The position numbers were made by a program, and so were the translations under genes. Of a stretch of DNA of 64,000 bases, positions 1-64,000 are shown in pieces. The number at the start of each line of letters is the position of its first letter. The first letter of the stretch is position 1. Under the pieces are notes generated by a model. That model was not told the DNA's origin, did no database searches, and was given only the letters and a program-made list of their open reading frames with translations. This DNA comes from an uncultured Phycisphaerales bacterium (lineage in GTDB: Bacteria; Planctomycetota; Phycisphaerae; Tepidisphaerales; Tepidisphaeraceae): NCBI GenBank assembly GCA_963758525.1, contig CAVWVQ010000003.1:4768001-4832000 (forward strand). Direction: 5' to 3'.

Positions 1-115
1 CTCGTCAGGGGTGGGAGAATCGCCTTAGTGGGCGACGGGAGGGCAATATAGAGAGAAATCCGGCCGTTCGTCAAGAAAAAGTTTTATGAAATTAATAGAG
101 TATTTCCAACTAAGT

Positions 116-1186
116 TCAATTGGTGATCTCTTCTGCGTCCACGATTGAAGGAGCGATCAGCACCTTCTCGTAGGGGTCGGCGGGGTGCTTGATGCGCCAC
201 AGCAAACGCTCGATAGCGCGTTTGCCGACGTAATCCGCGTGAATATCAACTACGGCTGGTGCCGGATGAAGGCCGGTGAGGTAAGGCCGTTCGTTGTTGC
301 AGGTGATGATCTGAACATCCTGTCCCGGATGCAGTTTCCTCTCCAGGAGCAGGCGGTAAACGCTGGCGGTAAAGACATCCATGGCCACGAATAACGCGGT
401 GGGGCGCGGGGTTGCGGCGACGAATTGATCGAGGAGCGTGGCGAGGCGGGATTCGTTGACCTGGTTTTCACTTCCGAGAAGCTTCGCGTCGACCAGCTTC
501 AACACGCGCCCGCCAGCGTTTTCCATGGTGACTGCGAACCCAAGGCTGCGACGGGCACGCGTCGCTTCGCCGACAACATCGGTGTTGAGCACGTCGGTGA
601 TCATCGCGCACTCAGTATGGCCGCGTTTCTGCAGGTATTCGGCGGCGATTCTCCCCATCAGCAGGTGATTGGGGAGAATGTGATCGCCGACAAAACGAAC
701 CGGATTGCCCATGGCCCACACCGCGGGCGTCTTGAGCAACTCTTGGGGGAACTCATCCTCCGGCTCAACGCCGAAAAGCACCAGCCCGTCCCATCGAGAT
801 TGCTGGAGCATCGCGCGGACGCCGTCGTAGCTGGGCACGTGCCGGACGATGAGGTTCAGGTCGCGGCTTGCCAATGCGGCGCCCACACCGTGGATGACCG
901 ACGCGTAGACCGGCTGGTGATCGAATATCCACTTCAGATCGCGATGGCCCAGCAGAAGCAGGGCAATGTTTCCTTCTCCTGCCGCGAACCGCATACGGCT
1001 CTTGGGGCCGCGCCGGCGCTCGACGGGCAGCGGCACGTACTGGAGCTGAGCCATCGCCTTGCGGATTGCCTCGACGTTTGAAGCGGCCACTCCCGGAACA
1101 TTATTGATGACGCGTGAGACGGTTCCTTTGCTCACGCCCGCCACACGGGCGACGTCGAGGATTGTGATCGAGGGTGCGGAGGCCAT
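116..1186 (-). CDS. LacI-family transcriptional regulator
   Basis: N-terminal HTH TILDVARVAGVSKGTVSRVIN plus sugar-binding domain; divergent from the carbohydrate operon; ATG at 1186 chosen. Confidence 0.92.
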   Translation of the reverse strand: MASAPSITILDVARVAGVSKGTVSRVINNVPGVAASNVEAIRKAMAQLQYVPLPVERRRGPKSRMRFAAGEGNIALLLLGHRDLKWIFDHQPVYASVIHGVGAALASRDLNLIVRHVPSYDGVRAMLQQSRWDGLVLFGVEPEDEFPQELLKTPAVWAMGNPVRFVGDHILPNHLLMGRIAAEYLQKRGHTECAMITDVLNTDVVGEATRARRSLGFAVTMENAGGRVLKLVDAKLLGSENQVNESRLATLLDQFVAATPRPTALFVAMDVFTASVYRLLLERKLHPGQDVQIITCNNERPYLTGLHPAPAVVDIHADYVGKRAIERLLWRIKHPADPYEKVLIAPSIVDAEEITN

Positions 1187-1526
1187 TGAAAATACGCTCT
1201 GTCTAGAATTTAATTTCGCGACCCGCAAGAGCGTCCAAGTCTTTCCCGAAACTCACTGCCCCTCACGATAATTGGAATTATAGCAGTAAGTTCATCTAAA
1301 TGCAAACTATCTCTTAACTGCTTAAAATCATTACGCTTATCGACGAGATAAGATCGCTAAACGCGTTGAAATTTTAGATTCACGGGCACACCGCAAGGTC
1401 ATCACTCCGGCTTGCGCCGACAAATTCCAAAAAATTCGGTTTCTTTCGTTGCAATTTAGAATTAATAAGATATTCTTTGGAATTGTTACGTTAAGTCACT
1501 TAGAATAACTACGCGAGAGGAAACCC

Positions 1527-3872
1527 ATGGCACGCGAAGTGATCCACATCCGGGGAACTGCGGAGCAGGCCGAGGTCCGACAAACCAAGAGTGCGCGAAA
1601 GCCTCAAAGTCGGCGTACGAAGCACGCCGCGCTACTGAGGGTCGCGACGGCGGTCGCCCTGCTTGACGGGATTTCCGCGACGATGGCCAGCGCCAGCACG
1701 CTGACATGGGACAGCGACGCGATGCCAGGGAACGGCGTCACCGATGGCAGCGGGACCTGGGACACGAGCACGTTGCAATGGTACAGCGGCAGCAGCGACT
1801 CCGCATGGAACAATAGCAACAATGATACTGCTGTCTTCGGGAACGGCGGCTCCGGCGGCACGAATCCTTATACGGTCACCCTCGGTGCAGCGATTACCGT
1901 TGGCGGGCTCACCTTCAATACCAGCAGCAGCGCAAGCAGTTACACGATCGCCGGCGGCGGCAACACGCTCACGTTCGGCGGCAGCAGCACCAACGACCTT
2001 GTTACTACCAATGCCAATGCCACGATCAGCGCGCTGCTCGCGGCCACGGGCAGCGTGACAACCCTCCAGAAGGCGGGCTCGGGAATTTTGGCACTCAGCG
2101 GTGGCGGCACGTTTTCCAACGCCATCATCAGCGGTCCCAGCACGGGTTCCCTGTTTATTACCGGTGGCACGTTCACTGTTGGTGGCATGAACTTTTATGA
2201 TGCTGGCGGCGACAACAACACCACTGATGGCTTGGTGTTTCAAACAGGAGGCGCGGTCAGTACCTCGAAAGACTGGGATGGAAGGAACAAGACTTCTTCG
2301 TATGACATCACCGGCGGAACGTTGACGGCGACGACCCCCAATCGCATCCGGGATATCGGGACTTTCAACGCCAGCGGCAACGCCACTGTAACCTTTAACA
2401 CTCCTGACGCGCGCATTTCCAGCGACAACTGGAATGGCGCCCTCTCAATCAACGGCAGCGCATCGGTCACGTTTTCGACCAGCGGCTACATTGACTTGAA
2501 CGACAGCGGCGGCACCGGTAACACCGCCTCCGGAACCATCAATCTTAACGGAGGAACGCTGACCACTATCGGCTTTAGCTACGGCGGCGTCTCCACCACC
2601 ACCGGCGTCATCAATTTCAATGGCGGCACCCTCAAGGCATCCAGCAGCCAGGGGACGTCCTTCTTTAGCGCCAACGCCTCTGTTACGGCCAATGTTTACG
2701 GGGGTGGGGCCATCGTGGATACGAATGGCCAAACTAACAACACCATTTCCCAAGCGCTGCTCGGAACCACCGGCAATGGCGTTGATACTGTCACCGTGAA
2801 CGCTGGTGGCAGCTACACCACGGCTCCAACCGTCACCTTCAGCGCGCCGACTTCCGGGACGACCGCCAAAGGTTACGCGTTGATCAATACCGCTGGGGCG
2901 GTCACGAGCATCGTCATCACGAACCCCGGAAGCGGCTATACATCGATGCCGACCGTTACGTTTGGTTCAGGTGCGGCCACCGCAACATCCACCGCCAATC
3001 TCAACAATGCCGGCGGGGGTCTGACGAAGTTAAACGCCGGGACCTTGACGCTCTCGGCCACGTCTAACACGTATACGGGAGCGACGATCATCAGTGGTGG
3101 CACGCTGGCGCTCTCGGCTTCTTCGACGAACAACATCTCCAGTTCCAAGGCTATCACGGTCGGCTCCGGCGCAATCCTCAACGTGTCTAACCTCTCCAGC
3201 GGCACAATCGCTCTCGCCAGCGGGCAGGCGCTCGGCGGCGTGGGCACCGTCACGGGGGCGACCATCGTCAGTTCCGGCAGCACGATTTCCGCGGGCACCA
3301 GCACTACCCTCAGCACCGGCACGGCTAACACCACCGGCAAGCTCACCACCGGCAACGAGAAATTCGCCGCGGGGGGAACCTACGCCGTCAAAATCAATGA
3401 CGTCACGGGCACGTCGGGCAATGCCACGGGATGGGACGACCTTTCGATGGGAACCCTCGACGCCACCGCGTTGGGCTCGAGCACCACCTTCGCCGTCAAG
3501 CTCTCCAGTTCCGGCGCGTCTGCGGCGCACTTTGACAAAACCAGCAATTACACCTGGGTGATCGCCAACATCACCACCGGCTCGCTTCCAATTACCGGTC
3601 CAATGGCTGTCACCAACAGCTTGGGCAACTCCGCTGGAACCACGGCATCGAGCCTCTTTACGCTGGATACGAGTGCCTTTGTTGCTAACAACCCGGTCTT
3701 GGGATCGGGATCGTCGTTCTACCTGGAAGCGCTCGGATCGGTTGGCGGCAGCGAGTCGCTCGAGATCGGCTACAGCGCCACGCCGGAGCCGGGCGCCGCG
3801 ATTCTCGCCTTCACTGGCGTCGTGCCGATGCTGCTGGGCAGGCGGCGACGCGCCAAATCTAGTATTGTCTAA
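1527..3872 (+). CDS. PEP-CTERM sorting-domain surface protein with autotransporter-associated beta-strand repeats
   Basis: G/S/T-rich; GLTKLNAGTLTLSATSNTYTGATIISGGTL repeat; C-terminal TPEP + hydrophobic segment + RRRR; GAGAGGA RBS. Confidence 0.9.
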   Translation: MAREVIHIRGTAEQAEVRQTKSARKPQSRRTKHAALLRVATAVALLDGISATMASASTLTWDSDAMPGNGVTDGSGTWDTSTLQWYSGSSDSAWNNSNNDTAVFGNGGSGGTNPYTVTLGAAITVGGLTFNTSSSASSYTIAGGGNTLTFGGSSTNDLVTTNANATISALLAATGSVTTLQKAGSGILALSGGGTFSNAIISGPSTGSLFITGGTFTVGGMNFYDAGGDNNTTDGLVFQTGGAVSTSKDWDGRNKTSSYDITGGTLTATTPNRIRDIGTFNASGNATVTFNTPDARISSDNWNGALSINGSASVTFSTSGYIDLNDSGGTGNTASGTINLNGGTLTTIGFSYGGVSTTTGVINFNGGTLKASSSQGTSFFSANASVTANVYGGGAIVDTNGQTNNTISQALLGTTGNGVDTVTVNAGGSYTTAPTVTFSAPTSGTTAKGYALINTAGAVTSIVITNPGSGYTSMPTVTFGSGAATATSTANLNNAGGGLTKLNAGTLTLSATSNTYTGATIISGGTLALSASSTNNISSSKAITVGSGAILNVSNLSSGTIALASGQALGGVGTVTGATIVSSGSTISAGTSTTLSTGTANTTGKLTTGNEKFAAGGTYAVKINDVTGTSGNATGWDDLSMGTLDATALGSSTTFAVKLSSSGASAAHFDKTSNYTWVIANITTGSLPITGPMAVTNSLGNSAGTTASSLFTLDTSAFVANNPVLGSGSSFYLEALGSVGGSESLEIGYSATPEPGAAILAFTGVVPMLLGRRRRAKSSIV

Positions 3873-3903
3873 ACGTTGATGTTTCGCCTCATTGGAGATT
3901 GCG

Positions 3904-5007
3904 ATGAAACGCCTCAAGGGCATTTATGTTCTGAGCCCTGACGCCTGGAGCTTGTGCTACGGCCCAGACGAGCAGCGCGACATCGCGCGATGGGCGGACA
4001 TGCCCGGCGGCCCGCGGACGGCCGCGGACGTCGCGAGTCATCCCAAAGTCCTGGCCGACGTGGACGTGCTCTTCTCGGGCTGGGGCGGTCCGCGCATTGA
4101 CGACGCGTTTCTGGAGGCGGCCCCGCGTCTTGGGGCGGTCTTCTATGCCGCCGGTGACATGCGAGACATTCTGACTCCCCATGTCTTCGAGCGTGGAATC
4201 GCCGTCAGCAGCGCTAAGTCCGCCAATTCTCTGCCCGTTGCCGAATACACTCTTTCCTTTATTCTCCTGTCGCTGAAGCATGCGCTTCCGCTGGCGCGCC
4301 AGACGCGAGCGGGACGGCACTTCCCGTCGGCAAACGGCGCGGCCGGTTGTTATGGCAGCACCGTCGGGCTGGTCTCCCTCGGAGCGGCGGGGCTGGCGGT
4401 GCTCGATCAGCTTCAGCGGTTTGACTTGCGCGTCCTGGCGCACGATCCATTGCTCACCCCTCAACGTGCGCGGCAACTGAATGTCGAATCGGTGTCATTG
4501 GAAGAGTTGTTCCGCCGGGCCGATGTGGTGTCGGTTCACACTCCGTGGCTTGCGGAAACGGAGGGTTTGATCAGCGGCGCGCATCTCGCTTCGATGAAGC
4601 CGGGCGCAACCTTCATCAACACCGCGCAAGGCGCGGTGGTGCGCGAGCGGGAAATGCTGGAAGTGCTCGCGGCCCGTCCCGACTTGCAGGCCGTCCTGGA
4701 CGTCACCACGCAGGAGCCGCCCGCGGCTGATTCGGCGCTCTATACGCTGCCGAACGTACTGCTCACCCCGCACATCGCCGGTTCCACCGGCCCTGAGTGC
4801 CGGCGGATGGGGCGGTATATGGCCGAAGAGCTGGCGAGATATGCCGCCGGCGAGCCCTTGCGCTGGCCCGTCAGGCCCGAGCCGTTGCTGCAAGTGACGA
4901 TCGCGCGGTCCGTCAAAGAGCACCCGGGCGCAGCGCGATTGCAGGAACATTTCGAGGGAGGCATTGTGCCACCGGAGCCATCGTCGTCGCGCATGCAATC
5001 GGCATGA
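3904..5007 (+). CDS. D-isomer-specific 2-hydroxyacid dehydrogenase
   Basis: VGLVSLGAAG Rossmann motif, FINTAQG, AVLDV..EP, LTPHIAG. Confidence 0.9.
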   Translation: MKRLKGIYVLSPDAWSLCYGPDEQRDIARWADMPGGPRTAADVASHPKVLADVDVLFSGWGGPRIDDAFLEAAPRLGAVFYAAGDMRDILTPHVFERGIAVSSAKSANSLPVAEYTLSFILLSLKHALPLARQTRAGRHFPSANGAAGCYGSTVGLVSLGAAGLAVLDQLQRFDLRVLAHDPLLTPQRARQLNVESVSLEELFRRADVVSVHTPWLAETEGLISGAHLASMKPGATFINTAQGAVVREREMLEVLAARPDLQAVLDVTTQEPPAADSALYTLPNVLLTPHIAGSTGPECRRMGRYMAEELARYAAGEPLRWPVRPEPLLQVTIARSVKEHPGAARLQEHFEGGIVPPEPSSSRMQSA

Positions 5008-5073
5008 CATTTGGAATGGGGCGGTTCGATCAGAAGATCCGCACTCGTCCAACACCTTCGCGAGGAGTATCAA

Positions 5074-6204
5074 ATGAAGACCCATCACGTTCTGAATAGA
5101 ATCAAGCGATCCGGTTTCAACATTCTCCGAGAGCATAAATCCTCTCGGCGGCCCCTACATGGTTTTACCTTGGTGGAACTGCTGGTTGTCGTCGGGATTA
5201 TTGCTCTGCTCATCGCCATCCTTCTCCCCGCACTGGCCAGCGCCCGACGGCAGGCCAATCTCGTGGCTTGCTCGTCAAACATGCGCCAGATTGGTCAGGC
5301 CCTGTTCTCGCATGCCACCGACCATCATGGTTTCATGCCGTACGCAGGTCCGCTGATGGACCCCACCTCCGGCAACGTGGACAACCCGACGCCCGCCGCC
5401 TTGCATGACAGCACGATGAGCAGATACGATTATTATTATCATAACGCGAGCACCGTTAACAAGCTCCTGGTGATGCCTCTGGAAGGAGCTTTGGTTTCGT
5501 ATCTAGGGGGGACCATCCGAACAGACACCCTCGCAAACATGTGTAACGACCTGGGCGTCAACAACAGCGGTACCTACCCGCTCGGAACAAGTACTGTAAA
5601 TGCGTGGCCCACCGTCCGCAGAGTGTTCACCTGTCCCACGGATACGAGCTATGAGAACACGGGGGTCCCTCCGTATGGAATCAGCGCGACGAAATACGTG
5701 AATGGGGCTCCGGATGGGGAACAGTACTCCAGCTACGCCTTCAATTACGATGTGTTCGGACTGTCCACCAATACAAACTCCGGTTACGGCAATAATTGGG
5801 CCTACAGCTTTAGCTACGCGCGAGCCGGCGGGGATATCTCGAAAGTTTCTCGTTCGTCCGAAACGGTTCTCTTTACGGAAATGGCTTTCAATCAACCTCT
5901 GGCATCAAGTTCCAATCAGATGCTCTTCTCGGCATCTCCGGGCATGACACTATACGACGCGTTGGTCGGAAATACTTCCGGCCATCCCTGGTCCGGCGCG
6001 GCCGGCGACCCGAACGTCTTTGCGATGCTGAATTATCGACACAGAACGGTAATGAACGTTTTGTTCGCCGACGGGCATGTCGAAGCCCTCGGCATTCCGA
6101 CGATGGTCCTTGATGCGTCTTTCAACATCGTCACAACGGGCATCATGGCTAATGCTCCAAACTCAGGTGACCTGAAGCATGCATATCTGTGGCCTCCGCA
6201 ATGA
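5074..6204 (+). CDS. Prepilin-type N-terminal cleavage/methylation protein with H-X9-DG motif (DUF1559-like)
   Basis: [25 protein letters not shown]...C.SNMRQIG; C-terminal [23 protein letters not shown]. Confidence 0.92.
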
Positions 6205-6225
6205 CGGAACGACGGAAGGTTTGCG

Positions 6226-6762
6226 GTGAGGAAGTACATGAACATCCGCGAAAAACTGAACCAGTATAGAGCGCTGTCACTTCCAGTCGTTGGAGTGGTG
6301 ATTGCGATCGCGCTCGCATTGATTTTCCGGCAATTGCGTGAAGCCGCGCCACACAAACCGGGTTTGCCGTCCAAGTCCTTCTACTCCGACGACGACGGAA
6401 AGACCTGGTTCCTTGACGAATATATGAAGATCACGCCGTTCGATCATCACGGTCGGTCCGCGTACAAGGTGGTGGTCTATCGGTGCAATGGCAGCACGCC
6501 GGCTGTCGCATATCTGGAGAAATTCTCGGATTCGCAGCAGGCGGCCTTGCAGGAGATTTCGCCGGCGGATGTCCGTGATTACACGGGCAGGTTCATGTCT
6601 TTTCAGGAAGCCCTGGACGTCAAGAAGCCGGGAAGCAATCGCTGGCTGTCCGTCGAGAGCAGAGGATACATCGATGCGAAGATCGTGACCTGCCCGGACG
6701 GGTCCGTGAAAGGACTGACGTTTGTATCGCCGCTTGATCCGGACACCGGGGCGTCGGGTTGA
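6226..6762 (+). CDS. Membrane-anchored hypothetical protein downstream of the prepilin-type gene
   Basis: N-terminal TM segment; FYSDDDGKTWF..PFDHHG motif; co-oriented in operon; start may be ATG 6238. Confidence 0.7.
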   Translation: MRKYMNIREKLNQYRALSLPVVGVVIAIALALIFRQLREAAPHKPGLPSKSFYSDDDGKTWFLDEYMKITPFDHHGRSAYKVVVYRCNGSTPAVAYLEKFSDSQQAALQEISPADVRDYTGRFMSFQEALDVKKPGSNRWLSVESRGYIDAKIVTCPDGSVKGLTFVSPLDPDTGASG

Positions 6763-6777
6763 GAAGCGGTTTCTCGA

Positions 6778-6930
6778 ACAGGGTTCAGGGTGTCAGGGTT
6801 CAGGAAGAGAGAATGAGTGAAGAGTAAAGGGTGAAGGGTGAAGTTCAGACGGGAGCTTTTCCGGCTTTTCCTTACTTCACTCTTCACCCTTCATCCTTTC
6901 CCTCCTGAACCCTGACACCCTGAACCCTGT
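6778..6930. repeat. Intergenic REP-like long hairpin built of 7-bp units
   Basis: Perfect 28-bp inverted repeat (acagggttcagggtgtcagggttcagga at 6778-6805 and its complement at 6903-6930) enclosing imperfect gtgaagg/ccttcac inner repeats. Confidence 0.85.
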
Positions 6931-6951
6931 CTGCATCCCGCGAAAGACCTT

Positions 6952-8766
6952 ATGCTCGCCACGATCGTACGAAGTCTCTCCGGCTGGGACTACGCGATCA
7001 TCGGCTTCTACTTCACATTCATGATCGGCATCGGACTCGTTTTCCGCCGGTTCAGTCACGACATCAGCGACTATTTTCGCGGCGGCGGGACGATGCTCTG
7101 GTGGATGAGCGGGGCGTCGGCCCTGATGGGGGGGATCAGCGTCTGGAGCTTCACCGGCGCCGCGGCAAAATATTATGAATCGGGACCTTGCCTTTACCTG
7201 GAAACGCTGCCAGGCATCGTCATTGCGGGGACAGTATTGATCTTTTTCGCCTGTTACCGCTTCCGGCAGATGCGCGTGATCACGGGCGTGGACGCGGTCC
7301 GCCGGCGCTTCGGGCGAGTGAACGAGCAATTCTACGTCTGGTGCCAGGTTCCCATCGGCATCTTTTATGCTGGGCTGGGTCTCAATACGCTCGGCGTGTT
7401 CATCTCCAGCGTCTTTCACGCCAGCCTGCCCGGGACGATTGTCGTCATCGGCGTGATCGTGATCTTCGTCGCCTCCAGCGGCGGCGTTTGGGCAGTTGTC
7501 GCCGGCGACTTCGTTCAGATGCTGATCATGCTCCTGGTCGTTGCGATCACCGCGGCGCTCACGCTGGCGCGACCGGACGTGGGAGGGATCAGCGGGCTGA
7601 TTCGCCAGATGCCGGCGCAGCATTTCCATTGGACCATGCTCGCACGGCCGCAGGTCATCCTGTTCTGGATCGGAGCGTTCGCCATCCAGGCGGTCTGTCT
7701 CAACCTCGACCTCTCCGGCGGCGCCGCCCGCTACATGACCGTCAAGGACGGAACGCACGCGCGAAAGGCGGCGACGATGGGCGTCCTGGTTCTGATGCTG
7801 CTGCCTCTGCTCACAATGATTCCCCCGATGGCGGCAATTATTCTCGCCCCCGATCTTCATGCCCAGTTTCCCAGGCTCAAGCAGCCGACGGAGGCCGCCT
7901 ACGTCGCAACCGCCATGAAAGTGCTGCCGCGGGGAATCCTCGGGCTCCTCGTCAGCGGCATGTTCGCAGCCGCGATGGCAAGCATGGATACCGGCCTCAA
8001 TCGCAATTCCGGAATCTTTGTGAAGAACTTTTATTCGCGCGTGATCCGCCCAAATGCGGGAGACCGCGAACTGCTCGTCGCCAGCAAACTCTTCACCGCC
8101 GTCTTTGGAGCGGTGGTCATTGGAATCGGGCTGCTGATCGCGGCATTCAGGGAGATCAACCTGTTCGACTTCGTGGTCATTCTCGGAGCGCTGCTGGGGC
8201 TTCCGCTGATCGTGCCGCTGGTCTGGGGAATTTTGATCCGCCGCACGCCGCCGTGGTCCGCCTGGAGCACTGCGCTCGTCGGTTTCATCGTTGCCGCCAC
8301 GATTCGCTATGCTATCTCGCCGGAATGGTTTCAGCACGTTCTGGGCTGGAGTCAGCCGTTGTCGGAGCGAGAATCCAATGACGTCGTGTTTGCGAGCATG
8401 GCCGTGGCGGTTGTTATCGCAGGGTCGGCCTGGTTCCTCTTTACGATGGCGTTCGCCGGCAATGCGCCGGCTGATTACAAAGCGGAAGTCGAGCGCTTCT
8501 TTCACGACATGCAGACGCCTGTCGACCCGCTGGCCGAGGGCATCCGATACGACGATGCGAGGCAATATCTCGTGATCGGCAGGCTGTGCCTGATTTATGG
8601 CGCCGTCATGTTGCTGGGAATGCTGATCCCCAACGCGCCGTCGGGCCGGCTTTGTTTTGCATTTGTCGGTGGAGTTGTCTTAAGCATCGGCGTGATCTTG
8701 CGCACGCGGGAATCCGCAGGCGGGAAAACACATGCGAACGAGAACAACTCAACGACGTTCGGTTAG
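6952..8766 (+). CDS. Sodium:solute symporter (SSS) family sugar transporter
   Basis: Many TM segments; DYFRGG..MLWW, SVWSFTGAA, GMFAAAMASMDTGLN motifs. Confidence 0.9.
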   Translation: MLATIVRSLSGWDYAIIGFYFTFMIGIGLVFRRFSHDISDYFRGGGTMLWWMSGASALMGGISVWSFTGAAAKYYESGPCLYLETLPGIVIAGTVLIFFACYRFRQMRVITGVDAVRRRFGRVNEQFYVWCQVPIGIFYAGLGLNTLGVFISSVFHASLPGTIVVIGVIVIFVASSGGVWAVVAGDFVQMLIMLLVVAITAALTLARPDVGGISGLIRQMPAQHFHWTMLARPQVILFWIGAFAIQAVCLNLDLSGGAARYMTVKDGTHARKAATMGVLVLMLLPLLTMIPPMAAIILAPDLHAQFPRLKQPTEAAYVATAMKVLPRGILGLLVSGMFAAAMASMDTGLNRNSGIFVKNFYSRVIRPNAGDRELLVASKLFTAVFGAVVIGIGLLIAAFREINLFDFVVILGALLGLPLIVPLVWGILIRRTPPWSAWSTALVGFIVAATIRYAISPEWFQHVLGWSQPLSERESNDVVFASMAVAVVIAGSAWFLFTMAFAGNAPADYKAEVERFFHDMQTPVDPLAEGIRYDDARQYLVIGRLCLIYGAVMLLGMLIPNAPSGRLCFAFVGGVVLSIGVILRTRESAGGKTHANENNSTTFG

Positions 8767-8796
8767 TCGAGCGGCAAAAGGATTGAGGCCACAAAG

Positions 8797-10269
8797 ATGA
8801 ACAAGCGATCGCGATGTGCCCGGATGTTCGTTGTGGCGAACGTCGCCTTAGTCCTGCACTCCCTGATATGTGGAAGCGCCATCGGAGGCGAGCCATCCGT
8901 TGCGCCGGTGAATCGGGATGATTGGCGATGGGTGAAAGGGGCCGTTTTTGTCCCGACCAACGCCGTCAATGAAGCACAGCAGTGGGACGAATACGATCCG
9001 GCCATCAACGATCGCGAGCTGCACTACGCCTCGGTGTATGGCGTCAATTGCGTGCGCGCGTACCTTCACTACTACGTTTACCTGAAGAAGAAGGACGCTC
9101 TGCTTCACAACATCGAGGACTTCCTCACCCGCGCGAATAAGTACGGCATCAAAGTGGAATTTGTCTTCTTCGACGACTGCTGGAATCAGCCGCCCAGGGA
9201 ACTGCTCAACAGCGATTACAAATATCCCGCGCCGCTTCCCGGCGTGCATAACAGCCAATGGCTCGTCTCGCCCGGCGAGGACGCCCGCAAAAACTACGAC
9301 CAGCACCTCCCGAAGCTCAAGGCCTACGTGCAGGACATCGTCGACGCCCACAAGGACGATCAGCGCGTCGCCTTTTGGGAGACGTATAACGAGCCGAACA
9401 AATCTCCCCAGACCATCCGACTCGAACGGGACGCCCTCAACTGGATCCATGAGACCGGCAGCAAAATTCCCGTCACTGCGACGGGTTCAGGGTTCTCCGG
9501 CGATCCCTTCTCCGACTTCAAATCGTGGCACATGTATGGCGACTACAAGGCCATCGCGAGCCATGACGAGCATGAACTCAATACCGAGTGCATGAATCGC
9601 CGCGGGCAGACGGTGCCCGGCATCGTTGAGCATTTCGCTGGAAAGAGCGGGTTTGAGATTTGGGAATTTGGCATCGGCCGCGACAATTGCCGCTTTTCAT
9701 GGGAGGAGAACCGCAAGACGCCGCGCAAGGACGAGCCCCGGACGCCGTTTCACGGCATGGTCTACGCGGACGGACATCCCTGGTCGGTGGAGGATGTGAA
9801 GGCGTTTTCCGGTCCACAGGCGTTTGCGAAGGCGGCGCTGTTCAACGTCGAGTATTGCAAGGACGAGAATTTTACCGAGTCGGCGAAGAAGTCCGTGACG
9901 CCGATGATCGACTTCGATCTCCCTGACGAGGAAGGGATGGGCTCTCCCGATCCTCAGGCCGGCGTCCCGCGCCAGCACTTCTCGATCAAATGGACCGGCA
10001 CGATTCAGCCGCCTTCGGCTGGCAATCACGTTCTCACCGTCAAAGGCAACGGCGCCGCAAAGGTGTCGATCGATGGCAATCCGCTGGTCGAGGTGAAAAC
10101 AACCGGAAGCGCGGAAGTGACCGGCTCCGCGCCGATACCCGCCGACCATCCGTCACTGATCACGGTCGAATATACCCACGGTGAAGGCCCCGCGCGTCTG
10201 CACCTTTTGTGGGCGGGCCGTGGCAGTGACGATGAGGCGGCGGTGACGCCGATCGCTCCGCCGAAGTAG
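8797..10269 (+). CDS. Secreted GH-A clan (GH5-like) glycoside hydrolase with C-terminal PA14 domain
   Basis: Signal peptide; WETYNEP acid/base motif; NTECM putative nucleophile; FSIKWTGTI PA14 motif. Confidence 0.75.
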   Translation: MNKRSRCARMFVVANVALVLHSLICGSAIGGEPSVAPVNRDDWRWVKGAVFVPTNAVNEAQQWDEYDPAINDRELHYASVYGVNCVRAYLHYYVYLKKKDALLHNIEDFLTRANKYGIKVEFVFFDDCWNQPPRELLNSDYKYPAPLPGVHNSQWLVSPGEDARKNYDQHLPKLKAYVQDIVDAHKDDQRVAFWETYNEPNKSPQTIRLERDALNWIHETGSKIPVTATGSGFSGDPFSDFKSWHMYGDYKAIASHDEHELNTECMNRRGQTVPGIVEHFAGKSGFEIWEFGIGRDNCRFSWEENRKTPRKDEPRTPFHGMVYADGHPWSVEDVKAFSGPQAFAKAALFNVEYCKDENFTESAKKSVTPMIDFDLPDEEGMGSPDPQAGVPRQHFSIKWTGTIQPPSAGNHVLTVKGNGAAKVSIDGNPLVEVKTTGSAEVTGSAPIPADHPSLITVEYTHGEGPARLHLLWAGRGSDDEAAVTPIAPPK

Positions 10270-10371
10270 CGGCCATATGGGCGAGTGTTGTTCGATCCCC
10301 AAACGACCGCGCCCTGATGGTCACGTTTGTGGCGGTGGAGCGATGAGCTTCTCTTCAGAAAGTCTCATTCT

Positions 10372-12942
10372 ATGATTCCGCATGCGATCGATCTCTCAGC
10401 CATGCCGTGGCGCTTTTGCGCCGTTCAACCGACGCAAGGGAACGTGCCGTCCGGCATAGCGCTGGATCAATGGATGCCGGCGAGCGTCCCCGGGACCGTC
10501 CACTACCAACTTCAACAAAACGGGAAAATTCCCGATCCCTGGTTCGGGCGAAACGAGCTGCAACTCCAATGGATCGACCAGCAGGACTGGGAGTGGAGCG
10601 CGACCTTCACGTCGGATGCCGCCAGCTGCCAGTGCGCGCGGCAGGAACTCATCTTTGACGGACTCGATACCGTCGCAACGGTTTTTCTCAACGGACGGCA
10701 AGTGGGCCGCAGCGCCAACATGTTCCGGCAGGTGGTCTGCGATGTGCGAGGCGCTCTGGAGTATGGAACAAATGAGCTGCGGGTGCTTCTGAAGAGCCCA
10801 ACCGCATTCGCCCAACAGGAATTCGAGCGCGGCGGTAGTCGCGTCCCGCTCGGCGATTTCCGCTGGCAAACCGGAGAAGTCCGCTCCACCGGCCGCGCCT
10901 GGATTCGCAAGGTGCAGTGTCACTTCGGATGGGATTGGGGCACCTATCTCGCGACGAGCAGCATCTGGCAGCCGGTCCGACTGGAGTGCGGCAACGGACC
11001 GCGACTGACTTCCGTCCAGATCGAGCAGAAACATGCCGGGCCCATCGGTGCTCCTTCTGAAGTGCGGCTCTTCGTCGTGGTCCGGTTTAATTCTCCCGCT
11101 GCTGCCAGCGGAAGGCTGCGTCTCAAATGTGACGGGCAGACCAGCGAGATTCATACGCACCTCGCTCAGGGGGAAGATTCGCAGAGCGTGTCCTTGTCCT
11201 TAGCGCATCCGCGCCTTTGGTGGCCGAACGGATCGGGTGAGGCGCATTTGTATCCGCTGGAAGTCGAGTGGAAAGATGCGAGTGGCGAGGTGCAGCATGC
11301 CACGCGGCGCATCGGCTTGCGCACCGTGGAACTGGTGCGAACGGCCGACCAGGCCCCCGACGGAGCGAAGGGTGAATCCTTCTTTTTTCAAATTAACGGC
11401 CGTCCGATTTACGCCAAAGGCGCCAATTGGATTCCGGCCGACCAATTCGTCGAGCGATGTACCCCCGACGTCTACCGCCATCTGCTGAGCAGCATGGTGG
11501 AAGCGAACATGAACATTGTTCGCGTCTGGGGCGGCGGATGGTACGAGCTGGACCTCTTCTATGATCTCTGTGACGAGCTCGGTCTGATGGTTTGGCAGGA
11601 CTTCATGATGGCCTGCGCACTCTACCCGGACACCGATTCCTTCCTTGAAGAACTCGCCGCCGAGGCGCGATATCAGGTGCGCCGGCTTCACTCGCATCCC
11701 TCCATCGTGCTTTGGTGCGGAGATAATGAAAACGCCACTGCCGTTTGGGAGTGGTGGCGGAGGACCGGCGAATTCGAGAAGAATGTCGCGATCTACACAA
11801 CGGTTATGTCCGTTCTGCGCAAGACGGTTCTCGCGGAAGAATCGACGCGTCCGTTCTGGCTCTCCAGCCCGTCCAATGACGAATTTGGCGAGAAGCCCGG
11901 CGATCCTGACCGGGGCGACGTGCATTATTGGGACGTGTGGCACAAACATCAGCCCTTCAGCAACTATCTAACGGTGAAGCCTCGCTTCGCCTCGGAGTTT
12001 GGCTTTCAGTCTTTCCCCGAACCGCGCACGATTCGCGCCGTCATTCCGTCGGGAGAACTCAACCCTTCGAGTCGCGTGATGGAGCATCATCAGCGATCTG
12101 CCGACGGCAACATGCTGATCACCAATACGATGGCCCGGGAAATGCGAATTGCAAAGGACTTCGATTCTTTCTGTCGGGTATCGCAAATCAACCAGGCCAT
12201 GGCGATCCGAACTGCCGTGGAGCACTGGCGGCGGCTCCGCCCCTGGTGCATGGGGACGATTTTCTGGCAGCTCAACGATCTTTGGCCTGTCGCCTCCTGG
12301 AGCTCGATCGACTACTACGGCCGCTGGAAGGTGCTGCAGCATTTCGCAGGCCGCTTCTACGCACCGTTGCTGGCGAGCCTGGTCGTGCATGGCGACCGCC
12401 TGGAGATTTGGGGCACGTCCGACCATCGTGAGTCCCTGGAGCTAAAGGGCGAACTGGAACTATTCACATGGGATGGCCGGCGCGTTGCACAGCGCAGTGT
12501 GGGCGGGGGGCTGCAGGCGGGAGAGAGCAGAAGGCTCGCAGAACTGCCACTGACGGAAGTGCTGAATGGACACGCCGAGTCACACGAAGTCTGTGCGTTT
12601 TTGCGCCTCGCGGGTGGCGAATTGACAGCGGAAAATTTTGCGACGCTGGTTCCCTGGAAGTGGGTGACGCTGCCGCGCCCGGCGATCCAAACCTCGCTTC
12701 AACAAAACGGAGATCAGCTGGAGCTGCGCGTGCAAAGTCAGCAGGTGATTCCCTTCTTCCACGCAGAGCTGGAGAACCTGGAAGGGCACTTCCACGGAGA
12801 CTGGCAGGTTCTGCGGCCCGGCTCACAGTACGTCATGCCGTGGGTGCCGCATGTTCATCGCGGGGGTGCGATGCCGACGCTCGAGGACGCCCGGAGCTTA
12901 CTCAGAATGCTCAGCCTATGGGATACATACGAGGACGAATGA
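10372..12942 (+). CDS. GH2 beta-mannosidase
   Basis: FGWDWG, KGANWIP, RVWGGG, LWCGDNE, RFASEFGFQS, WQLND.WP..SWSSIDY motifs. Confidence 0.92.
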   Translation: MIPHAIDLSAMPWRFCAVQPTQGNVPSGIALDQWMPASVPGTVHYQLQQNGKIPDPWFGRNELQLQWIDQQDWEWSATFTSDAASCQCARQELIFDGLDTVATVFLNGRQVGRSANMFRQVVCDVRGALEYGTNELRVLLKSPTAFAQQEFERGGSRVPLGDFRWQTGEVRSTGRAWIRKVQCHFGWDWGTYLATSSIWQPVRLECGNGPRLTSVQIEQKHAGPIGAPSEVRLFVVVRFNSPAAASGRLRLKCDGQTSEIHTHLAQGEDSQSVSLSLAHPRLWWPNGSGEAHLYPLEVEWKDASGEVQHATRRIGLRTVELVRTADQAPDGAKGESFFFQINGRPIYAKGANWIPADQFVERCTPDVYRHLLSSMVEANMNIVRVWGGGWYELDLFYDLCDELGLMVWQDFMMACALYPDTDSFLEELAAEARYQVRRLHSHPSIVLWCGDNENATAVWEWWRRTGEFEKNVAIYTTVMSVLRKTVLAEESTRPFWLSSPSNDEFGEKPGDPDRGDVHYWDVWHKHQPFSNYLTVKPRFASEFGFQSFPEPRTIRAVIPSGELNPSSRVMEHHQRSADGNMLITNTMAREMRIAKDFDSFCRVSQINQAMAIRTAVEHWRRLRPWCMGTIFWQLNDLWPVASWSSIDYYGRWKVLQHFAGRFYAPLLASLVVHGDRLEIWGTSDHRESLELKGELELFTWDGRRVAQRSVGGGLQAGESRRLAELPLTEVLNGHAESHEVCAFLRLAGGELTAENFATLVPWKWVTLPRPAIQTSLQQNGDQLELRVQSQQVIPFFHAELENLEGHFHGDWQVLRPGSQYVMPWVPHVHRGGAMPTLEDARSLLRMLSLWDTYEDE

Positions 12943-14816
12943 ACTTCTCTCCACGACACGTCACAGCGTATTTGCTGCCTCTGTTTGTTGTAGCGACGGG
13001 TGCGCGGACTTCGCCCGGCGCGACTCCTTCGCCGGCATCGTGGCCGCCGGCCGATGGTGTGCCGCTCACGCAATGGGGAAAGGATGTGTCGCCCGACAAG
13101 CCGGTGATGCCGGAGTACCCGCGGCCGCAACTGGTTCGCGAACAATGGCTCAACCTGAACGGGAAGTGGGATTATGCGATCGGCGCGAAAGAGGCAGGGC
13201 AGCCGGCCGCGTACGACGGCAAAATCCTGGTGCCATTTCCAATCGAGTCGGTTCTCTCGCAAGTCAACAAGAGGATCGATGAAGCGAGCCGTCTGTGGTA
13301 TCGACGCACGTTCCAGATACCGGCCGCATGGGAGGGGCAGCGAATACTCTTGCACTTCGGCGCCGTCGATTGGGAAACCGCTGTCGTGATGAATGGCAAG
13401 AAGGTTGGCACGCACCGCGGCGGCTATGATGGGTTTAGTTTCGACATCACCGACGCGCTGGCAGCCGCGGGTCCCCAGGACTTAGTCGTCTCCGCGTGGA
13501 ATCCGATCGAAGGCGGCCAGCCCGGAGGGAAGCAGGCACGGAAACCCGAAGGAATCTTCTATACGCCTGCAACGGGTATCTGGCAGACGGTCTGGGTGGA
13601 ACCCGTCCCGTCGTCATACATCGAAAAACTCCGGATCGTTCCTGATGTCGACAGAGATCGGCTGATTCTCCAGGCCGATCTCGCTGGTTCCGCGGACGGA
13701 TTGCAAGTCGAAGCCGTTATCATGGCACGCGGCATGGAAATCGCGCACGGTGTCGGCAAACCTGGCGAATCGATCGCGATTCCGATCCCAAATGCGCGAC
13801 TGTGGTGGCCCGATGACCCGTTCCTCTACGACTTGCGGCTGACGCTGACGCGAGCAGGAAAGACCGTCGATTCCGTCGGCAGCTATTTCGGAATGCGCAA
13901 AATTGCGATTGGTCCGGATGACAAGGGCATCACCCGAATTCTTCTCAACAATCGCTTTGTGCTGCAGAACGGCTTGCTCGACCAGGGATTCTGGCCGGAT
14001 GGAATCTACACGGCTCCTTCGGACGATGCATTGCGATATGACATTGAGATCACGCGCAAGTTCGGCTTCAACATGAGCCGCAAGCACGTGAAGGTTGAGC
14101 CCGAACGATGGTACTACTGGGCAGACCGGCTCGGGCTTCTGGTATGGCAGGACATGCCGGGCGCCAGGCAATTGTGGTACGCGAAGGGGCCGGCAGCGAT
14201 TTCTGATCCGCAGACCCAGTTTCAGCAGGAGCTACGCGGGATGGTCGAAGGGCGGTTCAATCATCCCTCGATCGTTACGTGGGTTGTCTTTAACGAGGGG
14301 TGGGGCTTGGAAATGAGCCGGACGGATTCGCAGACCCCGAGCGACACGACTCGCGCATTCATGCAACGCATGATCGCTACGGTCCGCGCTTCAGACGCTA
14401 CCCGGCTCATTGACCCCGAGAGCGGCGCCGGCGGCGGTGCCTGGCAGGGAAAGAATCCGTGGGACGTCGGTTTGGGCGACGTGCTGGATTTTCATTGCTA
14501 CGGGAAGTCCAACGGTCCGATTCCTGAAAAACATCGGGCATCCGTGATCGGCGAATATGGTTGGGGTGTGTCGCCGGTGGCTTCGGTCGGGCGCGAGCTT
14601 CCCGAAGTGATCAATCCCGGCGTCAGCGCGCTGGTGCTTACTCAACTGACCGACGTCGAGAACGAGCGAAACGGAGCGGTCAACTATGATCGCACACCCA
14701 AGCCGAATGTTGCGATAGAGAAGTCAGGCGCGGACATGATCGCGCAGACCAGGCAATGGAGCGGTCCGGGAGCGACAACCCGGCCCGCTGCCGCCGCTCA
14801 GACTGAGCCGCGCTGA
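12939..14816 (+). CDS. Secreted GH2 glycoside hydrolase (beta-galactosidase/arabinofuranosidase-like)
   Basis: ATGA overlap with upstream stop; PEYPRPQL, LHFGAVDW, LDQGFWPDG.YT, RKHVKVE, WVVFNEGWG. Confidence 0.88.
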   Translation: MNFSPRHVTAYLLPLFVVATGARTSPGATPSPASWPPADGVPLTQWGKDVSPDKPVMPEYPRPQLVREQWLNLNGKWDYAIGAKEAGQPAAYDGKILVPFPIESVLSQVNKRIDEASRLWYRRTFQIPAAWEGQRILLHFGAVDWETAVVMNGKKVGTHRGGYDGFSFDITDALAAAGPQDLVVSAWNPIEGGQPGGKQARKPEGIFYTPATGIWQTVWVEPVPSSYIEKLRIVPDVDRDRLILQADLAGSADGLQVEAVIMARGMEIAHGVGKPGESIAIPIPNARLWWPDDPFLYDLRLTLTRAGKTVDSVGSYFGMRKIAIGPDDKGITRILLNNRFVLQNGLLDQGFWPDGIYTAPSDDALRYDIEITRKFGFNMSRKHVKVEPERWYYWADRLGLLVWQDMPGARQLWYAKGPAAISDPQTQFQQELRGMVEGRFNHPSIVTWVVFNEGWGLEMSRTDSQTPSDTTRAFMQRMIATVRASDATRLIDPESGAGGGAWQGKNPWDVGLGDVLDFHCYGKSNGPIPEKHRASVIGEYGWGVSPVASVGRELPEVINPGVSALVLTQLTDVENERNGAVNYDRTPKPNVAIEKSGADMIAQTRQWSGPGATTRPAAAAQTEPR

Positions 14817-14840
14817 CGCTGCCGCAGCGGATACCCGAGC

Positions 14841-15209
14841 ATGCAATCCACAAACCCCCACGCTGAGCTTCGCAACCGCCGCGTTCTGATACTCGGCGAC
14901 AGCATCACGCAAGAAGGCACGTACGTGACGTTCGTCGAGTACTATCTTGCGAGCCTCTTCCAGTTTGACCGCTTTGACATCGTCAGCATCGGGCTGTCGG
15001 GCGAAACCGTCTCCGGCCTGCCCGAGCGTCAACACGAGTTTCCCCGCCCGTGTGTGCACGATCGGCTGCAGCGGGCGCTCGAAAGGGTAAGGCCGCGGGT
15101 GGTGATGGCGTGCGATGGCATGAACGATGGGATCTATCACCCGCAGAGCCCGCAACGCATGAGGGCGCTTGAAGCCGGGATCCCCGCAGGCAGGGCCGCG
15201 GGGGTGTAA
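14841..15209 (+). pseudogene. SGNH/GDSL hydrolase, C-terminally truncated
   Basis: ILGDSIT and GMNDG blocks present; no DxxH block; ends about 100 bp before the att site. Confidence 0.7.
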
Positions 15210-15246
15210 GGCCACACTCCTATTCAAAGCCAGCAAGTATTCTGGC

Positions 15247-15272
15247 TTGCGCCAACAATTGCGCCAACAATT
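15247..15272. repeat. 12-bp tandem direct repeat ttgcgccaacaa x2 (integrase arm-site-like)
   Basis: Exact repeat adjacent to the tRNA fragment. Confidence 0.55.
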
Positions 15273-15285
15273 ATTTCAGACCATC

Positions 15286-15311
15286 AAAAAACCCGCGAGA
15301 ATCGCGGGTTT
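15286..15311 (-). terminator. Rho-independent terminator downstream of the tRNA 3' end
   Basis: cccgcga/tcgcggg stem, followed by T6 on the minus strand. Confidence 0.8.
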
Positions 15312-15315
15312 GTGA

Positions 15316-15335
15316 TACCCCCAAGGGGAGTCGAA
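15316..15335 (-). other. att site: 3' fragment of a tRNA (tRNA-Glu-like)
   Basis: Minus strand reads TTCGACTCCCCTTGGGGGTA = T-loop, 3' T-stem and acceptor strand; upstream sequence is not tRNA-like. Confidence 0.8.
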
Positions 15336-15360
15336 GAAATCATCGCTTTCTGCTGAAAAA

Positions 15361-15633
15361 GTGCAAGTTTCTGAGGAGCGCGGCACAGAATCCGGCACAG
15401 TCGCAGAGACCCGCTCCACTTCGTCCGGCACAAGCCCGCCACGGAGCGATTCAGATCTGCAAGCTTTAGTCGACGCCTGGCCGACCCTTCTGCCTGGTGT
15501 TCGCGCTGGCATCGTGGCATTAGTAAAGGCAACTACTCCACCAATTCAGATCCAAGAGTCGGCGCAAGCAGGGGATCGGCAGCTCGATCCAGCGACATTG
15601 GAAGCCACTCTTACTAACGAGGTGCGATCATGA
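15361..15633 (+). CDS. Small hypothetical protein next to att site
   Basis: DLQALVDAWPTLLPGVRAGIVALVKA motif, recalled as recurring beside planctomycete tRNA integration sites; overlaps cggcacag x2 repeat (15381-15400). Confidence 0.45.
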   Translation: MQVSEERGTESGTVAETRSTSSGTSPPRSDSDLQALVDAWPTLLPGVRAGIVALVKATTPPIQIQESAQAGDRQLDPATLEATLTNEVRS

Positions 15634-15998
15634 ACGAGCAACCCAAGCTCAAATATCATGGCAGCGTTCCTGCATGCTCGGCGGGAGCGAGCGCGTCACG
15701 TCCACGCGAGGTCTATCGCGCGATGATCGCGCACACCTGCCGCGAGAGCTCGTCGCGCGCCCGGAGCGACAGCGCGTCGCGCGGGCTCAGCGATCACACG
15801 CCGCAGGTGATCGAAGTGGACTTGGATCAGACCGGAGCACCGGTCTCGATGTGGGAAATCTCGCCGATCAGAGGTTCGCTTGCGCCTTGTCATGTCGAAG
15901 GTATCGCGAGATTCGCCCGGGACACCGACTCACAGCCACTCCATCTACTCACAGAGCCGGGCCCGGCAACCAAGAATCACAGAACAGGAGGGTGCGCC

Positions 15999-16502
15999 AT
16001 GATCCTCCAATTCGGCAAACATCGCGGCAAATCGGTCGAACGGGTTGTACTGTACGAGCCCGATTATGCCCTTTGGGCGTTGGGCCAGGAAGCTACGTCC
16101 GTTGGCTTCGACGAGCTACAGGATGAGATTCGCAGGCTGATCCGTGACTTTGACAACAAGCCCTTTACCCAAGTATGTATGGGCGATGATTGCGAGAACA
16201 CAGCGACGCGCGGCACGACCTACGACGGCAGCAACAGCCTGTTCTGGTGGTGCGACGAGTGCAGCCCAACACAACTAGGTGCCAGTCCGGACAAACTTCG
16301 TGTCGTTCGGACATACTTCGATGTAGCGACGTATCGCAGTTCGCGCCGCAACACGATACCGGCTTACTGGAGCCGGAGAGTACTGGCAATGGCGCGGGCC
16401 AAGGGCTTGCCCGAGGGGCCTTCTTCACCGTTTGAACGGACTCGATCGCGTCCGGATGGTAAGCCGCTTCCGAACTTCCGTTTGAACGTAACCGCCGAGT
16501 GA
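15999..16502 (+). CDS. Hypothetical protein with FGKHRG (ExoX C-terminal/DUF3820-like) motif and Cys cluster
   Basis: AGGAGGG RBS; MILQFGKHRGKSVERV...PDYALW; C-x4-C...CDEC. Confidence 0.6.
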   Translation: MILQFGKHRGKSVERVVLYEPDYALWALGQEATSVGFDELQDEIRRLIRDFDNKPFTQVCMGDDCENTATRGTTYDGSNSLFWWCDECSPTQLGASPDKLRVVRTYFDVATYRSSRRNTIPAYWSRRVLAMARAKGLPEGPSSPFERTRSRPDGKPLPNFRLNVTAE

Positions 16503-16530
16503 AACTTCACTTAAATAGGAATTGTCCGGA

Positions 16531-16660
16531 ATTTCCGTTTGGTTCCGTTTGTTCCGAGCGGGCCGTGAAACGGAAGAAACGGAAGTAAACGGAGATCGTG
16601 GCGATTTCCGTTTTATATGCTGTATTTCCAATTACTTACGATTAAACGGAAGAACGGAAG
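16531..16660. repeat. TTCCGTTT/AAACGGAA inverted-array element, copy 1
   Basis: Multiple motif copies in both orientations around an AT-rich core; homologous to 61461-61590. Confidence 0.85.
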
Positions 16661-17148
16661 TGGCTTGCCAGCAGACAGGGGCGGCAGATGTGTTCAAAAG
16701 CGCGGGTACGCCGATCGTGCCGTATCTGATCAGCGAAGCGTTTGGCGCGGTAACGAGCTGCGCACCGGATTAGGCTGTGGAGGTCATACTACCCCGGGCC
16801 GGCAATTCCTTTCTCAATTGACTAGACGGGCTTTTTCGCCAGTGCAATGCTGGGATTCGACCAGCGAATCGCCGAACTCCGCGCAGTGATTGTTCCTCCG
16901 TCGCCGCTCACTTCGTCGCACAGCCCAAGCTCGCCAAATAGCACACATGGCAAAACAGATCACCGTCCCACTGCTCACCCTTCAGTACACTCTCCACCAC
17001 CCTGAGATGTCAGGCGCGAGAATGTTCGCGAGAAGCGTTTTCTGATTCGCGTCCAACCAAGTGACCGCCGCTCTGTTTGCGCCGGACGGTTTCTTACGGT
17101 ACTATCGGGGTCAGATAGCATGGTGCGGAACAAGTGCTGGGAGACCAA

Positions 17149-18243
17149 ATGGCTACAGAAGATATTGAAGAGCGTCTGTTCGATGTTCTTGAAGGGATTG
17201 ATGACTCCGCAGAGGCAGAAGATCAGGAGGCACCATCTCACGTCCGCTACTCCATCAAGAGCTACGGCGCGGATTATCCTGTTGACGCACTAGTGAAAAG
17301 ACTTACCGCTGACAGCATTGTAATTCCACAGTTTCAGCGTGGATACGTATGGACATTGCCGCAGGCTTCGCGTTTTGTTGAATCTCTGCTTCTTGGGCTT
17401 CCCGTCCCTGCTATCTTTTTGTCTCGCGATCCGATCACGCAAAAGTTGCTGGTGATCGACGGCCAACAGCGTCTCCAGTCCCTCAGGTACTTCTATGAGG
17501 GACTATTTCGCGGGCGGGAGTTCGGCCTTAAGGGCGTGCAAGTGGAATTTGAGGGATTGACGTACAAGTCATTATCGCCGGAGGATAAGCGACGTCTCGA
17601 TGACGGAATACTGCATGCGATTGTCGTCAACCAAGAGGATCCGCAAAATGACCAGAGCGGACTGTATAACCTGTTTGAACGGATCAATACCGGCGGCACC
17701 CCATTGCATCCACAAGAAATCAGAACTTGCATTTACCCTGGGCCGCTGATCGAACTCCTGAAGGATCTTGCGGGCGATTCGAGCTGGCGCGAATTGTATG
17801 GTGCGGCAAGTTCCCGCGGAAAGGATCAGGAGCTTATCCTTCGCTTTTTCGCGCTGTACTTTGACTTGCAGAGCTACGAACGACCTCTCAAGCAATTCTT
17901 GAATAATTTTCTTAGTAAAAACAGGTCCTACAAGTTCCTTCCCGAAGCCAAAATGCGCACCGCGTTTAAGCATTCCGTGTCGTTTGCAACAAGCAATCTG
18001 GGGCCAAAGGCGTTTCGACCCGTCCGCAATCTGAACTCAGCGCTGATGGAGGCCCTGTTGATCGGAACAGGAAAGAGGTTGGAGAACGGCCCCATTCAAA
18101 ACGTTGACTCATATAGAAAGGCATATGAGAAACTCATGGCGGATCAGAAATTCATCGATTCGTTCAACGGAGCAACTACGGACGTCGAAAGATTGAAGTT
18201 CAGAATCGGTTCTGCGACCCAAGCATTCTCCCAGGTACCTTGA
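17149..18243 (+). CDS. DUF262 (GmrSD N-terminal/ParB-like) protein
   Basis: IPQFQRGYVW, ESLLLGLPVP, VIDGQQRL, LFERINTGG. Confidence 0.9.
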   Translation: MATEDIEERLFDVLEGIDDSAEAEDQEAPSHVRYSIKSYGADYPVDALVKRLTADSIVIPQFQRGYVWTLPQASRFVESLLLGLPVPAIFLSRDPITQKLLVIDGQQRLQSLRYFYEGLFRGREFGLKGVQVEFEGLTYKSLSPEDKRRLDDGILHAIVVNQEDPQNDQSGLYNLFERINTGGTPLHPQEIRTCIYPGPLIELLKDLAGDSSWRELYGAASSRGKDQELILRFFALYFDLQSYERPLKQFLNNFLSKNRSYKFLPEAKMRTAFKHSVSFATSNLGPKAFRPVRNLNSALMEALLIGTGKRLENGPIQNVDSYRKAYEKLMADQKFIDSFNGATTDVERLKFRIGSATQAFSQVP

Positions 18244-18244
18244 G

Positions 18245-18700
18245 ATGGCCGACAAGACGAGGCACCTGAAGGCGCGAATCGACCGGCTCTTCGTATTGGC
18301 AGATAAGTGCGAAAGCTACGAAGTCAAAGCTGAGTTGGCATGCTTTGCTGCCGTCCTATGCTCGGGGTTGATTGAGTCGAGTTGCCGCCAACTACTGCTT
18401 TCTTATACACATAAAAGAGCAGCGAGGCAGGTACTAGCATATGTGGAGAGCAACCTTCATTTCTTCCAAAATCCTAAATACTCAAAGATTGAGGAGTTGC
18501 TGCGGACGTTCGATCCAAAGATTGCAGAGGCATTTGTGAGTGAGACAACGGAGGCTGAAGTTGCCGCAATCGATAGTGTGGTGAATAACAAGAACAATCT
18601 GGCTCATGGTGAGAATCCAGGGCTTGGGCTGGAGGTGATGAAGGACTATTATCGCCTTGTGGTCTCGTCGCTGGAAAAGCTTGCAAAAGCTTCGAATTGA
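18245..18700 (+). CDS. HEPN domain protein (RiboL-PSP/MAE_28990-like)
   Basis: Helical 151 aa; QNPKYSKI and KNNLAHGE (Rx4H variant); 1 bp after DUF262 stop. Confidence 0.78.
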   Translation: MADKTRHLKARIDRLFVLADKCESYEVKAELACFAAVLCSGLIESSCRQLLLSYTHKRAARQVLAYVESNLHFFQNPKYSKIEELLRTFDPKIAEAFVSETTEAEVAAIDSVVNNKNNLAHGENPGLGLEVMKDYYRLVVSSLEKLAKASN

Positions 18701-18798
18701 TCGACAATTTGTATCGGGCAATTCTGCTTGGGCACGCTCCCACTCTTGGTATTCTCCGTGTGGAGCCGCTCCCCGAAACAGCTCAGGTCGACACCATA

Positions 18799-20895
18799 CT
18801 ATTGCGATGCCGAAAAGCTAAGTGACTCTTCCAAGACACGTCGTAGAACACTCACCACACTTAGTCGAGCCCGGAGCATTCCCATCGCCAGCACCGGTGG
18901 AAGGCAGTCGCTGAACTTCAGATTGTCCAGGGCCTTGGTTCCAAGGGATGCAGGCCATAGCTTGGGGGCCGATTCCCACACCTGATCCATCAGCGTGGTT
19001 TGTAACTTGTTCATTTCGGTGTTCACCTTGATTGAAAAGTTGTCCGCTGTGGTTTTGATTCCGATCGCAGTGAATGCCTCCGCGAACGTGGCATTGGCCC
19101 GTAGCCCTGCGAATGTCCACCACTCACAGGCACCTGGACCGGAAGGAATGATCGCTGTGCTATCGACGTGACACCAAGGCATGTCGAGCCGCACTTCGTC
19201 GATGGCTTCACAGGCGCGGCGTGACCATTGTGGCTGGTGGCTGTCCATCGACATGACTTGCCGAATCGCCTGGCACAACTCAAACGACAGTGCTGGGCTT
19301 GCCCCTAACCACTGGGATCGTCCCTTCAGCTCCGTCGGCACGACGTAGGCGACCCGGGCGTCCCAATCCAGGTGCGAGACCTGCCAGCCGCGTCCCGCCA
19401 GAAGGATCACAGGTTTTTCATTGTTACGAAGAACGAACGAGATCTGGTCGATCAGTCCAATCTCTCGCTGGCCATGCAGCACCCGAAAGAGAGGTGGTGA
19501 TGTGAAGCAGGACAGCAATGCCATGAAATTCTTACGGCCGTAACTATCTTCCCCCTCTCCGCCGATCGAGAGCAGGCCGTTGTCACTGACCAGCAGCGTC
19601 GCGGCGACCATGTGGTCAATCACGGCGTCTAGCGTGGCTGCGGGTACGGTTGCAAAACCGGGCATGGCTCCGATCCATTCCTGCCAGCGATCGCGAGCTA
19701 AGCCAGCTTCCTGCAACGCCAATGCCATGATCTGCTGAGCGAAGATATGCAGCGGCATCGACGGTGGATTCACCGGCTCGACGTATCCACTGGCCCATAG
19801 CTGAATGAGTCCTGCGGCCTGGATGAGCGCGCCACGGTCTGTTGCCAGGAACAGGCAGTTTCGCTGCGTGCCCGGGCGCCGGCCGGTTCTGCCAATGCGT
19901 TGCAGGAATGACGCGACGGTTGATGGGGCGTCGATCTGAATGACGCGGTCCAGATCACCGACGTCGATCCCTAACTCCAGTGTGCTCGTTGCAACGATGA
20001 CGCAGTTGCTCCGGCCCGCGAACGCCGCTTCGGCCTGGCGGCGCTCATCGGCGCTAAGCGAACTGTGGGAGACGAATGTCTCGATACCCTTGTCGCGGAG
20101 CATACGGCCAAGCTGTTCCACCCGGGCACGGCTGTCGCAGAATACGAGCCGCTTCTCGCCTGCATGCAGCATGGAGACCACCGTGGCGGCGTTCTCCAGC
20201 GAGCCAACGTAATCCAACTGCACTTCGGCCTGGGCTCCGCCCGTGGTCGCTGCATCAACCACCTCACCGATAGTCGATTGTCCCGCCAGCCAAACCAGTA
20301 ATTCTGTCGCATTGCCGACCGTCGCCGAGAGGCCGGCTCGTTGAAGGGGCCGTCCGGCGATGTGTTGAATACGCTCCAGCACCGAAAGCAGGTGCCAGCC
20401 GCGGTCGTCGCCGGCAAAGGCGTGCATCTCATCAACGACCACCGCGCGGACGTTCGAGAGAAGCTGCGGATGTTTACGGTGGCGCATGACCAGCAATACT
20501 TCCAGGGATTCCGGGGTCGTCAGCAGGATGTCCGGTGGCTCGGAGATGATCGACCGCCGTTCACTATCTGATGTATCACCGTGCCAGAGCTGGCACTGGC
20601 GTCCCACCAGCGTGCAGTAATGTTCGAGCCGCGGCAGAAGGTTGTTGAGCAACGCCTTGATCGGGCAGACATAGAGGATGCTCAGGCCGGTCCAGCCCTC
20701 GGCCAGCGCCCTTGAGAGCAGCGGAAAGATCGCCGCTTCAGTCTTGCCGCCAGCGGTGGGAGCGAGCACCAGAACGCTTTTCCCATCGAGGATCGGCGCG
20801 ATACATCGCTCCTGTACTGGCCGGAGATTCTTCCATCCCAGTGAGTTGACCACATGGTGCTGAATGGAGGGATGAAGTCTGTCGAAGTCACTCAC
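18799..20895 (-). CDS. brxHI: BREX-2 Lhr-like DEAD/DEAH helicase
   Basis: APTAGGKT, DEMH, SAT, TSTLELGID, QRIGRTGR; last gene of Pgl operon. Confidence 0.9.
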   Translation of the reverse strand: MSDFDRLHPSIQHHVVNSLGWKNLRPVQERCIAPILDGKSVLVLAPTAGGKTEAAIFPLLSRALAEGWTGLSILYVCPIKALLNNLLPRLEHYCTLVGRQCQLWHGDTSDSERRSIISEPPDILLTTPESLEVLLVMRHRKHPQLLSNVRAVVVDEMHAFAGDDRGWHLLSVLERIQHIAGRPLQRAGLSATVGNATELLVWLAGQSTIGEVVDAATTGGAQAEVQLDYVGSLENAATVVSMLHAGEKRLVFCDSRARVEQLGRMLRDKGIETFVSHSSLSADERRQAEAAFAGRSNCVIVATSTLELGIDVGDLDRVIQIDAPSTVASFLQRIGRTGRRPGTQRNCLFLATDRGALIQAAGLIQLWASGYVEPVNPPSMPLHIFAQQIMALALQEAGLARDRWQEWIGAMPGFATVPAATLDAVIDHMVAATLLVSDNGLLSIGGEGEDSYGRKNFMALLSCFTSPPLFRVLHGQREIGLIDQISFVLRNNEKPVILLAGRGWQVSHLDWDARVAYVVPTELKGRSQWLGASPALSFELCQAIRQVMSMDSHQPQWSRRACEAIDEVRLDMPWCHVDSTAIIPSGPGACEWWTFAGLRANATFAEAFTAIGIKTTADNFSIKVNTEMNKLQTTLMDQVWESAPKLWPASLGTKALDNLKFSDCLPPVLAMGMLRARLSVVSVLRRVLEESLSFSASQ

Positions 20896-20932
20896 GAAAA
20901 TTGCGCCTGGAAGAATAGGATAGCAGAAGAAC

Positions 20933-22246
20933 TCAAACCTGCAGGTCGATGTCGTCCACGCCCTTGGCCGCGTTTCGCTCGGCCGTCCTCATCTCGTGGT
21001 CGTCGACAGTGAGCTGATAGTGCATCTTGGGATCGAAGTCGGCGTGTAGATCGATACGGTCCAAAACATCTGCGACCAGCTTCTTGAGGAAGAGACGGGG
21101 TGCAATCCCCACTTTGCCGCCGAGTGAGCCCGTGACGGCTCGTGCCAGCCGATCAAGGTATTCGTCGTCGGCCAGCGCAAGGATGCGCTGCCCGTTCGCG
21201 CAATGGGAGGCGTAAATGTCACGAACACGACGGCCGACATCGGCCAGCGATTGGAGTGAAAATCCGGGGAGTCGGATCTGCACTGCCCGTGGACTGTCGA
21301 ACCGAGCGTCCGTCTTAGTGTCCAGGTACAACCGCTGCGCGAGCGGCTCCAATCGCCGTACGCCTTGTGGCCCTTCATAGAACGCGGGCGTGCCGGTGAT
21401 AAGCAAGTACAGCCCTGGGAAGCGGCCGGCATCGACCTCGTCGAGTAACTGCCGAAGTGCGTTGAGCCCCTTATCTCTGATGTCACCGCGTACCCGTTGG
21501 ATTGTCTCCACTTCATCCAGGACGAGTACGAGCCCGGGATGGCCCGAATCGCGCAGTACCACGAGCAAGCCCTGTAGAAAGCTGAGCGCACCGTAGTGGT
21601 CGATGTCACCCTTCACGCCGGCTGCCTTCTTCGACGCCTGAGCGACATTCGGCTGGCCAGCGACCCAGGCGAGGATGCCATCGGCGACTGCCGTATCACC
21701 CGCGCCGACGGCGCCGCGGTACCCGCGCAGCGCGGCGGCAAACATCGGGGCCGTTCGCGTCACCGATGCAAGACGCTTCTCCATCAGGTCGTTGGTCGAA
21801 TCCAGTAGTGCCTTGCTATCCGACGCGTTGACCTGGCCAGATGCCAGAACATCTTCCTCCAGGGCATAGAACCATGCGTCGACGATTTCCCGCAATGCCC
21901 CTTGAGGCGTGCTGGCGGTGGACAATCGTTCCATGAGCCGACGGTAGACGGTTTCGAGTTGGTGCAGCGGCGTCTCCGTCTCCGACACCTGCACCTCGGC
22001 TGCGGCAAAGCCTTGCTGACGGGCGTGCTCCTGGAGCCAACGGGCGAAGAATGTCTTGCCCGATCCGTACTCACCCCGCACGGCCTTAAAGATGCTGCCG
22101 CCACCTTTGATCCGGCCCAACTCCTCGTCAATTGCTCCCTGAAAATGTTCCAGACCAACAGCAAACGCATCGAGGCTCCGCTGGGGCACGGTGCCACGAC
22201 GAAGGGCGTCGAGAATCTCCTGCCGGCGTTGAGGGCTGATGTTCAT
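20933..22246 (-). CDS. brxD: BREX system ATP-binding protein BrxD
   Basis: ALRRGTVP, GEYGSGKT Walker A, LVLDEVE Walker B; between pglZ and helicase. Confidence 0.92.
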   Translation of the reverse strand: MNISPQRRQEILDALRRGTVPQRSLDAFAVGLEHFQGAIDEELGRIKGGGSIFKAVRGEYGSGKTFFARWLQEHARQQGFAAAEVQVSETETPLHQLETVYRRLMERLSTASTPQGALREIVDAWFYALEEDVLASGQVNASDSKALLDSTNDLMEKRLASVTRTAPMFAAALRGYRGAVGAGDTAVADGILAWVAGQPNVAQASKKAAGVKGDIDHYGALSFLQGLLVVLRDSGHPGLVLVLDEVETIQRVRGDIRDKGLNALRQLLDEVDAGRFPGLYLLITGTPAFYEGPQGVRRLEPLAQRLYLDTKTDARFDSPRAVQIRLPGFSLQSLADVGRRVRDIYASHCANGQRILALADDEYLDRLARAVTGSLGGKVGIAPRLFLKKLVADVLDRIDLHADFDPKMHYQLTVDDHEMRTAERNAAKGVDDIDLQV

Positions 22247-22256
22247 GAGCGTTCAT

Positions 22257-24980
22257 TCACTGGACATCGAACTGCACCTTGAGCCGCTCGACGTCCAGTA
22301 CAACGGAATCGGAGGCTTCGTCGATGGAAAGTACATCCACGCCGTCGAAGTTTAGCAGACGTCGCATCGCGGCGATGATCCCGGGCAGGCGAAGGGGAGG
22401 CAAATTGAGGTACCGCGCCAGCCCGGGCCGAAGGATCTTGCCGCCCCGACTCGTGATGACGAGTAGGAAGTTGCGGACAACTTCGTCGGAAATCGGCGTG
22501 CGTCCGGCGGACTTCCGCTGGTTCCCAAACACCGGACTGGTCAACAGTGGCTCCAGCCAGTTTGGTGCCGCCATCGGGACGATGACCGTTGCCGCAACCA
22601 CTGGTGTCGGTGCTGGAGTCTTTGGCAGATCGAATAGTGACTCGGGCTCCTTCAGGGAGATTGCTACCGTGGACGGCACTGCCTCGGCAATGCCTCCCGG
22701 TGCAGCCGTGCTCTCAGGCGGCTGGTTATCCCACCACGCCGGCTGATACAAGGCGACTTCCGACCAGCCATCGGGACGCTTTCCGGTGGACGGAATCAAG
22801 ACTGCAAGCGGCGCGAGCATTTCCTGCGGGGCGAGCCCGCCATGGTACCCGTTCTTCTTCAGCCCGAAGTGGATTCGTTCGGACCAGAGTGCGATCAACT
22901 CGCCGCCGTCAGCAACGACGCGCTGTCCCTTCACTTGGAGTTCGCCATCTCGTAGCGTTCCGGTCGCCGAACGCCATCGTTCGCCGCGATCGGACTCCCG
23001 GTATGTAGTCTGGCGGTCGATCACATGCCCGTGATCGCTGGCAAGGATCAGCGTCCTCCCCGCCATCGCTGCTTCGTGCAGCAGCGATTGAAGTACGCGA
23101 ATGTAACCGACCGTCCACCGCGGTTGCACCTGATCGCCCTTGAGCAGATGGTCATCCACTGCGTTGATCACCACAGCGATCACCCGGCGGTTGGAGGCGA
23201 TGGTCCTTCGCAGATCCGCCGCCAGGTCGTTCCCTGCTCCCTCGGAAAGCTCTGCCTTGTGGAACAACACGGGATGTCCCGCATTACGACTGGCTTTGAC
23301 CAGCCCGGCATGCGTCGTAAAGCCAGCATTGGCTTCGGATTGCCCGCCCTGTGTCAGCCGACCACACAGCAGGGTTGTGCGCGAGAACTGCGTGACTGAG
23401 GGGATGGTCGCCACCACCGGCCGGCCGCCCGGGAACGCGGGTTGTTCAAGCTGAACCCATCCATGACGGTTGATCAAATCGTCGAGCAGCTCCCGGAAGA
23501 CGGCAAAGCTCGTGCCGTCGATCACCAACAGCAGGACCGGCGTCTGATCCGCCAGCGGGGCCACAACTTCATCAAGCACGGACTCGATCGCCAGTACCGT
23601 TTGGGGCTTCGATGCAGCCGTTGTCCACTCGACCAGCGACCGCGCGAACTGCTCGTTCTGGGCTTCCCGCCAGGCGGTGACAGCGCCGGCAAGCTTGGTG
23701 AAAGCATCGGCGAGTTCTGCGCGCCCTTCGCCGGCAACCACGCTCCGACCCCAATCCACGAAGCCGCCATCTTTCGCGTAGGCCGCTGCAAGCTGCTCAA
23801 ACGGTGCCGCATGGGTGGGCTCGGGCATCGGAGCCTGCGCGAGAAACTGCGCCAGTCGTAGTGACATGTCGATGCGACGTACGCGATCGGCCTGCAGTTT
23901 GGCTTGGTCGTGGGCCGTGACAGACGCCGCGGCTTCCACGAGCGACTTCAGGGGCGTTGCTGAGCGGGTTTCAAGCCATCCAGTCAGAGCGGAAGCGTAA
24001 CTCACCAACCGGCGCTCAAATCCTTCGGGCAGAACATCGCTTAGATGGGCGACTTCCACAGCCTTCAATTCAGAGACGAGTTGATCGGCTCGTGCGAGAA
24101 CCGAACGGGCGGCGTTCACGCCCTCGGTCGACTGGATGCCACGCACCACGGCTTCAGACGCCGCGGCCCATTGTCGCCCGGCGTGGGGGCTCAGCGGGTG
24201 ATCCAGTATGTATTTCTCCAGCCGCACAGCACCGGCGGGGAACGAAGCGTCTTTGCCGGTTGACGGATGAAACAGAATCCCGCAGATCAAACCGAGCGGC
24301 ACGGCATCCGCGCCGTGACCGCCGTCGATGCAATTCAGGACCGCCTCGGCCGCTAGCCCGCACGCACCAATCAGATGTTCCCTCAGCCCGGCCCGGAATC
24401 CGTCATCGAGTTCCGCGTATCGGCGCAAGGCGTCTTTGTCGCGGGTCCAGGCAGCTAGAGCTTCCAAGTCAACGGGGCTGCGTTCAATGCCGAGCTTCCG
24501 CGTCAGGAGCACCTTCCAGACCGTCGCGGCATCGAGCACACCGGCCGGCACCGGCTCGAACCCGCCGTCTGGCAACAACGACAGCAATGCCTCGGCGATC
24601 CAAGCGTGCGTCGCCACCTGCGGATCGAGTTGCCGGGCCTGGAATTGTTCCAGCAGCATATCCCAGGCCCGAACGGTTTCCAGCCGGCTCCGCATGAGCC
24701 GGGCCAGCACATCAGCGCCGAGTTGATGCTCGTCGAGTGGCGTAACCAGAACCAAACCGCGGGGACCGACGTCGTACTCCGTCAGGCGGCTGCGGGCTTC
24801 CAGCGGACCGGCGCACCAGACGATGTCGTACGGACGGCCATCCACAGCGAATGCATCTCCGCCCGACCACTTTGCCGGCGAACGGATTCCCACCGCCAGG
24901 TTTGGATTGACCTTGGCGTGCTTGCGAAGCCGCTGAACATGGGCTCGGATCTGCGTCAGACTGGGTGCGACCGGGACCAT
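22257..24980 (-). CDS. pglZ: BREX-2 PglZ alkaline-phosphatase-fold protein
   Basis: LLLVIDG, PSVTQFSR, NAVDDHL, ASDHGHV, GYHGG..PQEM. Confidence 0.93.
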   Translation of the reverse strand: MVPVAPSLTQIRAHVQRLRKHAKVNPNLAVGIRSPAKWSGGDAFAVDGRPYDIVWCAGPLEARSRLTEYDVGPRGLVLVTPLDEHQLGADVLARLMRSRLETVRAWDMLLEQFQARQLDPQVATHAWIAEALLSLLPDGGFEPVPAGVLDAATVWKVLLTRKLGIERSPVDLEALAAWTRDKDALRRYAELDDGFRAGLREHLIGACGLAAEAVLNCIDGGHGADAVPLGLICGILFHPSTGKDASFPAGAVRLEKYILDHPLSPHAGRQWAAASEAVVRGIQSTEGVNAARSVLARADQLVSELKAVEVAHLSDVLPEGFERRLVSYASALTGWLETRSATPLKSLVEAAASVTAHDQAKLQADRVRRIDMSLRLAQFLAQAPMPEPTHAAPFEQLAAAYAKDGGFVDWGRSVVAGEGRAELADAFTKLAGAVTAWREAQNEQFARSLVEWTTAASKPQTVLAIESVLDEVVAPLADQTPVLLLVIDGTSFAVFRELLDDLINRHGWVQLEQPAFPGGRPVVATIPSVTQFSRTTLLCGRLTQGGQSEANAGFTTHAGLVKASRNAGHPVLFHKAELSEGAGNDLAADLRRTIASNRRVIAVVINAVDDHLLKGDQVQPRWTVGYIRVLQSLLHEAAMAGRTLILASDHGHVIDRQTTYRESDRGERWRSATGTLRDGELQVKGQRVVADGGELIALWSERIHFGLKKNGYHGGLAPQEMLAPLAVLIPSTGKRPDGWSEVALYQPAWWDNQPPESTAAPGGIAEAVPSTVAISLKEPESLFDLPKTPAPTPVVAATVIVPMAAPNWLEPLLTSPVFGNQRKSAGRTPISDEVVRNFLLVITSRGGKILRPGLARYLNLPPLRLPGIIAAMRRLLNFDGVDVLSIDEASDSVVLDVERLKVQFDVQ

Positions 24981-24985
24981 CGTGA

Positions 24986-27900
24986 TTACTTCTCCCGACG
25001 ATGCGATTCCCAGCGAATCGTCAGGCGGGTGGCGCCGTCCAGTTTTTGCCGCAGCTTTTTCATCAGCTCGTCGAACGCAACGGCATCGACAAGCTCGCCA
25101 TCGCCCCCATCGGCCTTGACCCATCCCGGCGAGGGTGGCGGGATCGGCGGTCCGACGACAGTTGGCTTAACTGCCGGCGGCACGATCAGCAACTTCACAG
25201 CGCGTTCATGCAGCGATGACAATGCCGGTGCGAGCGCGACGGCATGTTCGTCAGCGCTCGAGCGCCTCCCGCAGCTCTGTCAAAATGGCTTGCGCCGTCG
25301 GCTGCTTCTCCGTGCCCAGCCCGGCCAATCCTTCGATCACGTTCCAGATCGGCGCATCCAACGCACCTACCACGACTCCGGCTTTCTTCAGGCTCGTGCC
25401 CATTGCGGCCTCAGTCGTTGGCACCGTGGCCTTCATCAGGGTGTTGACTGTGTCCTCCCGGCCGGTTTGCACTGCCTCAAGCAGTTTCATCGTGGCCATG
25501 GCGGTGCGGAACCTCGGGCTCTTGTCCTTCTCGATATCGAACTGCGGCAGGATCTGGCTCAGTCGCGCCGCGAGTTTCGCCACTGGCTCCTGATGTTGCG
25601 CCGCCACTGTTCGCACGTCCTCGCAGAATTTCGCCAGGTTGATCGCGTTGAGCAGCGGCGAGGTGGTGACACCGAAGATTGTTGCACCGCGTTTGCTGGC
25701 CGCGTCCCAATCCGCCTTAGGCGGCAGGTGGATGGATCGCAACTCTAAGTTTGTCGGCACGTCATCTAGCGCTGGCTGGTACGGTCCGCCGTGCTGGAAG
25801 AACGAATGATTGATCTGCTCGGCAAACGTCAGAATCACCAGATTCCGCACCTCGCGCGTGAGCCCCATCGGTGTCGGCTCGTCGATCCATTTGATGAGCT
25901 TCTCCGTCGTCAGCAGCCCGCCAGCGGCGGCTTGCTTCCGCTCGAAATGGTTCTTCCACCAGGTGCCGAGAACCAGATGCGTTTCAGCCATCTCACCGAT
26001 CCGCAGGGGATTCACTACGAGCTTCAGCACCGTCCGATTTGGCTGATCGACCAATACGCGTCCATCCGGCGATTGCAGCGCCCGCTGTACCTCGGGGTAC
26101 ACCTTGTTCTTCAACATCGACGGCCGAATCTCCGCCTCGAACAGCGGGTGGCCGGGATACTGGTGATCCAGCGCCTGACCGACCAGGTGCTCCAGTTGCT
26201 GCCGAAGGTTCGCGCCAACGGGTGATTGAGGCTTGAAGCTGTCGTCGAGCGAGAAGACATGCGTGGCCAAATCGTGCGTCGTATCCAGTGCGCCGGGCGG
26301 CGGCGTGTCGGTGCCGTAGGCGGCCTCCAGGCATTTCACCATTTTCTGGCGGAGTTGGCTTCGCTGATTCTCCATCAACGACTTGGCCGACACCCGGTCC
26401 ATCGGCGACAGATGCGCCGCCAGCGCGTTGAACCGTTCCTCCTTCAGGCAGTGGTCGAGCAACACCAGCTTGCCCAACTCACGCTGCAGCTCCATGCTGA
26501 GAAACGACGGCAGCCACGCAATCGTCAGATGCCGTCCGCCGACCTGCGATGCGAACATGTCGAGCCGGGCGCGGTCGTCGGCCGGGCCGTGTCCATCAAC
26601 GTCCAGCGGGAAATCGACGATCACCTTCCAGGTCGGCCCCTCATTTTGCAGCGACACATCCGGCAGGTCTCGTACATTCGTAAACAACACATCAAATGAA
26701 CGCTTCGTGCCGCGCCAGATCGTTTCGTGCGTGAGCTGAAGCTCATCGGTGTTCTCGATGGCGAACTGCTCGCAGAGAATTTCCCAGATCTTCCGTCGTC
26801 GATTGCCATGGTTGTCTTCGCTCTTGGCCTTCTCCAGGATGCTCTCGATATCCACGCCGGTGAGCATGATCGAGATCGTCGGGTTGGCCGTGTCATCGCT
26901 GAATCGGATCTGGCCAACGCGGGCGACCCAGTTGCGGCACTTGCCAAGTACCATCTGTCCCTCGCGGCCAGGAATGGGCGAGCGGATTGTTCCGTGATTC
27001 AGAGCCGCCAGCTTCGCGCCGGTCATGCCGCGGAAGGATTCGACCTGCGGCACCAGTGCTGCCAGCAGAAGCGTTTTGATCAGCCGTTCGTCGTTGCGGA
27101 ACTTGGCTGCGACCGCATCATCCCACGGGCGCTTCAGCACGTCTTCGCGACGCAATCCATGCTCCTGCTCCAGCATGGGCAGCAGCTGCTCGTGGTACAG
27201 CCTTCGTGCCGAATCAAAGGACCGGCGCATTTCGTCGATGAACGCCTCGTCGCCGTGAGCGACGTAATCCCACAGGTCACCGGCCGGCACGATGTCGCCC
27301 AGCTTCAGCGTTTCCCGCTGATCAACCAGCAATTCCAGCATCACCTTCAGCGCCGTGCGTTCCCGCTGGAGCATCGACGACACGGCTACAAGCGTGTCCA
27401 TCAGCGCAGGGCTGAAGGGGTAGACCTTGCGGAACATCTCCCGGCTTCCCTGGCTGGTAAGCAGCGTGTCGGTCACTTCCTGGCGAAACCGCTCCGTCTC
27501 CTTGAACGCCGTGTCGATCTGCTGCCGTGCCCCCTCGCTCTTGGGCTTCAGCACGCGCTCCGCCGCGATGGCGGGAAGATTGCGGTCCTCCAGCTTGATG
27601 GTGGCGAAGCGCCCTTCCCAATGCTTCAGCGCATCGGAGAATCGAAGCTGCTCGACGCCGGTGATGTTTTCCCCGACCAGTTCCCGCAGATCCCTCTGCC
27701 GGGCGACGAAGCTGACGATCGGCACAGGGCGGTCAGCCCGCTGGGCTTCCACGAGTTTGGCCAGCTTCTGCCCCTCACGATGAACGAAGTCCACATCCGC
27801 CGCCCGGCTGGCGAGCCAGAGCACCAATTCATCTAGGAACAGCACTACGGCGTCGTATCCCAGATCCGCAGCATGGCGGCTGATGACCGACAGCCCATTG

Positions 27901-28625
27901 TCCAGATCGATAAACGCCGTGGCGTCGTTTGCCGCCGCGGCGGAGTACATCGGAAGCAGGTGCTTCACCAGATCGCCCACGAGCCGGCCGCGCTCTTCGG
28001 AGTTCGGCGGGCTCGTTGCCGCCTTCTCAAAGGACGCCGCATCCCACGCGCCTTCCAGATCACCCCACTCGCCGGATTTCTCTCCGCTGTTGAGCGCGGC
28101 CAGGAATGAATCGTCACCCATCCGGCTCCGCAGCACGCGGGCGTTTTGCAAGAGCAGTTCCGACTTATACACCGCCGGCACCGGCGCCTTTGGATGCAGC
28201 CGCTGGACATGCTCGGCATACCCGCCCAGGATCGCCGACTCCATATTGGCCGCGCCGATCATGTGGTACGGGATGAGCAAGAACTTACGGTTCTCCGTCC
28301 AGGCGTTGTGCCTAGCCACGACGGGCGCGAGCTTGGCGATCGACCGGGCATGAACATCCCGATTGAGCAGCAGGTGCAGGATCGCCATGAAATGGCTCTT
28401 GCCGCTGCCGAAGCTGCCATGGAGGTAGCAGGCCCGCGAGTTGCGCGCGTCGATCGCCCCCTTCACAAACGTCAGCGCATCGTCAAAGCAGGTCACGAGC
28501 TGGTCGGTGACGACGTAGGTGTCCACCGTCTTCTGCGAGTCTTGCACACCGGCAGACAAATTCAGGACGAAGTCGCCGCGGAAGACCTTGTCGGGCAGCG
28601 AGATCAATTCCTGGATAAGTGTCAT
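24986..28625 (-). CDS. pglY: BREX-2 ATPase PglY, frameshifted near C-terminus (ORF 28625-25251 continues in another frame to 24986)
   Basis: YLHGSFGSGKSHFM, LFLDELVLWL, SFVARQRDL; second frame reads ADEHAVALAPAL...TIRW up to the pglZ start. Confidence 0.9.
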
Positions 28626-28950
28626 TTTTCCACGCCCATTCGGTTCGCCTGCCTCTCCCCCGAACGTGGATTGGCCAAGCGGCGGTGATTGTAGTGCAAC
28701 GGTCACTAGGATCGAAGCGCGTGCAGAGCGGCGGAAATCCGATAGTGGTTGGGGTTGACGAGCCGAGCTTCAAAACGTCCGAGGCTGGTGTCCAAGTTCG
28801 AGCGACAACGGTAATCGCGTCGCAAACCGGATATTCGGTATACTCGCGCGGACTGAGATGCCACTCTGCGCACACCCTCGAATCTGTCCTAAGTTGAGCG
28901 CGATCGACAATTGACCGAACCGACCGTTTCGGCGACAAAACATAAAGAAC

Positions 28951-29730
28951 ATGGGTGAATCGAACGCGCAAGCTGCCCGGAAGAAGTACCTGAACCCTCC
29001 GGTCGTTGAGATTGCGGCGGACTTCCAAATGCCACGCGGTAGTGGCCAGGACTGGGATTGGAACCAGGCCGCTTTATTCCTTGAGAACGTAATCGAGTCT
29101 GGCGAACCCCTCGAAAGCCTTCAAGAAATGAAAATTCTTCGGCAGCGCGGGAGAGCGTCGAAGCATTCCGGAAGCAATAATCCCGAAATTCAGCTGACTG
29201 AGAACACACTGCGGCAGCGGCGTTACATAGTGGGCCGCTCGCATTGCATTCAGATTGCTCCCGAACGTCTGATCGTTAACTGCGTCAAGAATGAGCACCA
29301 GACGCCCACTTACCGCGTCTTGGAGCCACTTGTCTTGAAGTATCTGGCTGCTTATCGGGAGTTTTTCGGCCCCGATGGGATAAAAAGCCTATCGTTGAGT
29401 TACGTAGATGATGTTACGCTGCCGGTTAGTCCGGCCGTGGATTTGTCCGAGTATTTCAATATTCGCGTTGATTTTCCCGAGGTGTTTGGCAGTACCCAGA
29501 GCTTCAATGTACGGGCGGAGTGGGCTTCCGGTCCTCTCGCGGTACGATTGGAGCTGAAAGACGTGAAACCGTTCACGTTTCGCCTCGACTGGCAGGCAAC
29601 CAAATCGCTCCCCCATGCATCGCCAATTAGTGATGCGATGGTTTCACTGGGTGAGTGCAGGACAGTATTGAGTGAGCGTTTCGAGGCGTCGCTGACTGAC
29701 CGGTCGCGACAGCTTTTCAACCCGGAGTAA
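28951..29730 (+). CDS. TIGR04255-like family protein
   Basis: YLNPPVVEIAADF N-terminus; IKSLSLSYVDDVTLP; FEASLTD C-terminus. Confidence 0.7.
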   Translation: MGESNAQAARKKYLNPPVVEIAADFQMPRGSGQDWDWNQAALFLENVIESGEPLESLQEMKILRQRGRASKHSGSNNPEIQLTENTLRQRRYIVGRSHCIQIAPERLIVNCVKNEHQTPTYRVLEPLVLKYLAAYREFFGPDGIKSLSLSYVDDVTLPVSPAVDLSEYFNIRVDFPEVFGSTQSFNVRAEWASGPLAVRLELKDVKPFTFRLDWQATKSLPHASPISDAMVSLGECRTVLSERFEASLTDRSRQLFNPE

Positions 29731-29734
29731 AGAA

Positions 29735-30427
29735 GTGTTTTCTTACGCACCTCCTCCCAGCGAGTACGTGAATCTCGCCCCTCTGCACGAGGGGGCGTCA
29801 ATTCAGGAAGAGCAGTCATGGCTGGCTCGAAGCATTGAACAGATCACGATGAGCGGCGTGCCGCGTGACTCGGTTCGTGTCGGCCGTACCGTCTACCCGT
29901 TTCGGCGGCAGTTGGTGGAGCGAATCGGACCCGCATTCTACTCACTCGATGGATTCTTCCCGCACATCGTTGGCGAGGGAAAGAATTCGGAAGCTGCCAG
30001 AAGGGATTTTGAAGAGAAACTCCATGTCGCGTTCCAAGATACTGCCCGAACGGCTGACTTTGATCGGACTATCGTCCAGCAGCGTCTCTGGTTGCTCTGT
30101 TCGAGCTTGATAGACATCGCAGCGTATGACCAGCTGCGCACAGTGACCGTCACCCGGATTGGGAAGGTGATCGGCAGTCCCCGCGCAGGCCTGATCAAGA
30201 TTCGATGGGCATCGGGCGTGGCTCAGAGAATTGACGCCAGAAAAGCAGTGCCGGAGTTTGCTGCCCTTCAAATTGGCCAGTGGTTTGAGGCCGTAATTCG
30301 TACAAACTACCTGAGCGCCAAGCTATTGTCCGTCGAACACGTCGCACGGATCCGAACCCCCGTTTTTACCGCCACCGCCCGCAGTGAGTTCTGGAACTCA
30401 GTCCTTCCACCCGCGAAGCAGGCCTGA
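29735..30427 (+). CDS. Hypothetical protein with HicB-like segment
   Basis: IVGEGKNSEAARRDFEEKL resembles the HicB G.G.T.EEA motif; 4 bp after upstream stop. Confidence 0.55.
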   Translation: MFSYAPPPSEYVNLAPLHEGASIQEEQSWLARSIEQITMSGVPRDSVRVGRTVYPFRRQLVERIGPAFYSLDGFFPHIVGEGKNSEAARRDFEEKLHVAFQDTARTADFDRTIVQQRLWLLCSSLIDIAAYDQLRTVTVTRIGKVIGSPRAGLIKIRWASGVAQRIDARKAVPEFAALQIGQWFEAVIRTNYLSAKLLSVEHVARIRTPVFTATARSEFWNSVLPPAKQA

Positions 30428-30444
30428 GCGACTCGCCAATCCAG

Positions 30445-31461
30445 ATGACTCACGGTCGCTGCTATTTTCTCGATGTTGGGCAGGGGACCGCCAACGTCAT
30501 TCTTCTCAAGGGGCGGCGAGCGATCGTGCTTGACGCCGGTCCCGCCAAGCACGTGGGTGTGGTGCATCGGCTCCTGAAGGATTTCGCTGGCACGATCGAG
30601 TGTGTGCTGCTCTCGCACCACGATGCCGATCATGTCGCCGGATGGGAGGAGATCGCCGCTGATTTTCAGGGAAACATCGGGACTGTCTGGTGCATCCCTG
30701 ATGCGCATCCCTCGAAAGGGCAGCGCATTGATATCACCATGCACTTGGCGAAGCAGGGAAAAATACCGCTTCCAAGTCCAGCCTTGGTCGACTCGCTGAA
30801 GGCTCCCAAAATAATCTGGCAAGATGACCAAAGCCCAATGCGTCTCGAAATCCTCTATCCGGATCTTTTAGGTCAGTACTCAGCGATCAAAGGGAAAGAC
30901 CACAATCGGGCCAGCGTCGTGGCCGTTCTACGGTGCAATAAGGAATCCATCCTTTTCCCAGGCGATTGTGATATCGAAGCATGGAGACGGTTACGCGATG
31001 TTTCGCCTCACTTGCCGCTGAAAGTCGATCTGTTAGCGGTACCGCACCACGGCGGGCTACCAAGCCAGTCTGCGGCCGACTTGCAGTGGCTCTACAGGGA
31101 TGCCGTGAAGCCCGGCACTGCCATCTTTAGCGTCGGCACATCCAACGACGAGGGACACCCACGCGCAGAAGTGGTTCGGGCGTTACGAGATCAGAGCGTC
31201 CGTGTCATGTGTACCCAGATCACTCCGCAATGCCATACCAGCCTTGAGCCATTGCGGCCTGGAGTGATCCGCCCACTGGCGAAATACTCGACATCAACTG
31301 CTGATCCAAGCTTCACCAGCTCAAAGAAGCTGAGCCGTCATGTTGGTTGTGCGGGGACGGTATATGCCGAAGTGACGGACGACCGAATCATCGTTCAACG
31401 AGTGACTGAACACCGCGATGCTGTGGACAATCGAGTGAAGCATCCGCTGTGTCGCCCATAG
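30445..31461 (+). CDS. ComEC/Rec2-type metallo-beta-lactamase-fold hydrolase (stand-alone)
   Basis: FLDVGQG, SHHDADH, LFPGD, VPHHG, GHP motifs; no TM domain. Confidence 0.88.
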   Translation: MTHGRCYFLDVGQGTANVILLKGRRAIVLDAGPAKHVGVVHRLLKDFAGTIECVLLSHHDADHVAGWEEIAADFQGNIGTVWCIPDAHPSKGQRIDITMHLAKQGKIPLPSPALVDSLKAPKIIWQDDQSPMRLEILYPDLLGQYSAIKGKDHNRASVVAVLRCNKESILFPGDCDIEAWRRLRDVSPHLPLKVDLLAVPHHGGLPSQSAADLQWLYRDAVKPGTAIFSVGTSNDEGHPRAEVVRALRDQSVRVMCTQITPQCHTSLEPLRPGVIRPLAKYSTSTADPSFTSSKKLSRHVGCAGTVYAEVTDDRIIVQRVTEHRDAVDNRVKHPLCRP

Positions 31462-31463
31462 GC

Positions 31464-34400
31464 TTATTCCGCGCCCTTTCTTCCGCGGCTCGCGCCTTTT
31501 GCCGGCGGCGCCCACGCCCTCACCTCATCCACCGTCTTCCCCATCTCCTTCGCCTCGTCGTTGATGAAGTCGCGGTAGTAGTCGCCCAGGCCGACGCCGA
31601 AGTCGGGGTGGATGGCGTTGTGCCACTGTAACACCCAGGGGAGCAGTTCCAGCATCGCGGCCAGCAATGGCACGCGGCGCTCCGGGGGCCAGCCCTCGCG
31701 CTCTTTCATCGCCATGTAATAGGCGGCCACCGCTTGCAGTTGCTGGAGATGGTCGAACCCGGCCCAGGTGATGACCAGCGTCGGGTCGGCATCGCGCTGG
31801 CAGTGGGGGAAGCTGACAAATCGCTCCTTGGGAACGTCCAGTTTGCCGCGGAGGCGCCAGATCGGGCCGGGGAGCATGTCGGCGGATTTGTATTTCGGCG
31901 GCACGGGGATGTCGCCGACCTTCGCCTTCTTCTCGGCCTTGGCCTGCTGCTCGGTCAGGTATTGCGGGTTGGCCTGCCCTGAGCTGTTCGAAGGGTCGAG
32001 CTTCGTTCTGGCGTCGATGGCGTCTTCCAGCTGTTGCAGATCCCACACCTGCTCCCACACCCGCCGGTTCCGCAGGCCCGATTCCTTGTAGCGCAGCACC
32101 GCCAGCGCCGGCACCGCCTCGTCCTCCACCAGTTCAGCCACGAGCTTTGTCAGGTCGAAATCCTCGCGGCCACGGTACAGGGCGGCCACCTGCATGAAGT
32201 CATCGTCCTGTCGCACGCGGTCGGCCAATTGGGCCACGCTCATCACGCGGGGCTCCTTCTCATCCCAAAGCAGCGATCGCGGAGATAGTGCTTCCGGCTT
32301 CTTTGCTTCAACATCTTCGTGGTCGGAGACGACCAACGGCCATCCTTCAAGCCGGCCCAAGAGCCAAATGCCGCATGCGTCCGAAAGCTCGTTTCCCGTT
32401 CGATTGTGATTGAATAGCCCTTGGATGCCGATCCAGCGCCGTTTGTAGTGCGGTTCCTCAATTAGCTGTAGCTCTGGGGATTGTGAGATTGCTGCGATCC
32501 GCTTCAGCCAAAGGGAGCGTGCCGGCTCCGGCCAGTCTTGCGAAACTGAAGCAGGGACCGAAAACCCGTCGACGTTGCGCTGGGCAACGATACAGAATGG
32601 GCGATCACCAGCGTCGAGTAATGGCTGATCTGGCGCTTCGATTGGACCCAGCGTTGCTTCGGTGCAGAGTCCGAACATGACATAGCAGGTGAAATCAATT
32701 TCCTCTTGGAGCCAGATCATTTTTGAACGTAGTTGTTGACGTATTTTCGTCCAATCTGCCCAGCGATTGCTGAGCGCGGTTGTGGTCGTGGCACCGGACG
32801 CCAAACATCGTTTAGCAGTCAACGCGGCATATTGTACTGACAACTGATCCTGGCGATCGGCAAGTTGCTGCATCCGATCTCGTAGCTTGCCGGACAGCCA
32901 AGCTGCCGGGATCGGGAGATTAGCGAGCATTGTGCCATTGAAGGCATAGGGAACCTTAGACCTTTCGCTTATGCGTATGCCATCACCACCCATCATTTGC
33001 TTCTGATGGGCGACCTGTTTCATCCAGAAGCACGTCGTGGAGCTATTGAGGAGCCCGAGTAGGGTTAGGTGCTGGTCAACAGTTGCGTCGGCGGGGAGCT
33101 TGATGATCGGCGCAGTATTTTTGAATACCTTTCCACCGCGATCGAGCAGAAAATGGTTGTGTGTTGCGACTTCCGCAAACACTATTGAGAGCGGCGTTCG
33201 GCGCAGCGGCTCGGCCAATAGGCCGTATTCGTACCACGCGAGTCCACGTTCAAACTGCGTTTTCCGAAACCACGCACGATTTTGAAGGTTCGTTTTGAGG
33301 GGCCATAGTGCTCGCTCCACCGGGGTACTCGGAGCTACGACTCTGTTACTGGCGTCGTAGGGGAAGATGACTGCTACACATTCTGCCAGCAGCCAGTCTC
33401 TGATTCGGTCGCCTTCAACGAAGCCAATAGAGTCAGTAGCGCCAAGCCCCTTCCTGCGGAATACGAGAGGTTCGTCGGAAAACGCATCGTCTTCAAGCGT
33501 CACCACGCCAATTCCGGTTCGGTCAATCACTTCGCTCAGGACGTTGCCCTCCGCATCATCCAGCGTCGCTTTCAATTCGGCCGCACCGCCACCGCCGATG
33601 CTCCAAGGGTGGTGGTGAAAGCTGTGAAGATCGGTATCGGAGACGCTGACAAATGCGCTCTGAGTGCCGGGATTGTCGATCTGGTCAAGGATGGCAGACC
33701 ATACATTTCCGCGTGCCGGATCGGCGGGTGTAGACGGCTCGCCTTTAATACCCATCACGGCGCGGATGGTAGAACTTGTCGGACGGCGATTCCGCCCGAA
33801 GAGAATCACCGTCGGCGTACCGTGTCCGGGGATGTAGGCACCCGCCGTGTCAACGACATGCGTCAGTTCCCACCGAGGTATGTACTGTTCGATCAGCTTC
33901 TTGCCGAACTCGCGTTTCATGAAGCTGTTTGAGGTGATCATGCCAACAAATCCTGCGGGAAACTCAACTCGACTGTCTGCGGCAGTATCGGTTGAGAGAC
34001 AAACAGCTAGGTCAAAGAATCGCTGAAAGAATGGCACTGCTAGCGAATACTTCATGTGGCAGGAGCCGAACTTCTGCCGGTACTCCTCGTTAAGGGCCTT
34101 GTCCTTAGGAGTGATGTACGGCGGGTTACCCACGACGGCGTGGTAACGCTGGCCGAGGATGTTTCGGAGGAGCGGTGCATCTTCCGTCTCATAGACATGG
34201 CCGATCGGGTCCGCTCCAAACATGAAGTCTTGGCGCCCGCTGGCCCCTTTTGTCTGGTCGCCACGATCATCGAGAAGCGGCCCATGCAGCAGCGAGTCCC
34301 CCGCGGCGACATGAATCGTGAACCCCGGAGCATCAGCAAGCCGGTGGATGTCACAAGCCCGCAGCGCGGCGACGAGCAAACGAAAACGGGCGATGGCAAC

Positions 34401-35297
34401 GGCGTACGGATTGAGGTCCACGCCATACACCCCGTCGAGCGCCCGCTGGGCCAGCACGCGGATGTTGGTGGCCGGCTCGTGTTTCACCCACAGATCGAAC
34501 AGGCGATGGAAACCGCCGAGCAGGAAGTGGCCTGAACCGCAGGTGGGGTCGATCATCCGCACCTGCTGGAAGCCGAACTCGGCGATGGCCGGCGTGAGCG
34601 TGCGATCGAGGATGAACTCCTCGACAAAGACCGGTGTCTGGAGCAGGGCGAACTTCTTGCGAGCGGATTCACTCAAGTCCTGGTAGAGGTCGCCGAGGAA
34701 GCGGGTGGGATCTTGGGGAAGGCACGGAGGCACGGAGGCACTGAGGCACGAAGGTTCGGAAAAGACAGGGTCCGTAAAATCATGGATTAGCAGGCCGGTG
34801 CTGGCATCGCGCCGGAGGAAGAAATTGCGGAGGGCCATGGCGCCGTCGCCGCTGACGCCGAGAGACCAGAGGGGGTTGTGGCGTTTGTCGAACAGCTCCT
34901 TCATGGCCGGAAGCTGGGCGACCTGCTCGAAGACCCACTGGAGGTACTCGCGGTCGGAGTGCGTGGGGTGTTTCTGGAAGTAGAGTGTGTGCTCATCCTC
35001 AGCCCGCTGTCGGCGCTCGCCAGGTCCCGACAGTCGCGGCGGGTCGATCAGGTGGTTGTCTTCGCAGAAGCGGACGAACACACATCCGAGAATCCACGCG
35101 ACGCCCGCTTGGGTGATCTGCTCATCCCGCCAGACTTCATACGCCTGGGCGGTGCGGTTGGCCGCCTTGGCAGCGGCGTATTGGTCGTGTAGCGGCTGAT
35201 CGACTTCAGCTTGATTGGTGCAGCGCTGGCGAAGATCGGACTCCAGCGTGACCAGGAGCCTTTGCAAGTCGGCGAGTAAGGCTTTGGCGTTGATCAT
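31464..35297 (-). CDS. pglX: BREX-2 adenine-specific DNA methyltransferase PglX
   Basis: TRFLGDLYQDLS, DPTCGSGHFL, VVGNPPY, NSFMKREFGK, PVPPKY, RGKLDVPKERF. Confidence 0.95.
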   Translation of the reverse strand: MINAKALLADLQRLLVTLESDLRQRCTNQAEVDQPLHDQYAAAKAANRTAQAYEVWRDEQITQAGVAWILGCVFVRFCEDNHLIDPPRLSGPGERRQRAEDEHTLYFQKHPTHSDREYLQWVFEQVAQLPAMKELFDKRHNPLWSLGVSGDGAMALRNFFLRRDASTGLLIHDFTDPVFSEPSCLSASVPPCLPQDPTRFLGDLYQDLSESARKKFALLQTPVFVEEFILDRTLTPAIAEFGFQQVRMIDPTCGSGHFLLGGFHRLFDLWVKHEPATNIRVLAQRALDGVYGVDLNPYAVAIARFRLLVAALRACDIHRLADAPGFTIHVAAGDSLLHGPLLDDRGDQTKGASGRQDFMFGADPIGHVYETEDAPLLRNILGQRYHAVVGNPPYITPKDKALNEEYRQKFGSCHMKYSLAVPFFQRFFDLAVCLSTDTAADSRVEFPAGFVGMITSNSFMKREFGKKLIEQYIPRWELTHVVDTAGAYIPGHGTPTVILFGRNRRPTSSTIRAVMGIKGEPSTPADPARGNVWSAILDQIDNPGTQSAFVSVSDTDLHSFHHHPWSIGGGGAAELKATLDDAEGNVLSEVIDRTGIGVVTLEDDAFSDEPLVFRRKGLGATDSIGFVEGDRIRDWLLAECVAVIFPYDASNRVVAPSTPVERALWPLKTNLQNRAWFRKTQFERGLAWYEYGLLAEPLRRTPLSIVFAEVATHNHFLLDRGGKVFKNTAPIIKLPADATVDQHLTLLGLLNSSTTCFWMKQVAHQKQMMGGDGIRISERSKVPYAFNGTMLANLPIPAAWLSGKLRDRMQQLADRQDQLSVQYAALTAKRCLASGATTTTALSNRWADWTKIRQQLRSKMIWLQEEIDFTCYVMFGLCTEATLGPIEAPDQPLLDAGDRPFCIVAQRNVDGFSVPASVSQDWPEPARSLWLKRIAAISQSPELQLIEEPHYKRRWIGIQGLFNHNRTGNELSDACGIWLLGRLEGWPLVVSDHEDVEAKKPEALSPRSLLWDEKEPRVMSVAQLADRVRQDDDFMQVAALYRGREDFDLTKLVAELVEDEAVPALAVLRYKESGLRNRRVWEQVWDLQQLEDAIDARTKLDPSNSSGQANPQYLTEQQAKAEKKAKVGDIPVPPKYKSADMLPGPIWRLRGKLDVPKERFVSFPHCQRDADPTLVITWAGFDHLQQLQAVAAYYMAMKEREGWPPERRVPLLAAMLELLPWVLQWHNAIHPDFGVGLGDYYRDFINDEAKEMGKTVDEVRAWAPPAKGASRGRKGAE
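34720..34754. repeat. 8-bp tandem repeat (aggcacgg, aggcacgg, aggcactg, aggcacga, agg) inside pglX
   Basis: Read directly from sequence; encodes PSCLSASVPPCL. Confidence 0.85.
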
Positions 35298-35312
35298 TTT
35301 CGACGATTGCTT

Positions 35313-36344
35313 TCACAGCTTGGTGTTATTTAGATTCGCTTTCTGATCCTTTAGCGCGACCGCGGCGGCGTGCGCATTCTCCAGTGACCCGATGAGCGCG
35401 TGGAGGCTGCGTACGAACTTTGTAGCTGGTTCTTCCGCTGCCTCGGCAAGATCTTCGCGGGAGTCGGTATTGTTATCGCAAAGTTCCCGAAGCCGCTTGT
35501 CGGCAGCCGCTTCTCGAACCGATGTTGCTGAAACCAGATCAATCGTGCCTAGAGCCGGTCGGTATCGGTATTGCGTGGCCCAGCGCGATGCGAGATCTTC
35601 CGCATCTTCCGCAAGCATACTTGCCGTTCTTCTGTCGCTATCACTCAACACAGCTTGAAAGCTGTCGTAGACGATTCCCTTCCAGTCGTCGCGGAACCCA
35701 TGGTCGAAGCTCCGCGATAATCCTTCCAGTGCACGTGAGTACACGAGTTGCAAAGCCCCAAGCAGGTCCCCGATTTCAGCTGCGAGTTTTGACGCTGCTA
35801 AGTCCTGGTACGCGTCAACCTCAGCCATGAGTTTGGGGAGTAGAGCGTTTAGAACCGCGGCGATCTGCTCAGGATCGGTGAGCAGAATACCGGCCTCATA
35901 ATTTGCTTTCGTCCCCGGAGTGAAATTCGCCGAGCCAATGTAGGCAATATTTTCTGTGGCGACGATCTTGCTGTGATTGTGATGGTTAAAATAGACGGAC
36001 GTCTTGGGGGGAAGTGTCTCTGGCGCAAGCCGGCGGAAATGTTCGTCGATGTCTTTCCGTGCCTTTGCTCGATTCTCGTCACTCCAATCGTGATCGCCGT
36101 AGGAATCGCGGCGCGAGGGTATCCTGCAAATGATAACAGACGTCCGGTCGGCGCGATGCTCACGTATGTGATGCAACAGATCCTTGTCTCCGTTGAGTAT
36201 CGCCCACGTCACCACGTAGAATCGCTTGGATGTCTTCGCATCATCAAGAACTCGCTGAAAGGCGTATTCGTTCCGCGTCAGGAGGAGTTCGATGTTCGCC
36301 GCTAAATCAAGTTGTTCGTGAATCGCCTGGGTCGGGTCAGTCAT
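35313..36344 (-). CDS. Phospholipase D-family nuclease-like protein
   Basis: NHSKIVATENIAYIGSANFT (HxKx4E...GSAN) and NYEAG; helical C-terminus. Confidence 0.82.
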   Translation of the reverse strand: MTDPTQAIHEQLDLAANIELLLTRNEYAFQRVLDDAKTSKRFYVVTWAILNGDKDLLHHIREHRADRTSVIICRIPSRRDSYGDHDWSDENRAKARKDIDEHFRRLAPETLPPKTSVYFNHHNHSKIVATENIAYIGSANFTPGTKANYEAGILLTDPEQIAAVLNALLPKLMAEVDAYQDLAASKLAAEIGDLLGALQLVYSRALEGLSRSFDHGFRDDWKGIVYDSFQAVLSDSDRRTASMLAEDAEDLASRWATQYRYRPALGTIDLVSATSVREAAADKRLRELCDNNTDSREDLAEAAEEPATKFVRSLHALIGSLENAHAAAVALKDQKANLNNTKL

Positions 36345-36413
36345 CGGGTTACTGTCCTTCCTCTTGTCGGTGATCGTGTGTTACGGCGGTAGCCACCAAT
36401 GCTTTTTCTGGGC

Positions 36414-37196
36414 CTATTTCGCATCTAGGTGCGGAACGGAGGACATCTTGAGCGACAATTCGTATTCCCTCAACTCGACGTTGGGGAGGTCGGCGGTCGC
36501 GTAGCGAATTTTCTCGGAGATGGACTGGCCGATGATGACGCCACGAACCATCTTCCCACCGGCGATGTGACGCTTCACCCAGCCGAGGTATCGCATGAGC
36601 TGGCCGCAGACAGTATCGGGAGCTTGATCGACTTTCAGCTCGATCACGACGAGTGTGCCACGGCTGTCGACGGCTAGGATGTCGATGCGACCAACCTCGG
36701 TGACGTACTCGATTCCGTCGACGTCATCCTGCACAAAGAGCTGCAAACCGGGCTCGATGTCGGAAAGGTGAAGCGCCAAGTAATCGCGCAAGTGGGCTTC
36801 GGCAGCGAAGCCCTGACTGGTGCCTTCACCAATGGCAGGCTCGTCCTCGTCGCCGGGTGTTCCAGCAGCTACCTTCATCAAGCCAGAATCGGTTTCGACA
36901 ATCCGCCACGGCCCCTGTTTAACCGGATCGTACCATTCCAGCTTTCCTCTCTCGGGCCGAAACAGGAAGTCATACTGCGTGTTGGCGGCACGCGGTTTCT
37001 TGTTTTCAGGATAGTGGACCCGTGAAGCGTGGTTGACGGTACAGACGATTATCTGGCATTGAATCGTGCTGAGGTTCGTCCCCGGGTACTTTCTTAAAAT
37101 CCAGTCGCGGACTGCGACGTTCGTCGTGGGACTTCCGAGTGCCTCGACGGCCTCCTTGATCATCTGCCAGACGTAGGGCTGTTTCAGATCCTTCAT
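36414..37196 (-). CDS. NucS/EndoMS-like PD-(D/E)XK endonuclease with N-terminal winged-helix domain
   Basis: EAHLRDYL, GRIDILAVD, VIELK, GQLMRYLGWV. Confidence 0.82.
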   Translation of the reverse strand: MKDLKQPYVWQMIKEAVEALGSPTTNVAVRDWILRKYPGTNLSTIQCQIIVCTVNHASRVHYPENKKPRAANTQYDFLFRPERGKLEWYDPVKQGPWRIVETDSGLMKVAAGTPGDEDEPAIGEGTSQGFAAEAHLRDYLALHLSDIEPGLQLFVQDDVDGIEYVTEVGRIDILAVDSRGTLVVIELKVDQAPDTVCGQLMRYLGWVKRHIAGGKMVRGVIIGQSISEKIRYATADLPNVELREYELSLKMSSVPHLDAK

Positions 37197-37262
37197 TCAT
37201 CATCTCCTGCGGCTCATAGCAAAACCCGTGGATGTCAAGCTAAACCGACCGTCGCTCAACAG

Positions 37263-37559
37263 TCATGAAGCAGGACCATCTGATGTCGATATCTTCCTTA
37301 TCCATGTCATAAGCTCTTTCTCCGTCTCGATCACATGCGGATTCTGTTTCAAATTCTCATGAAGCGAAAACTCACTGTACCCTGTCGGCATGTGAGTGGC
37401 CTTAGATACCACAAACGAATTTGGTTTTGATCGCGTTAGATTTGTCATGAGGCTGCGAGCAGGAAGTCCGCCACACGTTGCTCCAACCGCCTCATAGGTC
37501 GCTCGTTGGTGGTGAGTGCTCAGGAGTTTGATCACGTCGTTCAGGTCTTCCATCCCCAT
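37263..37559 (-). CDS. Small protein resembling ATL/MGMT DNA-binding domain
   Basis: ATYEAVGATCGGLPARSL...FVVSKATHMPTG pattern; between pglW and NucS-like gene. Confidence 0.5.
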   Translation of the reverse strand: MGMEDLNDVIKLLSTHHQRATYEAVGATCGGLPARSLMTNLTRSKPNSFVVSKATHMPTGYSEFSLHENLKQNPHVIETEKELMTWIRKISTSDGPAS

Positions 37560-37618
37560 ATCGTTTCCTTTTTTCCAACGTTGCTGGCCTTGGTCTTTGC
37601 CGTGAACCAGATGCGGTT

Positions 37619-40600
37619 TCACGAAGGCGTTTCCACGTGCCCTCGGTGTTCATTTGTCAGCCATGCGTCCGGAACCCAGGCCCACTGGCCGTGCCCCAGC
37701 ACGGGAACCGGGCGATTGTCGATCGTGGGAAGCGATTTCTGGTGATCGGTGGCAGCGAGGATGAGCCAGATGCCCGGCACGCTGCCATCGCGGCCGCTGC
37801 CGTCGCGCAGGTGTTCAAGAAATTGGAGCTGCTCGTATCGCGCGATGAGGCCGGGGTACATCAGGATCACCGGGCGATCCATGGCAAGCACTTGTTTTTC
37901 GACTTCGGCGACGGCGGCTTTGACAAGGAGCTGGAGCTTTTGCCAGTCACGGCCAGTGGACCCATCGGCGTCGGCCTTGAGGACAACGCTCCAGTCAACC
38001 TTGCGGATGGAGGCTTGCCGTTGGAGTTCCTTGATGACCAGATCATCGAGACTCCTGACATCGAGCCCGAAGCGATCTGCCATGTCGCCGGCGCATCGCT
38101 GCACATGGCGTGGGGCAACGGAGAGCGCAATGAAGCTGCCGCTTTGGAGGGATCGCCTGAGGCGATCGTCAAAGTCGCGCGCCTCGGCAACCTCAGGACT
38201 GACTGCGAGTGAGACGGTGTTGGCTGTTCCATAGCGCGGCAAAGTCGACGTGAATGTGGTGGTGGCCAGCACTTCGGTGGGGAGGACATACGCCTGCTTG
38301 CCTTCGTCCCAGCGAAGGGTCCAGCCCGCTTCTTTGAGAAGGTGATCAATCTCGGGGCGGGTGGGAAGCGGTTCGGCGCCGGGATAACGGCCGCTGACAC
38401 GCTCGCGAATCTGGTCGAGGGTGACCTCGGTCGATCCTGAAAGCGCGCCGACGGCAAGCTTTAACGCGCGGCTTGCAGCCATGCCGCGGGGATAGATCTC
38501 CATGCGGCTGGAGACGGCGGCGCCATTGGACGCGGCGGCGGCGAGCTTGAGCAGCCGGGTGTCGTCGATGTACGGGGATTTTTCCGGGCGTTTGATCCGG
38601 CGGAGTGATTCGATCGCACGCTGCGGTGTGACCAATGGCTCAGCACCGGCGAGCTTGTCGGCTTCGTCACCGACACGGACTGCGTAGTCGCAGAGAGCGT
38701 TGGGATCTTCCTCGTCATACGCTTTGGCGACCAGATTTAATTCACCCCGGCGGCGGGTGGCCAGCCGCGGCTGGACGAGGCCCCGTTCGGCTTCGACCGC
38801 AGCGCGGACGGCCGCTGAAGCGAGCAGCGACCGCTGCGGCTCGCGGAGGGTGGAACCGCGCGTTGCCAGTAATGCGCCAGCAAGTTCCGCGGCGGACATG
38901 ACCCCGCCCTGGCTTTCCAGAATTTCCAGCAGTTCATCGCGGACGAAGGTAACGGACTTGTTTTTGAGCCAACGACGGCGTGCACTGTCGATCCATTGAT
39001 TCACCCGCGCGGTGCTGACCTTCATCTGTTTGCCGATGTCGGTCTGCGTGGGCCAATAGCCGCGGGCGGGAGTATCGAGTCGGTCGAGATTCAAGAATGC
39101 CCGGATTGCCTGAGATTCCAGATCTGCTTCTTTGCTCGGCCTGCCGCCGGTGATGCTCTGGACCAGGAGTTCGACACTCCGGACCACATCGCCGGAATCA
39201 CCGTCCGTGGTGGTCACTGAATCTGCGGTGGCGGAGGGCTGAACGTCCGGGAAACGAGCGCGAAGCTTGGTGACCGCCTCCGCGAGGTGCCGGCGCGTCT
39301 TGTTGCCGACGCCCTTCATCTTGTAGATGCGCTTGGTCGGCACCTGGAGCAATTCGCGCACGGTGTTCACGCTCAAGCGGTCGAGCGCCGTCACGGCGCG
39401 TGAGAAAAGCCCCAGGGAGGCCACGGGAGTATCCAACGTGCAGTTCGCGATGGATTTATCCAGATCGGGCGACGCTACAGAATCCTGGGTGTGTGACAGG
39501 CGCGTGGCCGAGAGGAACGCATCCCGCCAGGCCTTGAGCATGTCGCGGCAGTTGTCGAAACGCTGGGTGGGATCGCGGCGGAACGCCTTCGCAAAGAACG
39601 GAAGCAGGCCGTCGCGCACCTCCGCGTCGAATTTCTCGCCGTCGATTGTGGCTTCCGAGGTAAGCACTGATGGATCGGAGCGGCCGTCGCCCCACTTGGG
39701 AAGGTCGCCGGTGGCCATCTCATACAACGTGGCCGCCGCGGACCACCGCTCGGCCGGCAGGTCCCATCGCTGCGGCTTGCGGACCGTCAGAAACGGGTCC
39801 ATGTAACGGGAGGTGCCGGCGCGAATGTTTTCCGCGGGAGTTCGGGCCAGGGAGAAGTCGAAGAGCACCAGATGCAGTTCGTTGCCGCGGCCGACGGGCA
39901 TGACGCCAATATTGTCGGGCTTGATGTCGCGATGCGGTACGCCTTTTTGTTCGAGCCAGTCGATCGTCACGAGAAGATCTTCACCAAACCGCTGCAGCAG
40001 ATCGGGATGGAGCTTGCCTTCATCGCTGATGCGCTTGGCGAGAGTTTCGTTGCCCGCGCGCTGCATGAGAATCCCGGTCAGGCCGCTGAGCTGTACGGTG
40101 CGATCGACCTCAACAATGTATTGATGGCGCAGTTTGCGGAGGACATCGGCTTCGTCTGCGAGCCGGCTGCTGAACTCCGGTCCCCGGGCGACTTTTAACA
40201 CGCGCTCGGTGCCGTGATCGTCGACGAGATAGACCTCAGACGTGGAGCCGGAACCAATACGGCTCTTGATGATCAGGCCGCCCTCAAGGCGGTCGTTGAT
40301 CTTGCGCCCAGGGGGTGGGCGACTTGCTCGGGCTCGGGACTGGTCAACTGATCTTCCACCTGCTCAAGCTGCTTGAGGAACTCATCGACGGTGGCGTAGC
40401 GGCTGGTGACTTCCGGGAAGGTTGAGAACTGGATCAATTCCTGAAGCGCGGGCGAAGTGCCGTCGACGGCCGTGGAAATCTGCAGGCCCTCAGAATCGCG
40501 GATTTTCTGATGCAGTTCGATGAAACTGGTAGCCGGCGGTCGCCCGGCGAAGAGGTGGTACGCCAGCGCACCCAGAGAAAAGACGTCGAGATGTTCGCCA

Positions 40601-41844
40601 CCCTCATTGTCACGCATGGCCTCGGGCGCCATGTAGCCGGTGCTGGCGTCTTCCACGAGGTGTTCGAGGTGCAGCGTGGCGCTGACACCTTTGCCGCCGG
40701 GGCTGTTGGTGCTGCTGGCGATCTCGCGGGCAGCGGTCTGCCAGTTGAAGATCTTCAGGTCGGGTTCTGCGGCCGACGGATCGATGACGAGGATGCTCTG
40801 GGGTGAAAGGCTGCGGTGTTGTACGCCTTTGCCGTGAGCATACTTCATTGCTTCGGCGACCTGGCGCAGGAGAGAAAGTCGAATGTCTTCGCCAAACTTC
40901 CCCGCGTTCTCCGTGAGATAGTGGTCGAGGCGGACCGCCTTGGGATGGTGTTCAAAGATGAGTGCCGGGCCGAACTCGTTATCGGTGAATCCCTTCACGC
41001 CCAGGATGCCCCGGTGGCTCAGATTGTCGAGCACCTGATATTCACGCTTGGCGGCGCGAATGAGCATTTCCCGCTGTTCCTTCGAAGCCGCAGTTGAGAG
41101 CGTGTATCGCCGGATTCGGCGGCGCGTATCGGGGAGCGAAACGTGCACGCCTTCCCAATCCTGCCAGCCCGGCCCTTCCATGAGCAGCGTCTTGAGTCTG
41201 TAATCGGAGATGAGGCGATAGCGCTCCGACTGACGGATGCCAGCCTGATCCATCGCCCGGCTCACGCATCCCATGATCGCGCGATCGATTCGGGGTGTGC
41301 GGGACAGATCGACGCCCGGGATGTTGCCGTCGGTCAAAGCAGCAGTAATGCCGGGGCGTCCATCACGATCGGGCGTGGCGGCGCGATCCCGCGGGCAGAT
41401 GCGAGTGCGAGCGTGCTCGGGCAGTTCGATTTGCAGCCCCTGCGCAGAGACGAACAGCAGCGGTTCGAGATAGGGACAGCGATAATCCTTGAACGCCTTC
41501 TGATGTTTGAGCAGCCCGGCAAGCTTCTTGCTCTTGCTGTTCGCCAGCAGCAGCGGATTGTCAACCGTCTGCACCCGGCCCTCGTGCTTCCACGTCCAAC
41601 TTGCGGCATCGCCGGCAAGCGTGCCGGGATGGCTCTTCACTTCCACAAGAAAAAATCCGACCGGGGTGAGGAGCAGGACGTCGACTTCGTAGATACTGCC
41701 GTTGTCGGAGATGAAGTTGAAGCCCTGCCAGGCCAGATACGGATCGGAATCGGGGAGCAGACTGCGCAGATAATCAAACGCCTCCTGTTCCCAGGGAAAC
41801 TCCGATGGCGTAATCACTTTCCAGCGCGTCGGCCCCATCGCCAT
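37619..41844 (-). CDS. pglW: BREX-2 Ser/Thr kinase PglW, frameshifted between its two kinase domains (about 40273-40363)
   Basis: NERD domain (EVDVLL..VEVK), kinase 1 (HRSLSPQSIL, YMAPE), kinase 2 (IGSGSTSEV, HRDIKPDN, DFSL), RNAP alpha-CTD-like (KGVGNKT). Confidence 0.92.
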
Positions 41845-42035
41845 GAAGTGCTTCCTCGCGTCAAAGATGGGAGATCTTCCCGCCCTCCGAACGTCAGTCA
41901 GAGCGGAGAATCTACCGGAGCAGTGGGCATTCCGCCAGAAAGCAGAGAGGCACCGACAAGACCAGACCCACTCCCTGCTGGTTGCTCTCCTCGAAGGCAC
42001 GACGTCAAGCAAAAACCATATGCGTTCCGTCGTCT

Positions 42036-42566
42036 CTATCCGGGTTGCCCGTGCCGATTCAAGTGTTGTTGCGCGAGTGCTTCACGTCCCCGGTCGCGCA
42101 CCTCGTTTCGGACATGTTCCCATTGAAATCCCACTACAAGCCCGCTACGGCGGTAGAATTCAACCCTTTTTTTTAGATCCTCCCAGTAGCTTTTCCCAAA
42201 TTCTTTCGGCGTCCTTGGGTCGAAGTGCTGGAGCTGCCGAGCAAGGTATTCAAGACCAGCCTCGTATTCGAGGCGGTCCAGTTCGGCCCGGAGGTTCTCC
42301 ATGTCCTTGCGTACCTGTTCCCAGCGGTTCTCTCTTTCGCCCGGAGTCATTTCAGTCTTAAATCCTGGCCTGAAGCCATACGCCTCGTGCAGAGCGTCTC
42401 GGGACCTCGCTAACTCGTTCTCGAAGTCTTCAAGGGTGTAGCCCTCTGGGATTCCTTTGGCCTGCCAGTCCGCAATCCTCTGCTTATGGAGTTTCATCTG
42501 CCTCGCCGATGCCGCCGCTATCAGGGAACGCGTGCTCTTCATCAATGCGCCTCCAGCACTGGACAA
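42036..42566 (-). CDS. Hypothetical helical protein
   Basis: 176-aa ORF; GGAGG RBS before internal ATG (MKSTRS); no recognised motif. Confidence 0.5.
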   Translation of the reverse strand: MSSAGGALMKSTRSLIAAASARQMKLHKQRIADWQAKGIPEGYTLEDFENELARSRDALHEAYGFRPGFKTEMTPGERENRWEQVRKDMENLRAELDRLEYEAGLEYLARQLQHFDPRTPKEFGKSYWEDLKKRVEFYRRSGLVVGFQWEHVRNEVRDRGREALAQQHLNRHGQPG

Positions 42567-42705
42567 TCACATCTCGCTGACAACAGTCTGTCAGGGCGTT
42601 GCGATAATCGTCTCAAACAAGCTCCGGCAGGAAGTCCTCTATTCGAGTACGATGATGGCAAATCGATGCTTACTCAAATCATCCGGCTTTCGGAGGATAC
42701 CTTCA

Positions 42706-43524
42706 ATGGCTGATAGACAACTCCCGATTCGTGTCTTGCCGATGAGTTCTAATGAACCAGAGTTTCAGGGCAAGACCGCGCAGGAGATACAAGCTGAATT
42801 CTTTCTCGGCACCCTTCGGACGAGTGAGGAACCGGGAAAATACTACTATCACAGCAGCGGCCTCGATGCGGACCCGGGAACCGTGGTTCTGTTTCAGTAT
42901 GAAGGCCAGATAATCGCCAGCGCCGTGTTAATCGGCATCGAGCGGTTTGATGAGACGGAAGAGGGGTATAGAGGGGCCTTTCAGTTTGACGTCGGCTCTA
43001 TCCGCGTGTTCGACCCGGTCAACGCGGCTCGGATGAAAAAGATCTGGCCAACGGATTTCAAGAAATTCAGTCATGCCAAGCCCTCGCTCGACCCAGCTGC
43101 TTATTCGAGATTCGAGCGGCAACTGACGGGCATTCAACTGACGCCAGAGCCAATATCGGAAGCCTCTGATCTTGCTGCTCCACCAGCGGATCGCGTTCAG
43201 ACAATGGTGACGCGCATCGTACGCGATACCCGGCTCACGAATCGCGTGAAGAGGTTGCACCAGTACGAGTGTCAACTCTGCGGCCATGCCGTCGCCCTTG
43301 CAAATGGCGAACTCTATGCCGAGGGGCACCATATCCAGCCGTTAGGCGCACCCCACAACGGTCCGGATGCCATCGCCAACATTGTTTGCCTTTGCCCCAA
43401 CCATCACGCGGCATGTGATTTTGGTGCATTGCGTCTGGACATGGCTCAATTGCGGCGCGTAGCAGGACACCACGTCTCTCGGAAATACATCGATTACCAC
43501 AACCAGGCGATCTGTCGTATCTGA
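42706..43524 (+). CDS. HNH endonuclease with N-terminal EVE/PUA-like domain
   Basis: GGAGGA RBS; CQLC..YAEGHHIQPL..NIVCLCPNHH; N-terminal GTVVLFQYEGQIIASA. Confidence 0.82.
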   Translation: MADRQLPIRVLPMSSNEPEFQGKTAQEIQAEFFLGTLRTSEEPGKYYYHSSGLDADPGTVVLFQYEGQIIASAVLIGIERFDETEEGYRGAFQFDVGSIRVFDPVNAARMKKIWPTDFKKFSHAKPSLDPAAYSRFERQLTGIQLTPEPISEASDLAAPPADRVQTMVTRIVRDTRLTNRVKRLHQYECQLCGHAVALANGELYAEGHHIQPLGAPHNGPDAIANIVCLCPNHHAACDFGALRLDMAQLRRVAGHHVSRKYIDYHNQAICRI

Positions 43525-43913
43525 TACTTTAAGCGATGAAAATTTCGCACAGCCAATCCTGCACCGGCGTTGCCGCGAAACTGATTTGGATTGAGGCCAG
43601 CGGCGATTAGACCATTCCGCCAATTACCGTGGCGTAGGTGGCGGCGTGGTAAAGCGGCCTGTCTTCGCGTTGGACTGAAGAGGCGTTGATCGCCTGGCCC
43701 TCGCGTTGCCGCCATAGGATTGCAAGCGTGACGCCCACAGATGATGAAAGCCCCGGCTCGGAACAGGCCCAGCGGGTTCAAGGTGCATCAGCATGCATGG
43801 AGATTCATTCGCTGGGGCGGGCCTTCGGGGACGATGATGTTTCCCAGTTGGGAAATCGGCCGAAAGACCCACGAGTCGGCATAGTTCGTCTTCAGGATAA
43901 GGGCAGTTCGCAA

Positions 43914-44189
43914 TCAATGGCGTCCCCGTCGCCTCGCTGGTGTCAGTTCGGCAATGAACCGCGCCAGTTTCGTCGCCTCGCCCACGGGTTCTACCCCACA
44001 CGCCCGGCAAATCTGAATGAACTCCACGAGATCTACTCTGCGCTGCCCCGTTTCGATGCGCCCGACAAGGTTCTGCTCGCGGCCCAGGGCATCGGCCAAC
44101 TGGCGCTGTGTGAGGCCCGCCTGCCGCCGTAGTTCTTTCACCGCGGTGACGATTTCCCGGTGAGCAGCGGTGAAAAGCGATGCAGGCAT
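43914..44189 (-). CDS. XRE-family HTH regulator
   Basis: LRRQAGLTQRQLADALGREQNLVGRIETGQRRVDLVEF. Confidence 0.9.
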   Translation of the reverse strand: MPASLFTAAHREIVTAVKELRRQAGLTQRQLADALGREQNLVGRIETGQRRVDLVEFIQICRACGVEPVGEATKLARFIAELTPARRRGRH

Positions 44190-44400
44190 CGCCCAGCATG
44201 GTCATCGCACTTTCTGTTTGATCGCAAAATGCGATTGAGATATGCTTCGTGCGTCTACCTTCGCGCAACGTCCGCTGGAATCGAATGAACAAGCGGAACG
44301 TGCATCTTTTTTCGGGGAATGAGCATGGAATGGAGTCTCTGGGGTTTCATTACCTGGTGTCACGGGAAATATCGTCGGGGGGAAGGGTTGAGGGGCTTCG

Positions 44401-44943
44401 ATGCGTGAACAGCATGGCGGGCGGCAATACAACCGCGTGGGGGACACGGCGAAATGTCCGGCGTGTGGCTGGCGATTGGACCCGGAAGCATACCGCTGTC
44501 CGAAATGCTACATCTACTTCTGTTTCAAATGCCGGGCAAGGGTGGCGGAGCGGGAGCCACAATTTCAATGCGCGAATCAGCAGTGCTCGTGCTATGGCAA
44601 GCTCCTCTGTGCTGCCTGCACGGTCATGGTGCCGGAGTTCGAAGACATTACTCGAATCGCGACACCTCAGCATGTTGTCAAAACCGGTGACAACTGGGGA
44701 TTCGCAGCGTTGATCGCGCCTCTTATAGTCGGCGTCCTGATCTGGGTGGTATTTCCGTTCTGGGTTGGGATTGGAAGCGCAATTGGCGCGTTCGTCTTGG
44801 TGCTTGTCACACTCCGCAAGGCCGGATCCACTTGGTTTTCAAATACCAAATTGATACCGGCGACGATGGTTACAAGTAAGGAGAAGGTAGCCGAGCATCG
44901 TTGTTGCATTCAATGCAGACGTCCGAGCAAGACCCTGCGTTGA
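44401..44943 (+). CDS. Cys-rich zinc-finger membrane protein
   Basis: Several CxxC motifs, two TM helices, terminal CCIQC. Confidence 0.7.
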   Translation: MREQHGGRQYNRVGDTAKCPACGWRLDPEAYRCPKCYIYFCFKCRARVAEREPQFQCANQQCSCYGKLLCAACTVMVPEFEDITRIATPQHVVKTGDNWGFAALIAPLIVGVLIWVVFPFWVGIGSAIGAFVLVLVTLRKAGSTWFSNTKLIPATMVTSKEKVAEHRCCIQCRRPSKTLR

Positions 44944-44958
44944 GCTGCGGAGGCCGAA

Positions 44959-45240
44959 ATGGGACGATCACGGAAGGGTGGACGAAGGAAGCGAGAATAT
45001 GGTTTCAGTGGGCCGCGGCATCGCTGGGCGTGGGGACCGATCACCAGAGGCGCAGGCATAAGTGGGCGCGAGAAGCGACAGTTTTTCAACCAGATCAGCG
45101 CCGCAATGATATTGGCAGCAGGGTTGGTGGGGGCGTTATTTGGCTATTCATTGCTTGGTTGGATCGGCGCTCTCATTGGGCTCGTCGTTGCTACAGGTCT
45201 TATGCGTACGTTCGTCGTCGGTGGGCGCTTTTATAGATGA
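44959..45240 (+). CDS. Small membrane protein
   Basis: Two Gly-rich hydrophobic helices; GGAGG RBS. Confidence 0.6.
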   Translation: MGRSRKGGRRKREYGFSGPRHRWAWGPITRGAGISGREKRQFFNQISAAMILAAGLVGALFGYSLLGWIGALIGLVVATGLMRTFVVGGRFYR

Positions 45241-45484
45241 TGCAGCCTCCGAACCCATTCACCGCCGTCGCGGTCTCCCTATTTCCGTGGGCAAAATAGA
45301 TTCTCTCATCGAATTCTGGATCGTCCAATACCGGCGTGTGTTGACTCTGGAACAGCATAGCCCGAAGGCGGCCGTCGTGAGCCGTGGCGAATGCTGGCAG
45401 AATGCGGCAAGGAACTAAAAAAAGTGAGCGGCTGCCGGGTCAAAACCCACCAGCGAGAACGCTCACTATCAGACGGCTCTGTCC

Positions 45485-46105
45485 TCACATCGCCCACTCA
45501 ATGCTCACCGTCCATCCGAGGTTGCGCAGAAACGCAATGAGCGCCCCCTCGGTCTGCACACGGCAGCGTTGAATTAATTCAGGGTTTTGTCCCGCAACGT
45601 CCACGGCCTTCTGTGCCTCGCGCATTGCGCGGTTGATCGCGACGGCGTCAGCATCGCCGCCGCCCGGCGTGATGGCCCACAGCCCGCGCTCCCATACACC
45701 CACGAGCTTCGTCCGATCCTGGTCCAACCTGGCGGACTGCACCGTAGGTTGCGGTAGACGTAGGACCGCTGATCGGTTGTCGCGGTCCATTTGTTGGAAG
45801 CTCGCCGCAGACAAGTCCACACCCAGCGTCACATCTCCCCGCACGACCAGGACGGTTGTGATGCTCCCGGTTTTACCGGGCAGTTCGTTCACGATAGCGT
45901 CTGCTACATCCACACGCAGCGTCGTCAGCGACGAGAGCCCCACAATCTTCTCAATCGTCGGTGCGGAGTCCGGGGTTTGAATCTGAGTTGCCGGTTCCGG
46001 CGAGCGATTCCGCAGCTTCCACACCGCCATCGCCAACAATACCAGCGCCGCCAGAACCACTCCCCTCCAGAACAGCTTGATCACTTTTCTCCCTTCCGCG
46101 GACAT
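45485..46105 (-). CDS. DUF4230-like membrane-anchored protein
   Basis: N-terminal TM; SLTTL, VVRGDVTLGVDL, LRLPQP motifs; start uncertain. Confidence 0.7.
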   Translation of the reverse strand: MSAEGRKVIKLFWRGVVLAALVLLAMAVWKLRNRSPEPATQIQTPDSAPTIEKIVGLSSLTTLRVDVADAIVNELPGKTGSITTVLVVRGDVTLGVDLSAASFQQMDRDNRSAVLRLPQPTVQSARLDQDRTKLVGVWERGLWAITPGGGDADAVAINRAMREAQKAVDVAGQNPELIQRCRVQTEGALIAFLRNLGWTVSIEWAM

Positions 46106-46262
46106 GCTCGACCGCGCGCTGGCGGTCCAGACACCCGATGAACGCCAGCAAGACATAGAACACGACTACAAACAAGATCACTGCTTTCATGCATGCTCCT
46201 TCCAAAACCAAAGCCCCCGGAAAGATCCGGCAAAGCCAGAACCATCCGGGGGCGCAGAACAC

Positions 46263-46505
46263 TTACAGTTTCAGCAAATGAGCCGTGAGCCAGATATTCT
46301 CCGCTGCGAGGGCCTCGCTGCGTTTGGCAAATGGTCCCAGCGTCGGACCATTCACGGGAGAAAGGTCCGCCCACCACCGACCGTCACGATCTGGCTCGAC
46401 ATGGCTCCCTCGCCGCACCTGAACATCGCCGAGGCAAGCGAGATCTATTTCCTCCCCGTAAATTGCCATACCTTTGCCGTCGGGTTTGATCACCAGTTCC
46501 ATCAC
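46263..46505 (-). CDS. Small hypothetical protein of the AAA module
   Basis: IYGEEIDL..LG...RRGSHVEP..GRWWADL..GPF..RSEAL; overlaps upstream stop. Confidence 0.7.
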   Translation of the reverse strand: MMELVIKPDGKGMAIYGEEIDLACLGDVQVRRGSHVEPDRDGRWWADLSPVNGPTLGPFAKRSEALAAENIWLTAHLLKL

Positions 46506-47461
46506 GCCTCCCGGACTCTGCCCCGGAGAATGCGCCGGCGCGGCTGATCCACCAGCATCTGATCAAGGCTTGCCTGCACGCCGGAGAGTTGCGTTGTGAT
46601 GTGCTGGCGCAGACTAGAACTATTTCTGACGATGTGCGGATCGGCACCCTGCACGGCCTGCCGGGCGGTTTCCACCAGGCGGTCGAGAGACGCATCCGAG
46701 CTGACATTGAGGCTCTTGAACCGCTCGAAGAACTCCGTGAGGTTGGTCAGCGCAGTATCGCGGAAGATCTTCCGCTCGCCGTCAACGCCCTCGCGGAGGC
46801 GCTCGGTGAGATGTGACACGAGCTTCGAGAACTCGGTGATGAACGCCTCTTCCGCAAGCTTCACCGCTTCATCAAACCTCGCCGCGATACGCTGGCGCTC
46901 CTGCTGGTACAAATGAGGATTCAGCCGCAGCAGGTATTCCGGCGGCTCGACCGACGGGAAATCAAACTCCACCCCGAAGAGCCCGAGCAACGTGGACGGG
47001 TAGTCCGCCGGGTTGAACAGGCTGCCCAGCCGATCGCGGGCGGCGTTCCTGAGTTGCTCGAAATGCTGATCGAGATTCTCAACCGCGGCGGTTAGCTGAT
47101 CCCGCATCTCGCTCATGCGGGCGTTGAAACCCTCAAGGTCGTCCTGACGCATCAGCCGTATACCCGGCTCGGGGTATGGGATGGTCAGCCCCTTCCAGTA
47201 AGACAGGATCTGCGAGCGGATGCTCGTCACCTGCTGGAAGGCTTCGTGCTTGGTGTCGAGCAGCTTCTTGGCGGCGGAGAGGTATTGTCCCTCGGCGCCA
47301 AACTGTTCTGCGGCCTGGGCTTTCTGTTCGGTGCTCAATGATTTGCGGACGCCAAACCAGGTGAAGGCGACACGCACGGCAGCGAAGTGAAGGCGCAGCC
47401 GCTGGGCGGCGGAAGTTGCCGACGCGGAACGCCGGCTGGATCGTTCAACGGTCATGGTCAT
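46502..47461 (-). CDS. DUF3150-like helical protein
   Basis: SAAKKLLD, TIPYPEPGIRL, LFNPADYP; GGAG RBS; downstream of AAA ATPase. Confidence 0.65.
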   Translation of the reverse strand: MTMTVERSSRRSASATSAAQRLRLHFAAVRVAFTWFGVRKSLSTEQKAQAAEQFGAEGQYLSAAKKLLDTKHEAFQQVTSIRSQILSYWKGLTIPYPEPGIRLMRQDDLEGFNARMSEMRDQLTAAVENLDQHFEQLRNAARDRLGSLFNPADYPSTLLGLFGVEFDFPSVEPPEYLLRLNPHLYQQERQRIAARFDEAVKLAEEAFITEFSKLVSHLTERLREGVDGERKIFRDTALTNLTEFFERFKSLNVSSDASLDRLVETARQAVQGADPHIVRNSSSLRQHITTQLSGVQASLDQMLVDQPRRRILRGRVREA

Positions 47462-47690
47462 GTGATCTCCTTGTAAAAAACCGGATTTCATGCGAGCGGC
47501 GGCTCACAGGTTCGGGCACCTGAAGTCGTTCGCTCTGTCGTGGAAGCTCACGGAAATTGCCCCGATTGGAAAAGAGAATTACAGTTTTGGCGTCGGCGGT
47601 GTCCCCGGAGAAGGTTCTCCCCCCTTCCTTCTCCAACCGCCGTTTTTTTTGCGCTATGCCGACCCGTCGAGTGAGCGACACCCGCTTTTC

Positions 47691-49190
47691 TCAGTTGGCG
47701 GTGGATCGTGCTACTCGTCGGATACTCGACGCCGGTTCACCGTTGTCACGGATGTAGATTCCCGGTCGGCTGGCATGCAGGCACCTGCCACTGGCCCAGG
47801 CCCGTAGCCGTTCCACCGATTCGGCGGCGCTGACAGACACCGGGACGACGTTGTGGGCAGCTTCCTTCAGGGGGATGTCCAGAAGGGCAGCCAACCGGCA
47901 GCAGGATTGAATTTCCGCCCCAGTCCAGCCCTCGTCGACGGGACGGGCATTGGCGGTTCCCGCAGTCAGGCCGTACTTGCTCAGATAGATCGGCCAGATT
48001 GCTTCACGCTCGGGCGCTGACGGCAGATCGATGTAGAAGATGCCATCGAATCTTTCCGCCCGCCCAAACTCCGGTGGCAACTTCGAGATGTCATTCGCGG
48101 TCGTCACGCAGAAAACATCGCTGGTGTGATCCGCCAGCCATGTGAGGAAACTTCCGAACATGCGGGCGCTCACGCCGCTGTCTGTTTGGCCGCTGGAAGA
48201 AACACCCGCGAATGCTTTGTCCAACTCGTCAAGATAAAGCACAGCGGGACTCATCGCATCGATGATCCGCAGCGCCTGTCTGACGCGCTCTTCGGTCTGG
48301 CCGACCAGTGAACCCATGAGCGAGCCGATATCGAGGATCAGTGTGGGCCGCCCGGTCTCATTACCCAGTGATTTGCAGAATTGCGATTTGCCACACCCCG
48401 GTGGCGAGAGGAGCAAAATTCCCCGCGCGCGAGCATTGGTTTTACGCCGGCTGGCGTTGATCGCCCGGGTGCAAAAGCTCTTGAGTGAATCCAATCCGCC
48501 GAGATCGGCGAACTTCTCGTCCCCGCGATGCAGCGAGAGCAGTCCCGACTTTTTGAGCATGCCGGTCTTCAGCTCCCAGATCGCTTCGGGCTGGAGCTTC
48601 CCGTGCCGCACAAGTGACAGGCTGTACGCGCCTTCGGCCTCAAACCGCGTGAGCCCCGATGCGGCATCGATAAGCCGCTGCAGGTCATCGCCGTTGGGCA
48701 TCTCGTCTTTTTCCGTTGCAATGCCACTGGCAATGGTCTGGAGCTGCTCGCGGTCGGGAAGCTCATGCTCCAGGACGACAAAGCTTTTCTCCAGCTCGAT
48801 GGGGATCTGCACGACGGGCGAGAGAATCACGATGAACGTGCGGTTGTTCTTGCCGGCCTGAATCTGGTGAGCCAGCGCCTGCACCAACTCAGCCGACTGG
48901 AGGAACCGATGGAAGTTGGGGAGTACCAGCAGCGCCGAACTGTCAGGCTTGGCAAGAGCGTTCAGCGTCCGGATGGCGGCGAGGGGGTCGTTCGCGGTAC
49001 CGGCGGGTGGGGTACCGGAACTGTTGCCGGCGTTCAGGCCGCGGTCGATATCCCACACCGCCAGGGACCACTTATTTTGGCGGGCGAGTTGGGCGATGTC
49101 GCGCAGGGCATCGTGATGTTCCGCCGACTGTATCCAGATGCCGGTGAAAGCAGCAGCGATGTATTCGGACAGACGTTGAGTTAGCGTCAT
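47691..49190 (-). CDS. Ycf46-like AAA+ ATPase
   Basis: DLGGLDSLK, SPPGCGKS, LYLDELDK, TTAND, LPPEFGRAERFD, TGAEI. Confidence 0.9.
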   Translation of the reverse strand: MTLTQRLSEYIAAAFTGIWIQSAEHHDALRDIAQLARQNKWSLAVWDIDRGLNAGNSSGTPPAGTANDPLAAIRTLNALAKPDSSALLVLPNFHRFLQSAELVQALAHQIQAGKNNRTFIVILSPVVQIPIELEKSFVVLEHELPDREQLQTIASGIATEKDEMPNGDDLQRLIDAASGLTRFEAEGAYSLSLVRHGKLQPEAIWELKTGMLKKSGLLSLHRGDEKFADLGGLDSLKSFCTRAINASRRKTNARARGILLLSPPGCGKSQFCKSLGNETGRPTLILDIGSLMGSLVGQTEERVRQALRIIDAMSPAVLYLDELDKAFAGVSSSGQTDSGVSARMFGSFLTWLADHTSDVFCVTTANDISKLPPEFGRAERFDGIFYIDLPSAPEREAIWPIYLSKYGLTAGTANARPVDEGWTGAEIQSCCRLAALLDIPLKEAAHNVVPVSVSAAESVERLRAWASGRCLHASRPGIYIRDNGEPASSIRRVARSTAN

Positions 49191-49490
49191 GAAGCTTCTC
49201 CTTTGGATTGGGGGGCCTGGAAACGTGAGGAATCGATGCGAAACGATGTGCAAGCTGTAGCGGTGGCTGTCACACTGAACTGGATGGACCAGTCACTGCT
49301 ATCGAATAGTTGAACGGCGCACCCACCGGTAGTTGTGGTGTTCGGACAGCCGCTAAAGGTGATCGCGGCACTATCTGCGAGATTTGACAAAGCCGGACCG
49401 AAGAGCAATGTACGCACACTGCGTCGGGAGTTTGCAATCCGCAGCATCGCAGCTTGGAATCCCGTTCAATCTGCGGCCGAAAGGGAACGC

Positions 49491-50051
49491 ATGCGTAACC
49501 ACATAATTGCTGGCGTTATCACGTTGCTTGGCGTTGTTTGGACCACTGCAGGACTCGCTCACGGTCAAGCGAAACCGGAAGCGCAGCCAGGTGGTGGCCT
49601 GAACCAGTCAGAAGAATTGGCCAAGAAGTATCTGGACGGGTTCCGCGAGAGTGGCGTTCCAACTCCAGGATCGGTCGATGCGGCCCTGAAGCAGGCCGAG
49701 TCGAAGAAGACGATCGAAGCGTGGCAAATGGCGGCAAAGTTGGCGAACTCGTATGCCAACGTCGTGGATGTTTTGTGTGCCCACTACTCGAAGCTTTTCT
49801 CCGCATCACGTTCGGGCAGCGGTGACGGCAACATGGCCTTCATCTCGACCGCTGCCGATTATGAGACAAAGCGGAACGTTTATCTAGGCATTAGGAATGC
49901 GGCGTATCTTCGAATTGCGCGGCTGTATCTCGGACAAGGGGATAAGGCTCAGGCGTTGAGCTTCGCGGTCACATCCGTCGAATTGTCTGGCAGCGAACCG
50001 AACTTGGAAGGGGAAGTTTTGATTCGCCAGATCATTGAGTACAAGCCTTAG
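49491..50051 (+). CDS. Secreted helical (TPR-like) hypothetical protein
   Basis: Signal peptide MRNHIIAGVITLLGVVWTTAGLAHG; antisense to the surrounding operon. Confidence 0.65.
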   Translation: MRNHIIAGVITLLGVVWTTAGLAHGQAKPEAQPGGGLNQSEELAKKYLDGFRESGVPTPGSVDAALKQAESKKTIEAWQMAAKLANSYANVVDVLCAHYSKLFSASRSGSGDGNMAFISTAADYETKRNVYLGIRNAAYLRIARLYLGQGDKAQALSFAVTSVELSGSEPNLEGEVLIRQIIEYKP

Positions 50052-50102
50052 AACGGCAATTGCGCGCGGATGTCATTGTAGTAAAACGAAGTGGTCGGTG
50101 TG

Positions 50103-50306
50103 TCAGCCATTGCCCTGACGAACGGATTCTTCGACGGCCTGGGTCTGATACATCTCGGCAGTGGGTTTGTCGGTCTGCACGATGCCCAGCGCCCGCTCGA
50201 TCGCTTTGCTGGCATCGCGGCAAGATGAGCCCCTGAATCCCTTCGTCTGGACCGTCATTTCGCCCGTGGGAGAAACAGTCACCTCGATGGTTTGATGGGT
50301 GTTCAA
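50103..50306 (-). CDS. DUF2997 domain protein
   Basis: IEVTVSPTGE..VQTKGFRGSSC.DAS..IERALG. Confidence 0.85.
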   Translation of the reverse strand: MNTHQTIEVTVSPTGEMTVQTKGFRGSSCRDASKAIERALGIVQTDKPTAEMYQTQAVEESVRQGNG

Positions 50307-50671
50307 GCGGCACCTCCCACGCTGATTGTCAGCTTGATCGAGCCATCGGAGAGAAGCTGCTCGGAGATGCTGTTCCCGGCCCGGCGCGCTTCAATAGCCG
50401 CCTTTTCCACGGCGTACGCCTGGAGCAGCTTGTCCAACTCAGACTGAGCCCCCCAGCGCCCGTGGTAGTTGTCGAACTGGACGCCGCCGGTGGAACTATC
50501 AATCACAACTGGATAGTTCCAGCCGGGCAGCTTCACGATGAGCCCCGTCGCCTCGCCGGAGAAGAGCTTCGCCGTGCCTAAGAGGGGCTCGGGAAGTTTC
50601 AACCTTCGGCAGGCGGCAGACACGCCACCCCGATCAGTAAGTTTTGTCTTGATGCTCACGATATGGGACAT
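50303..50671 (-). CDS. DUF1257 (Ycf35-like) domain protein
   Basis: MSHIVSIKTKL, LLQAYA, DGSIKLTI. Confidence 0.82.
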   Translation of the reverse strand: MSHIVSIKTKLTDRGGVSAACRRLKLPEPLLGTAKLFSGEATGLIVKLPGWNYPVVIDSSTGGVQFDNYHGRWGAQSELDKLLQAYAVEKAAIEARRAGNSISEQLLSDGSIKLTISVGGAA

Positions 50672-50737
50672 GAGTAGCACCTCTTTTTTAGGTTTGAAAT
50701 AGGAAGATCGCGACAACAGTCGCGAAATGTTTGGATT

Positions 50738-51124
50738 TCAAGAGAGCGTGAGGCGAGCGCCGCCGCTGGTCCTGTACACGATCCCGCCCTTGCGTCGCAC
50801 CGCGTACACTACCTGGTAACACTTACCGAAGACCTGCGCCCACTCTGCCATATTCCGCCGGACCGCGGCGGTGGGCTCACCGCACCAGAGGAGCCAGTTG
50901 TCTTCCGTCTTCTCGTACACGCAGAAGTGGAACGCCTTGAGTCTGGCGGCGGAGAAAAGCGCCTTCTTCGCCTCGTTGACCGCAACGTACGGACGGCCAT
51001 GCTCTTTTAGCTCGCGTTCAACGTCGGCGAGAAGCGAGCGCCGGTTGGGTCGGATCAATTGCACAGAGGGTTGTAGCTGTTCCTCCTTCGCCGGCAAGAG
51101 GGGCATCTGTGTCATTGGTGACAT
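50738..51124 (-). CDS. Degenerate HYExAFE-family-like protein
   Basis: RPYVAVNEAKKAL...LKAFHFCVY...NWLL...MAEWAQVFG resembles the planctomycete HYExAFE family from memory. Confidence 0.55.
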   Translation of the reverse strand: MSPMTQMPLLPAKEEQLQPSVQLIRPNRRSLLADVERELKEHGRPYVAVNEAKKALFSAARLKAFHFCVYEKTEDNWLLWCGEPTAAVRRNMAEWAQVFGKCYQVVYAVRRKGGIVYRTSGGARLTLS

Positions 51125-51156
51125 GGTTGTATTTCTCCTTTCGGTTGGGGGCAGAG

Positions 51157-51714
51157 CTACTTCCGTTCGGGCAGGCGGTATTGCACGGCCTCGGCAACGT
51201 GGCTTTCCCCGATGCGCTCGCTCTGCTCCAGGTTGGCGATGGTTCGCGCAATGCGCACGACAACGGTGAACGCTCGGGCAGAGAGCCCAAGCTCCTCATA
51301 CGCTTGTTTTCCCAGCAGCAGGACACTGTCGGAGAGGAACATATCCGTGTGCTTGGCGCTCCACTTCACCGCCGCATCAACCTGTTTGCGGATATGGGCA
51401 GAGTCCGTGCCGGGGCGTTTGGAGGTGAGTTCGCGGTACGGAACTCTGGGCACTTCGACATAGATTTCTTTGCACAAGTGCTGCTGAAGCAACTGCGTGC
51501 GTCCCGGATCTTTCGGATCAATTGTGATTTCGTCGATTTCGATGGGTCTGATCTTTTTCGCGGCGTCCGCCAGCATCGTCTTGCCATTTCCGCTGGGGCC
51601 GATCAAGACGATGGAATGGTTGCCCGCAAGGGCGATGATCAAGGCCCGTTTGACGGCCTCTTGCGAGCGCACTTCCGCGAAGTCGGTAACGGGAAGATCC
51701 TTGTCTTCCGACAT
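51157..51714 (-). CDS. Miniature ComM/YifB (Mg-chelatase-like) ATPase
   Basis: DFAEVRSQEAVKRALIIALAGNHSIVLIGPSGNGKTMLA joined to LGLSARA..RIARTIANL..HVAEAVQYR; central region absent. Confidence 0.8.
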   Translation of the reverse strand: MSEDKDLPVTDFAEVRSQEAVKRALIIALAGNHSIVLIGPSGNGKTMLADAAKKIRPIEIDEITIDPKDPGRTQLLQQHLCKEIYVEVPRVPYRELTSKRPGTDSAHIRKQVDAAVKWSAKHTDMFLSDSVLLLGKQAYEELGLSARAFTVVVRIARTIANLEQSERIGESHVAEAVQYRLPERK

Positions 51715-51776
51715 GATGAATTCCTTTGCCGCGGACGCGGCGAGTAGAAGGTTGAAACGCCGTGCGCTCACAACTG

Positions 51777-52172
51777 TCACGGTTCTGTGGGCCAGCGGGC
51801 GTCGGGCATCACCTCGGCGTGACGCAGGCGGGAGATGGACTCGAACAGTTCCGTGGGCGCGTCGCCCCAGGACAGACCGCCCGAAATCAGGAGAACGACG
51901 CCGAATCCCCCGGCGATGAATGTGGCGTCGCCGCGATCATCAGCCAGCGCCGCCGCAATCGCGGTGACGTCATTCAGTAACAGTTGCCTGTACTGCGTCA
52001 GATCAGTGTATTCGCCGCCCATTTCTTCGTTGATCGCGTCAAATCGTGCTTGGGGGAGCGCTTCAATGGCAAGCCTGGCTTGGGCCAGCGCCACGTCGGC
52101 CTGTTCATGGTCCAATTCAGATCGATCGTTTGCTTTGAACCCGATCGATAGCAGCAGCATGGCTGCACCCAT
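51777..52172 (-). CDS. Hypothetical protein
   Basis: AAAGGAG RBS, ATG 52172; SGGLSWGDAPTE motif. Confidence 0.6.
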   Translation of the reverse strand: MGAAMLLLSIGFKANDRSELDHEQADVALAQARLAIEALPQARFDAINEEMGGEYTDLTQYRQLLLNDVTAIAAALADDRGDATFIAGGFGVVLLISGGLSWGDAPTELFESISRLRHAEVMPDARWPTEP

Positions 52173-52185
52173 GTGGTCGCTCCTT

Positions 52186-52323
52186 TCAGTTGTCGCTGTC
52201 GGTGATGGTCTCCGCCCGATATTTGAGCTGTGACAGCCGGCAATCGGTCGCGGCCATGTCATTACGGATGCCCAGACAGACGGGCTGGTAGAGACTTCCG
52301 CCTGGATAGGCATACAGGTAGCG
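52186..52323 (-). pseudogene. C-terminal fragment of ATP-dependent DNA ligase (OB fold) left by RIT insertion
   Basis: Reads RYLYAYPGGSLYQPVCLGIRND...DSDN-stop, continuing GQIIEVR from 55773+. Confidence 0.88.
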
Positions 52324-52444
52324 TTTATGCCGAGCTCGGCATAAGCGGTATTATCCCGAGCCACAATTTATGCCGAGGTTGCCAAGCGTTTCTTGGAAAA
52401 CCACATTCAACGGGCAGATTTTTCCACTTCGTCACTCGGCATAA

Positions 52445-53443
52445 TCAGAGGCTTTCAAGGAAGTTTTTGAGTGGGTCCGTTGGACGGTACCTGGATGTCC
52501 GTCCTTTGAACGCCTCCGTTTTCGCCAGTGCCTGCTCTGTCAACGCCAGGTTGGCGTGCAGATAGACCTGGGTCGTTTCAATTGATTCGTGCCCCAACCA
52601 CAGTGCGATGACCGAGCACTCAACGCCGTGCTGAAGCAGATTCATGGCTGTGCTATGGCGCAGCACGTGCGGGGAGACGCGTTTCTTCTTCAGCGAAGGA
52701 CATTTCGTACTCGCGGCTTTCGTGTGCTCCGACAACAGATACTCCACACCGTCCCGGCTGAGGGCTTGGTGGCGGGCGTTCGGAAAGACGGGCTCGTCAG
52801 GTTGGCCGTCCTGCTCCTTTTGCCAAGCGTGTATCGCATCCTCTGTTTCCCTCCGCAAAGGCACGCATCGCATCTTTCGCCCTTTGCCGGTACACGTGAC
52901 GTGAGCACCGGTGCCGAACACCACGTCTCGCCAGCGTAGCGAGATCAGTTCCGATACGCGCAGGCCCGTTTCCACGGCCATCAGCATCAATGCGCGGTCT
53001 CGTCGTCCGCCCCAGGTGGTGATGTCCGGCGCATCCAACAGTGCCGTCAACTCAACTCTCGTCAGATATGCCACGAGTTGCTTCACGCACCTTTTGCCTT
53101 GGATGGCCAGAACGCGTTGGGCCACTGCCCCGAACGCAGGCTCCTGAAAGGCGACGTAAGCAAAGAAGGAATGGATGCACGCCAGACGGCAGTTTCTCGT
53201 CTGCGGCGCATTGCCACGCTCCTTCTCCAGGCTGTTGAGAAAGCGGAGGATAAAGGGAGCGTTCAGATCCTCAACGGTCAGTTTGATGGGAGGCTTCTTC
53301 AGACAGCGCTCGGCAAACGCGATCAGAAGACGGAAGGTGTCACGATACGCGGCGATGGTATGTGGGCTGGCATTCCGTTGTCCCATCAGGCGCTCGGTGA
53401 AGTAGGCCTGCAACAATGCAGAGAAGGTTGATGAAGTGTTCAT
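52445..53443 (-). CDS. ritC: Tyrosine recombinase RitC
   Basis: TGLRVSEL, GKGRK.R, HVLRHS, LGHES..TTQVY. Confidence 0.92.
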   Translation of the reverse strand: MNTSSTFSALLQAYFTERLMGQRNASPHTIAAYRDTFRLLIAFAERCLKKPPIKLTVEDLNAPFILRFLNSLEKERGNAPQTRNCRLACIHSFFAYVAFQEPAFGAVAQRVLAIQGKRCVKQLVAYLTRVELTALLDAPDITTWGGRRDRALMLMAVETGLRVSELISLRWRDVVFGTGAHVTCTGKGRKMRCVPLRRETEDAIHAWQKEQDGQPDEPVFPNARHQALSRDGVEYLLSEHTKAASTKCPSLKKKRVSPHVLRHSTAMNLLQHGVECSVIALWLGHESIETTQVYLHANLALTEQALAKTEAFKGRTSRYRPTDPLKNFLESL

Positions 53444-54375
53444 GGGCGCTGTACTCCTTCCGTTCGCTCCCAGCGGAGCATGGCTTGCTGGAGCAGTTCT
53501 GGGGCAGCCGAGAGGTACCAGTACGTGTCGTTCACATGGATGTGCCCCAGATACGTGGCCAACTCGGGCAAATGGACATCCACCGCGACATCAGATCGAT
53601 ACCAGTCCACAAGAGTGCGGATCGCGAAACGGTGCCGCAGATCGTGGAGACGCGGACCACGGGAAGTATCGGGCTGACGCAAGCCGATGCGGCGGGACAA
53701 CACAAGGAACCAGCGATTCACCGTGGAGTAGCGCAGGCTGGTTCCCTTCTCCGATATGAAAAAACGCGAAGTGGCTGGGCGCGGGCGATGGTTCTCGCGA
53801 ACATCCAGATACCGGCGCAATGCTTGGCTGGTGGATGGATGCAGCGGAACCAGCCGTGTCTTGTTCCCCTTGGTTCTGGGGATGGTGAGTATCCCCTGAT
53901 CGAGGTCCGCGTCCTTGCAGTCCAACGAGATTGCCTCGCCCACCCTCATGCCGGTTACGGCCAACAGACCGAACAACGTGGCGTAGGTGGCGCATTTGGC
54001 GGCATCGGATTCGTCGATATGCCTGGTGGCCTCGATGAGCCGCGACACGTCGTCATCGCGATACAGGAAGGGATTCGGTCGGCGATGCTGGAGCGGCAGG
54101 AGCTTCTTCGCGGGAATCTCTGTACGTGTGTCCAAGGTGGACATGTACTCAGCGAAGCGCCGCACCAAGCCCAATCGGATCGCACGCTGTCTGGGCTTGA
54201 TGTCCTCTGGCCGCATTGCCCATTGAAGCGCCACCTTCGTCGTGATGAAGGTGGCCCGCTTTTCCTGAGCGAACTGCACGAAGTCTCGGAGCAGGATGGC
54301 AGGAACGCTCAACTTGAACCCGAGTTGTCGGCGAAGCTGTAGGTAAGTGTCGAGATGGCAGGCCAGGGTGGTCAT
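53440..54375 (-). CDS. ritB: Tyrosine recombinase RitB
   Basis: YLQLRRQLGFKL, TGMRVGEA, HDLRHRFA, LGH...TYWYL; 4-bp overlaps. Confidence 0.92.
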   Translation of the reverse strand: MTTLACHLDTYLQLRRQLGFKLSVPAILLRDFVQFAQEKRATFITTKVALQWAMRPEDIKPRQRAIRLGLVRRFAEYMSTLDTRTEIPAKKLLPLQHRRPNPFLYRDDDVSRLIEATRHIDESDAAKCATYATLFGLLAVTGMRVGEAISLDCKDADLDQGILTIPRTKGNKTRLVPLHPSTSQALRRYLDVRENHRPRPATSRFFISEKGTSLRYSTVNRWFLVLSRRIGLRQPDTSRGPRLHDLRHRFAIRTLVDWYRSDVAVDVHLPELATYLGHIHVNDTYWYLSAAPELLQQAMLRWERTEGVQRP

Positions 54376-55622
54376 TGGTCACCTCCGGGCCACGGCTGCG
54401 CCAGCTTGCGCAAGGCGTCCAGATTCACCTTGGCGTAGATCTCGGTGGCCTGGACCCCCTTGTGACGCAGGACGCGCCCGATCTGCGCCAGCGAAGCGCC
54501 ATCGCCGAGCATTGTGGTGGCCAGAGAATGGCGGAGGATGTGAGCGCCCTTGTGGGGAGGGTTCAGCCCGGCACGCTTGAGTGCGCGTCGAACCAAGGAG
54601 CAGATGCCATTCGGCGGTAGCGCAAAGCTTTCGTACGGAGCCTTGGTGTAGACGAACAGGTGCCGGGATGGACAGCGAGGCCGCGCCTTGTGCAGGTAAT
54701 CCGCAATAGCCTCCCCGACCGGTTCAAGCAAAGGTAGGCAGTCGGTGCGATTGCCTTTGCCATGGATGCGCAGTTCTCCGGTGCCCCAGTCGATGTCATC
54801 CAAGGCGAGTCGTGCTACTTCTCCAGCCCGCAGGCCGAGCCGTGCCAAGAGCAGCAAGATCGCATAATCGCGCTTGCCGGTCTTGCGGCGGCGATCACAA
54901 TACTTTAGTAGCCTGTCGACCTCGGATGCCTTCAGGTAGCGCGGCAGCTCCGACAGACGCCACCCTGCAACGGCGGGAACGGCCGCCGCCAGATTTGTGG
55001 CGATTTGCCCACTGTGGAACTGGAAGCGCAGGAAGCCCCGCAGGACCGTGGTCGCCATCTGGCATGCCTTGCGACCTCGGCTGGTGGTGTCGTGCAACAC
55101 AAACGCGACTATGTCCTTTGTACATATCTTGCCGATATTGGTTTGCCCGTTTGGGAAGCAGTGCTCCAGAAAGCGCCGCACCACCGCGATGTAGCCCTTG
55201 ACCGTATTCTGCCCGAGGCCACGCTCATCGAGAAGGAATCGCCGGTAACTCTGCTCGATCACATCCATGGGGGTTGTAGGGGTATTCACCGGACAAGCAG
55301 GGATGACGTGGCTTTGTCGCAGATGTTTGAGCAGTAGAGCCAGCGCCGCCTTGTCTCCACTGCGTCGTGGTACCCGAGTGGATCGGCGGCTGAGGAACGC
55401 CGCAACGTGCTGCTCGTCCAGTATTGCCAGATCAACCTGTTTCCGGCCAAGCCATCGGCTGAACGCGCCGACCAGTCGAAGCTTGTTCCAACCCGCCTCG
55501 TTGCAGTAGCGGTGTCTGCACAGCAGATCCGCGTAGCTTTGAAGGTGTGCCTCCAGTGGGCCGAATCGATACTCGCGCAGGGCGTCGGGTGACGGACAGA
55601 AGAACTTGCGCATCGGTGTCAT
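54372..55622 (-). CDS. ritA: Tyrosine recombinase RitA
   Basis: LGLRAGEV, HILRHSLA, LRH...TEIYAK. Confidence 0.92.
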   Translation of the reverse strand: MTPMRKFFCPSPDALREYRFGPLEAHLQSYADLLCRHRYCNEAGWNKLRLVGAFSRWLGRKQVDLAILDEQHVAAFLSRRSTRVPRRSGDKAALALLLKHLRQSHVIPACPVNTPTTPMDVIEQSYRRFLLDERGLGQNTVKGYIAVVRRFLEHCFPNGQTNIGKICTKDIVAFVLHDTTSRGRKACQMATTVLRGFLRFQFHSGQIATNLAAAVPAVAGWRLSELPRYLKASEVDRLLKYCDRRRKTGKRDYAILLLLARLGLRAGEVARLALDDIDWGTGELRIHGKGNRTDCLPLLEPVGEAIADYLHKARPRCPSRHLFVYTKAPYESFALPPNGICSLVRRALKRAGLNPPHKGAHILRHSLATTMLGDGASLAQIGRVLRHKGVQATEIYAKVNLDALRKLAQPWPGGDQ

Positions 55623-55772
55623 TTCCTTTCTCTGGGTTTGTCGCCACCAGAATTGAAAGGGGAAATGACACCGCCGGTTATGCCGAGTCACAAGTTCAGA
55701 AGAACAGGATTTTCCGGAGTAGTCCGAAATCTAATCGCTTCGGCTCCGCATAAATCGTGGCTCGGGATAATA

Positions 55773-56735
55773 ACGCACCTCGATGATTTGACCCGCGGTG
55801 GGAAGATTCTGGTTGGCGGGAACGGTGACATTGCCGACCGAGATGCGGCGCGTCTCACCGTCGAGCAGCTCCAGCTTCACACTTCGCTTGCTGCCGTTGG
55901 CGCCGCCGACGATGCATGAGCAGGAAACGGTGAACTTCAGTTTGAGTTGATCGCCGCCACTCGCGGGCCGGCCCAGCGTGTACTGCGCCAGGTGCCGCTT
56001 GAAGACGATCCCCTCGCGGTTGGAGCCTTTGAGTGATTCCAGCATCGCCTGCTTTGCGGTTGCTGTTTTGGCGGTCGGCACAACGCTAACAGGTGTCGTC
56101 TCGTCAGGCCCCAGTAGCCGGGCCAGTTCACGCAATCGCTTCACGTACGGCTGAGGGCGGAAGTCAACGCACGCCGACTCCAGCACATCAAACGCGTAGA
56201 GCACGTCACCCACTGCTTCACCGTCGATCAACCAGTGCTGACTACCGATCTTGAGGGCGTGATCGATAATCGGCTTGGGCAGCTCGATGACCAGACCTTT
56301 ACGGTTGATGCCGGTGATTACGTCGCCAACACGCCCGATCAGGACATGCTTCCCGTCATATTTCTCCTGAGCCCACCACTCGGAGTCGGCGATGTAACGC
56401 GGTGCTTCCTGCTCTTCGATGGGGTTTAACAGTTGTGGCAGAACACCCGTCGCGCGCTCGGCTCTGTCAGTGTGCTGATAAGGCGTGCCATCTTTGCCAG
56501 GCGTGTACCCCTTGGCGGTTTTCTCCTTCACGAGCTTGTCAAACAGTTTCCTCGCCGTTTCGTGATCGACCGGCTGGATTGTCTTCGAGCCAGTCTGGAG
56601 GGTGGTTCCGCGCCGGCCAAACGCGAAGGTCACGATGAATCCCGTTCCCGATGGCTCAATTGCGACGCGGTAGATCTTGTCGCTGGAGCCATTGCGGTAA
56701 TAGAGCGTGAGCTGCTCAGATTGTATTTGTGTCAT
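55773..56735 (-). pseudogene. WGR-domain ATP-dependent DNA ligase-like gene, N-terminal part, interrupted by RIT
   Basis: WGR-like N-terminus (SDKIY..FGRRG..KTAKGY); EKYDG, IDGEAV, AFDVL, EGIVFK, KLK motifs. Confidence 0.88.
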
Positions 56736-56811
56736 GAGCGTCTCCTGTGGAAAAGAACAACTTGATGAGAGCGACGCTAGTGGCGTCGCTGAGACAACTG
56801 CGTTGCGCGAA

Positions 56812-57204
56812 TCAGGGCTGGTTGCTCTCCGGAATGGCAGCCACGGCGCCAAAATGCTGCTTCAATGCGATCTGGATGTTCTGGGCCTCGAAACCCCGGC
56901 CAATTGCATCGCGGTATTCAACACCCAGCGCGCCAGCCAGGAACCGCAGCATTTCCAGGCCGTAGATGCCGGTCAGTTCCTTCACCGGCTGGCCACCAAC
57001 AAAGAGAGTGCCCTTCGGTGAACCGTCGGATCGGTATTTCCTGGTCATGTGCTCCACGACCACTTGCGGGAATCCAGCGTCGATGAAGGCTTCGGGCTTG
57101 AGAATGGAATGACCATCACAAAGCGATGCAGCCCGGAGAATGACCTCCGAACTGCACGCTTTGGTAAGGCCGACGATCTGTTGCATGTGCCGGCGTGAAC
57201 TCAC
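56812..57204 (-). CDS. Hypothetical protein
   Basis: 130-aa ORF co-oriented with backbone operon. Confidence 0.55.
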   Translation of the reverse strand: MSSRRHMQQIVGLTKACSSEVILRAASLCDGHSILKPEAFIDAGFPQVVVEHMTRKYRSDGSPKGTLFVGGQPVKELTGIYGLEMLRFLAGALGVEYRDAIGRGFEAQNIQIALKQHFGAVAAIPESNQP

Positions 57205-57565
57205 TGTGTGTCTCCGGTGTGAGAAAGTGGGATCGAACTGTCACGCAACGACGGCGCAGACGACCGGGGACTGCTGGTGAAGGCAGGCGGTATAGAGCGT
57301 GCCGACCTTCTCGCCCACATTGACGAGCGATCGGTTCACGGCGGCGAGTTCACGCCGCTGATGGACGTCTCGGCGTTCCGGCCTTCGGCGGCGCTGGCTG
57401 GGATCGACGTTGTTGCCCAGCAGTGCAAGATCGCATGAGGACAGACGCGAAGCAGGAATAATGGACATGGGGAATCTCCTTGCTGCGCGAACATGCGCAG
57501 CGTTGAAAGTGTTGATGCGCGGCATGTGTGTGCGCGGCTTCCCGGCACACGCCGGTGAGTACCGC

Positions 57566-57938
57566 TCAAGCGGTGGGATCTGAGTGTGGGCCTGGTGGCG
57601 GGCTGAGAAGAGACGTGGTGGATGGAGCTGATGGATCGAGCTGCTCCAGGCGTTCACCCATCTGGGCTTCCCAGAGCTCGAAGTGGCTCTTTCTCAATGA
57701 CACGATGCAAACCATGGTGAGAAGCTCGATGGCTTTTTGAACGCGCTGGGTTTTCTTGGGCGAGCCGCTGAGAGCCATGAGTTTCTGGTAGATGTCTGAG
57801 TAGCTTTCCATCAGGAAGCTGGCCAGATCGGGCTCGACTTTCTCCAGGTGGGACATCGCGGGCGTGATCCCCTGGCGCTGCAGCTCCAGCAGCGACTGGA
57901 GAATGGTGCGTGAGTGCACTTGTTGATCAGAAGCCATG
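57566..57938 (-). CDS. Hypothetical protein
   Basis: MASDQQV start after GGAG RBS; helical; start approximate. Confidence 0.55.
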
Positions 57939-57962
57939 ATGAATGCTCCATACGGTGTCTGG

Positions 57963-58838
57963 CTACTTTGCTGCAAAGAGAGGGCAGCGCGAGCGGAACG
58001 AGCAGCTCGTACAGTTCTGCGGCGACGGACTCGGATAGAAGTTTTCCGCCTGGATCGCCGCTCAGACCTGGGCGATTCCGTCACGCAAACTGGCAACGCG
58101 CTGCTCGTCAGCAGCAACTGGAAGCAATTGGACCTGCGGTGTCTTGTGCTTCGTGAGAATCGCAAAGTGCAGCTTCACCGGAAGTCCCAGCGAGCTTGCC
58201 ATGCCTGAAAGCGTCTGGCCGTACAGAACGAGCTGATCGCCGGACTCCGATGCCTTCTGCTCATTCCAGCGGCTTCGGCTGGTCTTGAAGTCGATGACGT
58301 GCAAGGAGCCATCGGTCTGCGTGACCAAATCTACCTTCGCCAGGAGATCCGGAAGGTCCGGATCCAGCACGATGCGCAGCTCCTCTTCGATGCCGACAAT
58401 GACACCCTTGGGGTCAGCCAGCGGTGAGGTGAGGAAGGCGGTCAGCATGCGATGGGCGGTAGCGTCGACCGTCTCGTGAGTCTCGGCCTTGTTGAATCGG
58501 ACAGGCACCTTGTCGGCGCTCTGCTGCCGCTTCCATGAGTCGTGATAAGCGCTGGGCATCGCCTCGGTGCTCACGGCCAAGCCTTCCAGCCTTGCGCGGA
58601 AATACAACTCCAACGCGGCGTGGATCGCGCCGCCCAGCAGCAGCGTGCTGGCCACAAAATCCCTGGGTGCGTTCTCGACGTACTGGAAAGCAAACTTGCG
58701 GGGACAGGATCGCATCAGCGAGATCTGTGAGTGAGACAGATACGAGCGCCCGGTGAGTTTCTCGGCAACGCGGTTGGGCGCTCGCGGAACGGCGACAGGC
58801 CGGCGCGCAGTTGGACCGGGCATGACAGTCAGCGTCAT
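57963..58838 (-). pseudogene. Cas4/AddB-like PD-(D/E)XK nuclease with in-frame TGA at 58062-58064
   Basis: LSHSQI..CPRK, G.AIH, AKVDLV..VIDFKTS, QL.LY; beyond the TGA the frame reads AAIQAENFYPSPSPQNCTSCSFRSRCP. Confidence 0.85.
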
Positions 58839-58866
58839 GGGATTCTCCTGTTGTATGTGCTGGGGA

Positions 58867-59358
58867 TTACCGGCGGCGATCGTCAGCCGGCACGAGGGAT
58901 TTGAGGTGATCGATCAGTTCCGATGCCTCGCGGACACTCAGAGCATCGAACTGGTTGCCGATGATCTCCCGGCACTCTTTATCGACGTTGGCGTGGGCAC
59001 GATCGGCGATTGCGAGGATCGCACGGCGCTGGCTGGCGGTCATCGTGCCGCCATTGCTACCGGCGTTGCCGTTGGCGTGGTGGCCATTGCCATTGTTTCG
59101 CCCATGCTCGCTGCGATTGTAGCGGCGAGGCTGCCGGTCCCGATCGCCGCGGTCATTCTCTGCCGGTTGGGGTGAAGCGGCCTGGCGGTCGATGGCGCCA
59201 CGGGCTTGGCCGTATAAGCCGTCAATCTGCTGCTGCAGTTCGTCAGGCTTGGCGAGCAAGTTCTGGTCCAGTTCCGCGACGATGTTGATTGAGACGCCGG
59301 TGGACTGGTAGTCCTTACTGGCCTTCCGGCTGAGGCCTACGTTGATCGAGAGAGGCAT
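58867..59358 (-). CDS. Hypothetical MGE protein
   Basis: INVGLSRK..DYQS.G.S; MTASQRRAI; LSVREASELIDHLK; AAGGAG RBS. Confidence 0.7.
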   Translation of the reverse strand: MPLSINVGLSRKASKDYQSTGVSINIVAELDQNLLAKPDELQQQIDGLYGQARGAIDRQAASPQPAENDRGDRDRQPRRYNRSEHGRNNGNGHHANGNAGSNGGTMTASQRRAILAIADRAHANVDKECREIIGNQFDALSVREASELIDHLKSLVPADDRRR

Positions 59359-59414
59359 AATGATGACTCCTTATTATGTAGCGTGGACGGATCGAAGAGA
59401 CGAAGGGGCGGTGT

Positions 59415-60011
59415 TCATGCCGCCTGTTTCTGGAACACCGCCCACTCCCGCTCGTACCGCCTGCGCAGTTGCGAGACTCTTGCTTCCGAGATCACGAACC
59501 GCTCAGCCACCGCCATGGTCCGCTCGCCCCCGACCAACGCGGCGATAATGTACCGGTCGCGTCGCGTGAGGGTCTTCAGCCAGCACGCGAAGTCGATCCG
59601 GAACGCAGCCAGGTCCGGAATCCGCACCTTGCGGTCCTCAATGGCGATTTGCTTCCAGCCGTCAGTCGCATCGCCTCCCGGGTAGGGATCGGCGCTGAAA
59701 ATGCGGATCCCACGGCGTTTCTGACAGGCCGGCGACATGACATCCTTTGGGGAGTCCTGCCTGCCGCCGACGTGCCGGCCGCTGCGGACGAAATTGACCG
59801 CGTAGTTGGCCAGCGTGCTGGCGTGGGCGGTGTGGAGTTGGCCCTTCGCCGCCAGGCGTTGGTAGCTGGCGCACGCGCTGGCGATGGCTTCCTGAACTGC
59901 ATCTTCGCGCTTGTGGGCGGGAAGTTTGCGGAATTGGATCCTGGCGTGCTCTCGGACAGTGGGCAGGACGGACAAGAAGCCCGCCTGCCAGGTGGATTGG
60001 ACAGCAGTCAT
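59415..60011 (-). CDS. ECF sigma-factor-like protein
   Basis: REDAVQEA (region 2-like); LTRRDR...VAERFVISEARVSQLRR (region 4 HTH). Confidence 0.7.
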   Translation of the reverse strand: MTAVQSTWQAGFLSVLPTVREHARIQFRKLPAHKREDAVQEAIASACASYQRLAAKGQLHTAHASTLANYAVNFVRSGRHVGGRQDSPKDVMSPACQKRRGIRIFSADPYPGGDATDGWKQIAIEDRKVRIPDLAAFRIDFACWLKTLTRRDRYIIAALVGGERTMAVAERFVISEARVSQLRRRYEREWAVFQKQAA

Positions 60012-60528
60012 GAGACGACTCCCTTCAGGTAGGGACCGTCCCCGTGCGTGGGGACGGTCGTGTTGGGAAACACAACCGCCCCCGCACGATGCGAGGGCGA
60101 GACAGAACAGTTGAGCTGGTGGTCAGGGCGTTACGACGCCGACTTCAGCGTATGGCACTCCTCAAGACGGTGACATGAAACCTCCACTGCCTGTTTTGCC
60201 GGGCGGTAAGACTTAATTGCGTCGCTGCGCATGCAGCGCCGCGGACAGCTAAACGGCCCATCTCTACTGACGCGAAAACGCCATTTCTTTAGCAATGGCA
60301 CGATAGGCGGAATGGGGAGTGAATCTGCCAGTGAGGGTGAAAGAGAGTGACCGGGTTGCGCCGGTCGGTTGTTAGAGTTTACCGAGGCGCTGAGCGAACT
60401 GCTGATCCGTCTTTTTCGCTCGCGGCATGTCTTCGCAGCTCTTTCGCACCACTGGGATAGGCAGAAATGAAAAAACGGTCGGGGGGGGGAGATTTCTGGT
60501 TGCGGCTCAGTTCCAGCCGGCTGAATCA

Positions 60529-61135
60529 TCACATTTTGCGGCTGCTCGATTCAAGTATCAGAGGTCGATGAAGCATTTTGTAACGCGAACGCTTCTTTGT
60601 TCGGTTAGTAAGCAAATCCTGGAGCGTCCGCGACGCTCTGATCTCGTCCAAAACCACGTGAACGAATTGTGTCCATTCCGCCTTCGTGGCCTTCTCATCA
60701 TTCCACACGCCCATGAAGTCGAAGTAGGCCCCATGCCTGACCAAACGGGCTGGAATCGAGTCCCCGTAGCTGCCGATCAGTATGCCGTACCTCAGATAAG
60801 GATGAACGTGCTTATGCGTGGCGGCCTTGGCACTGTAAGTCAGGGCGTCGTGGGTCGTCACGGATGCCACCTTGCACTCGACGATTACCCGCGGAACCCA
60901 TCCTTCCTTGTCGGACCGCTCGTCGTAAATCAGCAGGTCAGTTTCATAGCGTGATGCCTTTGAATCTGCAGGGGTATCGGCTTCATGCTGGAACCGGTGG
61001 ATTTCGTAGAGATACGGCAGCCTGTATCCGGTTCTCACGCGTGTGCGAATCCCCCGCACGTCCGCGGCGGCCACCGCAGCTTCAAGGATTGGCTGAAGAG
61101 TCTCAACCCACGTCTTTTCGCGGCTGTTGGCCATC
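60529..61135 (-). CDS. PD-(D/E)XK restriction-endonuclease-like protein
   Basis: YETDLLIY...PRVIVECK motif. Confidence 0.7.
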
Positions 61136-61460
61136 GTAAACCAGCCCTTTATTTGCAACCGGTTGAACAGTCGACCATAACACAACAGCTGATACGGGAC
61201 CAATCAACGCCTGGCATGTGGTGGATGGTTGAGATTCGGCGCTCCCCAGCATAGCTGCCTTCTGCCCGGCATATCACAGCGCCCTCGGCGGCGGGCGCAG
61301 AACAGGCAACGGCGCAGTTACTTTTGGCTCACTGACATTGCACGGAACCTCTTGGGGCGTCGCCTGTGGTGCAGGCAGCCACTTGCCCCGATATCACGAT
61401 CCGAACTTCCGTTCGGAGCTAAACCATGCGAAGCCCAATAGTTAAAATGGAAGTCGCGAG

Positions 61461-61590
61461 ATTTTCCGTTCTCTTCCGTACTTCCGTTTCGAACAAAGAT
61501 CGAAACAAACGGAAGTAAACGGAAAAGTCAGGCACTTCCGTTTTAAGTGCTTTATTTCAAGATTGTTGCGATTAAACGGAACTTCGGAAG
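61461..61590. repeat. TTCCGTTT/AAACGGAA inverted-array element, copy 2
   Basis: 61507-61590 aligns without gaps to 16577-16660 (63/84 identical by hand count). Confidence 0.85.
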
Positions 61591-62089
61591 CACGAATGCT
61601 GAAGTGTGCAAGGGGATCGCAGCAGCGCGACCCACGGTTTCGTGTCACGGTGCCGGCGAATCACTGGCGGGGGGGCGTTGGGAACTGGATGCCGCACGAT
61701 GAAAAAGAGCTGGACCGCTTCATCGACACCGCAAAGCATCTGGCCTATGCGACCATCGCAAACTCGATCAACATGAAACGGGCCCTCAGATCTCAGGTGG
61801 AACAAAAACTGAATGCTCTGATCAAGCAGGTGGCGGCCTTGAAGGAACAGCTTGATTGCATGGAAAGAAAAATGAATGCATCAGATCCGGTCACTTCGAG
61901 CCCGCCGTAGATTTTTCACCTGTTTCTCTGCCTATTTGTTGCCGGCATCCTTTTCCCGCTGCCAACCGATTTTCACCGGCGGAAGCCAAACTCTTGGACG
62001 GGTGCGATCTTCAGCGACACGGGCGCCGGCCACAGGGTCACCAGTGAAGGTGTCGTGCCAAATGTGCCAGCGCGACCTGGCCGGTCTTT

Positions 62090-62467
62090 TCACAGTTCCT
62101 GGATGCTTACGCGCAGCGTCTTTCCGCTCGCATCACGAAGTGCGGCGCCGACACGATCTATCAGCACGGCGTCAGAGAGCCCCTCAATGACAGTCTTCGG
62201 GTTATTCTTGCCCTCCATCACCCGCACAATCGCCCTGGTCGTCGATTGGCGGAGGATATCCTCGCGCATCCGCTCTTTAGGTGGTTTTCCTCCGAAGTGC
62301 TCGGTGTATTCCTCTACCGACACGAGGCTGATTTGCTTCGCCTGCGCCCGTGTTGGGAAATAGCCCATTTCATTTGCTTCGCTGATCACCCAGTCATGGA
62401 TACTGCTTCCCATCTGCTGCTCCTTCATGACGTCCCTGCGGTATTTTAGGCATAAGCGCGGGCGCAA
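62090..62467 (-). CDS. Hypothetical protein
   Basis: 125-aa ORF, no recognised motif. Confidence 0.4.
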   Translation of the reverse strand: MRPRLCLKYRRDVMKEQQMGSSIHDWVISEANEMGYFPTRAQAKQISLVSVEEYTEHFGGKPPKERMREDILRQSTTRAIVRVMEGKNNPKTVIEGLSDAVLIDRVGAALRDASGKTLRVSIQEL

Positions 62468-62558
62468 CTCAGGGATTGGAGGTCTGGTATCAGTGGCGGT
62501 TTTTCATATTCTTTTATACCGTTGCATCCGCGAATGAGGGCAGGGATCTGGTGCCAGA

Positions 62559-63455
62559 TTGGATGCGATGGGCTCAACACCGAAATACACCAGCATGGGG
62601 GTTGGCGTTGATCAGTCCGCCGACAGAGAGAGGGCGGTTCGCTGGTTTCGAGAGCTGGCGGCGCAGTTCGACAAATGCCTGGAATTTGCGAGGCAAGAAT
62701 TTGGCAACATCCAGTTTCTTGTTGACCGCAGCACGACCGCGGATGATTTGCAGACGTTTCTGAAACCGGAAGTGCTCAGCGGTTTCGCAGGACAGTCAGA
62801 ATCATATTCCGACCTCTTCGCCGGACTTGCCCCCGGCCAGCCTCTTACGGAGCGAATTCTCGCTCAACTCTGCGGCTTCTATCTGATTCCCGCCGCCGCC
62901 TACCACGTGATCGACGCAGTTCATGCTCGGTTGCTCACGGAGCCCCTGGCGCTCTGCCGCCCGCTGGAGCTACCGGGTTCCGGGCCTGCCCTGGATGACT
63001 CGGCGCGACTCCGGGCGTTCTGGCATTCATTTGTCCTGCCGCAGCTGAAGGCTACCGATTCCGCCTGCTTCCATCTGGACCCGAATGATCCGTGGGCCGC
63101 TGCGTCGGAAAATGCCGCCGCATTTAGGCTGTTTGCAGAGTTGATCGAAGGTGCGGAGGGTCCGGCTCAGGATGAGTCCCCGTCCACGACCAACACAACA
63201 CATGAAGTACCTAGCCCGAACACAGGAATCAGTTCAACGCTCACTCAATCGGCCAAGCCTGACTTGATCGAGAGCGACGAGAGGGTCGCGGCGTACATCC
63301 GTGAGCATCCCGGCTGTCTAGGTAAAGAAATAGCCATCGCAGCCGGGATAAGTTTCGAACACTTCCGCAGGAGCATGGTTCCAAAGCTGAAAAAGCTCGG
63401 CTTTTTCAATAAGAAACCGGGATACTTTCCGCCGCCTGCCGACGCGCAATCCTGA
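62559..63455 (+). CDS. Hypothetical protein with C-terminal winged-HTH
   Basis: VAAYIREHPGCLGKEIAIAAGISFEHFRR..LKKLG; upstream of excisionase-like gene. Confidence 0.6.
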   Translation: MDAMGSTPKYTSMGVGVDQSADRERAVRWFRELAAQFDKCLEFARQEFGNIQFLVDRSTTADDLQTFLKPEVLSGFAGQSESYSDLFAGLAPGQPLTERILAQLCGFYLIPAAAYHVIDAVHARLLTEPLALCRPLELPGSGPALDDSARLRAFWHSFVLPQLKATDSACFHLDPNDPWAAASENAAAFRLFAELIEGAEGPAQDESPSTTNTTHEVPSPNTGISSTLTQSAKPDLIESDERVAAYIREHPGCLGKEIAIAAGISFEHFRRSMVPKLKKLGFFNKKPGYFPPPADAQS

Positions 63456-63460
63456 ATGTA

Positions 63461-63501
63461 GCGCTGCATGCGCGCTACAACGGCGCTGCACTTGCGCTGC
63501 A
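63461..63501. promoter_or_regulatory. Four gcgct(g/a)ca repeats at 11-bp period
   Basis: Copies start at 63461, 63472, 63483, 63494; intergenic. Confidence 0.65.
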
Positions 63502-63649
63502 TACATTTCCCTTCGCCTACCCAAAACTCCGGGCATGGATATATCACCCTGGTGCGTGATCGTGCCGCGTGCTGCTGAGCTTCGCCAGCAGTTCGCGGGA
63601 ATTCCTGCGCGAAGCAAACGCCTTGGTGCATCTGCCGGAGGAGGTGCCT

Positions 63650-63931
63650 ATGCGATCCGTTAGATCGCCGCTCCATTCCCGGAGGCAACTAAACGTTGAG
63701 CCCGGCGTTCATCCTGATGCGCCGCGGCTCGCGTTGCGACCAAGAGATGCCGCCTCTGCCTTGGGGATCTCGCCGCGCCTGCTCTGGAGCTGGACTCACG
63801 ATGGCGACATCCCGTGCATCCGTCGCGGGCGAACCATTCTGTATTCCGTGGATGCATTGCGCGCCTACCTCAATCAGCAAGAGTCGAAACCACAAACGCA
63901 GAAGGAGAATCAAAATGAAAGAGAAGACTAA
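63650..63931 (+). CDS. Excisionase/AlpA-like HTH DNA-binding protein
   Basis: LRPRDAASALGISPRLLW...GDIPCIRRGRTILY; GGAGG RBS. Confidence 0.85.
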   Translation: MRSVRSPLHSRRQLNVEPGVHPDAPRLALRPRDAASALGISPRLLWSWTHDGDIPCIRRGRTILYSVDALRAYLNQQESKPQTQKENQNERED

Positions 63932-64000
63932 AAAAAAGGCCGCCGGGGCAAACGGCGGCCAGGGAAAACATCAACCGAACAAATCATATGCTGGGAGCAA
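63915..64000 (+). CDS. Partial ORF running off the window
   Basis: AAGGAG RBS, ATG 63915, open to end. Confidence 0.45.
   Translation, partial: MKEKTKKKAAGANGGQGKHQPNKSYAGS

Follow-up and report, generated by a model that had tools for sequence, protein, structure and literature searches.

A trio of genes lying antisense within a BREX-2 locus of the window (the whole stretch of DNA analyzed here, 64,000 nucleotides) is a conserved, mobile, co-inherited three-gene unit. A toxin-antitoxin or defense role of some kind is highly probable for it. The reading we favor, at a probability of about one half, is that the trio may be a mobile anti-phage system of the toxin-antitoxin-chaperone type with a DNase as effector. 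The main interest lies in the first slot, which appears to be exchangeable, tying TIGR04255 and COMMD-like proteins to toxin control.

Layout and inheritance of the cassette

Gene A (28951-29730, + strand) encodes a TIGR04255-like protein of 259 aa proposed to fill a chaperone or sensor slot; gene B (29735-30427, + strand) begins with GTG and encodes a proposed antitoxin or regulator of 230 aa; and gene C (30445-31461, + strand) encodes a soluble ComEC-type MBL hydrolase of 338 aa, the putative DNase toxin. The GTG start of B is backed by homologues that share its N-terminus (P0005 and L001). ORF calls leave 4 bp between A and B and 17 bp between B and C, and put the C stop 2 bp from the pglX stop at 31464. 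The first-pass annotation had described three tightly spaced antisense genes between pglX and pglY, and the ORFs, gaps, and orientation were all reproduced.

According to profile searches, the BREX-2 host locus lies on the - strand, in the order pglW (split in two), a 119-aa ORF, a NucS/DUF7669 gene, a PLD gene, and pglX (31464..35297, - strand; NF033451, 1399 bits), then, after the antisense cassette, pglY (25251..28706, - strand), pglZ, brxD, and brxHI; pglX and pglY flank the cassette and lie outside it. The divergently oriented pglY and A are separated by an intergenic region (28707..28950, no strand) that would hold promoters for both; a promoter scan of this region gave nothing above chance and no sigma-70 consensus site. 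The host genome carries a single copy of the cassette, with a GC3 of 0.61-0.64 versus 0.69-0.78 for the BREX core genes.

A protein search with C returned 130 homologues, and an alignment of 104 of them was used to fetch 160 loci, 80 from genomes and 80 from metagenomes; the full-length C clade, defined by a score of at least 170 bits, accounts for 96 of these. With one locus lacking the anchor motif and a fragment (L039) left out, 82 non-redundant loci remain. Seed profiles from independent homologue searches (5 sequences for A and 2 for B) already matched, in dozens of loci, the genes immediately preceding C, and were afterwards iterated on those same loci. Wherever a non-redundant clade locus extends at least 800 bp upstream, B directly precedes C (72 of 72, some of them assigned by weak OB-only matches); where it extends at least 1700 bp, A is present in 48 of 60. 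The 63 other MBL loci, of which 52 had enough DNA, carry neither gene. Co-occurrence is thus far above chance, and the conserved tripartite module proposed at first pass is borne out by these counts. The pairwise identities of A, B, and C also correlate over 35 loci (Spearman 0.78-0.81), at a level that 0 of 2000 permutations reach.

Four of 401 phylum genomes, the host included, carry B, always with A and C; the trio occurs in about 1% of phylum genomes, and named relatives of the C clade are mostly Planctomycetota. Flanking genes vary from locus to locus with no fixed neighborhood, and many are housekeeping genes. Enrichment in defense islands, raised at first pass, proved weak: of 56 loci scanned, 2 have full-length matches to defense genes beside the trio and 5 have matches that are generic or partial, a raw count over 89 hand-picked flanking proteins. 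One viral contig carries this MBL clade. A plasmid search gave 95 records, all below 60% identity, and among the 20 matches listed (3 of them opened) these are distant MBLs in other contexts.

The hydrolase, its OB-fold partner, and an exchangeable first slot

The closest solved relatives of C are the MBL domains of ComEC (E 8e-21), and C matches only positions 441-660 of TIGR00361; the membrane competence channel domain of ComEC is absent from this 338-aa soluble protein, which has no hydrophobic segment (maximum 19-residue hydropathy 0.8-1.1). All 104 C homologues have H58, D62, H63, D174, H201, and H202, and 103 keep H238; the motif reads HxDxDH in 61 and HxHxDH in 43, so that C still deserves its initial description as a soluble ComEC-type MBL with intact metal ligands. 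A C-terminal extension holds four invariant cysteines (C256, C263, C302, and C336) and a near-invariant histidine; as far as sequence can tell, this Cys4 set is likely a Zn site. Matches to the LmuA, RTasMBL, Avs1a, PDC-M48B, and 6A-MBL models are weak, being far below cut-offs or partial. In a careful MBL tree (36 rows, LG+G4, unrooted), the C clade forms one group (95/98), sister to kinase-receiver (HK-REC) MBLs (90/94) and apart from ComEC-like MBLs. The sister MBLs share the cysteine pattern of C, follow a methyltransferase, a histidine-kinase-like ATPase, and a receiver protein, and occur on two plasmids.

The model of B (pLDDT 89.6) comprises a low-confidence N-terminal tail of ~40 aa, a HicB-like domain, an OB fold, and a C-terminal helix. 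The N-domain is predicted to run strand-strand-strand-helix with a GxGxT motif. It also matches the gene in the middle of a TIGR04255-HicB-HicA-like locus (E 1.4e-5, probability 80), a gene that itself has no Pfam HicB match and whose HicA-like neighbor falls under the cut-off. The HicB-like motif noticed at first pass is therefore supported only indirectly, by predicted secondary structure with GxGxT and by this profile match, but not by Pfam, in which 0 of 67 B members match HicB and no meaningful match of any kind was obtained. Most B members keep the conserved HicB-like domain. Such a domain normally neutralizes HicA, not an MBL; no HicA gene lies beside B, whose neighbors are A and the MBL. 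OB-fold matches cover model residues 125-199, the only part of B reached by the fold search, with Z up to 7.5, a value within the tool's “common” range yet consistent over dozens of OB proteins, ssDNA binders among them. The tail shows no aromatic enrichment (fraction 0.107 vs 0.108). A search of the ESM Atlas with B gave no usable match, and a PDB sequence search gave one weak match (6ar7, E 0.018). The OB fold, like the Cys4 tail of C and the COMMD-like swap described below, goes beyond the first-pass description.

The window's gene A scores 15.9 bits against TIGR04255 (E 0.0086), under the curated cut-off of 30 bits. At the level of the family, 51 of 51 orthologues match TIGR04255 (best E 1e-21), and the A profile aligns to the general TIGR04255 profile with a probability of 99.9 over 249 columns; by profile comparison, then, A is a divergent TIGR04255 protein. 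Its model (pLDDT 79.6, built from 5 sequences) predicts a pseudo-twofold beta-sheet with helices in a TBP/AdoMetDC-like arrangement. Searches of the PDB, VIA wide, and viral folds gave no clear structural relative (best Z 7.3); one viral model was matched at E 6e-8 with a TM of 0.46. A PDB sequence search with A gave nothing, and no paper on TIGR04255 (CHP04255, IPR026349) was found in the open literature searched.

The TIGR04255 family is present in 49 of 301 phylum genomes, and its 30 best loci were examined. In 23 of the 30, the TIGR04255 gene heads a trio ending in a recognized toxin or a recurring toxin-like gene. By Pfam, the downstream toxin slot of the 30 loci holds PIN (4), PemK (1), a weak HicA (1), and DUF7689 (1); three further genes we take, by eye, to be HEPN- or RES/ART-like, a recurring protein with a QGD..TxxCD pattern fills the slot in 13, and 7 are unclear. 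The recurring protein does not align to the PemK match, and its label as a toxin is on that account inferential; identity with MazF/PemK was tried and rejected, hhalign against one PemK sequence giving a probability of 0.5. The middle genes behind TIGR04255 include weak matches to Xre-like HTH antitoxins and HicB-like genes, and many have long low-complexity N-termini. The variety of the toxin slot suggests that TIGR04255 proteins are a common first component, serving toxin-antitoxin-like pairs that are otherwise unrelated. The order sensor/chaperone, antitoxin, nuclease, assigned at first pass to the window's trio, thereby gains comparative support, since TIGR04255 genes head other trios in which an antitoxin and then a toxin follow.

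Among the 12 of 60 loci without A, five begin with a COMMD-like gene and seven have no recognizable first gene. The COMMD-led loci (L012, L031, L032, L135, and L151) have first genes of ~225-240 aa. Pfam COMM matches were obtained in four (E 1.2e-4, 3e-4, 5.4e-4, and 0.022), only L032 exceeding the cut-off (22.5 bits vs 22.4); the first gene of L151 is tied to the set by BLAST only, and two of the five proteins share 85% identity. In four of these loci, B has lost its HicB-like part and kept its OB half, and the OB fold with the C-terminal helix is the only portion of B kept in every variant. A quick tree hinted at two independent COMMD swaps, a scenario we do not claim, since a single COMMD clade also fits and scores better (p-AU 0.65). 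Prokaryotic COMMD-like proteins are described as ring-forming, of unknown function, and found in a T6SS-like context in Myxococcota (PMC13392464); the available text of that paper makes no link to toxin-antitoxin pairs or MBLs. Gene A of the window is not itself COMMD-like, and no paper placing a COMM domain in phage defense was found in the open literature searched.

Resemblance to named systems

DS-42 (PRO1) is a three-gene anti-phage system of E. coli identified with DefensePredictor, encoding proteins of 238, 190, and 363 aa, the last a ComEC-like MBL; it was scored defensive and replicated (PMC13092281, Tables S6-S8). Against phage Bas1, the one row found in that source gives a -log EOP of 1.1 and smaller plaques. 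Within the paper, DS-42 is named in Tables S6-S8 and not in the main text, and no mention of DS-42 with phage was found in the open literature text searched. The layout is shared with the cassette: three coupled genes, encoding a protein of ~240 aa, one of ~200 aa with a low-complexity N-terminus, and a ComEC-type MBL. Compared by way of DS-42 and ten relatives (11-sequence profiles), the DS-42 MBL is homologous to C (probability 99.4, about 17% identity). It forms a long separate branch on the same side as the C clade and the HK-REC MBLs versus the ComEC-like MBLs (99/84), and a grouping of it with the C clade is not rejected (p-AU 0.33). It lacks the Cys4 tail, only a CT motif aligning. DS-42 gene 1 has no TIGR04255 match and gene 2 no HicB-like match, and compared with A and B they reach E 0.11 and 0.22, values that do not beat those of cross-pair controls; orthology between these genes and A and B is not supported, being non-significant with 3- or 11-sequence profiles. 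DS-42 is nonetheless, on homology and gene layout, the closest validated system, and the cassette is a distant layout-relative of it. The first-pass judgment that the trio belongs to no named system thus holds in that no family library matches the trio, but needs amending for DS-42, with its same layout and homologous MBL. No paper matching the trio was found in the open literature searched.

A second comparison is with toxin-antitoxin-chaperone (TAC) systems such as HigBAC, CmdTAC, and MqsRAC, whose SecB-like chaperone both keeps a tailed antitoxin stable and acts as a sensor of phage proteins (10.1101/2024.02.24.581848). The cassette resembles them in that a third protein accompanies toxin-antitoxin pairs of various kinds and in that the middle protein is antitoxin-like and its tail flexible. 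It differs in that the order is reversed, with the third-type gene first; the effector is an MBL; the tail of B is N-terminal rather than a C-terminal, aromatic-patterned ChAD; and A has no detectable similarity to SecB, which is absent among the 50 fold matches listed for it.

ComEC-like MBLs also occur in Hachiman, AVAST, and Canu, for which they are described as gated DNases activated by proteases (PMC12799240). C has the ComEC-like MBL fold in common with Hachiman, AVAST-1, Lamassu, DRT, Canu, and 6A-MBL, whereas the cassette has no protease, caspase, SMC, or RT partner. For proteases in particular, the models of A and B show no such fold, and PADLOC models matched none of the 51 A members and none of the 67 B members.

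A candidate switch, its alternatives, and the BREX setting

In the mechanism we propose, C would be a metal-dependent DNase, as its homology to ComEC and to MBL defense nucleases suggests. B would bind and gate C through its OB domain and C-terminal helix, an assignment made because this is the part kept in every B variant. A may bind the flexible N-terminal tail of B and keep B stable until infection, when a phage protein or stress could divert A; B would then be lost, C would destroy DNA, and the infection would be aborted. In some loci, a COMMD-like protein would fill the slot of A. Several observations count against the scheme, among them the scarcity of defense neighbors, the single viral contig with the C clade, the N-terminal position of B's tail and its lack of aromatic enrichment, the pairing of a HicB-like domain with an MBL, the absence of that domain from B of the COMMD clade, and the 7 of 60 loci that lack a recognizable first gene.

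The same two retained parts of B may be read otherwise. ComEC carries an OB domain beside its MBL, and an OB protein paired with an MBL could rebuild the soluble nuclease parts of ComEC, making B an activating or DNA-loading subunit and A a sensor switch; the role would still be defense. That the OB fold and helix are the sole parts of B kept in COMMD-linked variants, that the OB matches include ssDNA binders, and that middle genes of the DS-42 type end in a similarly patterned domain (by eye) would all fit. Most B members, however, conserve the HicB-like domain, and the middle slot behind TIGR04255 is usually antitoxin-like, whether Xre-like HTH or HicB-like, and an activating role for B is on balance unlikely.

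Rather unlikely too, and slightly more so, is an arrangement in which B and C form a toxin-antitoxin pair of the stress or addiction kind, unconnected with phage, and A is an optional accessory. The dozen loci that lack A, seven of them with no recognizable replacement, and the housekeeping character of most flanks would agree with this. A is nevertheless kept and co-inherited in 48 of 60 loci, the layout-matched DS-42 is protective against phage in the tables that report it, and the sister MBL clade sits in methyltransferase or restriction-type operons.

A housekeeping or metabolic hydrolase operon, serving DNA salvage or related to competence, would account for the proximity of C to ComEC MBL domains and for neighbors that are often housekeeping genes. 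Such a role is very improbable for an operon of about 1% of phylum genomes that has no fixed neighborhood, no membrane or export signal, and a C clade distinct from ComEC-like MBLs, in a host genome that holds a separate weak ComEC-like match.

The location of the cassette bears on its relation to BREX. Fifteen other BREX-2 loci had upstream DNA, and pglX abuts pglY in only 5 of them; four of the other ten, fetched at length, each carry 2-7 kb of cargo in this gap. The pglX-pglY gap is a cargo hotspot, and the site of the cassette would reflect opportunistic insertion into it. Nor is the splitting of pglX from pglY transcription special, since in S. coelicolor a distance of 6 kb naturally separates the pglWX operon from the pglYZ operon (PMC4365076). 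In the available text of a 2026 survey of BREX accessory genes, the words MBL, ComEC, and HicB are absent (PMC12839542). The suggestion that the trio guards BREX fails on these grounds: a dedicated guard or backup of BREX-2, triggered upon BREX inhibition, would suit the position between pglX and pglY and the antisense TIGR04255-led trio in the same gap of a second genome (G022, one of the four fetched at length), but is the most improbable of the readings, as the second and third genes of that trio are different and other cargo lies in its gap too, and as no BREX-2 gene is present at any of the 99 family loci, 58 of which span 5.5 kb or more.

The proposed anti-phage system would make the TIGR04255 and prokaryotic COMMD-like families testable parts of one switch, suggest how the DS-42 layout, validated but unexplained, might work, and add protease-free control of ComEC-type DNases to immunity. 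If A-type proteins are not swappable sensors, the trio would be a further uncharacterized three-gene defense candidate; if they are swappable phage sensors like TAC chaperones, they would widen the sensor repertoire. A broader and decidedly tentative generalization is that TIGR04255 proteins may be a widespread, undescribed class of non-SecB chaperones or sensors ahead of many toxin-antitoxin pairs unrelated to one another, a class whose slot COMMD-like rings can fill and of which the cassette would be the MBL-DNase member. If true, TIGR04255 and prokaryotic COMMD-like proteins would each gain a first function, and the Commander ring would have its roots in bacterial immunity.

The BREX-2 locus and its surroundings

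The region around the BREX-2 locus in the window is a wider defense island, because a GmrSD_N gene paired with a HEPN (RiboL-PSP) gene lies beyond brxHI (17134-18700, plus strand; Menshen NsnA and PD-T4-2-like matches) and an HNH nuclease gene lies ahead of pglW (42457-43524, plus strand). Additional cargo occupies the interval between pglW and pglX (35313-37622, minus strand), where three genes encode a 119-aa ORF with no assigned family and a GC fraction of 0.49, a PDC-S02-like DUF7669-NucS nuclease, and a PLD-domain protein.

A frameshift near 40300, beside a short C run, splits pglW (37619-42012, minus strand); four relatives carry the gene in a single frame. Either a genuine disruption of the gene or an error in the sequencing could account for the split. 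At the end of pglY (25125-25251, minus strand), the match stops at model position ~1180 of 1296 and includes a stop codon; the gene is shorter than in most relatives and is possibly truncated.

Variants and relatives of the cassette

Among other loci of the A-B-C cassette family, one (L012:1872-4654) adjoins phage portal and capsid genes and has a COMMD-like gene in the place of gene A, followed by a gene B with an additional N-terminal domain of ~120 aa and by gene C. Frameshifts or stops interrupt A, B, or C at five loci (L008, L009, L094, L115, and L119). Sister to the gene C clade, and sharing its four C-terminal cysteines, are the MBL proteins of two plasmid operons (L165:821-5990 and L166:871-6005), which also encode an N6-methyltransferase, a GHKL/histidine kinase, and a receiver.

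Other trios with TIGR04255

In another BREX-2 genome (G022), the gap between pglX and pglY (L242:8476-15636) contains an antisense TIGR04255 trio together with a gene pair assigned by eye as AbiE-like. A further trio recurs at 13 loci (L170, L174, L176, L178-L181, L183-L185, L191, L193, and L197), combining TIGR04255, an antitoxin-like gene, and an unnamed protein with a QGD..TxxCD motif; the antitoxin-like gene frequently encodes an Xre-like HTH and an extended, hydrophobic N-tail. Members scanned (6 of 13) gave no Pfam or NCBIfam match, and the QGD..TxxCD protein is a candidate new toxin family.
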